Source of the DNA: Andalucia godoyi And28
Taxonomy: Eukaryota > Protista > Jakobida
Assembly: GCA_009859145.1 (NCBI GenBank)
Contig: VRVR01000049.1
Span: forward strand, 124,001 to 188,000
Reading direction: 5' to 3'
Length of the DNA stretch: 64,000 nt
Both the position numbers and the translations under genes were made by a program. The notes beneath the pieces are model-generated. The model was not told the DNA's origin. It made no database searches and saw only the letters and a list, made by a program, of their open reading frames with translations. Of the stretch, positions 1-64,000 are shown in pieces. How positions within the stretch are numbered: position 1 is the first letter of the stretch; each line of letters starts with the position of its first letter.

Positions 1-1
1 C

Positions 2-2539
2 ACGGAGGGAACAGGGTTCGCCATTGTCATTCGTACTGGAGACGAAACGCTGATTGGAAGAATTGCAGGATTGGCGAGCACAGCTACCACGGAGATGACG
101 CCCCTGCGCAGAGAGATCATCTACTTTACCAAGCTGACGTCTGCACTGGCCATTTCGCTTGGAGTGCTCTTTTTTGTGCTCAGTCTAGTGCTCGGAAATT
201 CCTTTCTTCAAGCCGTCATCTACGGCATCGGTTTACTGGTGTCCCTCGTTCCAGAAGGACTGCTTCCAACACTCACGGTCGCTCTGACCCTCACTGCTTC
301 CAAAATGGCTCAGAAAAAGGTTCTTGTGAAGAACTTGGAGTCTGTGGAGACCTTGGGATCCACAACCACAATTTGCAGTGACAAGACAGGAACGCTCACG
401 CAAAATCGCATGACGGTATCGCATCTCTGGTACAATCGTCAGATCGTCACTTCTGATCCTGTTGTTTCGGAAGGCTCGTTTGATCCGTTTGAACCGTCCT
501 TCCAGCATCTGCTTCGCACTTGCATCATCTGCAACAAGGCCGAGTTTGAGCCGGTACCCGCGGGAGCTACTGCAGATCCGAACGTTTTGAATCGCAAGAC
601 GGTAGGCGATGCATCGGAATCTGCGCTCATCAAATTTGGACAACCGCTGTGCCCAATCTCGAGGCTGAGAAGCGATTTTGTGAAAATTGCCGAGCTTCCT
701 TTTAATTCGACAAACAAGTTCCAGATTTCGATCCATCGCCAGCCTGCGTATGTTCGAGATGGAATTGTTCTTCAGAGCAGCAGTTCCAAAAAGGTGGTGA
801 TTGCTGTTGGGTCATCTCGTGTGCAAGATGTCTCAGCGAACGAAGACGCCAGCTCCAGCTCCAACGTGGACACCAACACAATCGAACCGACCGTGAACAA
901 TATGCCTCGTCTGTTGGTCATGAAGGGCGCTCCGGAGCGGGTTCTGGATCGATGCTCCACGTACCTGGACAAACGAGGGCAGAAGGCTCCTGTTGACGAT
1001 GCCTTTCGCGCGGCGTTTGACAAAGCCTGCAATGATCTAATGTCGTTAGGAGAGCGAGTGCTGGGGTTCGCGGAAGCGGAGCTGGACCCACAGAAGTTTC
1101 CCCCTTCGTTTGACAGCCAGTACGACTTTGAACACGAAGACAGACATCCAGGATTCCATGCCATGACTTTCGTGGGCTTGGTATCGCTAATTGATCCTCC
1201 TCGTCTGGCAGTCCCAGAGGCGGTGGCGAAGTGCCGTTCTGCGGGAATCCGTGTGATCATGGTTACCGGAGATCATCCAAGCACGGCTAAAGCGATTGCC
1301 CGGAATGTGGGCATCGTCACTGCCAAGACAGACGACGAAGTGGCGCTGGAAAACAATATATCGATCAAAGATCTACGCACAACAAGAGATGATTTGTGGC
1401 CGCAGGTTCGTGCGTGTGTCATTCACGGACAAGAAATCCCCGAACTCTCCGAGCACGAGTGGGAGTTTATTCTGTCCAGACCCGAGATTGTTTTTGCCCG
1501 AACCTCGCCGCAGATGAAACTGCAGATTGTCGAGCATTGCCAGAATCGAGGCGAGGTTGTCGCCGTAACGGGCGATGGAGTGAATGATTCTCCAGCCTTG
1601 AAGAAAGCAGACATTGGCATCGCGATGGGCATCACGGGTAGCGACGTTGCAAAAGAGGCTGCTGACATGCTCTTGCTGGATGACAACTTCGCTTCCATCG
1701 TTGCAGGTGTGGAGGAAGGAAGGCTCATCTTTGACAACATCAAAAAGTGCATTGCATACATGCTGGTTGTGAACATCCCTGAAGTTGTGCCGTTCATCTT
1801 TTTCTCGCTCTTCGGTTTTCCGCTTGCCCTTTCTGTCATCCTTGTGCTGCTCCTGTCCCTTGGTACCGACATGCTACCGGCCATTGCGCTGGCGTACGAA
1901 GAACCTGAACAGGACATTATGAACCGAAAGCCACGAAACGCACTAACAGATCGCATGGTGACTTCGCGTCTCATTTCATTGTCGTACCTCCAGTTGGGTA
2001 TCATGGAGGCTTTTGCAGGAATGCTTGTGTTCTTCATTGCACTCGGGGATCTGGGAATCCCTCCGGGCGAGATACCTGGAGCTGGCCGCAGCTTTTTCAA
2101 GGAAGGAGCGGATGATCTCATCATTCAGGGAAGGCCATGGACTGGCGACGAGCAGCTGGAAGCTCTCCGCTATGCACAAACTGCATATTTCTGTAACATC
2201 GTCGTCATTCAAATCTTCAATCTCTTAATGCTGCGCGGTCGATTCATGTCATTTTTTGCACAAGGATTTTCCAACTCGTTCTTGAATTTCGCAATCATCT
2301 TTGAGTTTTTCCTGGCCGTTGCGATCACGTACATTCCAATCTTCCACACCATCTTCCAAACCCGCGCCATTCCTTTCCGGCTTTGGCTTCCGGGTCTTGC
2401 ATTTGCCGCGATTCTTTTCACGTACGGCGAGATTCGCAAATGGGTCCTTCGCCGGGAGTTTGCTGCCCAGTCCAAAGGCGACCTTTCTAACGGGAAACAG
2501 CGATTGTCCTCTTGGCTTTCCCAGAAATGGACCTACTGA
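2..2539 (+). CDS. P-type ATPase, P2C (Na+/K+ or H+/K+ alpha-like); 5' partial
   Basis: DKTGTLTQNRM phosphorylation motif, VPEGLL, KGAPE, MVTGDHPSTA, TGDGVNDSPALKKADIG. The frame is open from base 2 (TEGTGFAIVIRTGD...), so the true start lies upstream of the window. Confidence 0.93.
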   Translation, partial: TEGTGFAIVIRTGDETLIGRIAGLASTATTEMTPLRREIIYFTKLTSALAISLGVLFFVLSLVLGNSFLQAVIYGIGLLVSLVPEGLLPTLTVALTLTASKMAQKKVLVKNLESVETLGSTTTICSDKTGTLTQNRMTVSHLWYNRQIVTSDPVVSEGSFDPFEPSFQHLLRTCIICNKAEFEPVPAGATADPNVLNRKTVGDASESALIKFGQPLCPISRLRSDFVKIAELPFNSTNKFQISIHRQPAYVRDGIVLQSSSSKKVVIAVGSSRVQDVSANEDASSSSNVDTNTIEPTVNNMPRLLVMKGAPERVLDRCSTYLDKRGQKAPVDDAFRAAFDKACNDLMSLGERVLGFAEAELDPQKFPPSFDSQYDFEHEDRHPGFHAMTFVGLVSLIDPPRLAVPEAVAKCRSAGIRVIMVTGDHPSTAKAIARNVGIVTAKTDDEVALENNISIKDLRTTRDDLWPQVRACVIHGQEIPELSEHEWEFILSRPEIVFARTSPQMKLQIVEHCQNRGEVVAVTGDGVNDSPALKKADIGIAMGITGSDVAKEAADMLLLDDNFASIVAGVEEGRLIFDNIKKCIAYMLVVNIPEVVPFIFFSLFGFPLALSVILVLLLSLGTDMLPAIALAYEEPEQDIMNRKPRNALTDRMVTSRLISLSYLQLGIMEAFAGMLVFFIALGDLGIPPGEIPGAGRSFFKEGADDLIIQGRPWTGDEQLEALRYAQTAYFCNIVVIQIFNLLMLRGRFMSFFAQGFSNSFLNFAIIFEFFLAVAITYIPIFHTIFQTRAIPFRLWLPGLAFAAILFTYGEIRKWVLRREFAAQSKGDLSNGKQRLSSWLSQKWTY

Positions 2540-2564
2540 GCCCTCCTTGAAAATCAAGACGCCA

Positions 2565-2628
2565 GAAGGAAGAAAGGAAGAAAGGAAGAAAGGAAGAAAG
2601 GAAGAAAGGAATAAAGGAATAAAGGAAA
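2565..2628 (+). repeat. (GAAAGGAA)n purine-rich tandem repeat
   Basis: Visible tandem copies between the convergent ATPase and malic enzyme 3' ends. Confidence 0.85.
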
Positions 2629-2722
2629 CAAAAAAAAAGCGTATAATGGATTTCATATATAAACGTATGTATACAGCATTGCAGAGAGAAGAGATCCTTC
2701 ATATAGGAAGAGAAAGCCCCCA

Positions 2723-4591
2723 TTAGCCCAACGATCTCGAATGGTCACCGTACTCTCCAATGATTGCGGGGTACTTTGGTTCCCAGCGATACTCGTCAAT
2801 AAGGTCGTCGATTGTCTTGCCCTCGGGAATCTTCACTCGAGCGACACCATCTTCGATCGCTTGCTTCACCACATTGATTGCAACGATACGAGAAACATCA
2901 CGTATATTGGAAATGCGCGGAAAGATAATTCCTCTTTCCAAATCCTCCTTGGGAACCGTTTCGACAAGAGTCAGTGCTGCACGATAAAACATCTCGTCTG
3001 TGACGCGCGTTGCTTTGGCCACGATTGCGCCAACTCCAAGGCCTGGGAAGATGTACATGTTGTTTCCTTGGTTTGGGAAGCAAACCTGTCCATTCGCCAG
3101 CGTAACCTTGTCGAAGGGCGAGCCCGACGCAAAGATGGCCTTTCCATTTGTCCATGAAAACGCCTGTTCGGCAGTGCACTCTGCATGGTCCGTGGGATTT
3201 GACAACGGGAAAATGATGGGACGTTCCACGTGTTTTGCCATTTCGCGGATAACTTCTTCGTTGAATGTCTGTCCGACTCCAGAAAGACCAAGAAGGATGG
3301 TGGGCTTGACTTCGCGGATAACTTCCAGCAAAGCCTTCCCGTCCACGGCATCCGGGCGTGCATACACTGCTTGTTCGGGAGTGAGACCCGACCTCACAGA
3401 CGCAAGCAAGCCGAACTTGTCCAAAATCCAGAACTGACGAGCAGCCTGCGTGTCGTTGATTGTCATCGAAACGCTATTCTGCGCTTTTCCGCCACCACCG
3501 CCATTCTGCTGGTGCTTCGCAGTCTTGTTCGCTCGAGCAGCCGCCAGCTGCGACGAGCGGACCATTGCAAATCGAATGGAGTCCACAACCCCAAGCCCAG
3601 CCGATCCAGCACCCAAACAGACAATTCTCTGGTTCGGGAGATCATCCGGGCCCAGACCTTGTGCACGCAATGCGTTCAAGAGACCACCCACCGTCATTGC
3701 TCCCGTTCCCTGGATATCATCATTGAAGCAGAGATGGGAGCTTCTGTAATTCTCAAGAAGCGTGCGCGCCACACCGTTTGCAAAGTCCTCGAACTGCACT
3801 AGCACATTCGGCCAGCGCTCGCGAACTGCAAGCATAAACGACTGAATCAGCTCAAAGTACTTTGCTCCCGTTTCTCTCCGTTCAGGCAATCCAAGATATA
3901 AAGGATCTGCAAGCAGCTCTGCGTTATTCGTCCCCGCATCGAGCGAGACAGGAAGCACCCTCGACGGGGGAACACCTCCGCTTGCAACGTACAAGGCCAG
4001 TTTTCCACAGGGGATCGCATGACCGCAGATTCCAAGATCTCCAAGGCCCAGGATCCGCGATCCATCCGTCACGACGATCACATCTACTCTTTCCGACGGC
4101 CAGTTCCAGACCATGGCACGCATGTCTTCCATATGTCGATCCTCTAGCGAAAAGAACATTCCTCGAGGTCTTCGAAACACTTGGGAAAACGATCGAGACG
4201 CGAGTCCGACCGTCGGAGTGTACACAATCGGTGCCATTTGCTCAAACCCATCAATCAACAACTTGTAGAACAGTGTTTCATTACGGTCCTGCAGTGCTGT
4301 CAAAAACTCCCACTTTGCAAGCGGCGACTCGATCTTCTGAAACGCCTGCATAAATCGACGTACTTGCAACTCTACAGAAATGTGACGAGGCGGCAGTAAC
4401 CCGCGAATTCCAAGACGATCGCGCTCGGCGAGTGGAAAGGAAGTTCCCTTGTTCAGAAGAGGGTCTTGGATGATCTCAGACCCGTACTTTTCAGTCCGCA
4501 CAAAACCATGCGAATAACGAAGAAACGACGGCTGCGAAAGAACAGATCCCGAGCGACGAGCCATTGATGAGCCAGCCAGCACACGAAACAT
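2723..4591 (-). CDS. Malic enzyme (NAD(P)-dependent), probably mitochondrial
   Basis: NKGTSF, PIVYTPTVG, VVTDGSRILGLGDLG, FEDF, FNDDIQGT, GAGSAG, PLSNPT, NQGNNMYIFPG. Start placed at MFRVLAGSS (presequence-like); the longer ORF runs through T-rich low-complexity DNA. Confidence 0.93.
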   Translation of the reverse strand: MFRVLAGSSMARRSGSVLSQPSFLRYSHGFVRTEKYGSEIIQDPLLNKGTSFPLAERDRLGIRGLLPPRHISVELQVRRFMQAFQKIESPLAKWEFLTALQDRNETLFYKLLIDGFEQMAPIVYTPTVGLASRSFSQVFRRPRGMFFSLEDRHMEDMRAMVWNWPSERVDVIVVTDGSRILGLGDLGICGHAIPCGKLALYVASGGVPPSRVLPVSLDAGTNNAELLADPLYLGLPERRETGAKYFELIQSFMLAVRERWPNVLVQFEDFANGVARTLLENYRSSHLCFNDDIQGTGAMTVGGLLNALRAQGLGPDDLPNQRIVCLGAGSAGLGVVDSIRFAMVRSSQLAAARANKTAKHQQNGGGGGKAQNSVSMTINDTQAARQFWILDKFGLLASVRSGLTPEQAVYARPDAVDGKALLEVIREVKPTILLGLSGVGQTFNEEVIREMAKHVERPIIFPLSNPTDHAECTAEQAFSWTNGKAIFASGSPFDKVTLANGQVCFPNQGNNMYIFPGLGVGAIVAKATRVTDEMFYRAALTLVETVPKEDLERGIIFPRISNIRDVSRIVAINVVKQAIEDGVARVKIPEGKTIDDLIDEYRWEPKYPAIIGEYGDHSRSLG

Positions 4592-4947
4592 TTTTCCTTC
4601 TCTGACTTCCAGCAACCGCAAACAAAATAGACAATACACAAAAACTAAAACCAAAACCAAAACTAAAAAAGAACCAAAACAAAAACGAGAAGAAGGAATA
4701 TATATGTTAAATAATAAAAACCGTGAAAAAAACAAAATAAAGAAAAGCAAAGGAGAGAGAAATGCTGGAGAACCAGTAGAGCTGGATATAGTCCGGTGAC
4801 TGGTCGTTGGCTCGTTGGGGTTCGTTGCGGACCGCAGTCGTTTTATTCGGCCGCATGTACAGACGCATTGATGCAACTTGCAAGTGTACGGCGAAGAAAG
4901 AAGAAGAAGAGACAGATAGGCAGATATACAGAGAAAGAAAGAAAGAA

Positions 4948-4948
4948 A

Positions 4949-5008
<60 letters not shown>
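4948..5008 (+). repeat. (AG)n microsatellite
   Basis: Direct reading of the sequence. Confidence 0.95.
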
Positions 5009-5011
<3 letters not shown>

Positions 5012-5012
<1 letters not shown>

Positions 5013-6010
5013 TACTTCTTGGTCATGGGCTGTGCAGGAGGGATTCCAAACATAACCTTGACCGAGTCGTAGATTCCGAACTGGAGGCAGGTGAGACCGG
5101 CGACCATGAGGATACGTGCACCGAGACCGAGCCAGAGAGCGCTGAACGGCGTTTCCTTGACAACGATCTTGAGTGCGTCCATCACACCTCCGTCGGTCTT
5201 GACCTTGTTGACCTTGGTCAAGATCGTGTCTGCTGGGTGCGAAATGACTGCTGCAACTGCTCCGGAAATAAGACCTCCTCCAAGGGAGACGGAAACCTGC
5301 TGTGCCTTTGTATACGAGTTCTTGTCCTTGTTCAAGGTCTTGTAAATTGCCTCGACTGCACGCTCAAACACGACGAACTTTGCCATGGTGTACGGCACCT
5401 GCTTGAGGAGGATTGGCGGAAGACCCTTGTAGAGCGCAACAACACCCTCATTGGCAACGATCTTGCCAACTCCATCGGCAAGACCCTTGGCAAACGTCGG
5501 GTCAGAAACCATGCGGATACGGGTGGCCTCCATAGGGCACAGCGCGAGATCTGCAATCGTCTCGGCCATCGCAGAGGACGCAAGGAAGATCGACGTGCGG
5601 TAGTCCACAGCGGTGTTCCAGCCCACCATGTTGATGAACATGGCCTTGAACGCCTCATAGAATCCAAACTTGAATGCTCCCTGTGCTGCATAGCCAACAG
5701 CAGTCGGGCCCAAACCAGTCAACAGAGTCATCGCACCTTCCTCGGCAGGAATGCGCTTGAATCCGTCAATCATGCCCTTGTACTTTCCAGGAAACAGCTG
5801 CAGACGTGTCTTCACGACGTCCACAGGCACAACGGCCGCGTGCGTGATCGAGCAGCACAATGCACCTCCAAGTGCATAGCGAAGGTACAGACCAACGCCA
5901 GAAGGAGCTTCCTTCTTTGCACCAGCAGCGGCTCCAGCTGCAGACGCATCGGCGGCGTACAGCGTCGGTGCCTTGAACAGGGAAAGGATCGGGGTAGACG
6001 GAACAATCAT
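5012..6010 (-). CDS. Mitochondrial phosphate carrier (SLC25A3/MIR1 family)
   Basis: CCSITH..VPVDVVKTRLQ, GYAAQGAFKFGFYE, CPMEATRIRM, KQVPYTMAKF, SHPADT; three carrier repeats. Start chosen at MIVPSTP. Confidence 0.92.
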
Positions 6011-6686
6011 CGTGAGGATTGGAAAGTCAAAATTCAGAGAACTCCAAGAAACCAGAAAAAGAAAAGGAAGAAAAGAAAAGAAAAAAATGAAACGAAAAAG
6101 AAATTTTTTAAAAATAAAAACCAATAGAAGAATGAAGATGAAAGATGAAGTCATCAAAATGGAGAAGGAATCTGTTGGGCTGAGAGGAGAGTGTGGGTTG
6201 GTTCGCGGGAGTTGCTGGAGACACGGAGTTTGGCGATTTTCTCTGCAGATGTAGCGTTCCGCGAAACAAAGCGCTACACTCGATGCATGGATAAGTTTTT
6301 GGGAAATGGGCGGCGACATTTCACTACTGCCGCTGGCCGCCATTTGTGTGCTGTTGTCATCTACGCCTGCTGTACACTGCATCAATGCTAATTAGTTCTA
6401 ATTGGTACTATTGCAGCGTCTGCCCTGCCAGTTCAATAGGCTGGGAAGGGCAAAAAGAAAATACAATGGGAGTTTCCAGCGTGATGCTTGGGAATTCCAC
6501 ACGACTTGTTCGCAGTTCCAGAAGAGCAAAAGTCGTGTCTCCGATGAAAAACATTTCTTTCGTTCAGTCTTGTTTTTTCAATTGCCATTCATCGTTTTCA
6601 AAGGTTTTCAAAGTGTTTCAAAGTGTTTCATCTTTTTCATATTCTTTCTCCTAAATCATTGTCTTTTTTTTTGGGTTGTTGCAAGA

Positions 6687-8813
6687 ATGCGCGCGAATAC
6701 ACTTGCATTGGTGTTCGCAGTGGTTTTGGCTGTTTATGCGGCCGCAGCAAGCGCAAAGTTGGCGCTGGCGGTCAAGAAAGTCCCGTTTCGGTTCAGCAAG
6801 CTGTATCGAGCACACCGTGATTCGACGGTGCACTTCACGATTGTCATGAAGATGCCTGCAGGAGCCATGGAGTCGCTTGATGCACTGTACCATGCAGTAT
6901 CCGATCCATCGTCTGCTCGTTTTGGTCAGTTTGCGACCAGTTCAGAGATCCTGGACATCACTTCATTGCCATCGACTGCCTATGACCAGGTTGTGAACTG
7001 GGTCACGTCGTCTGGTGCACAGGCAATGCGTGTCGGAGATCGAGTCGACGTGAAAGCATCGGTGGCGCAGATCGAATCGCTCATGAACACGGAAATGTAT
7101 GTCTATTCCCATGCCGTGGTGCGCACGCAGCGTATCCGCATCTTTGGCGAGGCGCATGTCCCTGATGCAGTTCACGAGCATATCAACTTTATTGCAGGGC
7201 TTTCTGAATTCCTTGTCGATACCAAGTACAAGGGTAAGAGGGGCAGTTCGGATGCAGCAGATATTCTCGTCACCCCGCAAGTTCTCAAGGAGTACTATGC
7301 AATCCCCGACGATGCAAAGGCAGAGGCAGATGGCAATGGAAACGGAATTGCCGCGTTCGGCGACTTTTATGTAGACGATGCTCTTCAAACATTCGATCGC
7401 ACGTACAATCTGCAGTACTACGCATTGCAGGTTACGGGATCTTCGTGCCTGCCGAACTGCGACTCTGTGGAGTCCGACTTGGACGTGCAGTACATTCAAG
7501 CCGTTGCGCAGTCACCGTACACGGAGTTCAATGAACAAGGAGGAAACGGATGGATCCTCGAATGGTCAAACTTCATCTTGGACAAGCAGACGGCCTTCGA
7601 AAAGGGCTCTGCGGATCACCATGCGTGGATTCACTCCATCTCTTACGGCTGGTCCGAGCAACTCCAGTGCGAGATTGCGTCCGATGTGTGCAACCAAATG
7701 GGATACTCTTCGCAGCAATATGTCGCGGCCGTGAACGCGAATCTTGCAAAGATTGGTGCAATGGGTCTCACCGTTCTTGTGTCTTCCGGTGACGACGGTG
7801 CCATTTCGTATTACGGGACCGGTGTCGGAAACGTTCCTCTTGATGCTCAGCGCTACTGCCCTATTGGTGGCTGCCAGCAGGTATCCTCGCAATGCATGCA
7901 GGTTATGATCGTTGACCACACCAATAACAAGCAGTGCAACTTTCCCGCAGCGCTTGGCTCTGATGAGTGCCAGAACGCTCTTCAGCAGCAAACGGTCGTG
8001 GATGCATTCAACAACTGGATCCAATCTGGACAAACTTCTTCCGGTTGCACGGTTGGCATCGACCAGGACCGCAGAAAGAACTATTTCTTGTACTCGGACT
8101 GCACTTGCGACTTGCTGAATTACAACAGTGACGTTGTCCAGTACACATACGACCCGTCTGTCAAAGGTATCTTCCCTGATTTCCCCACATCGTCTCCATA
8201 TGTTTTATCTGTCGGAGCGTCCATGTTTATTGGAGGACAGGAAATTGAAGGTGTCGCATCCCTTGGGACTGACAAGAATTCGAAGATTACTGGTGGTGGC
8301 GGATTCAGCGATGTGGCAGCCACGCCGTCTTATCAGCAGGCGGCCGTTTCCAGCTATCTTTCCAGCTTCGCATCACAGCTTCCTCCCCAAGCGCAGTTCA
8401 ATGCCAACGGTCGTGGATATCCGGACATTTCGTTCCTGGGCCACAACTACAATGTTGAGATTTCCGAGAACAATGCAGCCGAGTGCCCGTGCTCGCTGAT
8501 TGCGGTTGACGGAACGTCATGCTCGTCTCCTGCTCTTGCTGGACTGCTCACTCTCATCAATGACGAACTGCTGTCCAAGGGTCTCACTGCAATGGGCCCT
8601 CTGCAGCCGCTGTTGTATCAAGCACCTGCCAATGTTTGGAAGCCATTTACTCCGGGCGACAACAAGTGCAACCGCGCAGCATGCTCCACTCTTGGATATG
8701 TCAGCGCATCTGCCGGTCAGTGGGATCCAGCCAAGGGTCTCGGAACTCCGATTTTCCCCGTTCTCAGGGATTATATCGTCCAAAAGAAGTCCGAGGCGGC
8801 AAAAAAACAGTAG
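6687..8813 (+). CDS. Secreted sedolisin/tripeptidyl-peptidase (peptidase S53) with prodomain
   Basis: Signal peptide MRANTLALVFAVVLAVYAAA, prodomain (VSDPSSARFGQF), ESDLDVQY, SISYG, SSGDDGA, FPTSSPYVLSVGA, GRGYPDIS, DGTSCSSP, WDPAKGLGTP. Confidence 0.92.
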   Translation: MRANTLALVFAVVLAVYAAAASAKLALAVKKVPFRFSKLYRAHRDSTVHFTIVMKMPAGAMESLDALYHAVSDPSSARFGQFATSSEILDITSLPSTAYDQVVNWVTSSGAQAMRVGDRVDVKASVAQIESLMNTEMYVYSHAVVRTQRIRIFGEAHVPDAVHEHINFIAGLSEFLVDTKYKGKRGSSDAADILVTPQVLKEYYAIPDDAKAEADGNGNGIAAFGDFYVDDALQTFDRTYNLQYYALQVTGSSCLPNCDSVESDLDVQYIQAVAQSPYTEFNEQGGNGWILEWSNFILDKQTAFEKGSADHHAWIHSISYGWSEQLQCEIASDVCNQMGYSSQQYVAAVNANLAKIGAMGLTVLVSSGDDGAISYYGTGVGNVPLDAQRYCPIGGCQQVSSQCMQVMIVDHTNNKQCNFPAALGSDECQNALQQQTVVDAFNNWIQSGQTSSGCTVGIDQDRRKNYFLYSDCTCDLLNYNSDVVQYTYDPSVKGIFPDFPTSSPYVLSVGASMFIGGQEIEGVASLGTDKNSKITGGGGFSDVAATPSYQQAAVSSYLSSFASQLPPQAQFNANGRGYPDISFLGHNYNVEISENNAAECPCSLIAVDGTSCSSPALAGLLTLINDELLSKGLTAMGPLQPLLYQAPANVWKPFTPGDNKCNRAACSTLGYVSASAGQWDPAKGLGTPIFPVLRDYIVQKKSEAAKKQ

Positions 8814-9531
8814 AGATAGGTTCTGGTATGCGAAACACGCAGTGTTGTTGTTTTTGCAGAAGAAGACCGAAGCAAAAAAAGGAAAATAAAAATAAAGATA
8901 ATAAAAGATAGACCGATTACAAGCATTCATTAAATCAAGAGCGCATCTTCGCGCACTGCATTTATTCGAAATTTCAAATATTCAAATAAATAAATAAATA
9001 AGATAAAAATCCAGCAGCTTCAAAAGGGCGTTGGAAAATGACACGATAAATGTTGTCGTGGCTTTTTTTCCTGATGCCACAGGGGGGAACTACGATTTGT
9101 TGTTACACCACAGTTGCCAAGTTTCATCGATGAGGACGTAACCATACGGATCGAGGGATGATGTGAGAATGGAACGATATATTAGAACAGGGTTGCTCAG
9201 GAAGAAAGAAAAGCACAGGATAGGCGGAGTCCAGACGCGAGAGAGAGAGAGAGAGAGAGAGAGACACGGGGTAGCAGCATTTCGGATCGGATCTTTTAAC
9301 CGGAAACAGCAACAATACGCATCATCATCAGCATCACCACAGCCACCACCAAGAAACCAAAACCAGGAAAAGAAAGGAAAGACAATCGACTTTAAAAGCA
9401 AATTCAACACCCATTTCAATGAAGAAAAAAAAAGGAGGAAGATAGACGCAGGGCAATCGGACTTATTATTCATACGGAATGAATGAGACGAAAACAGCAA
9501 CAACAAAATAACAACAACAACCCACGGGGAC

Positions 9532-10374
9532 TTAATCGCGTCTCGGAGAAGAGGGAGGAGATGCACGTCTTTCCTCACGATCACGGTCACGGCGGTCATC
9601 ACGATCGTCATCTCTGGGACGTCTTGAGTACGGCTCATCACGATCTCTGCGGGGGAAGCGGTCGCGATCTCCACCTCGGAAGTCACGGCGGTCTCCACCA
9701 CGGAAATCCCTGCGGTCACCTCCGCGGAAGTCACGATCACCACCACGGAAGTCTCGGTCACGAGGAGGGCGGTCGTCCAAACGCACCGTGATTTGTGCAT
9801 CACGGAACTGGGTTCCATCGCAATCGCGGATCGCCTTATCTGCATCGTCCTGGTTTCCATACACAATAGTACCGGATCCACGGCGATCACGGTCAACCTG
9901 AGCAAAGCGCACCTCGCCAAAGGTCTTGAAATGATCCTTCAAATCCTGCCACGAGACACTGGGGTTCAATCCATCAATACGCAGGCGGAATTCGGGGGCT
10001 CTGGGACGGTCGCGGTCGCCTCCACGGAAGTCACGGTCACGGTCACGATCGCCGCCACGGAAGTCGCGATCACGATCGCGGTCGCCTCCACGGAAATCAC
10101 GATCACGGTCGCGGAAGTCACGATCGCGGTCCGAGCGCTCTGGACGGTCACCACGGCCCTTTGCGAGCTCGACGTTGATAGACTGCGGTCCAAGAGTAGC
10201 GTTATTCATCTCACGAAGCGCGGCCTCAGCTGCTTCCGGTGCACTGTACTCGACAAACGCAAACGAACCCTTCAGATCAACCTGGTCGATCGGACCAAAA
10301 CGAGAGAACGCAGACTCGATATCTCCACGAGATACTTCACGGGCAATGTGGCCCACAAAAAGACGCTTCGACAT
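9532..10374 (-). CDS. SR-family splicing factor with two RRMs (SRSF4/5/6-like)
   Basis: RRM1 (RLFVGHI...GSFAFVEY) and RRM2 carrying the SWQDLKD signature; RD/RGG-rich linker and tail. Confidence 0.9.
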   Translation of the reverse strand: MSKRLFVGHIAREVSRGDIESAFSRFGPIDQVDLKGSFAFVEYSAPEAAEAALREMNNATLGPQSINVELAKGRGDRPERSDRDRDFRDRDRDFRGGDRDRDRDFRGGDRDRDRDFRGGDRDRPRAPEFRLRIDGLNPSVSWQDLKDHFKTFGEVRFAQVDRDRRGSGTIVYGNQDDADKAIRDCDGTQFRDAQITVRLDDRPPRDRDFRGGDRDFRGGDRRDFRGGDRRDFRGGDRDRFPRRDRDEPYSRRPRDDDRDDRRDRDREERRASPPSSPRRD

Positions 10375-10728
10375 TCTGTACCTAGAAGCAAATCAAGATC
10401 AAAATATTCAAAATAATAGAACAAAATTAAAAATAATAATAATAATAATAATAATGCGAACACACACGCACACACACACACACACACACGAACACTGAAG
10501 AATAAGAGCGATAAAATACAAACAGACAACAACAGCCAGGAAACCATGTGTGAGAGATCCCGTAGATCAGAGAGAGAGAGAGAGAGATCGCGTCTTGTTG
10601 GAGCGGATGTCACTGGCCCAAGAAAATGTCATCGTGACATTTCATTTTTCGCCGTTCCTCTAACATTCGGGGGGATTTCTGTTTTTTATTGGAATTATTT
10701 ACAGAAGTTGAAGCCATTCAAAGTTTTG

Positions 10729-11748
10729 TCAACAAGCCTTGGGCAGTGGTGACAACGGTGATGGCGGAAGAAGATGGTGAGCGGCATACAGAGCAATAAG
10801 AAAAGCATCTGTAATGTCAAAATTAGATGCATGCAACTGCTTTGAACGCGGTGTCAGCTTCCATTCATACACGTTTTTCGGAACCAAATCTGCGAGCTGG
10901 TCGAATACTTGCTGCTTGTTCAGCATAGCCGTGCTGCTACTTCCTTTTGCAAACATAACACTCCTCGCATTCTCCCCGTTCGCAGATGGAGGCTCCAGCG
11001 CAGAAGACAGCGAGAACTGGCGCAGAAACGATCTCGCAGTCACGGCATTCACAAGAGTGATCTGCTCGAAGCACTCGCCAACCTCATGTCTGTTCGCCTC
11101 GCCATCGCCATCACCATCGACATCGACATCGCCATTACCATGAGTACTGCTCGTCGTCCGCATCTTGTGGATTGCTTGTTGATTTTCGAATCGATGCGAA
11201 AGAAACGTTTCTGCACAAACAAACTGAGAAAGCGCGTTCATCTGTGCCAGTCCAGTCAGAACACGCCGGTTTGTGCGTCCTCCTGCAAAGTTGAAGAGAA
11301 AGTCTTCCAACGCGACCGAGTATCGGACATCGGGCCCGATACTGAGTTCGAGAGTCTTGCGAATTTCACACAGCTGGTTCTTCATTGCAAATGCCTTTTC
11401 AGGAAGCGAAACTGCATCAGAAGTATCGAGAATCGAAGCATGCACCACACGCAGTACACTCCGTGTGTCGCGCTTGTCGCTTGGAGCAGGAATAGGACAT
11501 GATTCCTTCGACCCCTTTTTCTTCGGCATACTTGATGGTATGTTGCGAACGCAAAGCACTGGATGGAAAGCAGCAATTCGTTCGGTGCTCATTGCAGCGG
11601 GGTTCTGATGCAACAACACCACACATCCCGTCGATTTTGTGTTGACATCCAGTCCAATCGTCATCCACAAAGTCCGCTGATTCTGGACTTGCGCATGTAA
11701 ACTTGAAACATGTCGTGCCCACCAGATCCTTTGCATAGTCCACACCAT
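10729..11748 (-). CDS. RuvC-like (RNase H fold) Holliday junction resolvase-like protein
   Basis: IGLDVNTKSTG, VALEDF, LAQ, KQQV and FDITDAFLIA occur in RuvC order with the acidic residues intact. Start uncertain (11748, 11736 or 11664). Confidence 0.65.
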   Translation of the reverse strand: MVWTMQRIWWARHVSSLHAQVQNQRTLWMTIGLDVNTKSTGCVVLLHQNPAAMSTERIAAFHPVLCVRNIPSSMPKKKGSKESCPIPAPSDKRDTRSVLRVVHASILDTSDAVSLPEKAFAMKNQLCEIRKTLELSIGPDVRYSVALEDFLFNFAGGRTNRRVLTGLAQMNALSQFVCAETFLSHRFENQQAIHKMRTTSSTHGNGDVDVDGDGDGEANRHEVGECFEQITLVNAVTARSFLRQFSLSSALEPPSANGENARSVMFAKGSSSTAMLNKQQVFDQLADLVPKNVYEWKLTPRSKQLHASNFDITDAFLIALYAAHHLLPPSPLSPLPKAC

Positions 11749-11790
11749 CACACACGCTGTCACGCAGTCATGCGCAACCAAGACATGCGC

Positions 11791-12404
11791 ACCGTTGAAT
11801 AATAACACGTCATTGTCATGCATACGGAAGGAAGTATGAATAAACAGACACGGTCAATACTGGCCGACAGTAGCACGTTTGTTTCACAGGGAATTCGTGC
11901 TTACGCACGCTCGGCCAGAATTCAGCCGGTGACACAGGCTCTGCATTTTCGACACTCTTTAACGCAGCATCCGTAGCCATCTATCATTCTATCATTCGTT
12001 GGTTCTGCTTTATTTATTCAAATGTGGGCGTGAGTGCGCTGGGATGACACATTCGCCTACGCCTACGCCGCTCGATGCAGGGCCTCCTACGTCCCGCAGA
12101 CCTCCTAAGAGACCACGTGTCACTACGCCTACCGCCTCTTCCTCTCGTATCTCCAGGTGCATCAATCGCTGCAACTGAGGACACGAAAGTGCCTGCTGCA
12201 AGGGCCGTCAGAATCAAAATGCACCCTTCTCAGAAACAACGTGTCACGCTGAGAAAGTGGCTCACCGATTGATCGAGATTGGGAACGGAGCGCGGAGCAT
12301 TTATCTGAAGAGCGCCGTGAGGCGTGTTGGGGGCCGATCCCCTTCCCGGCAACGGGATGCAAGACTGAATATGCATGTCTACTCGTAGATATGCATGCTC
12401 AGTG
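11791..12404. repeat. Dispersed non-coding element, copy 1 (blocks 11791-11925 and 12016-12404)
   Basis: Aligned by eye to 23767-24313: about 26 differences over the roughly 390 bp second block; contains hairpins. Confidence 0.9.
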
Positions 12405-12741
12405 TATAGTGTAGACGTTCAACGTTTTGTCCTGCGTTTTCCGATGTCGGTGAATCACAAATACCATTTTTAAATCTCCGACACACCTTTTTTGAAAATC
12501 GCCCGATGGCTTCGATCGCCCCCAATGCGAGAGAAAAACTCGTGCAATCTGTTGTAGAGGTCGCAAAAGGCAATCTCTCTGAAAGTCTTACATATGCGCT
12601 TCGCACCGCCTTCTCATTTCTCATTTCTCATTTCTCATTTCTTATTCCGCACAACCACGACGCGTAAGAGCCAAGAGAGTCCCGCGGTGGGAAGACGATC
12701 CGAAAAAGAAGGAAAGAAGGAAAGAAGGAAAGGAACGAGAT

Positions 12742-14541
12742 ATGAGTCGACTGCGTGATTTTCAGGCTGTTGTGCTTGCTGGTGGGTCTGGAGTGCGTCT
12801 TTTCCCACTTGCCTCGGACCCTGCTCTGCCAAAACACACGCTTCCTGTGTGCAATAAGCCGCTGATCTCGTACGTTGTATCATCACTTGTGAGCTACCGA
12901 ATGTCTGAAATTATCGTTGTCACTTCAGAATCCCAAAAATCGGCTGTCTACGATGCATTGCTTGCGTTCGTCACGGCGTCGCATGGCACTCCAGGCGCTC
13001 CGACGTCGGCTCCCTCGACACCCGTTTCTGCACAGTCTCAGAATCCAACCATTGCTTTCTCGATTCAGAGCGCGGCGGTTGGGTCGCTGGTCACGATCGG
13101 CATTCTTGGTGCTGGACATGCAACCAACAGCACTGGAACCGGCACCGGCACCAGCACCAGCACCGGCACCAACAGCAGTACCGCCGCCAGCGCCAGCACC
13201 TCCATCATCAGCACCATCACTCCGTACTTGACCACGTTTCCAAACATTTCTCTGACTCCAAATCCATCCAGCGCATCTGTTCCCGCGGCAGCGTCAGCAA
13301 GTCATCCAGGTTCAAGCGCGTCTTCCACTGTTGCTGGAGCGCCTGGAGCATCACCGGCAGGAAGCTTTGGTGTAACCGGTGCGGGTTCGTTGGCAAGCGC
13401 GAATGCAGGAACGAACCTTAGTGGTGGCAGCGGAAGCAGCAGTAGTAATGCAAGCGTGAATGCAGGCATGACATGGTCTGGAAACATGGTTCCTTTGCGC
13501 TTGTTCATTTCTGCCAACGCAGACGATTCTGCGTCCTCCGTAAGAATGCTGGCAGAGCGACAGCTGATTAAGCGCGACTTTTTTGTCCTTCCAGGAGACC
13601 TCATTTCACTTTTGTCTCTGCGAAAGCTTGCTGATTTGCACAGAACACATTCTGCAACAGTGAGTGTAATGCTTGTGAGGAGAGACAAGGAAAAGGAAGC
13701 GGGCGCTGCATCTGCGGCAGATTCCGATGACGGATCTTCGTCGCAGTTTGTTGGGCTGGATGCCAACGATCGAAAGAGGCTATTGTACTATGCTGCCGAA
13801 GGTGACCTGGACGATTCCGTCGACTTTTCGAAATCTGCGTTGCTTGCTCATCGAAACAATATGCGAATTACGAATGCACTGCTCGATACCCACATCTACG
13901 TCTTTGCAAAGTCTGTTGCGGACTTGCTGATCCAGAAACGGAATTTTGAGTCTCTTCGCCACAACCTTGTTCCGTATCTTGTTCGAAATCAGTTCAAGCA
14001 CTCGGCCTCCTTCCAGCCTCCTCCCGTTGACCAGGAGCTTGCACTGACGATGTCGTCTGCGGCAGACAACGTGATCAATCGAATTCCATGCATCGCGTAC
14101 GTCCCCGAGGAAAAGGCACTCTCGATCCGTGTGCTGTCGGTCAAGGCGTACTTGGAGGCCAACTTTGCAGCGTGCCTGGCGTTCGGTCTTGGAAACGGCA
14201 AGGAAATCGGAGAAAAGTTTGAAAAGAAGCTTTTTATTGGCCAAAAGGACTGCTGTGTCGGGGCGGCATTGCGGTTTGAACCTGGAGATAAGCCGTCTTC
14301 CATTAAACGGTGCGTTGTGGGAGATCGGGTTGCGATTGGGAAAAATGTTCGTTTGGAACGATCGGTGATTATGGACGATGTCGTCATTCCCGATGGCGTC
14401 ACAATCTCGGGCTCCGTCGTTGGCCGAGGTGTGCGCATTCCTGCAGGTGTGCAGTCCATCAAGAACACCAGCGTCGCTCCAGGCTACGTATTCGAAGATA
14501 TCATGCGCGAGTACACAAGCGCAACACTCCACAAAGATTGA
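12742..14541 (+). CDS. EIF2B3: Translation initiation factor eIF2B gamma subunit
   Basis: FQAVVLAGGSGVRLFPL, PKHTLPVCNKPLISY, DFFVLPGDLI, LLDTHIYVF, C-terminal hexapeptide beta-helix (SSIKRCVVGDRVAIG). Confidence 0.85.
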   Translation: MSRLRDFQAVVLAGGSGVRLFPLASDPALPKHTLPVCNKPLISYVVSSLVSYRMSEIIVVTSESQKSAVYDALLAFVTASHGTPGAPTSAPSTPVSAQSQNPTIAFSIQSAAVGSLVTIGILGAGHATNSTGTGTGTSTSTGTNSSTAASASTSIISTITPYLTTFPNISLTPNPSSASVPAAASASHPGSSASSTVAGAPGASPAGSFGVTGAGSLASANAGTNLSGGSGSSSSNASVNAGMTWSGNMVPLRLFISANADDSASSVRMLAERQLIKRDFFVLPGDLISLLSLRKLADLHRTHSATVSVMLVRRDKEKEAGAASAADSDDGSSSQFVGLDANDRKRLLYYAAEGDLDDSVDFSKSALLAHRNNMRITNALLDTHIYVFAKSVADLLIQKRNFESLRHNLVPYLVRNQFKHSASFQPPPVDQELALTMSSAADNVINRIPCIAYVPEEKALSIRVLSVKAYLEANFAACLAFGLGNGKEIGEKFEKKLFIGQKDCCVGAALRFEPGDKPSSIKRCVVGDRVAIGKNVRLERSVIMDDVVIPDGVTISGSVVGRGVRIPAGVQSIKNTSVAPGYVFEDIMREYTSATLHKD

Positions 14542-14905
14542 ACGCACGGAAAACAAAAATAAAATGAAAATAAAATAAAATCCCTTCCTCTGCACAAGCA
14601 TGACTGGTTTGCAGTAGTAGTCTCTCAATGAATTAAAAACAATATTCCGCGTTCAGCATTGACGTCATCAAACGCAACATACGGAAGACACTCGTTTGCG
14701 TAGCTGCAATTGCGACGTGTTTCTCGGATCTTTCCGTTCTTGTTTTTTCCTTCTTTTTTTGTGGTTGTTGTTGTGACGACGTTGACACTATTGTGGTGGT
14801 TCCTGTCTTTTTCTTGAGCATCCAGGTGCGTGGTGCGTGGTGCGTGGTGCGTGAGTTCGGTGGTTCGTGTGGTTCGTGTGGTTCAGCAGATTTTTCTTTT
14901 TGGAG

Positions 14906-15871
14906 ATGGTGTTTCGCGTGTGTCGGTTTCTGCAGAGTAGCACGACGGCGAGCAGCGGTGCGCAAGGCACTGTTCTTTTGAAGGAGCTTCGCGTTCGTTC
15001 CGGCGCAGGAATTCTGGACTGTAAAAAGGCGCTTGAAGCGTGCAGCAATGATATGGACGCCGCATTTGATTGGTTGAGACAAAAGGGAATTGCGACTGCG
15101 ACGAAGAAGGCTTCCAGGGTAGCTTCGGAGGGTCTTGTGGCGGCAGTGACGTCTGCCGACCATTCACGCGCATCGGTTGTCGAAGTGAACTCGGAAACGG
15201 ACTTTGTCGCCAGAAACCCCGAGTTCCAGGTGCTTGTTTCGGACCTTGCAAAGTACACACTGGACCGCCAAATCAAGGGCGACGGGCTCAAAGCGGACTC
15301 GGTTGCACAAGCCAAGGTCGTTGCGCTGGTTGGGAAGATCGGAGAGAACTTGCAGATTCGTCGATCGGCGTTTGTCGAGGCGGTGCAGGATGGGCTTGTG
15401 CATGCGTATGTGCACAACCAGATTGCGCCTGGATCTGGCCTAGGGCAGATTGGGACGCTGGTCTCTGTTGCACCTTCGGCAGGCGCCCGGGTGTCCAAGG
15501 AGGACCTTCGTGCGACTGCGAATGAAATGGCAATGCACATCACTGCAATGAAGCCAGTGTATCTGACAAAGGAGCAGGTTCCTGCCGAGGTGCTGGAGAA
15601 GGAAAAGGAACTTCTGCGAGAACAAGCCAAGGAGACCGGGAAGAGCGGGCCGCACCTCGATAAGATCATCTTAGGGCGTCTGGGACGATTTTACGAAGAG
15701 CAGTGCTTGTTGGATCAGAAGTTCATGATTGACGCCAAAAAGAGCGTTTCTCAGATTCTGAAAGAGAGAAACATTACTCTCGCCGGTTTCGAACGGTTTG
15801 CGCGAGGTGAAGGAATTGAAAAGCCAAAGGAAGACTTTGCTGCAGAAGTGCAAGCACAGGCTAAGAAGTAA
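14906..15871 (+). CDS. TSFM: Mitochondrial elongation factor Ts
   Basis: LKELRVRSGAGILDCKKAL, KKASRVASEGLV, EVNSETDFVARN, CLLDQKF, FERFARGEG; presequence MVFRVCRF. Confidence 0.95.
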   Translation: MVFRVCRFLQSSTTASSGAQGTVLLKELRVRSGAGILDCKKALEACSNDMDAAFDWLRQKGIATATKKASRVASEGLVAAVTSADHSRASVVEVNSETDFVARNPEFQVLVSDLAKYTLDRQIKGDGLKADSVAQAKVVALVGKIGENLQIRRSAFVEAVQDGLVHAYVHNQIAPGSGLGQIGTLVSVAPSAGARVSKEDLRATANEMAMHITAMKPVYLTKEQVPAEVLEKEKELLREQAKETGKSGPHLDKIILGRLGRFYEEQCLLDQKFMIDAKKSVSQILKERNITLAGFERFARGEGIEKPKEDFAAEVQAQAKK

Positions 15872-16101
15872 AGCACGTACCAGAAGAAGGCGGGGCGGAG
15901 GGAAGCAGATGAGTTCTGCTGATGGAGCTAGAGGAGCGATCGACATCAATATACACATCATCTCGGAATGCATAACCGAAAAACAAAACGTCATTTTTAC
16001 CACAATCAGATCATCCAGGCAGGCGCAAAAAAACAGCGCGTGCAATTAAGTCACATCCAGTATACAATAATGAAAGAAAAGAAAAAGAAATGAAAAAAGG
16101 C

Positions 16102-18567
16102 CTACGAAATGAGCTTGATGGAAAGGCTGTCTGCAGAAACGTGGATCACATTGAGCTCTTGGTAAGTCTTGATGGTTTCCTCCAGGAGTGGCCTTGTGAA
16201 GCCACGGGCGATCACCTGTGGAAGGATTTCCTCCACAAGATGCGACCCGGCAGGATCCTTCTTGAGATGCTCACGAATGATGGCATAGATTGCAGAGATG
16301 GGATCGGCTTGTGCATTGTTTCGACCGCCGGTTCTACGACCATGTTCATCGTCATTCACGAGAGCAGACTTGGAAGCCTGCATAAGTCGGATGGCTTCTT
16401 CCACATCCGATTGCTCCACTTCCTCCGCAAACCGAAGTCTCGCCATGGCCTGGGACAGGCGCAGAACAGACAGAAGCGTACGGGCAGTCGTATACGAATG
16501 TGCATCTTCTCCCGAGGCATGCTCCACTCTTCGCATATCTACATACGACGAAACGAAATAATCCACCAGTTCCTTTGGAACCACAGGCGAATACTTGCGG
16601 GCATGCGCAATGTACGCACGGAGTTGCTGCGGACTCAAATACTGCAAGCTTGTACCGCTTTCGTTGGTGACTTCCTCTAAATCATCATCAGGAGGAACGG
16701 TCAAATTCTGATGAACATACGTCACATGGCGAGCCAGGCGTGAGTCTCGCTCCGGATTTGCATCATCTGTCAATACAAACAGAACGTCAAAACGAGATAG
16801 CAAGGCGGCTGGCAAAGCAATATTTTGCGCCGGCGTCCTGCGTCGATCGTAACGGCCATACAGAGGATTGGCAGCTGCAAGGACCGATGCACGTGCATTG
16901 AGCGTTGCTTGCATTCCCGCCTTTGCAATGCTGACAGACTGCTGCTCCATGACTTCGTGAATTGCAGACCGATCATGATCATCCATCTTGTCAAATTCAT
17001 CGATGCAGCAAATTCCCATGTCTGCAAGAACCAGTGCACCTCCCTCCAAAGCAACATCTCCAGTGATGGGGTCCCGAACCACCGCTGCGGTAAGACCAAC
17101 GCCGGAAGATCCCTTTCCAGTTGTGTAAACGCCGCGCGGAGCCGTTTGGGAAACGAATCGCAGCAGCTGCGACTTTGCGACTCCCGGATCTCCCATCAAG
17201 CACATGTGCAAGTCCCCACGAATTCTCATGCCATCCGGCGTCGAACGCGGTGGTGCGCCGCACAACAGCAACAGCAAGGCGCGCTTCACATCCTCGTGCC
17301 CGTGAATTTCCGGAGCAATCGAGCGAGAAAGAATGGAGTAGACCCCGTGGCGCTGTGCCAAAGACTCGATAATCCGAATATCGTCCTCGGTAAGCTCGTA
17401 CTGGTCGTATGATCTTTTCTGCGGTTCGATTGACATCGCCTCGACAAACGTATCCGCAAGCAAACCGGCCTTCATAGCCCGGAATCCAGTTCGTGGAACA
17501 GGCAGAAACACACCCGAAACATGAATCATGTCTCCCGGAAGACATTGTCGGGTGAGCTCGCCGTGTGCATGGATTACCATTGTTCTCGGGATGTGGCCAA
17601 CAGGCACATCCTGCGGTCGTTCCTGAATTCTGATCTCTTGGAATCGGTCCATCCGCGAGCCGCGGGTTTGCAAAACAAGTCTTCCACCGCTATTTCCACC
17701 GTCCATGCCTTCCTGCTGTCCATACGCAGCTGCAGGATTTGTGGATCCCGCCAATCGACGATGATTTGCGCAATTTGGCAACGGACATTGGATCAACGGC
17801 TTAAACGAACGAGCGGTGACTTCTTGATACACCTCGGTCGAGCACGATTCGCAGACGTATGTAGCCACCTTCATTTCCGGTCGCACATCTGATACTCGCG
17901 TAACAATACCGGCAATCGAAACCAAATGACCGATGTGCTGTGCACGGACCGACCGAATAGCAACTGGCTTTTCCTTTGACGCGCTCTTGAAGGACACTTC
18001 AAATCTGCGTCGAAGTGCGGGGGGAATAGACTGGATCGCTCTTCGTCGAACAAGATCCTCCACCGAATGTGCAGTCAACGCGTCCATGTCAACATCGGCA
18101 TCCCGATCATCATCGTTGTTTGCAGATGCCGTCTGTGATTCTGACGCAGCCTGTTGCGAAAGCGTGTTCATGAGGAACTGATCGGCTCGAATTGCTCGAT
18201 CGGCAGCCGCAATTCGTTGGGTCATCAGCACATCAAAGATGTCCGTGTCCACCAGCGGTTTCGTGGGCTGCGGCAACAACTTTTCAATCGCATCTTCAAT
18301 CAATGCCCTGTATCGAACCGAGTTTCGCAAGATGTTGTATCCAAGATCCTTGTCCGGCGCCTGGTTAAATACATCATCCAAGTTAATTTCAACAAGCTTC
18401 AAATCGCGATTTGCGACATCCTGGATCATCCGAAGATACTTGTATTCTCCAGTAACCGGAGACTGGTACGTCTGGAGAAACCTCAGAACCTTTTGCAGCT
18501 CAGAATCATAGTTGATGTTCAGATTGAGCGACGGCTGTTGCGGTTGCGCTGGTGCATTATTCGACAT
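16102..18567 (-). CDS. MCM7: DNA replication licensing factor MCM7
   Basis: YVCESC...CPLPNC zinc finger, FQEIRIQE..VPVGHIPR, GDPGVAKSQLL, IDEFDKM, SRFD, YTTARTLLSVLRLS. Confidence 0.95.
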   Translation of the reverse strand: MSNNAPAQPQQPSLNLNINYDSELQKVLRFLQTYQSPVTGEYKYLRMIQDVANRDLKLVEINLDDVFNQAPDKDLGYNILRNSVRYRALIEDAIEKLLPQPTKPLVDTDIFDVLMTQRIAAADRAIRADQFLMNTLSQQAASESQTASANNDDDRDADVDMDALTAHSVEDLVRRRAIQSIPPALRRRFEVSFKSASKEKPVAIRSVRAQHIGHLVSIAGIVTRVSDVRPEMKVATYVCESCSTEVYQEVTARSFKPLIQCPLPNCANHRRLAGSTNPAAAYGQQEGMDGGNSGGRLVLQTRGSRMDRFQEIRIQERPQDVPVGHIPRTMVIHAHGELTRQCLPGDMIHVSGVFLPVPRTGFRAMKAGLLADTFVEAMSIEPQKRSYDQYELTEDDIRIIESLAQRHGVYSILSRSIAPEIHGHEDVKRALLLLLCGAPPRSTPDGMRIRGDLHMCLMGDPGVAKSQLLRFVSQTAPRGVYTTGKGSSGVGLTAAVVRDPITGDVALEGGALVLADMGICCIDEFDKMDDHDRSAIHEVMEQQSVSIAKAGMQATLNARASVLAAANPLYGRYDRRRTPAQNIALPAALLSRFDVLFVLTDDANPERDSRLARHVTYVHQNLTVPPDDDLEEVTNESGTSLQYLSPQQLRAYIAHARKYSPVVPKELVDYFVSSYVDMRRVEHASGEDAHSYTTARTLLSVLRLSQAMARLRFAEEVEQSDVEEAIRLMQASKSALVNDDEHGRRTGGRNNAQADPISAIYAIIREHLKKDPAGSHLVEEILPQVIARGFTRPLLEETIKTYQELNVIHVSADSLSIKLIS

Positions 18568-19115
18568 TCACGGATCAAAACAGCAAAACAAACAAAAGGA
18601 AGAAATGATACACAAGAGTATGAAACAAACAGTCTAGGCAACGCTGCAAATACCGAAAACGGGGACAAAGATCATAAAACACAATTTAAAATTAAAAAAA
18701 AAAGAAAGGGAAAGGGAAATAGTGGTTTGGAGAATGGTGGAGTGGTTCTTAATTAAATATTTGGCCTTTTGATGACTGATTCTTTCATGCATTTCGGGGA
18801 AAGATGTGTCTCCCCGCCCAAAACAAGCAATGGTCAGACAATGTCAGAGATGTCATTCGCGGGAGATGCTTACAGCCGCGGTCGTTCGCGTTGTTTTGGG
18901 TGTTGTCAGTTGTCAGTCCCCGTGCAGAATGACACTCTCCTTTTGGAATAGCAAAAGGTCACGGTTCCCTCGATTCCCTCGTGTTTTTTTTATCTCCAAT
19001 GCTTTCGGTTTCCTCTTGTTGTTGTTGTTGTTGTTGTTCTTAAATTTCATTTTTTTAATTTGTGCGATTGTATTGCGTTCGTTCAGTTCTCCTTGCTGGT
19101 CCACTTCTGAATACA

Positions 19116-20028
19116 ATGACGTTCCTGACTTCCGTAACCCGTAATCTTGGAGCAGCGCTTCGAGAATCTGGTCAGGCTCTCGAGCGTCTTGGAGTCCGTC
19201 TTCAAGGACAGTATGCATACGAAGAGACTTGTATGTCCGCTTCCGATTCTTCTTCATTGCCTTTTTTCCTCTGTTCCAACCTTCCCTCTCTCTTTTTGTT
19301 GTTGTTTGGTTTTTGGCCCTGTTCTTTGATCATCACTCTGTGAATTGGTTTGAATGTGGTAATTCTCATCTGCAATTTTCGTGCTTCGGTATTTGTAAGT
19401 GAATCGCCATCGCCGAGTATCTCCTTTCGCGGACAAGTATCCTCAGATTGAAAAGGGCACGTTTGTCGCGCCGAATGCAACGGTTCTAGGTGATGTTTCG
19501 ATTTCTTCGGATGCGTCTGTGTGGTATGGAGCAGTCATTCGAGGCGACGTGAATCACGTGAAGATCGGTCCGTCTGCATCCATTCAGGATCGTGCTGTGA
19601 TCCATGTTGCAAAGATTGGTGGTGATTTCCCTACTCTGATCGGTGCGCGTGCGGTTGTCGAGCCAGGTGCAATTGTTCATGCGGCGACGCTCAAGGATGG
19701 TGCGTTTGTCGGTGCTGGAGCAAAGGTTCTTGATGGAGCAGTCGTTGGAGAGGAAGCAATGGTCGCAGCTGGTGCGCTCGTCACTCCGGGAACCAAGATT
19801 CCCGACGGCCAACTCTGGAGTGGTTCTCCGGCAAAGTTCGAGAGAGATCTTTCGGCGCAAGAGAAGAAAGATATGAGAGCCGCCGCAGAAAAGATCGTGT
19901 TGCTCGCAAAGAAGCATCAGGCCGAGGCAGAAAAGCCGTTTGATGTCGTTCGTGCAGAAAGAATTGTCCGGGAAGCAGAAGAGGAGCGACACCAAGACTA
20001 CGTCTCCAAGATTGGATATTCGCAGTAA
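19116..20028 (+). CDS. Gamma carbonic anhydrase-like subunit of mitochondrial complex I; exons 19116-19230 and 19400-20028
   Basis: Exon 1 LGAALRESGQALERLGVRLQG splices (GTATGT...AAG, 169 nt) in frame to give EETLNRHRR; hexapeptide repeats, SVWYGAVIRGDVN, QLWSGSPAKFERDL. Confidence 0.9.
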
Positions 20029-20277
20029 CCTTTTCTTTTCTTTTCTTTTCTTTTCTTTTTGTTGATGCGGATTGTTTGAACTTGCCTGTGTGCGTGTTGC
20101 ATTCGCGCATATCGAATAATCACAATCCAGCAGTGGAAGGAAAGGGCAGAAGAAAAGAAGACGAGGAGGAAAAAAGGTTATAGAATGTCTAGCTGAATTT
20201 TGTTTGTTATTTGATGATGTTGTGATGATATATAAAGGGTTTTAATAATGCTGATTGGTTCCTTCGTTCGGTTCTTC

Positions 20278-20307
<30 letters not shown>

Positions 20308-20312
<5 letters not shown>

Positions 20313-21188
20313 GGTGTTGCTTGGATTGTATCGCGAGTTGCGCGACGCATTCTTTGAGGATCCCTTGGTCTTCAACATCCGGAGCACCGGACGCCATCCA
20401 TCGCACCGCTCCGTGTTCATCGACGAGCAACGCATACGCAGTCAGCAGGTTCTCGATTCCAAGCTGCTCGCGGAAGTCCGCAGAAGCCGAAAACAGGACA
20501 AGGACGTTTCGCTGCCGTTCTTCTGGAGTGGACTTACGCATTCCGCTCAGAATTGACGATCGCAAAAACGACCGGAACAGAGCCGATTCCACGACCGAAA
20601 GCTCCAACACCTGCAAGGTCGGATGCACAGGAAGCAGCTGCGTCTGCACGAGCTGCTGCCATTGCTGGATCATCGGCGTCGCAAACGCTCGAAAACCAAG
20701 CAGCACCAGGCTGACTCGACCAGTTAACTGCGAGCTCACATCAATGTTTTCATCAAGCAAGTTGACTGCCATGATTGCCGGAAATGCACGGCTCTGTGGC
20801 GACGGGATCAAAGACCGAAACCTCGGGAGCGCCTGCTTTCCTCCATCCTGACGCACAGCTTTCATGTCCGCAAAATATGACTTGCTCACTTCTTTCTTTC
20901 TGCCATTCGTCCACAAGCAGGGAAATGAAAATAAACGAAAAACATCAACATCAGTATCCACATCATTACAAGCATGAGCATACACGCGAATGCAAGGACC
21001 GAAGAAGAGAAAGAGAAGGAGGAAGAAGCATACATTCTCGCAGTTCGCGCTTCTTTGGCTTCCTTTGTGAAGAAGTCTCGGAATGAAAACCACCGCACAA
21101 ATGGTTTACTGCACAGTGCCAAGCGGCTCGATGCACACGAATGCACACAGCCGCGCACGCCCGACCCCGCAAATCTACTCGCGAACAT
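20308..21188 (-). CDS. ATP10: Mitochondrial ATP synthase assembly factor ATP10; exons 21188-21034 and 20899-20308
   Basis: Presequence MFASRFAG; phase-compatible GTATGC...CAG intron (134 nt); VSLVLLGFRAFA, NLLTAYALLVDEHGAVRWMASG. Confidence 0.85.
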
Positions 21189-21871
21189 CACCTCGTCAAT
21201 TATTATTTACTATTTTTGTTGCGCAGTCGACACTTTGACACTTTGGTACTTTTCAGATGGGCCCCAGCTGCCTTCTATCGTCCCATCCACCATCACTCCA
21301 TTCCTTATCTAGTTTTTGTTTTCCATCTTGTTTTTGCTTCGTTGTTGTTTTTGCCAGACTCGCTAGCATCAAAGCCAAACAGAAAAGAAAATAAGCAGCA
21401 GGTAAAAAATAAATGAAGTGAATATGGCATTTTCTACGAGCTTTGTCGCACACAGACGAAATGTTCACTGCAGCGTTTAACGTCACGTGAAACGAACCGA
21501 CAGTCGCGACGTCCCATTTTTTAAAATTAAATTAAGGCAGCACAGAGTGGAATATTTAACACTCCTGCAAACCTCAATTCTTCGCTAGAAACTCTCCCCC
21601 ACCGCTTCCAACTGCACTTCTCTTGGGCGGTTCTTGCAGTTCTTTATTCTTCTTTTGAAAACTATTAATATACGAATATTGCGTATTCAGCACAGAGTGT
21701 GGACGGGACGCGATTGGCAGACATGCGGACAAGCAAACCGACATTGACCCATAAATGCAACAAATACTTCCCTTTTGATTTCCAAAGACCAGACATACGG
21801 CATACAGAGAACAACAACGAAATCTGGCAATGAGAAAAACAAACAGAAAAAGAAGGAAGAACGAAGAAGAA

Positions 21872-21933
21872 AGAAGAACGAAGAACGAAGAACGAAGAAC
21901 GAAGAACGAAGAACGAAGAACGAAGAACGAAGA
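21872..21933 (+). repeat. (GAAGAAC)n heptamer tandem repeat
   Basis: About 8-9 contiguous copies, no spacers. Confidence 0.9.
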
Positions 21934-22040
21934 AAGCAACTGGACTTTCCCTCTAGCTTACATACACAACACATTCTTAAAAACAAACATGCAAACAAAC
22001 AGACGGAGAGCAATAGCAGTAGCAGAAAGAAAAATAGCGA

Positions 22041-23426
22041 TTAGAAACCAGAAAGAGAAGGGCCGCGGATAGGGGATCCAGAATTGTTTCGCAGCATTTC
22101 TTCATACAGATCAATGTACGAACCGGGAATGGCACAGTCAGTGTCTCTAAACATTGCAACAAACACACGTTCCACGGCTTCTTTCGCTGCTCCTTTGACC
22201 TGGATAAAGACATCATGCCCGAGCTGTTCTACCTTGTCGATAGACAGAACGACTGGTTCACACGTCTCGAGCTCAACGGACTCGCGATGCAACACAGCGC
22301 CAATCTGGTATCCAAGTCCCATAAGCCCGCCGAGTGTCTTTACAGAGACCGTGAACTCCATTCGCTTTGAAATCGAATACGGTCCGTCTTCCTGGACTTC
22401 CGAAAATAACACCGAGTACCTGCCGTTGAAATTGCGAAGGCGGATCCAGGACTTGCAGTCATGAGGCGACATGCTGGGCGGATGAAGATAAATGTCGTAG
22501 TACTTCTCTGTCTTGGCTGACACGTACTTTTTCGTCAGTTCCGCAGCTTCCTGCTTTGTGACCTTTGTCTTGATGGAGAACAGACCTTCGACAACCGACG
22601 AAAACGGATTGAACTTGTTCACGATGCGGATATCTGCTGTCATCAAATGCGGCTCGATGAACGCCTTGTACATCGGATAGACGGTCTGTGTAATCTGGTC
22701 AATAATGTCCTTTGCACCTTGGCCCGTCCGGGTCATGTCTCTCATGACTCGTTTCACCAAATCATAATGAACTCCACCGGAAACAGAGACGGTAAGGTCG
22801 TAAAGGTGTCGAAGCGATGGTTGCAGCGCATACGTTCCTTCCACAATGAGCACTCCATTCGACGGCGGAACGAGAGTCTGGTACGCATACCGCCCGGACT
22901 TGCGAAAGTCGTACAGTGGCGATTCCGTCGGTTTTCCTTCCTGGATTTCCATGATGTTCTTTGCCAACAGGTCAAAGTCGATCAACCGAAAATCATCAAA
23001 GTTCTCATCAATCACAGTGCGCGATGCATCCAGATAATTGTCCATGGAAATAATGAGTGTTTCAGGCAAAAACAAGTGAATCTTGTCCGCAATCGACGTC
23101 TTTCCTGCACCAGAAGGCCCTGCAATCGCCACAAACACTGTCCCCCCATTTGCATTTTTCAAGTCAACAATCGCCTTGTGCAGCACATCCACTCCCGTTT
23201 CAAAGTCCAACGTCACAGGAAGCGCATCAATGACAAATCGGCCACTCCGCGCAGTCGACGGAACAATCTTGAGTTCAGGAGCATGCACAGCACCCGCAGC
23301 AGCAGCCCCAGCACTGCCAGGAAACGACGAAGACCTCAGCAACGATGGTGGCGACATAGCAGTCGAAGAACCCGAGGAAGACGCAGAGGGACTCAATGGA
23401 TTATGAATCGGCAGCGGAGCAGACAT
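22041..23426 (-). CDS. Uridine-kinase-like P-loop domain fused to a CYTH domain (TTM1/2-like)
   Basis: AIAGPSGAGKT, ISMDNY, NFDDFRL, PLYDF, IVEGTYAL, LVKRVMRD, then YYDIYLHPP...WIRLRN, LGGLMGLGY (CYTH). Confidence 0.85.
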   Translation of the reverse strand: MSAPLPIHNPLSPSASSSGSSTAMSPPSLLRSSSFPGSAGAAAAGAVHAPELKIVPSTARSGRFVIDALPVTLDFETGVDVLHKAIVDLKNANGGTVFVAIAGPSGAGKTSIADKIHLFLPETLIISMDNYLDASRTVIDENFDDFRLIDFDLLAKNIMEIQEGKPTESPLYDFRKSGRYAYQTLVPPSNGVLIVEGTYALQPSLRHLYDLTVSVSGGVHYDLVKRVMRDMTRTGQGAKDIIDQITQTVYPMYKAFIEPHLMTADIRIVNKFNPFSSVVEGLFSIKTKVTKQEAAELTKKYVSAKTEKYYDIYLHPPSMSPHDCKSWIRLRNFNGRYSVLFSEVQEDGPYSISKRMEFTVSVKTLGGLMGLGYQIGAVLHRESVELETCEPVVLSIDKVEQLGHDVFIQVKGAAKEAVERVFVAMFRDTDCAIPGSYIDLYEEMLRNNSGSPIRGPSLSGF

Positions 23427-23507
23427 GTGAAAAGAAACCAAGGTTGAAAATGACTACAATCAAGCCCCAGGGAGATACAGAAACGAATGCAATGAGCACT
23501 ACTAATT

Positions 23508-23588
23508 AACACACACACACACGAACACACACACACTCTCTCTCTCTCTCACACACACACACACTCTCTCTCTCTCTCTCTATCTCTC
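23508..23588 (+). repeat. Compound (AC)n/(TC)n microsatellite
   Basis: Direct reading of the sequence. Confidence 0.85.
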
Positions 23589-23766
23589 CACAGTGAAAAA
23601 ATGAAAGGATGAAGCAAATGAAATGTACTGTCGTCCATTCGTGTGCAGCTGTTTTTCGGCAGACGCGCTAGCATCAAGCAAAGTACAGCAGGTGGAAGTC
23701 CAAGATACGGGCTTTTCACGAGTCTGTCGATTTCGATTTCCCAAAGATCCAGGCAAATGCGCGGAA

Positions 23767-24313
23767 ACCGTTGAATAATACCACGTCATTGTCATGCATA
23801 CGGAAGTATGAATAAACAGACACGGTCAATACTGGCCGACACTAGCACGTTTGCTTCACAGGAATTCGTGCTTACGCACGCTCGGCCAGAATTCAGTCTG
23901 GTTTTTGGTTTCGCTTTTTTTAATTCAAATATGAGCGTGGGTGCGCTGGGATGACGCATTCGCCTGCGCCTACGCCGCTCGATACAGGGCCTCCTAGGTC
24001 CCGCAGACCTCCTAAGAGAGCACGTGTCACTACGCCTACCGCCTCTTCCTCTCGTATCTCCAGGTGCATCAATCGCTGCAACCGAGGACACGAAAGCGCC
24101 TGCTGCTAGGGCCGTCAGAATCAAAAAATGCACCCTTCTCAGGAACCACGTGTCACGCTGAGAACGTGGCTCACCGATTGATCGAGATTGGGAACGGAGC
24201 GCGGAACATCTATCTGAAGAATGCTGTGAGACGTGTTGGGGGCCTATCTCCTTTCCGGCGACGGGATGCAAGATTGAATATGCTTGTCTATTCGTAGATA
24301 TGCATGCTCAGTG
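23767..24313. repeat. Dispersed non-coding element, copy 2 (blocks 23767-23896 and 23923-24313)
   Basis: Same orientation and block order as 11791-12404, but with an unrelated, shorter, T-rich spacer. Confidence 0.9.
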
Positions 24314-24674
24314 CATAACGCAGGCGTTGAGTGCTCCGCTGCTGCTTATGTTGTGGGCTTCTGCACGTAATCATCATCATCACCATTACCGTCATCGTCA
24401 TGGTCATCGTCTTCTTCGTCCCACCAGACGCATCCTTTTCTCCCGACGCAGCCGTTGCGGCCGTTCCCAGTTCGGCACACAAAGATGAATGTTCACCGCA
24501 GCGTTCTCGTCACGTGAGTGCACACACCGACGAGAGTGGTGGTGGGTGGGGCCGATTGCACAAGCCGAACAAAGAGGACGTCAATTTCGTTTGACGATTT
24601 TTTGAATGACATGCGAATATTGGGGGGAACTGGTTGTTTTATTAATTACGAAACCCGTACGACAGAATCCGGCT

Positions 24675-26312
24675 TTAGTATCCGGAGAAGGCATTCTGGG
24701 GCAGGAACTGGATTCCGGAAGGAATGATGGTCGCCTTTTCGACAGAGGATTCCATTGCCCGGATTCCCATGAGTTTAACGTACTGTGATACGGTCGATTC
24801 AAACAGAGCTTTGTCTGGACAGTCTGGCGAGGTTCCCAAAGCAGAGATCTGAGACTTCATCTGCTGGATTTCAGCGTCGAGTGTTGCTTCGGCTGTGGAT
24901 CGCTGCGCAGCGACTCTGGCCTTAACTTGCTCAATCTCGGACAGCCCTTCGATCCTGATCTTCTCCAGCGTATCACGCTCAATGTTCTTATTCTCAGCCT
25001 CGATCACGGACTGGCGCATCAGTGCAAGCTCGCATTCGTGGTGGATCTGCTCCTTCTCTGCAGAAATCTGCGCTGCATCCTCGAGCTTAGCACACAGTGC
25101 CTTCATCGATGCCTTGAGGGCCTGGTTCAGCAGCTGGGCAATTTCTTCGTCGATGGGAACTAGTGACTTGATGTCAAGGTCGAACACATAGAACTGGTTC
25201 TCCGGGAAGAGACGGCCGACTGTTGGCAATCCAGGTAATATGCTTGTGTACGACTTAAAGAGACGGTTTTTGAGCATTTCGTTCGCGCGCGTATGGAACG
25301 TTTCAAAGTCATGCTGAGCAGCTTCTTCGCGGATGCGCGAAGCAAGAGACGCGCATGCGTTGCCGATGAAATCCTCGGTTTGGAACACCTTGAATAAGTC
25401 CGTTTTCTTGGACCTGTCCACCATGAAGCACCACTTGTACGAAATGTCGAGTTGCAGAACTGCATTGTCCTTTGTACGCACAATAAACCGATCATTCATG
25501 AAGTCCTGGCCAATTCGAATCTTCGCAGCCACAATCTGGTTCTCCCGCTTTGGAATCCCTGCGCTGATGGACATCACCTTGATGTTTTCATGCGGCTGAA
25601 GCAAGTGCACGCACGGTCCAAGAATCACGTCCTGTTCATTCGTCTCGCGATTAATGACGCATACACACTCATCATCCGCCAATGCAACCGAAAATGCAAA
25701 AATCGAAGGCGAATGGTCAATGCCGAGCGCCGAACACTCTCGGTAGCTCAGTGTTCGAGCGTACCGTTCCTCATCCACTTCGAGCGAGTACACACATGGC
25801 CCAAGAACAAGCCTGACTTTTCCATCCTTGAGTGACCGAACGTACAAGGCAGAGTTGTTGGCAATGGTCACGGCGTCCTCGACTCGCACAACCTGATCCA
25901 CAACCGAAGGAATGTACCGGCACGGACCCGCCACTTTGAACAAGGTTCCTGGCTGGTATTTTGCGTGCCCCTTCAGCGCCTGGCACACAAGAGACTGATT
26001 CTGATTCAAAACATGGACTCTTCGAATCTCGTTCTGTTCAATCACTTCTTGCGGATACAGCGCAAACTCGGTTGGGCCCGCGCGCACTTCCCGACAGCCG
26101 AATTTGTACTGCAAAGTCTTTTTGTCCCACGGCGAAACAATGACCGCATACTGATTCTCATTCAGCACCGTCTTTTTAGACTTGCGTTCAAGAGTCATGT
26201 GGGGGTCAAGCACAATTCTCGCCGGCCCAGGAACAACCGTCTGCGAACCATCGTTGGTGTTGAGCAACACACAGTATTCATCTCGAAACAGCACAATCAG
26301 ATCATTGTCCAT
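24675..26312 (-). CDS. Shortened major vault protein homologue A (545 aa)
   Basis: Five MVP-type repeats (e.g. AVTIANNSALYVRSLKDGKVRLVLGP), shoulder domain (SISAGIPKRE...GQDFMND...RTKDNAVLQLDISYKWCF...EDFIGNACASLASRIR...FETFH), LDIKSLVPID leading into a long cap helix. Confidence 0.88.
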   Translation of the reverse strand: MDNDLIVLFRDEYCVLLNTNDGSQTVVPGPARIVLDPHMTLERKSKKTVLNENQYAVIVSPWDKKTLQYKFGCREVRAGPTEFALYPQEVIEQNEIRRVHVLNQNQSLVCQALKGHAKYQPGTLFKVAGPCRYIPSVVDQVVRVEDAVTIANNSALYVRSLKDGKVRLVLGPCVYSLEVDEERYARTLSYRECSALGIDHSPSIFAFSVALADDECVCVINRETNEQDVILGPCVHLLQPHENIKVMSISAGIPKRENQIVAAKIRIGQDFMNDRFIVRTKDNAVLQLDISYKWCFMVDRSKKTDLFKVFQTEDFIGNACASLASRIREEAAQHDFETFHTRANEMLKNRLFKSYTSILPGLPTVGRLFPENQFYVFDLDIKSLVPIDEEIAQLLNQALKASMKALCAKLEDAAQISAEKEQIHHECELALMRQSVIEAENKNIERDTLEKIRIEGLSEIEQVKARVAAQRSTAEATLDAEIQQMKSQISALGTSPDCPDKALFESTVSQYVKLMGIRAMESSVEKATIIPSGIQFLPQNAFSGY

Positions 26313-26743
26313 TCTTTTCTTCTACTGCTACTGCTACTGCTACTGCTACTGCTGCTGCTGCTGCTCGAGCGTCTCTTACTCGTCTCTTCTTTCTTTTATT
26401 AGAGTGTGAAGCTAACAGAAACTGTTTGAGCAGTAACCACAGAAGAATGGGTTCGTTGTGTGTGGACTGTATGCGATGCAAGGTTGGGAGCCGAATCTGA
26501 TCCGCAACCGTCAGTCCATGTCAGAAACAAAAAGGTGACCATTGGTGCGCCCTGACCTGCTTGATGCGGAAAGAATCGGATTCCGATTCTGACAATGCTG
26601 TGTGACACTTGGCAGATTTTCCAGTTGTTGGACATATATTATGTTGCCTGTGCACGTTTTTATTTATTAATTAATTAATTTATTATTTTGATCCTTTCTT
26701 CCCTTTTTTGATTGATTGCAAAGGCTGAAAAAAAGGACTGGAG

Positions 26744-28402
26744 ATGCCCCCGAAAAAGATTGTGACGACGAGTACTGCGACGATTCTGCGCACGAACGAG
26801 TTTGTGTATGTGCAGAATAAGGACACGGGCGCTGTTGCTGTCCACCAAGGGCCTCGGCGAGTGACACTGAGTGGCAATGAATCGTTTATTTCCGACATTC
26901 ACCAAGCAACAGTGATTTCGGAGCGCCAGTACATCATTGTGCTGAACTATCAAGGGAACATGGGTTCTCGCAAGGTGATTCACGGCCCGTGTTCCTACAC
27001 GCTTGCGTATGGCGAGAGTCTTGAAGATGGGATCGTGAAAGAAATGTGCTTGCTGATGCCTAACGAAGCGCTCTTGGTGGAATCAAACTGCAAGACCGAC
27101 ACTCGTGAGGCCGGTGAACGGTACTTGGTGCAAGGTCCGTGTCAGTTCGTGCCTTCGGAAACTGAAAATGTGCTGAAGCAGTACGAAACGATGCAACTCG
27201 GACTTAATGAGGGAATATACGTGAAGAATGTGAACACTTCGCAGATTCGGCTTGTGCAGGGTCCGTGTGCGTACATGCTGACGGCCGAAGAAGAGCTGCA
27301 CAGTATCTCCTATGCGGGTACGGGAATGGATGTGTCACTCCAGACGGATCTTGCAAACCGACCGTTCGAGTTCTCTGCGTTGGCAGTGCAACTTGAGGAA
27401 GGAGAGGGAATCATGGTAGAGGATCTGGAGAACAGTCGGTCAAGGTGCATTCTCGGACCGCGTTCCGTTGTTCTGAACCCGTCTGAACGCGTCCGAACAC
27501 TCAGGCTTTCTGCGGGAAAACCAAAGGTGTGCAATGTTTTACAGATATCCAAGTTGAAGATTGGACCAATCCCTACCTCGGATCTCATCACCGTCTTCAC
27601 CAAGGATAACGCGGGACTGGCGATCCTCATTACGTACACGTTTGTGTTCCTCGTCACCGAGGAGACTGCACACAAGATGTTCTTGCTGAACGACCCCATT
27701 GGGCACTTGTGTGCTTCCGTGTGCTCCGACATCCGCGAGCTCGCAACAAAGTACACGTTTGAAGAGTTCCACAACGGCACTGTGTCACTTATTTCGAAAG
27801 CAATCTTCAAGCATCTTGCCAATCTAACGAATCCGTCGGAAGATCCGGTTCCCATTTCCGAAGGACCAAAGGGCTCAGCAAACCCAAAATACGCATCGTG
27901 GACAGCGTGCAGGTGGTTTGCTTCCAACCGCATGTGTCTGTATGGAATTGATGTGAAACAGGTCAATCCCACTTCTGCGGAAATTGGATCCTTGCTTTCG
28001 GAGTCCATCAAGAGCAACATGTCGATCGTGTGCAAGAAGATGGAGCAGCAGGCGCAGCTTGAGCTTCAGAAGGGTCGGCTTGCCGGCCAGTCTCAGATTG
28101 CAGAGCTCAGGGGCCAGCTTATCGCCCTGCAGAATGAGAACTACAGGCTCGAAACCCTGGAGCGTGCCAAGATCCAAGGCCTTGCCGACGTGGAGCGTGC
28201 GAAGTACAAATCGCAAGGAATTGCCATGCAGGGTGAGCTTGACTCGGATATAGAACGGCAGAAGATCGTCCGCACCGTGAACATTCTTTCGGCCAATGGC
28301 GGAGATCGTTACATTGAGCTGGAGCGCATTCGTGGCTTGAGCAAGGTCCGCCAGAACTGGGTGATTCCCACGTCGTCCTCCCTCAACGTGCTTCCCCACT
28401 AG
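26744..28402 (+). CDS. Shortened major vault protein homologue B (552 aa)
   Basis: Five MVP-type repeats (e.g. MQLGLNEGIYVKNVNTSQIRLVQGP), shoulder (LRLSAGKPK...KIGP..TSDLITVFTKDNAGL...DPIGHLCASVCSDIR...FEEFH), GIDVKQVNP leading into a cap helix. Confidence 0.88.
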   Translation: MPPKKIVTTSTATILRTNEFVYVQNKDTGAVAVHQGPRRVTLSGNESFISDIHQATVISERQYIIVLNYQGNMGSRKVIHGPCSYTLAYGESLEDGIVKEMCLLMPNEALLVESNCKTDTREAGERYLVQGPCQFVPSETENVLKQYETMQLGLNEGIYVKNVNTSQIRLVQGPCAYMLTAEEELHSISYAGTGMDVSLQTDLANRPFEFSALAVQLEEGEGIMVEDLENSRSRCILGPRSVVLNPSERVRTLRLSAGKPKVCNVLQISKLKIGPIPTSDLITVFTKDNAGLAILITYTFVFLVTEETAHKMFLLNDPIGHLCASVCSDIRELATKYTFEEFHNGTVSLISKAIFKHLANLTNPSEDPVPISEGPKGSANPKYASWTACRWFASNRMCLYGIDVKQVNPTSAEIGSLLSESIKSNMSIVCKKMEQQAQLELQKGRLAGQSQIAELRGQLIALQNENYRLETLERAKIQGLADVERAKYKSQGIAMQGELDSDIERQKIVRTVNILSANGGDRYIELERIRGLSKVRQNWVIPTSSSLNVLPH

Positions 28403-28600
28403 TCACCTGTGCGCTCTCTCGATATCAACGGTCAGTTGGCATATGAAACTTCCGGTATCGTCCCGAGTAATGTTTCTGCTTCTTCTTAATTAATTAATCA
28501 CAATAGCAATTAAAAAAAGAACCAACATCAAAAGACATGCTATTCTACAAAATAATATTTACACGAGCTCCCTCCTGCCACCACTACTGAGGCTTTCCAT

Positions 28601-30247
28601 TCAGCTGCCTGAAGTGTCTGCAGGGGCGAGAGAAACGGACACGGTCGCATCAAGCAAACAAGAGTTCTTTGGACACTGCACACCAGCAGCACGCATTCGA
28701 GAAACCCAGCTGGGATTGACATTGCAGACAACCTTCTCGGCACGGACAACGCTTTCCATACCGTCTAAGATTCTTGAAACGTCCACGTCAAAGGACCCCA
28801 CATGTGTCCACGTCTCACCATCTTGAATCAGCAAGTGCAGCACGACCAAATGATTTCTTCTCCAGGCAAGTGCTGCAGCTGCATCCGCCTCCACGACAGC
28901 GCTTGCGGAGCCAATTGGAGACGAGAGGAGCATGCTGCTTGACGCCGAAAACGGAACGCGAACCACGGGAGAAGTAGGGGATGCAGAGCAGCGGATGCTC
29001 AGTTGGAAGTTCCGAGTTTCCGAAGACGGTGAAATCAGCTCGAGTCCCTGCAGAGACGCTATGTCCACTTTGAATGCCAGTTTTGCACAAGTATCCTCGC
29101 GAAATAGCACTTCAAAACCAGGGGGATCGCGCTCTTCGTCTGCAACTTCAACGTCGTCAAGAGCAAAGAGATCCGGGAGGCTTCCGATCACGAATTTTCT
29201 GTAATCAGGATGGTGGAAGAACGGGTTGCCTACCAAAAAGAGAAGCTTCAGGCTGGGGCAATTCAGGCTGATATAGCGGATCGTCGACGCAAGATCCGAA
29301 AGCGCGTTGCATCTCAAATCCAGTGAAACAAGCTTGGGAAGCGGTGCTGTGCACAGCCAAGCAGCATCGGTCAAGTGATTGAACGCGAGGTTGAGATACA
29401 CGAGCGCACCTCCTTGCGGCAGGCTTGCGACCGTGTGAATCCGGTTTCCAGACATGCTAAGTTCTTCAAGGGCCGGAGGGAGGTGTTGCAAGACCGAGAT
29501 GTCATTGTTGATCGCCTTGAACTCCTTGATGCGCCCAAACTCTTCGAGCAACCCGTCGATTTCTGTGATCTTTGAGTCGCTCAGATCAACAGAAAGAAAC
29601 CAATTTGTAAGAAACGTGCAGTCGAATCGCACACAAGGAAGCATGTGAGGATCTAGCAATTGCGAAACCGGCAAAGTGGCCAGGAACCTCGACCGTTCCT
29701 TCCCCATAGCCGGCAACTTACCGGACCTTTCCAGTTCGGCAACGGCAGTCTTCGTCTTTGCTCCAGCCGTCATGGTCTGTTGCGTCTTTTTCACAGATGC
29801 ATTGAGAGTTGGCATGTGCGCAGCTGGAAGCGCTCTCATGGCCAGGCTGGTTGCCGCAGAGGGTTGCAGCAGGTTCATTCGTCGATAGCCCACCACCGCA
29901 GCGACCAAGCTACGCAGCGCGTCTGCTTCTGAACTCCATTTCCAGTCTACATGGATGCGATTGTCGTTTGCAGCAGGCAGTTCCCCCGATTCAAACCGGT
30001 CCATTGGATGCACAGCCGGCGGACCCACTTCATCCCCATTTCTGCTCATTGTCATGGACACATCCAGTGGCACAGGCAGTCTTCCACCCGTTTCCGTCCG
30101 CCAGTCACCACCATTGCTCGTGAACTGCGTTTGCTCAAGCTCGGATTTCAGTGCTGCAGGATCAAAACCAGCATCTTTGCACGTTACTTTAATTCGGTGC
30201 CACAAGACATGCGAGAGTGGCCGCGACCGGGAAGCATCCAAGTTCTG

Positions 30248-30250
<3 letters not shown>
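28601..30250 (-). CDS. Leucine-rich repeat protein with LRRcap and a C-terminal beta-rich region
   Basis: LxxLxLxxNxI repeats (LEELSMSGNRI, LVYLNLAFNHL, LVSLDLRCNAL) and cap LVGNPFFHHPDYRKFVIGSLPDLFALD. Confidence 0.8.
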
Positions 30251-30284
<34 letters not shown>

Positions 30285-30637
30285 CCCTCTTTCTGTTCTA
30301 GGCAAATAAAATTAATTAATTAATTAATCGGAATAATAAAAAAGGACAACCAAGAACCTGAACAAGAATCAATGCTGGACTGGAGGAATGCAGCATTAGG
30401 GAAAACGAACGTTGGGACCCAAATGGGAAAGCACACAGGAACTCAAACGACTCATCTCGTGTTTCCCCTGATTTTGACTGACCGTAGTGTAGCAGGGACT
30501 TTTTCATGCGTACGATGATGCGTGGATATTGACAATCCAGTGATGTCGTGTGTGTCTGTGTGTGTGTCTGTGTGTGTGTCTGTGTGTGTCTGTGTGTGTG
30601 CATGTCCTTGTGTGTGTGCGGACGTGTGTGATATAGT

Positions 30638-31186
30638 ATGGGTCTTGTGTATTCGAAGCCAATAGCGTACGCGCTTGGGTTTGCATATCCTGCGTATGCG
30701 TCATTCAAAGCACTGCAATCGTCCTCGTCCTCGTCTACCGGTAGGTGCTCGGAGGATCGCCAATGGTTGATGTACTGGATCGTGTATGCGCTGTTTACGT
30801 GCGGTGAGTACTTTACAGACAAGATCCTGTGGTGGTTTCCGTTCTACTACGCCGTGAAGATCCCCTTTATCCTCTATCTGCAGCACCCCAGAACGCGCGG
30901 TGCAGAGCAGTTGTACACAAGGTACGTGTCGCCGTTTTTCACAAGGAACGAGGCGGCCATTGACGAGCATTTGTCTGCGGGCGGTGGCAGGGCTGCCCAG
31001 CAGAAGTTTGCCGAGCTCTCGGACCAGGCTATGGCATTTGCACTCGAAAAGGCACGCGAATTCGCAGAAGACGAACTGCAGAAACAAACCGCAATCGCCC
31101 CATCCACAAGTTCCACCACCAGTTGCAGCAGTAGTAGCAATGGTAGTAATACTGGCGCTTCTGCAGTAAAATCCAAGAGCAATTGA
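30638..31186 (+). CDS. REEP/HVA22/TB2-DP1 family ER-shaping protein
   Basis: GFAYPAYASFKAL, QWLMYWIV, FPFYYAVK..ILYLQHPRTRGAEQLY. Confidence 0.92.
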   Translation: MGLVYSKPIAYALGFAYPAYASFKALQSSSSSSTGRCSEDRQWLMYWIVYALFTCGEYFTDKILWWFPFYYAVKIPFILYLQHPRTRGAEQLYTRYVSPFFTRNEAAIDEHLSAGGGRAAQQKFAELSDQAMAFALEKAREFAEDELQKQTAIAPSTSSTTSCSSSSNGSNTGASAVKSKSN

Positions 31187-31351
31187 GCAGGCCTGTTTGG
31201 TTTTCCCCCCTTTCTTTGCAACGGTCGTACCTGGTTGGCATCACGATTCACCTGCTGTTTAGTCCGTTTTCCTCGTTTTCCCTCCTTCTGCCAAATCCAT
31301 TTTTCCATTTTGTGAATCCGTCATAATACCAAACGAATCTCTCAGACCATC

Positions 31352-31393
31352 TCTTCTTCTTCTTCTTCTTCTTCTTCTTCTTCTTCTTCTTCT
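31352..31393 (+). repeat. (CTT)n microsatellite
   Basis: Direct reading of the sequence. Confidence 0.9.
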
Positions 31394-31467
31394 GTGCAGA
31401 ACACACACATTGGCTATAGATCACAGAGAGTACTTACACGCCCACCCTCTGATTAGCAGGACAAGGA

Positions 31468-33270
31468 ATGGCCGAGTTTCTGTACCGAACGACGTTCACG
31501 AACACGGTTCATGATGCGCTGGAGAAGCGTGGGTGGCGAGAAACAGAGTCTGATCAGGACTTTGATGTTGCGTGGGTGTCGAAAGGGTGGATCCGGACGG
31601 TGTTTCCGAAAATCTCTGGGACTTTGAAGCGCGAGCAGCTCGTGAACCATTTTCCAAACACACAGGAGCTGACTCGGAAGGATCTGTTGCAGAAGAATCT
31701 GAAGCGGTTCCAAGCGACGGAAACAGTTGATTTCATGCCTGCAACTTTTCTGCTTCCGAATCAGTACCACATGTTTGAAGACACGTTTAAAAAGTCCAGC
31801 GCAAAAATGTGGATTCTCAAGCCGATTGGGCTGCTGCAGGGTCAGGGCATCTCGCTGGTAACCAACATTTCACAGGTTTCCGAGTTCCGAAAGGCTGCGC
31901 AAAACCCAAATTACATGGTGAATGCACGAGAAGCAGCTTCCAGCTCCGCGGCTGCTGGATCCTCCTCGGCTGACTCGGGATCGAAATCTTCAAGAAAATC
32001 ATATGCATCTTCGAGTTCCTCCTCGGTTTCGTCCTCAGACGACGAGGAGTCATCGTCGGACTCGGGGCCGTCGTCTGAGAAAAAGGGCGGAATTGAACCG
32101 CATATCGTGCAAAGGTACATCGATGCGCCGCTGTTGATTGGTGGCAAAAAATTTGATATGAGAATCTATGTGCTCGTTACGTCGTTCACGCCACTGACTG
32201 CATTCCTGTATCGCGGAGGATTCTGCAGATTCTCCGGATCTCGATACTCGACCTCAGCAAAGGACACGGAAAACATGTATGTCCATCTTACAAATCATGC
32301 AATCCAGAAAAAAGCAGAGTCGTTTCATCCGCTGAATGCTGGAGTGCACGTCGAAAATGGAACCACCCATCACGATCTAAAGTGGGCACTGCTCAATCTT
32401 CGTACGTATTTGAATTCGAAGCATGGATTTCAGCGCACGGACGAGGCATTTGCAGAGATTCAACATGTGCTGCTGACCACTCTTAGATCAGTGGAAAAGG
32501 TGATGTTCTCGGATTACCGCTGTTTTGAACTGTACGGTTTTGATATTTTGATAGACGAGAACCTCAAGCCGTGGATTCTCGAAGTGAATGCCAGCCCTTC
32601 GCTTTCAGCGTCATCGGATCAAGATAAGGCCTTGAAGGAAGACTTGGTCTCGGAAACATTGGACATCGTCATTTACGAGAAGAGGAGAAAGCGGCATTTG
32701 TACCAGGGAGATGCGCAGGATCAGACCGGCGGTGGTGGTGGTGGCGGTGCAACATCGGCGGGCAATACAGTTAACTCTCTGCCAACATCACCTTTCCAAG
32801 ACGTGTCGCATTCGCAACTGCAGTCCATGCTTGGAGAGCTTGAGCACATTCTCCGCGGATTTGATCCCATTTACTATGACGGAAAAGACTTGTCCAACAT
32901 TGGGATCACGCTTGGCTCTGGACATGGTGGCACAATGTCAAGCACCGGAGGACAGGGTATCCTTGGCAGAACTGGGGTCCGTTGCAGACTCGGAACGGAG
33001 CTTCGAGCTCCCATTTCGTTGGTTGCTCGAAATGCAGCGCTCGGTTCACGAGTAGACAAGATCCTTCCGATTGGACCGGGACCCGGCTCTTCCAAGATGC
33101 CTCCAAAAAAACCTGGCGACAAACCCGACATACCCCCTTCAGCAAAGACGAGCGCAAGCAACGCCAGCACCCAGCAAGGAAGCGGAGCGGCGAGTAACAA
33201 GGATCGGCCAAGAAGCCGAAGCGCTTCCGCCTCCAAGCGAAGATCGGTGAGCGCGGGATCTAGCAATTGA
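31468..33270 (+). CDS. Tubulin-tyrosine-ligase-like polyglutamylase (TTLL1/9-like)
   Basis: VNHFPNTQELTRKDLL, WILKP..QGQGI, VQRYIDAPLLIGGKKFDMRIYVLVTS, HLTNHAIQK, FELYGFDILID, LEVNASPSL. Confidence 0.92.
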   Translation: MAEFLYRTTFTNTVHDALEKRGWRETESDQDFDVAWVSKGWIRTVFPKISGTLKREQLVNHFPNTQELTRKDLLQKNLKRFQATETVDFMPATFLLPNQYHMFEDTFKKSSAKMWILKPIGLLQGQGISLVTNISQVSEFRKAAQNPNYMVNAREAASSSAAAGSSSADSGSKSSRKSYASSSSSSVSSSDDEESSSDSGPSSEKKGGIEPHIVQRYIDAPLLIGGKKFDMRIYVLVTSFTPLTAFLYRGGFCRFSGSRYSTSAKDTENMYVHLTNHAIQKKAESFHPLNAGVHVENGTTHHDLKWALLNLRTYLNSKHGFQRTDEAFAEIQHVLLTTLRSVEKVMFSDYRCFELYGFDILIDENLKPWILEVNASPSLSASSDQDKALKEDLVSETLDIVIYEKRRKRHLYQGDAQDQTGGGGGGGATSAGNTVNSLPTSPFQDVSHSQLQSMLGELEHILRGFDPIYYDGKDLSNIGITLGSGHGGTMSSTGGQGILGRTGVRCRLGTELRAPISLVARNAALGSRVDKILPIGPGPGSSKMPPKKPGDKPDIPPSAKTSASNASTQQGSGAASNKDRPRSRSASASKRRSVSAGSSN

Positions 33271-33802
33271 ATGAAGTACTTGAATTTCAGCACAATTAAA
33301 CAAAATAACGCGCACACCCAACTACGTCAACAGCAACATTCAAAATAAGATTGATAGTGGTAAAAAACGATCTTTTCATATATATTTTTTCGTTTTCTGT
33401 ACAAGCTCGTCGTATCTTAGAAAATGAAGTATTCTCTCCAACCCAAACCTCTCCAAGCGTTTGTCTCGCTTGCTGCGCCTCAGACAGATTTGATTTATAT
33501 ATATATATATTTTTTTTTGGCGTAAAATGACTTTAAAAATCAGCATCAGCATCCATCATCGATTAGAAGGAATCGGTTGTCAATATTCGACACAGTGTCT
33601 CGTTGGGCCTCGACCTGCACACCAACGCCGCCGCGACAACAACACCAACGACGACAAGAAAAAGATCGGCCTTCATTCAACAGCAATGTCGACGGCTGCC
33701 AACCCAGTCATGCTATCCGATGACATCACAGCCATCCACCAGACGTTTGGGTTGGAGGGTTATAGCAGGGGGGAAAAAAAAGAATGCAACAAGTGCTGGA
33801 CA

Positions 33803-36712
33803 TTACTGCTTCTTTTGCTGGTCAAAGAACTTTCGACGGATGAGACTGATGAGTTCGGGAATCCCTGCCAAACAACCGCTGGGCAGCTGGAGTGTCTTGA
33901 TGCCGTTGCCTTCCTTCTCAAGAAGATCGCTGAAGCTCAGCCGGTCGCGCACAGGCCACGCCTTCTTCTCATCCAACGACATCTTCTGGTAGGCCTTTCC
34001 CTGAGGAAAATACGAAACCTCGAAAATATCCCCGCGTGGGCAGAAGAACTCTGTATTGATCTTCAGACTTTTCCACAACAACTCGGAAGTGGGAGACGGC
34101 CTGAGAATGCTCTTCTTCTTCAGGTCCGCGAGAGGCTTTGCATAGAAGAATCCATCCACCGTTTCGATTGCAGCTGCGGACTGGTCTCGTTCGCCGAAAT
34201 GACCAAGATCGTTGATCGTACCTTCATTGGCAGTTCCAAACGAGACCACAGATTTGCCTCCATACTCGGAATTGGCGCTGTCGCCTGAACCCCGGCGTTG
34301 CAAGATGACAGACCGTCGACGCTGCATTGACGTTGGCGTAGCATCCCGTTCAAACTGCTGCTTCATCAACAAGATTTCTCCGTCGACGTTCTTCAGAAGA
34401 TTCTTGACAAATACGGCAGATGCCTGAATGCGGATGAGACCATCCGAAACCAATCGCTCCTTCGACGATTCAATGTTGGCAAGATCATGTTCCAGATAAT
34501 CGAAGAACGGAAGAACGTGTGAACCAAACAAGAGCGGTCGAATGAGAGTCGGAGTTAGCACGACAAGAGAGTCAGCAATCTGCGTAAGCATTGCAGCAAG
34601 CTGAGTGAATTGTTTTTGAGTACGGAGTAGTTCCGTGCTTCTGGTTCGCGTGAGAAGAATGGAATAGGATAGAGGATTCAAGTGGATGGGCGATGCGTCA
34701 TCTTCCATGCGAGTCAGAGCGGATCGATGAGAGAACGAAAGACGAGGAAGTTCGATGAGCGACAACATCAAGAGCTGTCGGACTCGGGCGAACCCCTCCA
34801 GGTCCGAAGACACCTTCCAAACAGCAAGCAAGTTGTTCAGAGCACTGACGTCTTCGGATCGCAGCCATGAATCAAGGGAATATGGATAAAAGAAGCCATC
34901 GCGGAAGAACCACGAACCTGTCAAGCGAACGACGATCCGAGAAACAATGGGTATCAACAAGAGCGAGTGGTTTGCGCTCCACTTGGAGGCCGTAACACAC
35001 TCGATGGCGGCCTCGAATGCAGAGTCCAGCGTACCCCACATAATAGACCAATTCTTCCGTGTCTTGTCCTTGACAACCCGCCCAGACGCTTCTTCGAACC
35101 TGTGCAGGTCCCTCTTCTCTGCGCAAACGGAAACATACGTCTTCCCAAGAGCCAGCAAAGATTCCAGCCCCGCCGGCCCCTTCAAGTACGCAGCGCTGAA
35201 AAGACCTTGAACATCGGGCGAGAGTTCGTGAAACGATTCCATGATTGCATCAAGCAAGAGATAGACATGCTTCACCAAGGAATCGATGCGCAAGTCAAGG
35301 ATAAACGCTGCATCGGAAGACTGAGAAGGAGGAAGATCAAGTGTGAAGTCCACCGATGGCAAGTCAATCGACGAAAAGACGGGAATAAACGGACCATCGC
35401 CAACCAACGGATCAATTTGAGAGAGCGCATCCTGCAGAGTAAGTTCAGAAGCAAGAATTCGAGCCGTTGCAGCTGCAAAGGCGGACTGCGACGCAGCCGG
35501 GGGTGACGAAAGTTCAGACTGTCGGTCCCTCGGTCGACTGTCTATTTGTAATCGAGAAGCGGAGGCTGATGAGAGCAGCACGGGTGACGCCCGTTGTTGC
35601 AAAGCGTTCGCAAGCTTCGCAGACTGCGGTCTCAAGTTTCCCGTGCTTGAGGAGGATTGGTTGGAAACAAGATACAGTTTCTTTCTGAGGACATTCCGCT
35701 CCTCAATCTTCTCCGCAAGTCGTTGAATCATAACAATCACTTCATCTTTTGTATCATCGAAATTCTCTCGAACCTGCTCTCGTTCGGCCGCAGCATGAGC
35801 GAGCGGCGAGGCCTTTGCCTTTGACTGCAACTCTGCATAGAACCGCAAGTACCCTTGCTCGACCTGAAATGCAGCACCACCAATATGACCACCTTCTCGT
35901 TCCGAAAACAGCGCACCCCCCGGCACGCCATTTGTGTTGGCAACCGACAAGGACGCTATCGACACGGAAGACGGAGCAGAATGGGGACCCGGAGAAAGCT
36001 GTCTAGACGACGAAGATCCAAACCCGGCTGGTGGCGACGGCGATCTCGTGCCTGCAGATCCACGCAAGCCTGGGCCAGCCGACGCGGGCAACAAGTGTGA
36101 TGTGAAGACAGAAGAGATGGATCCAGGAGCAGCCGCACCCAAAACAGACGACTTTGAAGACTGCTGGTCCTCTCGCAGCACACGTTCTCGTTGCTTCACG
36201 ACTCCTTGGAAGTACAGCGATTCCACCTTGTTGCTAATATCCCTTTCCGACAACTTCCTCTCCATCCCCTTTCTTTCCGTCAGCCGAGCTTCCGTTGGAG
36301 ACTCAGTCCTCCCGCGAATGGGGCGGCTCCGAAAAGACAAGTTAAATTCCTTGACAACTGTCGGTCGACCAGTGTACTGTGCAGAGGTCCTCGTCGGGGA
36401 CGTTGCTTCCTGCCTTTGCTTCCTTGCATGCTCCAGTCTGTTGATGAACTGAATCTCTCCCTTCTTTGGCGCCGCGTCCTTCGGAGAAGGAACAACAACC
36501 TCCGTGGTTGTCCGCAGACTTGGCGAAAACGTGCATTCCACCTCCTTTGCATTTTCCTTCAACGCACGCATGCTTGCGATCCTCGAGTCGCGCGACTGCA
36601 GCCATTCAATCTCACGCTCATACATCCCACGTTGCCTCGTCGTCTGCGGCTTAGGAGACGCCGACTCACGCGAGGACGAAGTTCGCGAGGACGATGCTTC
36701 CGAATAATCCAT
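33803..36712 (-). CDS. Large hypothetical protein (about 970 aa)
   Basis: Long uninterrupted ORF flanked by AT-rich spacers; basic N-terminus with an ECTFSP motif, helical middle region; no family recognised. Start taken at MDYSEASS (36739 is an alternative). Confidence 0.75.
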   Translation of the reverse strand: MDYSEASSSRTSSSRESASPKPQTTRQRGMYEREIEWLQSRDSRIASMRALKENAKEVECTFSPSLRTTTEVVVPSPKDAAPKKGEIQFINRLEHARKQRQEATSPTRTSAQYTGRPTVVKEFNLSFRSRPIRGRTESPTEARLTERKGMERKLSERDISNKVESLYFQGVVKQRERVLREDQQSSKSSVLGAAAPGSISSVFTSHLLPASAGPGLRGSAGTRSPSPPAGFGSSSSRQLSPGPHSAPSSVSIASLSVANTNGVPGGALFSEREGGHIGGAAFQVEQGYLRFYAELQSKAKASPLAHAAAEREQVRENFDDTKDEVIVMIQRLAEKIEERNVLRKKLYLVSNQSSSSTGNLRPQSAKLANALQQRASPVLLSSASASRLQIDSRPRDRQSELSSPPAASQSAFAAATARILASELTLQDALSQIDPLVGDGPFIPVFSSIDLPSVDFTLDLPPSQSSDAAFILDLRIDSLVKHVYLLLDAIMESFHELSPDVQGLFSAAYLKGPAGLESLLALGKTYVSVCAEKRDLHRFEEASGRVVKDKTRKNWSIMWGTLDSAFEAAIECVTASKWSANHSLLLIPIVSRIVVRLTGSWFFRDGFFYPYSLDSWLRSEDVSALNNLLAVWKVSSDLEGFARVRQLLMLSLIELPRLSFSHRSALTRMEDDASPIHLNPLSYSILLTRTRSTELLRTQKQFTQLAAMLTQIADSLVVLTPTLIRPLLFGSHVLPFFDYLEHDLANIESSKERLVSDGLIRIQASAVFVKNLLKNVDGEILLMKQQFERDATPTSMQRRRSVILQRRGSGDSANSEYGGKSVVSFGTANEGTINDLGHFGERDQSAAAIETVDGFFYAKPLADLKKKSILRPSPTSELLWKSLKINTEFFCPRGDIFEVSYFPQGKAYQKMSLDEKKAWPVRDRLSFSDLLEKEGNGIKTLQLPSGCLAGIPELISLIRRKFFDQQKKQ

Positions 36713-37161
36713 GTTTTTGTTTTCTTTTTCCGCGACCACAAACCAGCCTTTTCCTACCTTCCCTTCTTTCCCAGTACTACAAAAGAGGAAGCAACGGAAA
36801 CCCGATTAAACGATAATAACACTATTTCCAAATGAACGAGAGACACAGCACTTCTCGTGCACTGATTTTGTAAAGCTGTGGAGCTGTGGCGCTGTGGAGC
36901 TGGGGAATTGGGCCTTCAGAGTATCGAGTCGTGGATTCTCCCCGCAGCTTGTGAAGGAGACAATGATCACGAAAAGCAGCCGAGAAGCAGAAGAAAAACG
37001 TCCTTGCAGCCTCCAGCATCAACCGTGGCAGAGAAGAACGATGTCGAACCGTGTCGACAGCATTTTTTCGTTTTAGCTTCGTGGTCGTCGTGGCGTTCGC
37101 AGAATTTGCGTATTGTTGTTGCAGGAAACGGTTCAGAAGAATGGATAATGCATGAACGCGA

Positions 37162-37198
<37 letters not shown>

Positions 37199-37239
37199 AA
37201 AGGCGGGTGGGAATATAAAAAACGGATTAGAAGAGGGGC

Positions 37240-38277
37240 ATGTATTCGCTTGTTCGGTGGTCGTATCGCAAGCTGACGTCGCGCCCAAAGCGAACGATTG
37301 CGATTTTTGGGATTGAAGATGCTGGCAAAACGGCTTTGATGGACTGTTTTTCATGCATGTTCCGCCAGATGGTGTATGATTTGGTTCCGACAATGGGCCA
37401 GCAGTTCACATCCTTTGTTTCAAAGTCGATTCAGTTTGATGTACTGGACTTCTGTGGAGTCCGCACCTTCCGATCCACCTGGAACTACTTTTGCGAAGAT
37501 CTGAGTGCGTTTGTCTATGTCGTGGACTCGAGTACCTGCCAGGGCTATTCACGCTTGTGTGAAAGCTTGTCTGCGGTGCAAAACCTGATCCAGACCCCGG
37601 AAGCTTCTACCCTGCCTTTTATCCTTGTGTTTTCAAAATGCGACACTTCCCCTGCTCATCATGCTGCGGATGATGGAGCGACAGGTGTTGCGGATTGGAT
37701 CAGGTTCATAGCGGGGTGTCCGCCTTCTGTGCGGATTGTCTTTTGCTCGTCAAAATCATTTTGCCAGTCGCAGCCGGCATTGACTGTCGACTTGTCTGCA
37801 CAAATGACACTCGATTCGCGATTGCCGGAAGCCCACGATGATGAGCATCGACAACCAAACGGAAGCACAGAACCATCCCTGTCTGCCGCGGCAGCATCTC
37901 CAGCGTCGACGCTGGAGAAACAAGACGATTTGGTGCATGTGACAATCCACGTCCGAAATCAGGAGTCGGAAGACGTCTCCATCCACTTAGACGTCTCGGA
38001 AGATCTTGGACCGGATATTGAAAAGCAGCCTGACTCATCGTCTCCTCTGGACTTCTCTTCTCCTGCCCCAGTGGATGCGCAGAAACACATTCACCAGATC
38101 TCTTCGTCCTCCTCGTTTTCATCATCCGCGGCCCAAACTCCTTTGCCACAATCCGTTTCTTTTGTGCAGACTGCATACCACAATCTGCGGGACCGTTGTT
38201 TGAACAGCCCAGATTTGGCTGTTTCAGACGGCGGAATAGACAGCTTACTCTCTGCCATCCATCTGTGTATCAAGTAG
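37240..38277 (+). CDS. Divergent Arf-like small GTPase
   Basis: GIEDAGKT (G1), PTMG (G2), DFCG (G3), FVYVVDSS, FSKCD (G4); long low-complexity insert before the final helix. Confidence 0.8.
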   Translation: MYSLVRWSYRKLTSRPKRTIAIFGIEDAGKTALMDCFSCMFRQMVYDLVPTMGQQFTSFVSKSIQFDVLDFCGVRTFRSTWNYFCEDLSAFVYVVDSSTCQGYSRLCESLSAVQNLIQTPEASTLPFILVFSKCDTSPAHHAADDGATGVADWIRFIAGCPPSVRIVFCSSKSFCQSQPALTVDLSAQMTLDSRLPEAHDDEHRQPNGSTEPSLSAAAASPASTLEKQDDLVHVTIHVRNQESEDVSIHLDVSEDLGPDIEKQPDSSSPLDFSSPAPVDAQKHIHQISSSSSFSSSAAQTPLPQSVSFVQTAYHNLRDRCLNSPDLAVSDGGIDSLLSAIHLCIK

Positions 38278-39182
38278 GATCGCCGTGTCCTGTGTGCCTG
38301 TCCGCCGTTGGGCAAACAAGTGAGTCTTGACATCCGTCATACTGCACGTATATGCAAACCACACGTATCTGAGACGACAAAAGTCGGTTTTAGGTGAACC
38401 TGAGTTTTGCATGGCTGCGCAGTTCTGTTCTGTCTCTGTTGCTAGGCAATGTCGCAAGCCGAGCTCGGGCATATGTTACATTGACCACACGTTCTCTTCG
38501 CAGCGCCGGAAATCGACAATTTCGGGGGCCGGTTCCCTGCAGAGTTGTGGTTCTCGATGAATTACCTCGTAAATTGGTAGTAAATTGCTGTTTCTCTTTC
38601 CACATTCACCATCTCGCAGTGTTATGAAACGAAGCGCACGTTAATTGTCATCCAGATGCAGATATCGAAATAATGGAATGCAGCTTGCACAATTCTGCAT
38701 GAATTATCGCAGAGCGACTGCACAACCAAAGAGACATGGGAAGCAAATGGATTCATGCAAGATCCTCTTTGAATGGGAAATTTTAGGTGAATCTGCGAAG
38801 AAGCTCTTGTTGCTCTTGTTGCTCGTGCAGCCCGCACACCCTCAAAGGAACAGGGCAGGAAACGCGACCGCGCGCGATGTTCCAAGGATGTAAAAAAGGT
38901 CATTCAGACAGCGGAGCAGACCTCCATCTTCCGAAGCCGGTGTGAAGCATTCAGTATCGGGCCCCCCGCGAACGCAAGTTGGCACAGGTGCGAACCAAGC
39001 AGGAACACAAGTTGGGCCTGAAATCGGCGTCGGTCGTAACATTGCAGGGCAGCAGAACCCGTCAAAATACGAGCGCCGCGAAGGCTCAATGTTGCGTTGT
39101 TTTCGTCGTCGTTTTTCAGCAGGGGAAAACATCAAAAGGCTTGCTTCTGCAAACTCTATAATCGTCGCCGATCTGGATTCTC

Positions 39183-41600
39183 ATGATACCGAGATTATCG
39201 GCTGCTCGTGGATTTCGCAAGCCGGATTGCAAAATCCTGCAGTCCTTTCGGCGGTTTTCATCGTCTGCAAGCAGCGGCATCGCAGACGCAAATCCCGACA
39301 TGTCTCCCATGCACGACGGATCAAAATCAAACGTTGCCGCAGAGTACACATTCACGAGGCATCACTTGGATGCAGATTTCATTGCATCGCTCCCGTGGAC
39401 CCAGTATCCCTTACAACGAATACGAAATCTAAGCATCATCGCGCATATTGACCATGGGAAATCCACGCTTGCGGATCGGCTGCTTGAGTTTTGTGGAACG
39501 CTTCCTGTTGGTGTCCGCCATCAGCAGTATCTGGACAAATTGCAAGTTGAAAAGGAACGTGGCATCACAGTCAAGGCGCAAACCGCAAGCATGTTTTTCA
39601 AGGATCCGTTGTATGATGCTGGAAAACAACAGCTGCCATGCTTGATTAACCTCATCGATTGTCCAGGACACATTGATTTTCATTATGAAGTTTCAAGGTC
39701 GCTTTCGGCGTGCGAAGGAGCGCTGCTTTTGGTGGATGCTTCTCAAGGGATCCAAGCCCAGACTATTGCGAATTACGAGAAGACGCTGAGTGTTTCGCAT
39801 CCTATCGAGCTGTTGCCGGTCATCACGAAGTGCGATCTTCCGCACGCGGATCCAGAAAAGTGCCGCGAGGACCTTTCGCACATGTTCGGATTCAACCCAA
39901 AGGATATTCTGCTGTGCTCTGCAAAGAGCGGCTTTGGAATTGACACTCTTGTGCAGGCTATCCTGGACCGAATCCCCGATCCTGAGCGCGATATGCCTCC
40001 GTTTATTGACGTGTCCAAGAAGGCAGCTGCGGAAGTAGAAAAGAAGGCGCTGCAAGCGCTGCTGTTTGATTCGTGGTATGATTCGTATCGAGGTGTGATT
40101 TGCTTGGTCCGTCTGGCACATGGCATGATTACGAAGGGCGACTCCGTCATGTGCGCGTCGACCAAGAAAGCATACGTCGTCCAGGACTGCGGCATCCTGT
40201 ACCCGGAACTGTTTTCAACGGGCGTCCTGCTTCGGGGACAGGTGGGGTTTTTGTGCCTGGGCATGAAGACGACGCGAGAAGCCCGCGTTGGCGATACGAT
40301 TCTCGCCACCTCCTCCGTTCCTGTGCAGTACATTGAGCCTTCGTACCTTGAAAATTTTACAGTTTCCAGCAATGTCAGCGCGTCAAATTCCTCGCAATCC
40401 GTTTCAACAACAGTTGCCGCGCAAAACCTCAAGGAAATGACCTCTATGCCAGTACTGCCGGGATTCCGCGCAGCCATTCCTATGGTGTACGCTTCGCTGT
40501 TCCCGACGTCTGGCGAAGATTTGGACGTTCTTCGAACAGCTCTTGATAAGCTTACGCTAAATGACTCGTCGGTGAAGTTGGACACCCGCATGTCCACGGA
40601 ATCGAACCCGGTGCTTGGAGTTGGTTTCCGTGCCGGGTTTCTCGGCATGCTCCATCTGGACGTCTTTGTCACGCGGCTGCGGCAGGAATTTCATGTGGAT
40701 TCGATTGTTGCATCCCCGACGGTGCCGTACAAGGTGCTTGTGGATCTTCCCGGCGAAGGAAATATCAAAACGCTTCGCGAACTGATGCTGACATCTCCGC
40801 AAGAATTTCCCACCGGAATGAGCCAAGCTGGCGAGCCTTGGGTGCAATATGTGAAGCAATGGGGCATTGCCACAACCATGGAAGAGTCCATCCGGGACCG
40901 ATCGCTCGACAATCCAGATGCACAATCAGGACGATGCGATGCGATGATTCCAATTTCTGTTGTCAACTCGTTTTTGGAGCCCCGCGTCGATATTTCTGTT
41001 GTCGCTCCCGTTGAGCAGCTTGGTTCTGTCATGCAGCTGTGCGAAGAGAGACGAGGAGAACGGACAGCAATGTCATACTTGTCTCCAGTGCGAGTTCTTT
41101 TGAAGTATTCACTGCCCATGAGCGAACTGATCACAGACTTTTTCGATGCCTTGCAAACCATCACGTCTGGCTACGCCTCTCTTGATTACGATCTGAGCAA
41201 TTTGAAATATGAAAAGACGGCGCTTTGCAAAGTCGTTGTTCTTCTGAATGGAGAGGAAGTGGATGCGCTGTCGTCTCTTTGCCATCCCTCTCATGCAGAG
41301 CGAAAAGCCAAGCGACTTGCGGAGAAGCTCCGCGATGTCATTCCTCGTCAAATGTTTGAAGTCGTCGTGCAGACCGGTGTCGTGGGAAAGGGAGATGGTC
41401 TCCGTGGTGGAGTCAAGATTATTGCACGCGAAAGAATTGCAGCCTTGCGGAAAGATGTCACGGCCAAATGCTACGGTGGCGACATCACTCGAAAACGAAA
41501 GCTCCTGGAAAAACAAAAGGAATCCAAGAAGCGAATGAAGCGAGTCGGCTCTGTCGAGCTTTCCAACGACGCCTTCCTTGCAGTTCTTTCCTCGCACTGA
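39183..41600 (+). CDS. GUF1: Mitochondrial translation factor GUF1 / LepA (EF4)
   Basis: RNLSIIAHIDHGKSTLADRLL, ERGITVKAQ, DCPGHIDF, GFRAGFLGMLH, RKDVTAKCYGGDITRKRKLLEKQK. Confidence 0.95.
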   Translation: MIPRLSAARGFRKPDCKILQSFRRFSSSASSGIADANPDMSPMHDGSKSNVAAEYTFTRHHLDADFIASLPWTQYPLQRIRNLSIIAHIDHGKSTLADRLLEFCGTLPVGVRHQQYLDKLQVEKERGITVKAQTASMFFKDPLYDAGKQQLPCLINLIDCPGHIDFHYEVSRSLSACEGALLLVDASQGIQAQTIANYEKTLSVSHPIELLPVITKCDLPHADPEKCREDLSHMFGFNPKDILLCSAKSGFGIDTLVQAILDRIPDPERDMPPFIDVSKKAAAEVEKKALQALLFDSWYDSYRGVICLVRLAHGMITKGDSVMCASTKKAYVVQDCGILYPELFSTGVLLRGQVGFLCLGMKTTREARVGDTILATSSVPVQYIEPSYLENFTVSSNVSASNSSQSVSTTVAAQNLKEMTSMPVLPGFRAAIPMVYASLFPTSGEDLDVLRTALDKLTLNDSSVKLDTRMSTESNPVLGVGFRAGFLGMLHLDVFVTRLRQEFHVDSIVASPTVPYKVLVDLPGEGNIKTLRELMLTSPQEFPTGMSQAGEPWVQYVKQWGIATTMEESIRDRSLDNPDAQSGRCDAMIPISVVNSFLEPRVDISVVAPVEQLGSVMQLCEERRGERTAMSYLSPVRVLLKYSLPMSELITDFFDALQTITSGYASLDYDLSNLKYEKTALCKVVVLLNGEEVDALSSLCHPSHAERKAKRLAEKLRDVIPRQMFEVVVQTGVVGKGDGLRGGVKIIARERIAALRKDVTAKCYGGDITRKRKLLEKQKESKKRMKRVGSVELSNDAFLAVLSSH

Positions 41601-41960
41601 ATTGTCATTTTCCAATGAACACCTGTCCGTCCGCCCCGCCCCTCGTCCCTTCCTCTGCCAGTGGATAGAGAAAAAACCTCAGGCTCCCTTTCCGCCTGCC
41701 GTACTCCGCGTGTAGATTGCTCTGCTCCATTTGAGCGAATGTTTCCCTTTTCCTTTTGCAGCCGCGAAACGTTCCTTGTCTTTTTCGTTTTGCTTTTGCT
41801 TTTGCTTTTGGTGTAATTGTTGATGTGCTGATTTACCATTCTTTTGTTTTTATTTTTTTAGTTTTAATTGAATTTTTAAAAATCATATTTTAGATTTAGA
41901 TTTAAATCAAGGATCGTGGAAAGCGAGAGAGATTGAGGGGTTTGTATTAGTGTTATAGAG

Positions 41961-42734
41961 ATGCCGCGATCGAAGCGTTCCCGTGTAGTTCCACTTACGA
42001 AGACTGGCAAGAAGGGCCGAGAACGCAAGGAAGGGCTTATGGGCTCGATCCGCGACACATTTGACTCATACAAGTTTGTGTATGTTTTTGAAATGGAGAA
42101 TCCGCGATCAAGTGCGATGAAGGATGTTCGGATGGAGTATCGATCGAGTCGTTTCTTCCTTGGAAAGAACAAGGTTATGCGACTGGCGTTGGGCAAGACG
42201 CGTAATGATGCGCATGCTGAGAACACCCATTTGCTAAGTAGGGTGCTGAGAGGGAACTGTGGACTGATGTTCTCCAACGAAGAACCTGATAATGTTATTG
42301 CGTTCCTGTCCACGTACAGACCGTCTGACTATGCAAAGCCCGGATTCAAAGCTACCGAAAGGGTCTCGCTACACCGCGGATTGATCGACTTTCCTGTGTC
42401 GTCCGAGCCGATGTTGCGGTCGTTGGGTCTACCGGTCAGGATCAACAAGGGTACTCTCGAGCTCTCGGATGACTATGTCGTCTGTGAGGAGGGAAAGCCG
42501 CTGTCTGTTGAACAAGCTCGCATTCTCAAGCTGTTCAAGAAGCACATGTCCGTCTTTTCCCTGAAAGTGACTGCGTTTTGGTCGGACGGAAAGTTCTCGC
42601 GAGTGTCCGAGGACGGAGAATACGTTGTGGAAGGAGATGACAGCAACGCTCAGTCCGAGAATGGTGAAGACGATGACGATGAAGACGACGAAGACGACGA
42701 TGAAGACGAAGACGAAGACGAAGATATGGAGTAA
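41961..42734 (+). CDS. MRT4: 60S biogenesis factor MRT4
   Basis: MPRSKRSRVVPLTKT, NPRSSAMKDVR, RFFLGKNKVM, EGKPLSVEQARILKLF, acidic tail. Confidence 0.95.
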   Translation: MPRSKRSRVVPLTKTGKKGRERKEGLMGSIRDTFDSYKFVYVFEMENPRSSAMKDVRMEYRSSRFFLGKNKVMRLALGKTRNDAHAENTHLLSRVLRGNCGLMFSNEEPDNVIAFLSTYRPSDYAKPGFKATERVSLHRGLIDFPVSSEPMLRSLGLPVRINKGTLELSDDYVVCEEGKPLSVEQARILKLFKKHMSVFSLKVTAFWSDGKFSRVSEDGEYVVEGDDSNAQSENGEDDDDEDDEDDDEDEDEDEDME

Positions 42735-42807
42735 AGAATAAGATGAATTCAAATGGGTCGGCTTTTTTATGTCTTGCTGTGTGCATGAAGAAAAGAAAAA
42801 GATCCCT

Positions 42808-44403
42808 CTATTCAGTGGGCTGCGGCGCACTGCAAGCGGGGTCCGTTCCTTCTGAGAACTTGTCGTCGTCCGGAGCCGGGGCGGACGATGATGCGAGGAA
42901 GCCATTGGTACTGGTAGTGGGTCGTACGAATTGCATGAGCTGCGTCTTTTCGTCCTCGAGCCGGCGTTGCCGTTCGTCTTCTTCAGCCAAGTGGTTTCTC
43001 ATTTCGACAAGTTCGCGCAGCAGCGCTTCCTTCAGTTCTTGGTTTTCGGCTTCTAATTGGCGAACACGATCTTCGAGGATCTTCTTCTCCTTGACTCTGC
43101 CTTGCGCATCTGCTTTTGCTTCTTGTGTAATTCGACCCTGACGTTCCTTTTCTTTTTGAAGAGAAGTAATGAGCATGTCCTTCTCCCGTTCGAGAGACTC
43201 GACCGATTTCTCCAGCGTTCGGATTCTTGTCTTGTACTTCGACCGCTCGGCCTCCAGACTGCGGTCCGCAGCCCCTCCTCCTCCACCACCGCCGTCGTGC
43301 GTCTTGTGATTAGAGGTCGCAGGTCTCTTTGCAGTCTCTGGTTGCACTGCCGCGGCAGTAGAACGTAGGAGGTGCAGTCCTTGTATTTCCCGTTCTTTCT
43401 GATTCACCTGGCTCTTCAACTCTGCGATTTGCAGCGCTAGGTCTTGGCGTTCACGCCGTTGCTGGGCTTCATTCGCCTCCGCCGCCGCTCGAAGTCGCTT
43501 GATTTCCCCGACAAAGCTGTCTCTCTCGGCCTGCACTTTTTCTAGCCGATCCTCCTTCTCTTTGGATGCGGCCTTTGTCGATTCGCTCTGGCGATCTCGG
43601 TCTCGTAGAGTCTCTCTGAGCCTTGTAATTTCCTCATTCAGACTGCGCATTCTGTCCTCTCCATCGATTTTCGACTTTGCCATCTGGTCCAGAACAGTTT
43701 TCTGCGTCGAACTCTGGTACTTCTTCAGTTGTTCGATTTCGATGCGCAGGCGGGACACGTGTATTCGAAAGTGTTTTTTCCACGTATCTAGCACACCACT
43801 CTGTTCCTCGAGTGCTGTCTCAGCGGCAGTCGCTCTGTCTTCGAATGCCTTTCCTTTTTTTGTCCATTCCTTCACCAGATTCTTCTGCTGTTTCAACCTG
43901 TCTTCCAAGTCACTCGGCGTCGATGAAGCTGGCATGCTGTTCTGTGCACTCATCGATGCAATCTTGGCTATTTTTTCCTCTAATTCTTCGGCAGTCTTTT
44001 CCTTTGCGTCCTTTTCTCTTTTCAAGCTTGTCTGCAGCTCTGCAATCTTGCGTTTTCCCGCCAGCAGCTCTGCGTTCATTCTCGTCTCCTCGTCTTTTGC
44101 TCGCCGGAGTTCGTCGCTCATAATCAACATCTCAGCATCCCTCTTTCGCACTTGTTCTTCTAACAGATCCAATTTTTCAGAGTCATCAAACAGCGTTGGA
44201 TGCTTTCCGGGATATGCAGTATGGCTGTTGCGCGGAACCGGCGTTTCTTGCATCATACTACCAGCTTTTGCACTCGCCGCGGGCAGGGTCGACCGCACGG
44301 GCTTCCGGGCCTCCTTTCTTTCTCTTGCATTCTCTATTGCAGACTGCGCAGCTCTCAGCTGACTTTCATGATCAATGCTGACTTCATACGGCCCTTTCTT
44401 CAT
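42808..44403 (-). CDS. Coiled-coil hypothetical protein (531 aa)
   Basis: Long ORF with heptad-like E/K/R/L content; no family recognised. Confidence 0.75.
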   Translation of the reverse strand: MKKGPYEVSIDHESQLRAAQSAIENARERKEARKPVRSTLPAASAKAGSMMQETPVPRNSHTAYPGKHPTLFDDSEKLDLLEEQVRKRDAEMLIMSDELRRAKDEETRMNAELLAGKRKIAELQTSLKREKDAKEKTAEELEEKIAKIASMSAQNSMPASSTPSDLEDRLKQQKNLVKEWTKKGKAFEDRATAAETALEEQSGVLDTWKKHFRIHVSRLRIEIEQLKKYQSSTQKTVLDQMAKSKIDGEDRMRSLNEEITRLRETLRDRDRQSESTKAASKEKEDRLEKVQAERDSFVGEIKRLRAAAEANEAQQRRERQDLALQIAELKSQVNQKEREIQGLHLLRSTAAAVQPETAKRPATSNHKTHDGGGGGGGAADRSLEAERSKYKTRIRTLEKSVESLEREKDMLITSLQKEKERQGRITQEAKADAQGRVKEKKILEDRVRQLEAENQELKEALLRELVEMRNHLAEEDERQRRLEDEKTQLMQFVRPTTSTNGFLASSSAPAPDDDKFSEGTDPACSAPQPTE

Positions 44404-44916
44404 GAACGAGTTCCTTCTTTCCTTTGTACGAATGCGAGGTTGACCAAGACTATCCGTATCCGTATCCGTATCAGTATCCGTATGTGTCCAAGTGTGGGTG
44501 CACGGATTGAATGGACACGCGCAGAGAAAAGAGATAGGATGCTTACGTTGGATAAAGTTTGAACAGGATCGTGGATGTCGTAGGTGCCGTGCACTCGTTA
44601 AGAAACCGAAAACCTTCGACGTTAAGAAAACTGTCGTACTCTAGAGGTGCTTAGAGATGGGAACACAGATATGGGTTTTGCAAATGGTTTTTCTTCTTCT
44701 TATGTGTATTGTAGTGCACAAATGCAAAACACGAATTTAGGGTATAACCACGACAGGCAGCAGGAAATAGAAAAATAAAGAACAAGAAAGAAAACAGAAC
44801 AAAGAAAAACAAACTGCAAAGGTGGTGGTGGTGGAGGTGAAGGGAGAGGAAAAGAAAACCAGGTAATGGAAACCCACACACACACACACACACACACACA
44901 GAGGGAACGCTCCATC

Positions 44917-46635
44917 TTACTCCTGTCTGTCTTCAGGCTGTGCATCCTCATCAGGTACCGGTTGCCCCTTTGCCTCCTGGTCCTTCTGTGCCTTGTTCTT
45001 GATGCCTGACACAATGTCATCGATACGGAGCAGAAGAGCAGCGGACTCAATTGCCGTCTTGACAGTTTGGACCTTAACGGCCAGAGGCTCCCAAATTCCT
45101 GCAGCCTTCATGTCCGTGATTTTTCCATTCTCACCATCGATTCCCCACACACACAACGGAGCATTTTGCTCGTCTGCGCTGTTCAGTGAAGATGCATGCT
45201 TGGCTCGGAGTTCCGTAATCGTACGAACAACATTCGCGCCACAGTTCTGGGCAAGCGTCCGAGGAATGACCTCCATGGCACCAGCGACTGCCTGGTATGC
45301 ATACTGGGCAATACCCTCCACCTTCTTGGCCTGTCGCGAGAGAGATTGAGAAAGTTGCATTTCGAATGCGCCACCGCCAACACACATGCGAGGATCAAGC
45401 AACACATTTCGTGCAACAAGCATTGCATCATGCAAGTTACGCTCAACCTCGTTCAAGAAGTCCTTGGACGGTCCACGGAGCAACACAGTGCAAGCCTTGG
45501 GATTTGCACAGTCCTCGAAGAACGCAAAGTATTCGTCTCCAATCTTCCGAACTTCAAACAAGCCACACTCCGTACCCACGTCTTCCTCGGTAAGTTCTTC
45601 CGTTCGATTTGCAATGGTGGCGCCAGAAACACGAGCGATTCTCACGTTGTCAGTCTTTCTCATGCGGCGCATGACGGAAACGCCGGCCTTCATCAGCAAA
45701 TGGGCTGCATAATCCGAAACACCCTTCTCGGTTACAACGACCGTCGGCTTGACTCTCAGGATGTCCTTCACCATGCGCTGGACAGTTTCCTCCTCCATCT
45801 TGACCAAGGTCTCCCAGTCGTCTTCATTCGTAATTTCGACGTTCGTCGCAGACTCATTCTTCGTGAATTCGATAGGGCAATCCATCAGCACAACGCGCGG
45901 GCGGACGATTCGACGAGGCATCTTCGGATGAATAATGTCCTTGTTGATCATGACTCCGCGCAGCACGCACGACTCTGTGATATCTCCTCCCGGGATCTTT
46001 TCCAATCGAGCATACCGCTTGATATCAATGTCACGGCGACCGTCAGCACCGACCACAGTGACACACTTCACGGCATCCAACGCCAGCGAGGTCATGAGCG
46101 TCGAAAACTTGCTGACAAACTTTGTTCCGAGACAGGAGTGGATGACCTGAAGCATCTGTTCTCTGTTTTCAGGGTCCACTGTGAACGAAGCTTGAGACTC
46201 TGCAATCTTCACTGCATCGTCCAGCGCCTTGAAATACGTTTGCACAATCACGGTCGGATGAATGTTTCTCTCCAGCAGCGGTTCGGCAACCGTCATCATT
46301 TCTCCAGCAAGAACAATCACAGAAGTTGTTCCATCTCCGACTTCCTCATCTTGCGTTCGGGAAAGGTCAATAATCGACTTTGCAGCAGGATGCGTAACCT
46401 CAATTTCACGGAGGATTGAATTTCCATCGTTCGAAATCACAATGCCGCCCATCGGATCAAGAATCATCTTGAGCATAGCCTGCGGTCCCACGGAAGTTCG
46501 GACAATGTCGGCAACAGCTCGGGCAGCAGCGATGTTTGCAAGCTGCGCTTTGCGACCTGTATCCCGCTTCGTGTTCTGCTGAAGCACATATACGGGCGAA
46601 CCACCCATCATTCCCATTGGTTGAAGTCCCTGCAT
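44917..46635 (-). CDS. CCT3: T-complex protein 1 subunit gamma
   Basis: QNTKRDTGRKAQLANI, GPQAMLKM, GDGTTSV, IDIKRYARLEKIPGG, CANPKACTVLLRGPSK. Start at MQGLQPMG. Confidence 0.96.
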   Translation of the reverse strand: MQGLQPMGMMGGSPVYVLQQNTKRDTGRKAQLANIAAARAVADIVRTSVGPQAMLKMILDPMGGIVISNDGNSILREIEVTHPAAKSIIDLSRTQDEEVGDGTTSVIVLAGEMMTVAEPLLERNIHPTVIVQTYFKALDDAVKIAESQASFTVDPENREQMLQVIHSCLGTKFVSKFSTLMTSLALDAVKCVTVVGADGRRDIDIKRYARLEKIPGGDITESCVLRGVMINKDIIHPKMPRRIVRPRVVLMDCPIEFTKNESATNVEITNEDDWETLVKMEEETVQRMVKDILRVKPTVVVTEKGVSDYAAHLLMKAGVSVMRRMRKTDNVRIARVSGATIANRTEELTEEDVGTECGLFEVRKIGDEYFAFFEDCANPKACTVLLRGPSKDFLNEVERNLHDAMLVARNVLLDPRMCVGGGAFEMQLSQSLSRQAKKVEGIAQYAYQAVAGAMEVIPRTLAQNCGANVVRTITELRAKHASSLNSADEQNAPLCVWGIDGENGKITDMKAAGIWEPLAVKVQTVKTAIESAALLLRIDDIVSGIKNKAQKDQEAKGQPVPDEDAQPEDRQE

Positions 46636-47191
46636 TTGCTTATAAGTTCCTACGAAATGTACGGTACGGACACTGTTCGAAAAAAGCCAAAGAATAAGCA
46701 GAGGTGAACAACGAAGAAGGAGGAAAATGAAGAAACAGCAAAAGGGAGGAGAAAAGAAAGGGAGAGACAGGGAGACAGGAAGAGAGAGACAAGGAGAAAC
46801 AGAAAATGGCTGAGACACGAAGACAGATTGGACGCTGACATTACGGAATGGCGAGTTGCAACAGTGATCTGTTGTCATTTGTCAGAACGAAAAGGCGCCA
46901 ATTTGAAAAATATTCGATTCCATACCGGTATAATGGTTGTTTACAGCAGGCAGAATCGGAAAAGGCGGTTCCCAACTTTTCCCACCAAAGACCCCGGGGG
47001 CATACTAGGCCGCTCCCCCTTTACACAAGTGCCCAACCGACACAGGAACGTGCACTGCACGAATAATTATTCCTGCTTATCCTATTCAGATTGTGTATCG
47101 AAGCAGGGCAGAGAAACACCATCAATAACAGAAACACCTCCAAAAGAGCAATCTGGGTAAGAAAAAAAAAGAGGGGAACAATGAGGGCTCT

Positions 47192-50095
47192 TCAGGGATG
47201 CAGAGTCAGTTCCGCAGACTTGCTCGATTCATCGCACAGCAAACTCGTCTTGCCTTCCTCCCACAAGCTTAGCAGCTCTGCAAATGTCGGTTCGATCCAA
47301 TTTCCGGTTTGGGAGCCCGGCAGAGAAATTCGAAATTCCTGAAACGATCGCGACAAGGTAATGACATGACGGACGGATGCTGCATGGCGATGTTCATAAT
47401 TGGACTGGCTTACCGGGGCTGCATTCGGTGTTCCAAAGTCGCCACCGGACACGCACTTCATGTTCACAAGACAGCCAATGACGGTTTTCCCAAGCAACGG
47501 ATGCAGTGCGTGCATGGAATGAAACTCCTTCCCGTACTCTGGGAGTCGACCCAACGATAGTTCGACTGCACGGTCAAGCGCTTTGCGAGCAAATGCAAAC
47601 GCATCCGGATTGGCGGTTGCATTGAGTTTTCCAAACTTGTTGGCAACGAAGAATTGTGAATTCCACTGGTCGACACCGAGATTGTACGTTTCGCCAGGCC
47701 ACTTGGAAAGCTCGACAAACAGCAGCGCGAGAACAGACGCCTCCTTGGAGCCAGCGTTTGTGTTGCCATCCCAGCTGTGCAATTGGACATCGCGAAAGCG
47801 GAGACCAGGATCCAGCGACAGCACGAAGTCCTTCATATCCTTCCAAAAATAGGATATTCTGTCATACTGCACAGAGGACATGAAGGCTGCATCGGCCAGT
47901 TCGGGTGACTGGCCGTCAAGCAGATCGTGAATTCGCTGCCACCGATAGGGCGCTGCGTAGTCGAACGTCAGAATGTAAGGATATCCATCTATGATTTTGT
48001 TGTTGGCAGTCACGATGAACCTCTTTGGGGGGTTGAAAACAAACGGAAGTTCCTCGAACGGAATGTAACCCACCCAATCAAACTCTCCATTTCCAGAAAT
48101 TGGAAACATTCCCGAGTGTCCACTGACACGAATAGGAATGAGCCCCGGACACATGTACCCAATGTTGCCATCTACATCAGCGTACACGAAGTTCTGAGAG
48201 GGCGCAACGTATGTGCGAAGCGCTTCTCTAAATTCTGTGAAGTTCCTGGCAAGGTTGATTCGGAAAAATGACGTGGCGGTGGAGTCGCGCTCTGTCTGAG
48301 ACGTCCATTTCAGTGCGAGCACCTTGGACGAGTCGTGCAAATCAAGTATTCTGCGGGTGTCCGTCAGCACTGGACCATAGTGGGAAGTTCGTATGATCAC
48401 ATCCACAGATCCGCTTCCTTGAACATGAATTGTCTCGGTCCGGAAGATGAATGGAATCGTAGAGTTCCTCCAGAAGTACGCAGTTCCGTCGGCGGTCACG
48501 TTGATCTCATAAAGGTCTTGTACATCGACGCCTGCATTGGTTACGCCCCACGAAATGTACTTGTTGCGTCCGATCACTACCCCAGGTGTTCCCGCAAGAC
48601 ACGAACCTTGAGCCCAGTACGGCGTTTCGCCGTTTCCACGCGGAAAGCTGATGGTCATTCCAATCCACAGGGCCGGAGACATCAAGTCCAAATGCGGATC
48701 GTTCGCCAGGATGCTCTTGTTCCCAGGAGCCGCGTATACCCAGTTGTTGGACGCGGCTGTGATACCCAAGTCTCTTCCAAGCTGAAGGGAAGAGGGATTT
48801 CGAGAGGCTGGATGCCGTCGAGTGCTCTTGCGTTGTCCTTCCCATGCATTCTTGATTCGTGCCATTTCAAGTGCAATGGAGCCTTGAATGCGAGCGCTAT
48901 TCGCAGCCGCTTGCGTATCATTAATTCCCACGTCGCGATGATCCAGAATGCTTGGGCCACTGGATGGGTATGTCGGGAATGCCTCAAAGATTTCGCTCAC
49001 ACGCAGTCCCCTCATGAGTAAATCCAACCGCAGTGCCTCTGCTTGAAAATTCTCGGACAGTTCGTAGGCCATCATCTTGGACCAGCCTAGCAGTTCTTGC
49101 GGGCTGAAATGTCTCGGTTGAAGCCCCAAGAGCAAAAATTCCGGAGCCGTTTTCCCGGATTTGACGAATGCATTCACGCCCGCGGTGTATGCATCAAACG
49201 CTCTCTTAACGTCCGGTTCCAAGTGCTCGTAGGCGAGCAAAGCGTAGTGGAAGAAGCCCATCGTACGAAGGAACTTGTCAATTTCAATGCCTGCATCGCC
49301 TGCAATCTCCGACAATCTGCCCGTGACGATGATTCTTTGAAACTCGAGCTGCCACAGCCGCTCCTGGGCTACCACGTATCCTTGAGCAAAGAACGCATCA
49401 TGTTCATTCTGCGCTTCAATCTTGATGAAGCCTCGCCCGTCTCGTTTCACCTTGACTGTGGCCTGGAGTCCTGGAGCATCCAAGTCGCCTTCGCGGATGG
49501 CAACGGTAACGGATAGGGTGTACACATAAATCACAAAAACAGAAAGCACCAATGCCCAAATTACGAAGACCACGAACCATCCACAAATACGAGCACACAG
49601 TCGCATTGACGTGGACGCACCGCAGGTCGTGGTCCTTCCACCACCAGCAGCTGTGGGCTGCGGATTCTCGCAATACGGATCATCTGCGTCGTATTCCACA
49701 GCGAGACCCACTGGAGACCGCAACTGACGAGGAATGGGAGACGGCACAAACTCAGCAAACTCAAAAGCATCGTAATTCTCATTGTGCTGCCCATTCTCAT
49801 ACTCGCGCACAACGCCATCTTCATCATGCATATCGACAAAACGGTGGTGCGAAGTGACCTTCCTTTGCGATCTGGCTTGCCTGACTGAACGAGCAATTCG
49901 AACAACACATGCAGGAACAAGAACCAGAAATACAAGCATCGAAAGAAGACTCATGAAGAGAATCGTTCCTCCACAGCGAATCATGATGTGGAAGCCAGAA
50001 ATCAGGCAGAACAGCACAAACGCTAACGCGGATAGTGCACAAACCGCCATCACCATAACCACGGAAGCATGTGTGACAAGCGCCCTGTCCACCAT
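47192..50095 (-). CDS. Penicillin acylase family Ntn-hydrolase (peptidase S45) with N-terminal transmembrane segments
   Basis: VKRDGRGFIKI...FFAQGYVVAQERLWQLE..R...GRLSEI, nucleophile motif SNNW (48751-48740), ANDPHL, GRNKYISWGVTN, QNFVYADVDGNIGY, TANNK, RWQRI. Confidence 0.9.
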   Translation of the reverse strand: MVDRALVTHASVVMVMAVCALSALAFVLFCLISGFHIMIRCGGTILFMSLLSMLVFLVLVPACVVRIARSVRQARSQRKVTSHHRFVDMHDEDGVVREYENGQHNENYDAFEFAEFVPSPIPRQLRSPVGLAVEYDADDPYCENPQPTAAGGGRTTTCGASTSMRLCARICGWFVVFVIWALVLSVFVIYVYTLSVTVAIREGDLDAPGLQATVKVKRDGRGFIKIEAQNEHDAFFAQGYVVAQERLWQLEFQRIIVTGRLSEIAGDAGIEIDKFLRTMGFFHYALLAYEHLEPDVKRAFDAYTAGVNAFVKSGKTAPEFLLLGLQPRHFSPQELLGWSKMMAYELSENFQAEALRLDLLMRGLRVSEIFEAFPTYPSSGPSILDHRDVGINDTQAAANSARIQGSIALEMARIKNAWEGQRKSTRRHPASRNPSSLQLGRDLGITAASNNWVYAAPGNKSILANDPHLDLMSPALWIGMTISFPRGNGETPYWAQGSCLAGTPGVVIGRNKYISWGVTNAGVDVQDLYEINVTADGTAYFWRNSTIPFIFRTETIHVQGSGSVDVIIRTSHYGPVLTDTRRILDLHDSSKVLALKWTSQTERDSTATSFFRINLARNFTEFREALRTYVAPSQNFVYADVDGNIGYMCPGLIPIRVSGHSGMFPISGNGEFDWVGYIPFEELPFVFNPPKRFIVTANNKIIDGYPYILTFDYAAPYRWQRIHDLLDGQSPELADAAFMSSVQYDRISYFWKDMKDFVLSLDPGLRFRDVQLHSWDGNTNAGSKEASVLALLFVELSKWPGETYNLGVDQWNSQFFVANKFGKLNATANPDAFAFARKALDRAVELSLGRLPEYGKEFHSMHALHPLLGKTVIGCLVNMKCVSGGDFGTPNAAPVSQSNYEHRHAASVRHVITLSRSFQEFRISLPGSQTGNWIEPTFAELLSLWEEGKTSLLCDESSKSAELTLHP

Positions 50096-50488
50096 CTTCA
50101 CGAAAAAGAACTATGTACTTTCGCAACTTCCTTGCATGTATGTGTATACACATATATATGCGTGTGTCGCAGGCGGTCCCTTCTCTTCTTTCTCGGAAAG
50201 ATTGGAACGGAACTCAGAAACCCATCCACAGTTTCGGCATCTTCAAGATCGCCAGGGCCTTTCCAGTTTCTTGTCTTCTGCTGCTCGTACATTCGTGCGG
50301 GAACTTCAACCTTTCTGCGAGAACGCACGGAAAAAGACACAGTGGCCGGTGGCAGCAGAAGAGGGGGGGGCACCAAAGGTTCTCGTAAGATGTTATTCAT
50401 TTATAATTCTCATTCATTATTTATGTTTTTTTTGTTTTGTTTTATTGGTGGCTGTGCTTGAGAAACCCTCTTTCATTGATCTGCTCTA

Positions 50489-53400
50489 TCAGGGACGCTG
50501 ACGGGGAGCCCACTTGTCGATCATGGCGATGAGAGTGTTCTTTCCGACAGGCTTGAGCAGGCAGTCAGAAAACATTGTACTTTGAAGAAACGCCTCCATT
50601 CCGTTCTTGCCTTTTTGGTCTGCCGCGTCCGCAGTGATATCAAACAGACAGTTTGCAGTACATCCAACGATGGGCAAATTCGTCAGTCCAAATCTGCGCA
50701 GTTCCTTGCATGCTTCCACACCATCCTTAACCGGCATCACCATGTCCATGAGAACAACGTCAAACATACGAGCTTTGCAGGAAGACTTGCCCTTGCAAGT
50801 CCGCTCTACAAGCGCCTTCCTTTCCAAAACTGCGTCGATCCCCTCTTTTCCGTCCACTGCAACCCGAACTTTGAAGCCTGCTTTCTGGAGCACAAGACAC
50901 ATCACTTTTCGAACCACTGCATCGTCGTCCACAACTAGGATCTCGCGATCTTCGTCATCGAAATCAGAGTTGGAAGAGTCGCTTGACAGTACTGATGCAG
51001 ACACTGGCAACCCAGACGCTTGCACCGGCTGCTGCTTTTGCAAAATCGACTGAAGATCTGATTCCGGACAGGTGGTGATTCTCCACAAAATATCAAAAAT
51101 GAGTTCTAACCGGGATGGTTTTCGCAGAAAGTTGGATACCGAGAACTGAACATGGCATTTCGACGCAATCATATCCAGCACTCTCTCTGCACGAAAATCG
51201 CACAGGATCTCATCCTCGTGCATTCGTGAAACAAACACTGGAAAGACGGAAGTTTTCTGAAGATCTCCAGAGGCAGACAGTCGACGGTGTTCTTGAATGC
51301 TGCCTGCCAATGCGGCGAGCCCCTCGTCGTCATCCATATCAATGAACAGAGCGATTCTAGAATCCTTTGGCATCGGTCCTCGCGCACGCTTTATAGTGGA
51401 GCTGAATTCTGCTAACGATGCACAAACAGTCACTTCGGATTCCCAATCGCTGCCCCGAACCACCTCTGAAATTTCAGACGTGACAGACGACATCAGATCC
51501 CGAATTCCCGGAATCAACTCGCAGGTTCTTCCGAGCATAGCGACGCACAATCTCGGTACTGTGTGGTTGTCGACTACGTATGCACGGACGTCTTGAAGTC
51601 TCGATGCATAACTGCTGCGCGAGCCCGGTTGAATATGAAACGGAATTGTGACTGCAAACGTTGACCCAGTACCTCGCCCGAGAGACCAGGCATCACAGCG
51701 ACCATTCATACATTTCACCAAGGTCGCCGAAATAGACAAGCCAAGTCCCGTTCCTAAATGCTGCTGCGAAAACCCGAATGTTGGAGTGCCAAGTTGAGAA
51801 AACGGATGCCAAAGCAACGAAGACTCCTCTTGATCGAAACCAACACCAGTGTCCACAACCTGAATTTCAACGTCCAGTACATCAGGAGTCGATTCATCAA
51901 GGACAGGAGCGTTTTCATAAAACTGATGCATCAGAACGACAGACCCGGAGTCTGTCAGGTTTTCTTGCGGTGGAAATGCAGCGTGTCTTTCTTTCGCAGA
52001 AATACGCAGCTGCACCGAACCGGAAATTGGAGTAAACTTGACAGCATTGGAAAGCAAATTCAGGATGACTTGCTTCGTTCGCCTCGAATCCCCGACAACC
52101 AGAAACTTCATGCTGGGATCACACACAACAGATAGTTCAATTTTCTTGGAGTTGGATTGCAAAGTGACAAGTTCGATGCATTCTTCAGCGACCATCAAAA
52201 TGTCAAACGGCTTCTGTTCCAAAACAAATTTTCCGGATTCTATTCTGCTCGAGTCAAGGACATCTGCAATGAGCAAAAGGAGGAAATCGGTTGCTGATGC
52301 AATGTACCCAACGCACTCACGCTGGTACCGAGACAGCGACTTTTCATCCTGCAAGATTTGAGACATGGACAAGATTCCCTGGATGGGATTTCGCAATTCA
52401 TGGGATAGAGTATGTACAATCATGGACTTCATCTTGTTCGCTGCCTCGGATTTGAGAGCCTGGATTTCTGCGGTCTGGCGACGATTCGCCTCCGACACAT
52501 CTCGAAATACAACAACACACAAAGGAGTTTCCGAAACAGGATCAAACGTCTTTGAAAGGTTCATGGAAAACTGAATATCCGGATGGGCGGACAGCGTGAC
52601 CATCTTGTTTTCTTCTTCAATACTTGCAACAGCGTCCACAAAAGACCGAACATCTTCCACGGTGTCGTGAAGTTTCGAAAACTGATCCAATTTTTGGTAA
52701 ACGCCGGATATCTTCCGAACCTTTTCAGCCTGGTCAGCCGCGTCTGACGCGACGTCCTCCAAGATCAAAGACTCTGAGCAAACTTCAAATAACTGTTCCG
52801 CAACAGAGTTCGTTTCGACAATTGCTCCCGTGTCTTCACGGAAAACCACCATTGCTTCCTTGACAGATCGCCAGATATACCGCAGTTGCTGTTCGGACTG
52901 AAACAGCCTCTTTTCGATGAGTATTCTGTCCAGAGCGTTCACAATAATCTCCGCAACAGAAATCATGAATGTCGAAAAGTCGCCCAACGGACGAAAATCT
53001 GAATGAAATACAATGCCCAAAAAAAGCTGTCGACCGCTTCTCTTCGACAATCGGACCATCTTCAGCTCATGGTTCTTCGCTACGTCGTCCTCGGACAAAC
53101 CAATATCCAAGTTTCGCACCAAACACGCGATTTCGGTTTGGCGAATCCCGAAAGCAACATCCAACTCGGGTAGATTGCGGACTGCAAAGTCCATAAGAAA
53201 GTCTATCTGTTGTCTGCCCAATCGCATATTTCGAATGGAAGACAACATTGGAGACTGCCTATTGTTGTTGATTGAAACTGGAAGTCGATGTTTCAACGCA
53301 TAGTCTTCCACGGCAACATCAAAGCCCGCAACAAGAAATACAGTGCGAATTGGACGCGTTTGTTCAATTGCCGAATTCCTGCGAAGAAGCGTCCGATCCA

Positions 53401-54502
53401 CGGCATCGTTGGCAAACAACGAGGATCCAAACAGGTGCAACGCTTCGTTCATCAGAGCAATCTTTTGCGTTTCCACAATGGCAATATTTCCAAGATGTGC
53501 CAATGTTTCGAATTGGCTGTATCGGGCACGAAGCTCAGTCCTGTCGTTCACCTGCAGCCGATCGCTGGGCACGTGATCACTTTGCGCCAAGTACTTTCCG
53601 GAAACTTCAAACCATTCTTCTATAAGGGGCCGGAGAAAGGAGGATGCAAACGACGACGCCCTTTCCAAATTGCGAACGCTGTCTTGCTGAAAAAGGAAGC
53701 AAATGATCGCAACCACTTCGCCAGCAATGTCTTCAAAACACGGATATGCACGAACACAAATATCCGATCCTGGCAAAACAGTTTCGCAATCAACTTCTCT
53801 GTCCAGGCAGTCTGTTAATTGCGCATCCACATTCGCGAGTTCAACAGGCGAAGACAAGAACTGGTTCGAGAGGTCAAATCTGCACTTGTGAAATTTGGCA
53901 AACGGTGCCAGTGACACAGACACTCCTCGTATGCCAGAATCCGCGAGATACTTCTTGACGAGAACACTGCACAATTCGTCAAAGCAGACAGCATCTGTCT
54001 CGTTGAACGGGGCCTGCATTCTCGGATCCACGGACAGGGAAGGCGTAGCAAGACCTTCAAACCGGCGGGAAAGGTTGAGCCAGAAAACAGACTCGTACAC
54101 CACTGGAAGAAGATTTCGGTACATGTCCCACACCAAGAGGCTCGGGAAAAAAAAGAAGATTACGGAGGAACTCGAAAAGTCCACAAAAGCAGATATTCTC
54201 GCAATGTCCATTCGGTACGTTGGTATAGTGAAGGGTTGGGCTGCGGGGTCGAAGACATCGATGAACGCCACTGTTGACTGGGCTTTACCCTGCTCAATTG
54301 CCTTTGTAATGAGCTCCGCAACATCCAGCACAGTCATGGAAATTCCCGAGGTTTCTAAAAACTGGAGCCATCTTCTGCGCTTAAACCTGTGCTTCGGAAG
54401 CCCAGTTTCCGCAGAAAAGGAATCCGAAACGGATACACATTCAAGTGAAGGCCACTTACAAAACAAGGACGCCACTGGCAGCCTTGTTACAAGAAGTTTC
54501 AT
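50489..54502 (-). CDS. Hybrid sensor histidine kinase (sensor region, HisKA, HATPase, receiver domains)
   Basis: SHELRNP H-box, QVILNLLSNAVKFT N-box, DTGVG, GTGLGLSI, GRGTGSTF; receiver VVDDD...LMDMVMP...KP. Confidence 0.92.
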   Translation of the reverse strand: MKLLVTRLPVASLFCKWPSLECVSVSDSFSAETGLPKHRFKRRRWLQFLETSGISMTVLDVAELITKAIEQGKAQSTVAFIDVFDPAAQPFTIPTYRMDIARISAFVDFSSSSVIFFFFPSLLVWDMYRNLLPVVYESVFWLNLSRRFEGLATPSLSVDPRMQAPFNETDAVCFDELCSVLVKKYLADSGIRGVSVSLAPFAKFHKCRFDLSNQFLSSPVELANVDAQLTDCLDREVDCETVLPGSDICVRAYPCFEDIAGEVVAIICFLFQQDSVRNLERASSFASSFLRPLIEEWFEVSGKYLAQSDHVPSDRLQVNDRTELRARYSQFETLAHLGNIAIVETQKIALMNEALHLFGSSLFANDAVDRTLLRRNSAIEQTRPIRTVFLVAGFDVAVEDYALKHRLPVSINNNRQSPMLSSIRNMRLGRQQIDFLMDFAVRNLPELDVAFGIRQTEIACLVRNLDIGLSEDDVAKNHELKMVRLSKRSGRQLFLGIVFHSDFRPLGDFSTFMISVAEIIVNALDRILIEKRLFQSEQQLRYIWRSVKEAMVVFREDTGAIVETNSVAEQLFEVCSESLILEDVASDAADQAEKVRKISGVYQKLDQFSKLHDTVEDVRSFVDAVASIEEENKMVTLSAHPDIQFSMNLSKTFDPVSETPLCVVVFRDVSEANRRQTAEIQALKSEAANKMKSMIVHTLSHELRNPIQGILSMSQILQDEKSLSRYQRECVGYIASATDFLLLLIADVLDSSRIESGKFVLEQKPFDILMVAEECIELVTLQSNSKKIELSVVCDPSMKFLVVGDSRRTKQVILNLLSNAVKFTPISGSVQLRISAKERHAAFPPQENLTDSGSVVLMHQFYENAPVLDESTPDVLDVEIQVVDTGVGFDQEESSLLWHPFSQLGTPTFGFSQQHLGTGLGLSISATLVKCMNGRCDAWSLGRGTGSTFAVTIPFHIQPGSRSSYASRLQDVRAYVVDNHTVPRLCVAMLGRTCELIPGIRDLMSSVTSEISEVVRGSDWESEVTVCASLAEFSSTIKRARGPMPKDSRIALFIDMDDDEGLAALAGSIQEHRRLSASGDLQKTSVFPVFVSRMHEDEILCDFRAERVLDMIASKCHVQFSVSNFLRKPSRLELIFDILWRITTCPESDLQSILQKQQPVQASGLPVSASVLSSDSSNSDFDDEDREILVVDDDAVVRKVMCLVLQKAGFKVRVAVDGKEGIDAVLERKALVERTCKGKSSCKARMFDVVLMDMVMPVKDGVEACKELRRFGLTNLPIVGCTANCLFDITADAADQKGKNGMEAFLQSTMFSDCLLKPVGKNTLIAMIDKWAPRQRP

Positions 54503-56408
54503 GAACAGCTAAAATTGAACATCAATCCAAATAGTGTAAAAAATGACGGCAGCAGAAAAAGTCAAATATATCGAATTAGAGACCCTTCGTTTCGCCACTG
54601 GCTTTCCTTAATCTCGGGCACTCCCTCTTCCTCCCCGAGCTCAGCACACGTTTCAGCAAATGGAAAAAAAACCTGAGGTTGACCCTTCCGAGTTTCTCTC
54701 TCGGCAGAATGGAAAAGGGAAAAACCTCCGTGGAGGCGGCATCAGACCTTCCAATTCAGCGCTTTTGGAGCTGATTGTCAGTATTCGCACTGATCGCATG
54801 CCCCATCAGACGCAGCTTGGATTGTGCGCGCCGGTGTTCAAGTGTCGGGGCACTTGTCGGAGTCGATCCATGGTCAAACGAAGCAAAAGAGGAAAGTTTG
54901 TCCCCCTTGACGGGCGTGGACATTCGGCGTCGATTGCGCAATAGGCAAATCGTACCGCCTTGCAGCCGAATTGTCACTGCTCCAGCCCGTACCGCGCAGT
55001 TCCAGTCGAACGGCAACCGGATCTTGAATCGCTGCTTCGGGGACTTTGTTCAAGGGCGGCAGCGACAGCGAATGACAAGAGATCGGAGCAGAGCGTTTCA
55101 CCATGAAGCTGCAGAGTCGAAGCTGCTTGTCGCACGAATGGTGTGCAAACGTGGACAAATAGTGAAACACAAAAAAGTTTTCACAATTCAGTAAGGAAAG
55201 TGGCCCAAGCTGACGGCATCACCCGGAGCTGTCTCCGTCTTGCGTCTGCTCAGGTGCGAAATCTCGAGTAAAACCCGCCGCTCGCCAATCCATGTCGATC
55301 ATTGGCTAAGCTGTCACCGAAGGCAGATCCAAAGCCCCATGTTATTTATCTGAGGGAGGCGAGCACCAACTCTTCAATGCGGATTGCTTTGCATCAAAAA
55401 GGGTCATCGCAACCAGCATATTCCCCAGTCGATTCAACATTTAAATAATAATAAAAAAATTGAACGTTGGAGGAAAACAGAGTGTTGTTGGCGATGTTGC
55501 ACATCGCATCTGCAATTCTCTGACGATGCATTTGCCTTTGCTCCTTCTTGTCCTCACGTAATTGATCACATTTTCGTGATCGGATGACCATCAGCTTGCT
55601 CAGCAACAACAGAAAATAATAGAAAGCACAAAAAAGTGAAGAGTGATGCACAAGGCTGTCAACCGTCCCTTCGCCGTCCCGAAAAACGGAATCGAGCGGG
55701 GCCGGGAAGCGCGTTGGCATTCCACCAAACGGGCGCCCGGGCCTGCAGGAAAGAAGGAGGTGGAGTCCAGACGCCCAGAGGCTAAGCAAATGTCGCGGGG
55801 CAGTTCCGGAGAGATCGCCGCCTGCAACTAGTGCACAGTTCGGCAAAGCCGCCTCGCCTTCTCTGGACATAGATGGATGCTGTCACCCCACCAGAGCATG
55901 ACTCGTTCACAACTCCCGTTTTTGCGCACCCAGACTGCACTGTGCACAACATGATCGCAGCGCGAATCTCTTGTTCTTCTGTTCGAGAAAATGCGGAGAG
56001 TGCCGATGAACGATCATAATATCTGGAATGCAAATAATTATAGTCATAAATTTAAAACGAAGAAAGAATAGAGCAAAGAATAGAGCAAAATGCAGAGAGT
56101 TACTATTGATTCATCCATGTTGGGGTTACTGACTTCCCGTCTTTTGGAATACTGGAGACACGACATTTACTTGGCAAAAATAATAATAATAATAATGAAT
56201 CCATCGAGCATCAAGGACTCAATCCTTCCCTCGTTTCGCTTTCCCAATTGTCAAAGCATTCTACGTGATAATGGTTATTATTTGTTTTCTTCTTCTTGGT
56301 TTTCGTTTTTGCCTCGCAGGCAGCACAATCACCGTTGCAGAAAGAGAATTTAAAATAGAAAAGAAAAAAAAGAAAAAAAAAAGAGAACATACAAGTCAAG
56401 GCAAGAGT

Positions 56409-56753
56409 ATGGTTGTGCGCCTCCGACTTGCCCGAATTGGTCGTCACGATCTTCCGTTCTACCGCATTGTAGCCGCTGATGCACGTGCACCTCGAGACGG
56501 TAAGTTCCTTGAGCAGCTCGGGTCGTTCAATCCAATGCCGCTTCCGACTCCGGCTGCCATCGTGTCTGCTTCCGCTGCAACCGAAAAGACAAAGGAGGTG
56601 TCGCTCAATGTGTCGAGAATAAAGTACTGGCTCTCTGTGGGTGCTCAACCGTCCGACACGGTTGCAAAGCTGCTTGCTCTGGCGAATCTCATCCCGAAAC
56701 CACCGCAGCGACACACTCTGCCAGGCGCCACAAAATCCAAAGCCAAGGAGTAA
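56409..56753 (+). CDS. rps16: Ribosomal protein bS16, nuclear-encoded, probably mitochondrial
   Basis: MVVRLRLARIGRHDLPFYRIVAADARAPRDGKFLEQLGSFNP, RIKYWLSVGAQPSDTV. Confidence 0.95.
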   Translation: MVVRLRLARIGRHDLPFYRIVAADARAPRDGKFLEQLGSFNPMPLPTPAAIVSASAATEKTKEVSLNVSRIKYWLSVGAQPSDTVAKLLALANLIPKPPQRHTLPGATKSKAKE

Positions 56754-56977
56754 TCACCATCCGCTGCATACTTTTTTTATAAATAAGAAAAGAAGCCAAA
56801 ATTAATAATAAAACGAATAAGATTACAAAGGTCAAGGAGAGGAGAGGAGAGGAGAGAGAGAGAGAGAGATAGGAAAAAAAAGAGGGTGTGCCAGAATCCA
56901 GAACGTAACCAAAAGAGCGAGCATATAGATAGGCGGAGCGAGGCACAGAGAACGGACGGGAAGCGGGAAAAAAGCGA

Positions 56978-58267
56978 TCAACAACGGCGCATCCACTCGA
57001 GATGGCGAATGGCCCACTGCGCTTGCAGGTCTTTGGAAACCGGTTCAAAGTCAAGAACACGATCGCACGTCCATGCCCACTCGGATTGCCACGGCTCGCT
57101 CAGCTGCGATAGGAGCGACCTGTGCAACTGCGCAATGTCATTAAGCTCTTTTCTGCGCTGCGCCATCTGGTCATCGTCCACGACGCAGCCAGCAGGCATG
57201 TGGCAAAGGAACTTCAATTGCGTCGTTTGCGGCAACCCGTTGCTCTTTTGTGCAGAGACAGTGGGGTGCGGTGCTGCATACCGCCGAAAGCATATAAATC
57301 TGCGATACATCCACAGCGACTCGTGGCCCGGGTACCGGCAAATAAGGTCTCGAAGCCACAGGTCCTCGTCTTCCATGAGTTCCTGAACGGCCTCTGCATC
57401 GAGATTACCCAGAAAAGACCACAGAACTGACCGTGCGTGCAGCGCTGAATGGTCCGCAACTCGTCGAGAGCACACATCCTTCGACGGGCCCTCGATGAGG
57501 ACGAGCAAATCTCGCGGAGTGTGAAATTTTTGAACTCTGCGGAACACCCGGATCCAATGGCTCCACGCAGGATAGTTCCTCCTGTATTGTTCCGACAGCA
57601 TCACAACAAGCTTCCACTCGCTAGCCAGCCGTTCGAATGCCTGCTGCTGCGTCGAGAACATGCCGGAGAAGAGCCAGTTGCGATACGTCCATGTTTCATC
57701 GCTTTTCGGATGCTTCGACAGCACCACCGCGTTCAGATGTGATTCAGAATCCAGCATCCGTTCCGTCGATTCAGAATGCTCGTCTAGGAGAAGGACAGCC
57801 CTGCGTCGAAGGTTCCATGCAGTATAGTTGTCCGCGGATATCATCAATGCAATGGCACAACTCAGCAGCCTTTCACGCAGCAGACTGCACAGTTCATCTA
57901 GCCGTTTCGAACGTAACCATTCTTCCCTCCCACCACCACCATCGCTGCTACTTCTAGTGTCGTCTATTCCATTGCGACTCTCCATTTCATCGCAGATCGA
58001 CCGAGCAGTCTTTGCCTCGTTCCACGCATACGGATACACGAGCGCAATGAACCAATGAGCCAATACAAGCTGCTTCCCATCTTCCGAGGTGGACCACGCA
58101 GTTCGCAGTGCATCTTCCAGCGACAAAGGAACAGGTTCCGGCGAAAACGCAAATTCCAGCAGAGTCCTGCTTTCCAGCAGCTTCTGAAGGTGCTCTCGAA
58201 ACGCAGAATACACAAGCTCCGGATCCGCAATCACAAGTGCCGACAGCTGCCTCCCAGACCTTTTCAT
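56978..58267 (-). CDS. Protein prenyltransferase alpha-subunit repeat protein (PTAR1-like)
   Basis: PPTA repeats: ADNYTAWNLRR, HPKSDETWTYRNW, RRNYPAWSHW, YPGHESLWMYRR. Confidence 0.82.
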   Translation of the reverse strand: MKRSGRQLSALVIADPELVYSAFREHLQKLLESRTLLEFAFSPEPVPLSLEDALRTAWSTSEDGKQLVLAHWFIALVYPYAWNEAKTARSICDEMESRNGIDDTRSSSDGGGGREEWLRSKRLDELCSLLRERLLSCAIALMISADNYTAWNLRRRAVLLLDEHSESTERMLDSESHLNAVVLSKHPKSDETWTYRNWLFSGMFSTQQQAFERLASEWKLVVMLSEQYRRNYPAWSHWIRVFRRVQKFHTPRDLLVLIEGPSKDVCSRRVADHSALHARSVLWSFLGNLDAEAVQELMEDEDLWLRDLICRYPGHESLWMYRRFICFRRYAAPHPTVSAQKSNGLPQTTQLKFLCHMPAGCVVDDDQMAQRRKELNDIAQLHRSLLSQLSEPWQSEWAWTCDRVLDFEPVSKDLQAQWAIRHLEWMRRC

Positions 58268-58608
58268 CCTCCGTTAAAAAACAATCTCGCTTTCCTTATT
58301 CTCGAACACACTCTCTCCATTGCTCAACACAGCAGCGGTTGTCGCTGTTCTCACCAAGATCACTCCCAAAATCGCTCCCGCACTGTCCGCACTTTCGCAG
58401 CCGCCCCCACCGTAGTCCGTCCGCAAAAGGCCACACGCTGCGCAGACTCCCTTGAGACTCAACTGCACCGCTTACTGTAGATGGGCTTCGCAGTCTGTTT
58501 TAATGGGCTTTCTAAAGTCGAGAAACAGCAGCCGCCGTGTACTGTCATCAGCCGAAGCGAGCCGCGACGATTGCGAGTGTGTGCGAGTGTGTGCGAGTAA
58601 GCGTGTGT

Positions 58609-58639
<31 letters not shown>

Positions 58640-58722
58640 TGTGTGTGTGTGTGTGTGTGTGAATACATCCTCTGAAACGCTTACTTATTTAGATATTTTT
58701 TCGTACACTCGGCTCCATAAGC

Positions 58723-61505
58723 ATGGCCGTCCGATATACTTCTCGAAGGTATGTAATGCCCTTTTATTAATTTTTTACTTTTCATTTTTGATCGTGGTTT
58801 TTTTGGGGTCCACAGTGAAGATTACTGGTTCTAATGCTGGGGTTTCTTGATGCGGATGCAGTGTGGATGAGTTCCAAACTCTCGAGATGATTGGGGAAGG
58901 TACATATGGGTATGTCATCTTGTTTTCATATCGGTACTTTTAGTTTTTGACCAGTTGTGTGGATTGTTGTGAGACGGAGAGAATATACTCACGTTTCTGC
59001 TTTGTTTCCCCTCCTCACTTTTCTTCTCCAAAATGATGGGCGCGACGAATCAGACGGGTGTTTATGGCGAGAGATACGGTTTCGAACGAGCTTGTTGCAT
59101 TGAAGCAAGTGTTTATGGGGAAGGAGAGTCTTGGGTTTCCGGTGACTGCCATACGAGAGATCCGGTTGCTGCGAATGCTTCGCCACATCAACATTGTGGA
59201 ATTGAAGGAGATCGTGTCGTCCTTTGACAATACGAATCCAAATGCAGGATCGGTGTATCTGGTGTTTGAGTACGTGGAGCATGATCTTGCCGGGCTTGTG
59301 CTTGAGATGCCGGAGTTGTTCACCTTGCCGAACGTGAAGTACTTGTTTCGTCAGCTGCTGCTTGCTCTTGCACACTGTCATGATCGAGGGGTCCTGCATC
59401 GCGATCTCAAATTGTCGAATATCCTGGTTTCAAGCGCAGGGGTTCTTAAGCTGGCGGACTTTGGGCTCGCAAGAACGGTAATGGAAGACTGGGATCTTAC
59501 AAACAAGGTGATCACGCTCTGGTACCGGCCCCCCGAACTGCTGCTTGGCGAAACAAAGTACTCTGCGGATGTCGACATGTGGAGTGCCGGTTGCATCCTG
59601 TATGAACTTCTGACTCGAAGGGCTCTTTTCAAAGGAAACGACGAGCTGTCGGTTCTCACGCGCATTTTCCGTGTCATGGGAACCCCGACGAAAGAATCCT
59701 GGCCGAAAGCAAGAGAGTTACCATTCTGGAGCAGTATGCGGCCACGGGAGAACTGGGACTCTTCTTTGCGATCGTACATTCGGTCACAGACGGATAACAG
59801 TGCCGTTCCAGATGACGCCATGGATTTGATGGAGCATCTTCTGACGTGGAATCCTACCGACCGATATACTACTGCACAGGCATTGCAACACCCCTTTTTT
59901 TCAAACGAGCCCTTGGCTTCGCAGTCCATACCAATCTCGACTTCTGTGGAGTCACACATCCTCCAGACAAACAGACGAATAAGGAAAGCTACCGGTCAGC
60001 CTTCCCAGATAAGCACATCGTCTGCGAAGGAGTTGGCGTCTTCAAAATCCTCCCCGTCGTTTTCTGCTTCATTGCCAGGGCCCGCACCAGGGAAATCCAA
60101 TGCACCACCCGTTTCAATTTCCAGCGTTGTTCCAATTCCTGTTCCAGCTGCAGTCCCTGCCATCTCCCTGGCTGCTCACAATCCTCCTGAAACAGCAGCG
60201 GTGTCCACTGCTCCAGCCTCCGCCTCCACTGCCAACCACGTACCAGATCTTGCGAGTTCGCAACAAGCAAATCTCCAAGAAGCAGAAGAGAGGCGAGGCG
60301 AAAGGATGCGATCTGTGCCTGATAAAGCCAATTTCCAACCAGCGAACCGGAGCCGGAATCGAGGTCGAGATCGAGATCGCCAGGTACGTCATGACACGGA
60401 TCGTGATCGGCGTTTTCGCGAGCGAGGACGAGGGCCCGGGCGAAATCGTGACGAACGACCGAGTTCCCCGGAACGTGGGAACAGAGCCTCGCAGGATGTT
60501 AACGACCGTGCTGAGAGTTCCCATCAAGACGATCGAAGAAGTCGTGATGGACACGGTGACAGACGGGACCGTGGACGCGTTGATAACGGAGATTCTCGAC
60601 GGGAACGCAGGGACCATGGTCATCGTGATTTTCGAGGCAATGCTCAGCGTGGTGATGGACGCGATCATCTGATCGAGGATCGGCGCGATGTTCGACGTCA
60701 CGATCCATGCGATGACACACATGATGACCGACGAGATGACCGACGAGATGACCGTCGTGATGGCCGACGAGATGACCGTCGTGATGATCGGCGAGATGAC
60801 CGTCGTGATGACCGAGATGACCGTCGTGATGACCGACGAGATGACCGACGAGATGACCGTCGTGATGACCGAGATGACCGTCGTGATGACCGACGTGATG
60901 ACCGACGAGATGACCGTCATGATGACCGACGAGATGACCGTCGTGATGACCGACGAGATGACCGTCGTGATGATCGGCGAAACGGACGACGCGATGATCG
61001 ACGGAGAGACCGAAATTCTGAGCAACAGCAGGAATCGCGCGCTGGAGCCGCTATTCTGCATTCGTCCAGTACCGCGAAGGAAGCTGTCAGCACACCGGCT
61101 GCTTCGTTAATTCAAGGCCTTGTTTCCGCGTCATCACGCAAAAGAGAATTCGAAAAGGACATGCACCCGAACTCACCGTCTACAGGAGAACGACAAGATC
61201 CGACCACAAAAAGACCTCGATTCGAATTCCCAGTCTCTACTGGCATGACTGCGACACATGCGACTGCCACTATTGCTGCTGCTTCTTCTTCTTCCTCGTC
61301 GTCGTCGTCGTCTTCGTCTTTTGCTGCTGCGGACTACCGTCCCCCTTCTTCACAGCACGGCCCTGGTTCTGGGAAGACTGGATCGAGTGGCAGCAGCAGC
61401 AAGAACAGCGGCGATCGCAGCAATGGCTCTGAATCTAACCACGGCCGCGGAGGCTTCAACAGGAAGCGCTGGAGGAACCGAGGTGCCAAACAATCAGAAT
61501 CCTAA
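58723..61505 (+). CDS. CTD-kinase-type CDK (CDKC/CDK9/CDK12-like); exons 58723-58748, 58862-58909, 59054-61505
   Basis: Splicing two GTATGT...CAG introns gives MAVRYTSRSVDEFQTLEMIGEGTYGRVFMARD; GFPVTAIREI, HRDLK, DFGLAR, VITLWYRPPELLLG; RD-rich C-terminal tail. Confidence 0.92.
60720..61000 (+). repeat. Coding 12-nt tandem repeat (GATGACCGWCGW) encoding RRDD
   Basis: About 20 degenerate copies inside the CDK tail. Confidence 0.9.
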
Positions 61506-61674
61506 ATGTCGACTGGGTAATCCTATCCAATCCAATCCAATCCAAAAAAAAAAAAAAAAAAAGATTCTCATTGTTCGCCTTGTAAGAATTGAATCAATAC
61601 GCATTCTAGAGTCCCCTGTACAATAATTACTGAAAGTAAACGACACATTGTGGTGCGGATTCCCGCATCTGAGG

Positions 61675-62994
61675 CTAAGGCATCTCCACTCGAATCACTC
61701 CTGCGGCTAACGTTTTCAGATTCACAAGGACTGCCTCGCCTGTTGCACCTAGGCTTGGAACTGCGATCAACCGGCACTGCACAGGCCCATCTGAGAGCAC
61801 CCTCGTTGCAAAGCCACTGCTTCCCGCAGCAAACAGTACATGCGGCGTAGTTTCCACAATGAACGGATCGCGGTCAAAGAACGGATAGCATGCAAGCGTG
61901 TCAGGTGCGCACGGACACAAATGTCTCCACGACAATGAAGCTGCAAGGACATCCAACACAGATTCACCCGACGTCGAATCCCCGCTTTTGGCGCGGATCA
62001 CCTTTCCCAAGCCGTCAGTAATTTGACTCGAATATCCGCAGACTTCCACACCGTCTGCAATGCGAAATCTGTGGGGATTTGTGGCAGGTTGCAGTGTGCT
62101 GTTCACAAAAGGAACAGAAGAAGTGAGCAAACAAGGATGGATAGGTTGCTGCGGCAGCAAATGATTTGAGGGATCGCTGCGTCCCGGCATGAGATCCACA
62201 AACACGGAGCCACACAATTCGGCCACCGATTCATCCGCATGCTTGCTCGAAGCATGTTGCGCGACAGGTGTACTTTTTTGGACCTGGGATGCGGTCGATG
62301 TCGGCGAAACGGCAAGCGCATTTCCAGCGATCACAATCCTAACAATCGATTCCATCATGTGAACAAGGTCTGTGATCTGTGCTAGGAATGCAGGAGACGG
62401 ACTCTCGATAATCAGCAAGTGCGGATCCGACTCGACAAACTGAAATTGTTCCCGATCCATTCGTATGTCAGCAGGCAATGGCTTCTGCGGAGCAATCCCA
62501 GCAAAATAGAACTGCTTCACAAGAAACTGGCCGGAAGCAAGAGGTCTTCCGCACAGTCCCGTCACGATTCCCGTCGGCAAATCATCGACTTGAAAGTTGC
62601 AGCCTTCAGCAAGCGACAGCCGCACCCGTCCAGACTCGTCTTCCAAGATAAGAGCGTCTTCATCCGAGCAAAAACTCTTCATGCTGACAGTTGATGCCGG
62701 CTTCAGCACCGATGGCTTAAGCTTCATTTCCTTGTACAGCGTGCCGACTACAGCGACATCTCCTTTCTGAATCGAGTGGTCAGTCTTTGCAATGTCATGC
62801 GCATGCGAAAGAAAGGACTGCAGCTCCAGCACACGGGAAACCCGCTTCACTTCGGACGGAATCCTCTGCAAAACAATCTGCCGAAGAACATTCAGCCGGT
62901 AAAAGTACACGTGCGCGTACTGGTGAGTATACGAACGAAGCTTCACTCGGTAGTCTCCATCCAAGTTTTCATAATTCACAACTGTCCTCCCCAT
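61675..62994 (-). CDS. POLD2: DNA polymerase delta small subunit
   Basis: YTHQYAHVYFYRL, VVGTLYKEMKLKPSVL, LILEDESGRV, MPGRSDPSNHLLPQQPIH, APDTLACYPFFDRDPF. Confidence 0.93.
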   Translation of the reverse strand: MGRTVVNYENLDGDYRVKLRSYTHQYAHVYFYRLNVLRQIVLQRIPSEVKRVSRVLELQSFLSHAHDIAKTDHSIQKGDVAVVGTLYKEMKLKPSVLKPASTVSMKSFCSDEDALILEDESGRVRLSLAEGCNFQVDDLPTGIVTGLCGRPLASGQFLVKQFYFAGIAPQKPLPADIRMDREQFQFVESDPHLLIIESPSPAFLAQITDLVHMMESIVRIVIAGNALAVSPTSTASQVQKSTPVAQHASSKHADESVAELCGSVFVDLMPGRSDPSNHLLPQQPIHPCLLTSSVPFVNSTLQPATNPHRFRIADGVEVCGYSSQITDGLGKVIRAKSGDSTSGESVLDVLAASLSWRHLCPCAPDTLACYPFFDRDPFIVETTPHVLFAAGSSGFATRVLSDGPVQCRLIAVPSLGATGEAVLVNLKTLAAGVIRVEMP

Positions 62995-63365
62995 GTCATA
63001 CACTGCGCACTATACACAGTGGAGCTAATCACAATCAAAATTCAAAATAAACAGCAGTCGAAAATTCAAAGAAAAACAGAGAAAACTCAAAAACGTTCCC
63101 GCCACATGCTTTCCGAGAGCGGGAAAACCCCGCAAACCCTTCTGTATTCTGTCCAGGGTTGCGGTGAGAGAGAAAACCCAAAACGAAACCTATAATAAAT
63201 TAACAAAAGCTCGAGACCAAAAAGACCCTCTTCTCGGCTCTCCACTCTCTCAACCCGAAAGGACGCCTGTTTTCCTCTCGTGTTTTTCTTTTTGTTTGCG
63301 GTATCTTTTTAAGGCCGTTTTTCATCTCATCAATCCAATAGAGGAGAAACAGAGGGAGAGGGAAA

Positions 63366-63495
<130 letters not shown>

Positions 63496-63749
63496 AATGG
63501 AAAATGGAAAATGCTAGGGTGCAAACGACTTTTCATCGAGTTGCAAGTCTTATCCGTTTCAACGGCACTGCGACTACGACTGCAGAGTTTCTGTTCCTGT
63601 CGTAGTGGCTCGACCACCTCCCACATCCGCGCATTTCTTTTGGGTTCTTGATTTTTTCTTTTGTGTTTTTGTTGTATTCTGCACCCCGCGTTCTTTGGTA
63701 TTCGCGTGCTTGCGTGTTCGCGTGTGTGTCAGTGTGCATTCGTGTGTGA

Positions 63750-64000
<251 letters not shown>

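Follow-up and report, generated by a model that had tools for sequence, protein, structure and literature searches.

A Conserved Head-to-Head Pair of Short Major Vault Protein Genes in Andalucia godoyi: Candidate Subunits of a Shortened Vault-Like Shell

Introduction

In the jakobid Andalucia godoyi, two genes for short major vault protein (MVP) forms lie head-to-head, an arrangement that raises the question of whether their products build one reduced vault-like particle together. Few particles of eukaryotic cells match vaults in size and abundance, yet what vaults chiefly do has still to be established. Canonical MVP, a protein of about 861-893 amino acids (aa), self-assembles by itself into a 78-mer barrel of D39 symmetry (PDB 4V60, 4HL8, 9BW5), and the canonical vault, roughly 67 nm long, also comprises TEP1, vPARP and vault RNA.

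The existence of these genes and of the short family is already known and is not new. Both A. godoyi genes have been tabulated as "short MVP forms" (Zavrelova et al., 2025, J Biol Chem, PMC12547018 Table S3), and the short two-paralogue family was first reported, from in silico work on Naegleria, by Daly et al. in 2012/2013 (PMC3595041), who already considered a hetero-oligomer and in whose RosettaDock analysis self-docking of the shorter paralogue came more readily than docking of the paralogue combinations. The Naegleria gruberi proteins D2V5B9 (559 aa) and D2W0Z9 (530 aa), two diverged paralogues with fewer barrel repeats, belong to the same family as the A. godoyi proteins, and no full-length MVP or TEP1 has been reported in either organism; TEP1 is reported absent in Jakobida (PMC12547018). 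The first-pass annotation of this DNA was thus right to caution that short MVPs may be known but overstated their novelty (PMC3595041, PMC12547018), and the value of the present analysis lies in refinement, not in discovery. Gene arrangement is mentioned in neither of these two papers, and neither resolves which repeats are retained. A preprint on viral MVPs (10.1101/2023.11.10.566534) contains nothing on short forms, and our literature search found no experimental paper on such a particle, which has been seen in no jakobid or heterolobosean.

Two Short MVP Genes and the Spacer between Them

The window, meaning the whole 64-kb stretch of A. godoyi DNA analysed here, is nuclear DNA with intronless open reading frames (ORFs) and about 50% GC, in which genes alternate between the strands. 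A trypanosomatid origin, considered on account of the intronless ORFs and the GC content, was rejected because of this alternation and because peptides match A. godoyi exactly. ORF A (24675..26312, minus strand, 545 aa) encodes the A-type paralogue and ORF B (26744..28402, plus strand, 552 aa) the B-type paralogue; according to the ORF list both are complete and uninterrupted from ATG to stop, and they correspond, one each and in either order, to ANDGO_00780 and ANDGO_00782. The proteins are 28% identical end to end (E 9e-71). The first-pass annotation had described two intronless, divergent ORFs of nearly equal length across 431 bp, whose highly diverged products share the order repeats, shoulder, cap helix, and this description is correct. 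The Pfam scan that it had proposed places MVP shoulder and Vault domains above the gathering cut-offs in both proteins: A matches MVP_shoulder (8.6e-31) and Vault_3 (1.4e-15), and B matches MVP_shoulder (5.3e-20), Vault_3, Vault and Vault_4, the MVP shoulder family (PF11978) reaching 106.9 bits in A and 72 bits in B against a cut-off of 25. The similarity of A and B to MVP is far beyond chance, and it is virtually certain that they are genuine short MVP paralogues.

The divergent spacer of 431 bp (26313..26743), common to both genes, is presumed to be a bidirectional promoter that includes both 5' untranslated regions. Two elements, and nothing further, emerged from repeat searches of the spacer: a (CTG/CTA)n microsatellite immediately upstream of the start codon of A (26322..26365), and an AT-rich palindrome of the TTAATTAA type (26659..26689) that lies about 55-85 bp upstream of the B start codon; that the palindrome upstream of B serves as a core promoter element is speculation. 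A scan of the spacer for promoters and terminators of the bacterial type carries no information for eukaryotic DNA. Rfam and tRNA scans, which covered the 64-kb window, gave no match, no family, vault RNA included, reaching its gathering score.

Domain Structure of the Two Proteins

Each AlphaFold2 model, that of A (pLDDT 82.9) and that of B (pLDDT 79.6), is built of five beta-repeat modules followed by a shoulder and then by a single long helix, and the best structural matches of model A by far are solved vault shells (Foldseek, E about 1e-39, TM 0.65-0.68). In A, the repeat modules (aa 5-266; 25515..26300, minus strand), delimited by DSSP of the model and MAFFT blocks, comprise canonical R1 followed by R6-R9, and residues 47-202 align with residues 273-433 of rat MVP (phmmer against PDB). 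The shoulder that follows (aa 268-388; 25149..25511, minus strand) has an SPFH-like fold, is matched by the whole of the PF11978 profile (1-118/118) and leads into a single unbroken cap helix of 103 residues in the model (aa 389-491; 24840..25148, minus strand), which aligns with the cap helix of rat MVP as far as about residue 748. Beyond it the model has a helix of low confidence (aa 503-520), and the tail is disordered. Secondary Foldseek matches of model A are HflK/C, prohibitin, erlin, flotillin and stomatin (E 1e-9 to 1e-5), the shoulder and cap helix of the model superposing on the first four; the Band_7 Pfam match of A, at 15.1 bits, falls below the cut-off of 23.6 bits, and its relation to the SPFH/Band 7 proteins is one of structural likeness only.

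In B, five beta-repeat modules (aa 13-272; 26780..27559, plus strand; AlphaFold2 model and MAFFT blocks) precede a shoulder (aa 276-409; 27569..27970, plus strand) defined by Pfam, alignment and model, which contains a disordered insertion (aa 357-385) present in none of the 15 other aligned short forms. The cap helix of 105 residues in the model (aa 412-516; 27977..28291, plus strand) is followed by a short helix (aa 520-533). The two proteins are therefore matched module by module, with five repeats each and cap helices of 103 and 105 residues. An N-terminal hydrophobic helix anchors many SPFH proteins; models A and B both begin with beta strands and have no such helix.

Internal Absence of Repeats R2-R5

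A and B retain R1 and R6-R9 of the canonical series, together with the shoulder and a cap helix of reduced length; what they lack, in register, is R2-R5. When A and B are aligned by MAFFT with four full-length MVPs, each comparison jumps alike from residue 45 or so to residue 270 or so, and every aligned member of the short family lacks R2-R5 in register. An N-terminal hidden Markov model (HMM) matches R1 in 13 of 13 full-length MVPs (22-55 bits) and scores 21 bits or less elsewhere, by which an N-terminal truncation of A and B is ruled out. The "matched truncation" of the first-pass annotation consequently stands for the matched lengths but not for the mode of shortening, since neither end is truncated and it is four internal repeats that are absent, with R1 kept. 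In the rat structure, R1 is the waist contact between the two half-vaults.

Canonical MVP of rat and human shares with A and B the order of beta repeats, SPFH-like shoulder and long cap helix, at 24-26% identity, but it has nine repeats (R1-R9) in about 850-900 aa, whereas A and B have five repeats and no recognisable cap-ring sequence. The rat cap helix reportedly comprises about 155 residues in the 2009 structure, compared with about 104 in A and B. Downstream of the cap helix, comparison with the canonical cap ring gives 0-3 identities in about 20 residues and no credible alignment; because this region is unalignable and model confidence is low there, closure of the cap could differ. The two systems differ further in that A and B are two obligatorily retained paralogues in a lineage reported to lack TEP1.

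Age and Distribution of the A/B Duplication

A word-indexed homologue search with A returned 6 proteins, and the family became visible by exhaustive profile search, in which about 25 clusters at 50% identity, of 505-585 aa, cover the whole short profile. The same short architecture occurs in independent genomes and transcriptomes. Short forms and full-length MVPs were separated in 200/200 bootstraps, the kinetoplastid full-length MVPs P0048 and P0055 falling among the full-length proteins and not in the short clade (200/200). Wherever genome or transcriptome data are adequate, exactly two copies are present (PMC12547018 Table S3 included), and Trinity transcripts of the sister jakobid Stygiella include both types (P0003 and P0070).

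The duplication that gave rise to A and B is ancient, as judged from sequence comparison, in that partners cluster by type across genomes. With leave-one-genome-out HMMs, all 12 partners scored higher on the HMM of their own type (12/12); A reached 656 bits on the A-type HMM and 466 bits on the B-type HMM, and B 533 bits on the B-type HMM and 393 bits on the A-type HMM. The A-type also takes in D2V5B9 (P0074), and the 530-aa protein of N. lovaniensis and N. fowleri (P0019) is of the B-type. For the window, Acrasis and L004, none of the bootstrap trees (0/200) showed a species-specific duplication, and a recent or species-specific origin of the pair is thereby ruled out. Clade support, assessed by explicit bipartition counts together with HMM classification, is only moderate in neighbour-joining (NJ) bootstraps (A clade 108/200, B clade 105/200) and weakest for the genomes L006 and L010; the 55-taxon NJ tree, whose deep nodes are weak, was relied on for a few shallow groupings only.

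Bacterial MVP homologues have been described (bioRxiv 10.1101/872010), and two short forms from Patescibacteria-like contigs (P0023 and P0065, 556 aa) share the five-repeat architecture with A and B, at 29-30% identity to each. They are sister to the eukaryotic short clade (199/200); the bacterial homologue scores equally on A-type and B-type HMMs (389/391), and Band_7 is above its threshold there. The bacterial short form is encoded by one gene without a partner, its neighbours being those for ribosomal protein S16, TrmD and KhpA.

Conservation of the Head-to-Head Arrangement

Genes of A. godoyi are tightly packed, and neighbours are often opposite in orientation (PMC7050145), so that a head-to-head arrangement in this species by itself means little. 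The same arrangement of an A-type and a B-type gene, however, is found in six genomes, namely the window, Acrasis kona (L003), L002, L004, L006 and L010, with jakobid and heterolobosean genomes among them. The spacers measure 4-666 bp in the other five genomes, compared with 431 bp in the window, and no Pfam family among the flanking genes is common to the loci compared. Retention of a pair while its flanks change is what one sees where two partners have to be present in a given stoichiometry, and its presence in six very distant genomes with differing flanks lends support to the idea, put forward in the first-pass annotation, of two co-expressed subunits in a smaller cage; the conserved pair is a hint that both proteins take part in a single small cage of the vault type. 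Linkage is not obligatory, because the A-type and B-type genes of Naegleria are unlinked (our own analysis and the locus tags in PMC12547018 Table S3); otherwise nothing fundamental distinguishes the Naegleria pair from that of A. godoyi.

A Predicted Shortened Vault-Like Shell

Our best reading, to which we give about an even chance, is a shortened shell of the vault type that has no TEP1, is co-regulated and is probably heteromeric. In the pathway that we infer, which concerns the common promoter as well as the formation, heteromeric composition and size of the cage, A and B would be transcribed divergently from one short shared promoter region, by which their dosage would be matched. Lateral contacts of the kind that MVP makes in vaults, involving repeats, shoulders and cap helices, would then bring the subunits together into a closed cup, and two cups would join through the kept R1 modules into a barrel. 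With a wall of 5 + 5 repeats as opposed to 9 + 9, the product would be a markedly shorter vault-like shell, which would most likely hold both paralogues and work without TEP1. That A and B form a closed vault-like shell is predicted as somewhat probable, and that both paralogues enter one shell as a prediction that could fall either way.

Precedents for a mixed shell are provided by vaults that contain several paralogues, three in Trypanosoma brucei (MVP1/2/3) and two in Dictyostelium (MVP alpha/beta) (PMC12547018); those paralogues are diverged and co-assemble, but they are full-length and are not described there as products of adjacent genes. The alternating, closed two-paralogue cages of HflK/HflC, prohibitin 1/2, erlin 1/2 and flotillin 1/2 provide a further precedent, in which the likeness is a working analogy and not membership; SPFH cages are membrane-anchored and without vault repeats.

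The two paralogues may instead form two separate homo-oligomeric short vault-like particles, or act at distinct life stages or in distinct compartments, with the gene layout as the footprint of an ancient inverted duplication left unbroken in compact genomes. This alternative, which we consider unlikely but of some weight, accords with the self-assembly of canonical MVP, with the single-copy bacterial short forms, by which a homomeric short shell is presumably possible, with the tolerance of unlinked genes in Naegleria, and with the low identity of A and B together with the shoulder insertion peculiar to B; the self-docking of the shorter Naegleria paralogue (PMC3595041) likewise favours homomers. 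It fits less well with the matched module counts and cap-helix lengths, and the occurrence of exactly two types in every sampled lineage, combined with a pair in six genomes with unlike flanks, is hard to explain without selection for co-regulation.

If A and B acted as SPFH-like scaffolds, as half-cups or as rings that stay open, perhaps attached to membranes or to the cytoskeleton, no closed shell would form at all. The SPFH-like shoulder, the secondary matches of model A to SPFH cages, the weak Band_7 match, a C-terminal region unlike the canonical cap ring and the reported absence of TEP1 all point in this direction, but the specific retention of the R1 waist module, the far better structural matches to vault shells, a Band_7 score below its cut-off and the lack of an N-terminal hydrophobic helix in either model make such an outcome rather improbable. 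Least credible by far is the notion that the short length is an artefact, whether through gene models cut short, through pseudogenes or through a full-length MVP that was misassembled: although some short trypanosomatid MVP entries have been attributed to sequencing artefacts (PMC12547018), A and B are uninterrupted from ATG to stop, their architecture, with R2-R5 absent in register, recurs in independent genomes and transcriptomes, and roughly 25 clusters match the short profile over its full length.

A bolder form of the heteromeric shell, which we put forward as a doubtful conjecture, is an obligate alternating A-B mini-vault with five barrel repeats per subunit and with necessarily even rotational symmetry as opposed to the 39-fold symmetry of the canonical vault, free of both TEP1 and vault RNA, encoded by a conserved two-gene module that is probably more than 1 billion years old (our estimate, not computed) and intermediate in design between the two-paralogue SPFH cages and the canonical vault. 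Under this conjecture the five-repeat form could be ancestral, with the bacterial short forms as sister group and nine-repeat MVP derived through internal expansion of the repeats, or it could be the trace of a gene that passed in ancient times between bacteria and Discoba.

Implications

The new lead is comparative, in that at least six very distant genomes keep the A/B pair head-to-head amid surroundings that change, and the conserved pair turns the question of a heteromeric cage of short MVPs into a directly testable two-gene question. A minimal vault-like shell, if true, would offer a smaller natural scaffold for encapsulation work, and a naturally minimal vault of five repeats and two subunits, in a lineage with no TEP1, would show what is essential to the shell.

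The MVP Gene Pair and its Genomic Setting

Two divergently oriented ORFs, ORF A (24675–26312, minus strand, 545 aa) and ORF B (26744–28402, plus strand, 552 aa), each with an ATG start, encode major vault protein (MVP) paralogues and lie head-to-head across a 431-bp spacer (26313–26743). Both carry MVP_shoulder and Vault_3 domains and ORF B additionally Vault and Vault_4, every one over the curated Pfam cut-offs. The two proteins align end-to-end with 28% identity (E 9e-71), and in a search of PDB sequences residues 47–202 and 216–491 of ORF A match residues 273–433 and 467–748 of rat MVP. The ORF list, the domain scan, and both alignments thus bear out the head-to-head MVP paralogues of the first-pass annotation at these coordinates, and the Vault/MVP_shoulder scan that it proposed gives matches for both.

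The window consists of nuclear DNA of a eukaryote, densely packed with genes that alternate between strands, and interrupted ORFs are nearly absent. Its gene products are MCM7, a CCT subunit, tubulin-tyrosine ligase, ribosomal P0, GUF1/LepA, Pol delta subunit B, ATP10, malic enzyme, and a hybrid histidine kinase. The Andalucia godoyi genome is compact (~20 Mb) and for the most part intronless, with spacers of 44–691 nt and neighboring genes frequently opposite in orientation (Gray et al., 2020, PMC7050145). Published N-terminal sequences of its malic enzyme (_00751), ATP10 (_00760), and GUF1 (_00855) (Gray et al., 2020, Table S1) are matched exactly, with starts at 4591 (−), 21188 (−), and 39183 (+). 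Because this tag order brackets ANDGO_00780 and ANDGO_00782, which Zavrelova et al. (2025, PMC12547018, Table S3) tabulate as the A. godoyi MVP homologues, ORFs A and B are those two genes as a pair, with no tag-to-ORF order implied.

Several other features of the window were noted. ATP10 (20308–21188, −) is among its few interrupted genes; the published start at 21188 lies upstream of the mechanically called ORF (20308–21093), which fits the one 134-nt intron that Gray et al. (2020) report in ATP10. A penicillin-amidase-family ORF (47192–50101, −, 969 aa, E 6e-156) adjoins the hybrid histidine kinase, which carries a receiver domain (50489–54502, −, 1337 aa); both look like bacterial gene types and, in the nuclear genome of a protist, could have been acquired horizontally long ago. 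The 803-aa ORF at 6402–8813 (+) has a pro-kumamolisin activation domain and matches subtilase weakly, pointing to a sedolisin-type peptidase. Overlapping ORFs, K/E/R-rich and S/F-rich, arise on both strands from the low-complexity repeat at 21687–22072 (e.g., unit KNEERRT); the repeat lies in the spacer beside a PRK/CYTH-domain gene (22041–23441) and is probably non-coding simple sequence. For three large ORFs (33803–36739, −, 978 aa; 42808–44403, −, 531 aa; 10729–11823, −, 364 aa), Pfam gives nothing at E ≤ 1e-4.

The Short MVP Family

The caution in the first-pass annotation that short MVP-like proteins might already be known was justified, because the two-paralogue family was published in 2012 and the ANDGO genes appear in a table of 2025. 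The two short MVPs of Naegleria gruberi (D2V5B9, 559 aa; D2W0Z9, 530 aa) have fewer barrel repeats, a modelled MVP fold, and a hetero-oligomer discussed as possible (Daly et al., PMC3595041). Jakobida and Heterolobosea have only short forms, without full-length MVP or TEP1, in a later survey that makes no mention of gene arrangement (PMC12547018). No experimental work on short forms was found in a literature search.

An exhaustive profile search gives 2220 MVP-related representatives, of which ~25 (each a cluster at 50% identity) span the whole short profile in a single stretch and, at 505–585 aa, are clearly distinct from canonical forms of 820–900 aa. They include proteins of Acrasis kona (P0011), Naegleria lovaniensis and N. 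fowleri (P0019, P0067), and N. gruberi (D2V5B9, P0074), and two transcripts of Stygiella incarcerata (P0003, P0070), in which both the A-type and the B-type are therefore transcribed. Two more groups of short-MVP-like representatives lie outside the A/B clades (P0071, 793 aa, P0076, 752 aa, and P0086, 584 aa; also P0080, P0082, P0087, P0088, and P0090); one adjoins the bacterial branch, and some of its members have ~240 extra N-terminal residues in which no Pfam match was found.

Aligned by MAFFT with each of four full-length MVPs, the short forms match residues 1–46 with their residues 1–45, jump to ~270, and from there follow the other repeats, the shoulder, and the cap helix. An HMM of their first ~70 residues matches the extreme N-terminus (R1) in 13/13 full-length MVPs with 22–55 bits, and no internal position of these proteins exceeds 21 bits. 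By the alignment and the HMM together, short MVPs comprise R1, R6–R9, shoulder, and cap helix, with R2–R5 missing in register; the "truncation" of the first-pass annotation is thus not at an end. Beyond the cap helix, residues are modelled with low confidence, and no credible alignment of them with the canonical cap ring was found against the same four proteins.

The AlphaFold2 model of ORF A (pLDDT 82.9) has five beta modules (aa 5–50, 54–102, 106–150, 155–211, and 215–266), a shoulder (aa 270–388), and a helix (aa 389–491). That of ORF B (pLDDT 79.6) has the same layout, with a helix at aa 412–516 and a disordered insertion at aa 357–385 that has no counterpart in 15 other aligned short forms. 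Both ORFs therefore encode complete MVP-fold proteins with matched module counts and cap-helix lengths.

Age and Conservation of the Pair

Head-to-head pairs of short MVP genes are found in five further genomes by genomic context look-ups: A. kona (L003, spacer 70 bp), a 321-kb metagenomic eukaryote contig (L004, JGI sample 3300062347, under 273 bp), an ENA metagenome contig (L006, 4–58 bp), the contig of the nearest A-type relative (L002, 666 bp, B-type gene cut by the contig end), and NCBI assembly GCA_002919055.1 (L010, 58% GC, 75 bp). No Pfam family is common to the flanking genes across the loci compared. For the B-type gene of N. lovaniensis (L005:10001–11695) there is no A-type partner in the 10 kb to either side, and the two Naegleria paralogues have distant locus tags (PMC12547018, Table S3), so that Naegleria seems to have lost the ancestral linkage, which the heterolobosean Acrasis kept.

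In NJ trees (200 bootstraps, bipartitions counted explicitly), short forms split from full-length MVP in 200/200. The two partners group by species in 0/200 for the window plus L002, Acrasis, and L004, whereas L006 shows this in 3/200 and L010 in 19/200. Support is moderate both for the A core (108/200) and for the B core plus the L006 partner (105/200). The types are separated more clearly by leave-one-genome-out HMMs, on which each partner scores higher with its own type in 6/6 genomes, with margins from +190/+140 bits for the window pair down to +33/+27 for L010. The paralogy is ancient, with two copies always present and divergent linkage conserved across short spacers; the bootstrap counts and HMMs indicate that the duplication and the inverted layout, which is kept in most sampled lineages, predate the jakobid–heterolobosean divergence.

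A bacterial short MVP-like gene (P0023/P0065; L007:4315–5985, L008:4294–5964, L009:822–2492) is single-copy and encodes 556 aa with a five-repeat architecture, Band_7 also being above threshold. The contigs that carry it derive from groundwater and a MAG, with one cluster member bearing the label Patescibacteria, and its neighbors are bacterial (ribosomal protein S16, radical SAM, TrmB, TrmD, KhpA, and DHODH). Eukaryotic and bacterial short forms separate in 199/200 NJ bootstraps, which places the latter as sister to the eukaryotic short MVPs. P0023 scores 389 vs. 391 on the two type HMMs, as expected of a sequence that diverged before the A/B duplication.

A Candidate Mixed Shell

The A/B spacer may act as a bidirectional promoter that matches the dosage of two subunits, which would pack laterally as in vaults to form a shell containing both paralogues. 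In the rat vault structure, R1 at the waist joins the half-shells, and the retained R1 module may do the same here. The canonical vault is ~67 nm long, with 9 + 9 repeats along its long axis and 39-fold symmetry. Because only 5 + 5 repeats would be present, the short-MVP barrel should, as a qualitative expectation, be substantially shorter; if A and B alternate strictly, the rotational symmetry would be even, unlike that of the canonical shell. A mixed shell has precedents in T. brucei and Dictyostelium, both with multi-paralogue vaults (PMC12547018), and in the two-paralogue SPFH cages, which the short-MVP shoulder resembles.

Judged from genes and single-chain models, a heteromeric mini-vault gains plausibility as a candidate reading. 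Two separate homomeric particles, or stage-specific isoforms, would fit the single-copy state of the bacterial forms, the unlinked Naegleria genes, and a docking analysis in which the shorter Naegleria paralogue favored self-association (PMC3595041), and yet we regard them as rather unlikely. It is quite improbable that the proteins build open or SPFH-like scaffolds and no closed shells; by Foldseek the ORF A model matches solved vault shells (E ~1e-39, TM 0.65–0.68) and, after these, the SPFH cages HflK/C, prohibitin, erlin, flotillin, and stomatin (E 1e-9 to 1e-5). That the short length is an artefactual truncation is excluded in practice, because the ORFs are complete and the architecture is conserved in register across many independent sequences. 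What the present analysis adds to the published family is its R1 + R6–R9 architecture, the orthology of the A and B types, a head-to-head module that is deeply conserved, and the sister relation to single-copy bacterial short forms.
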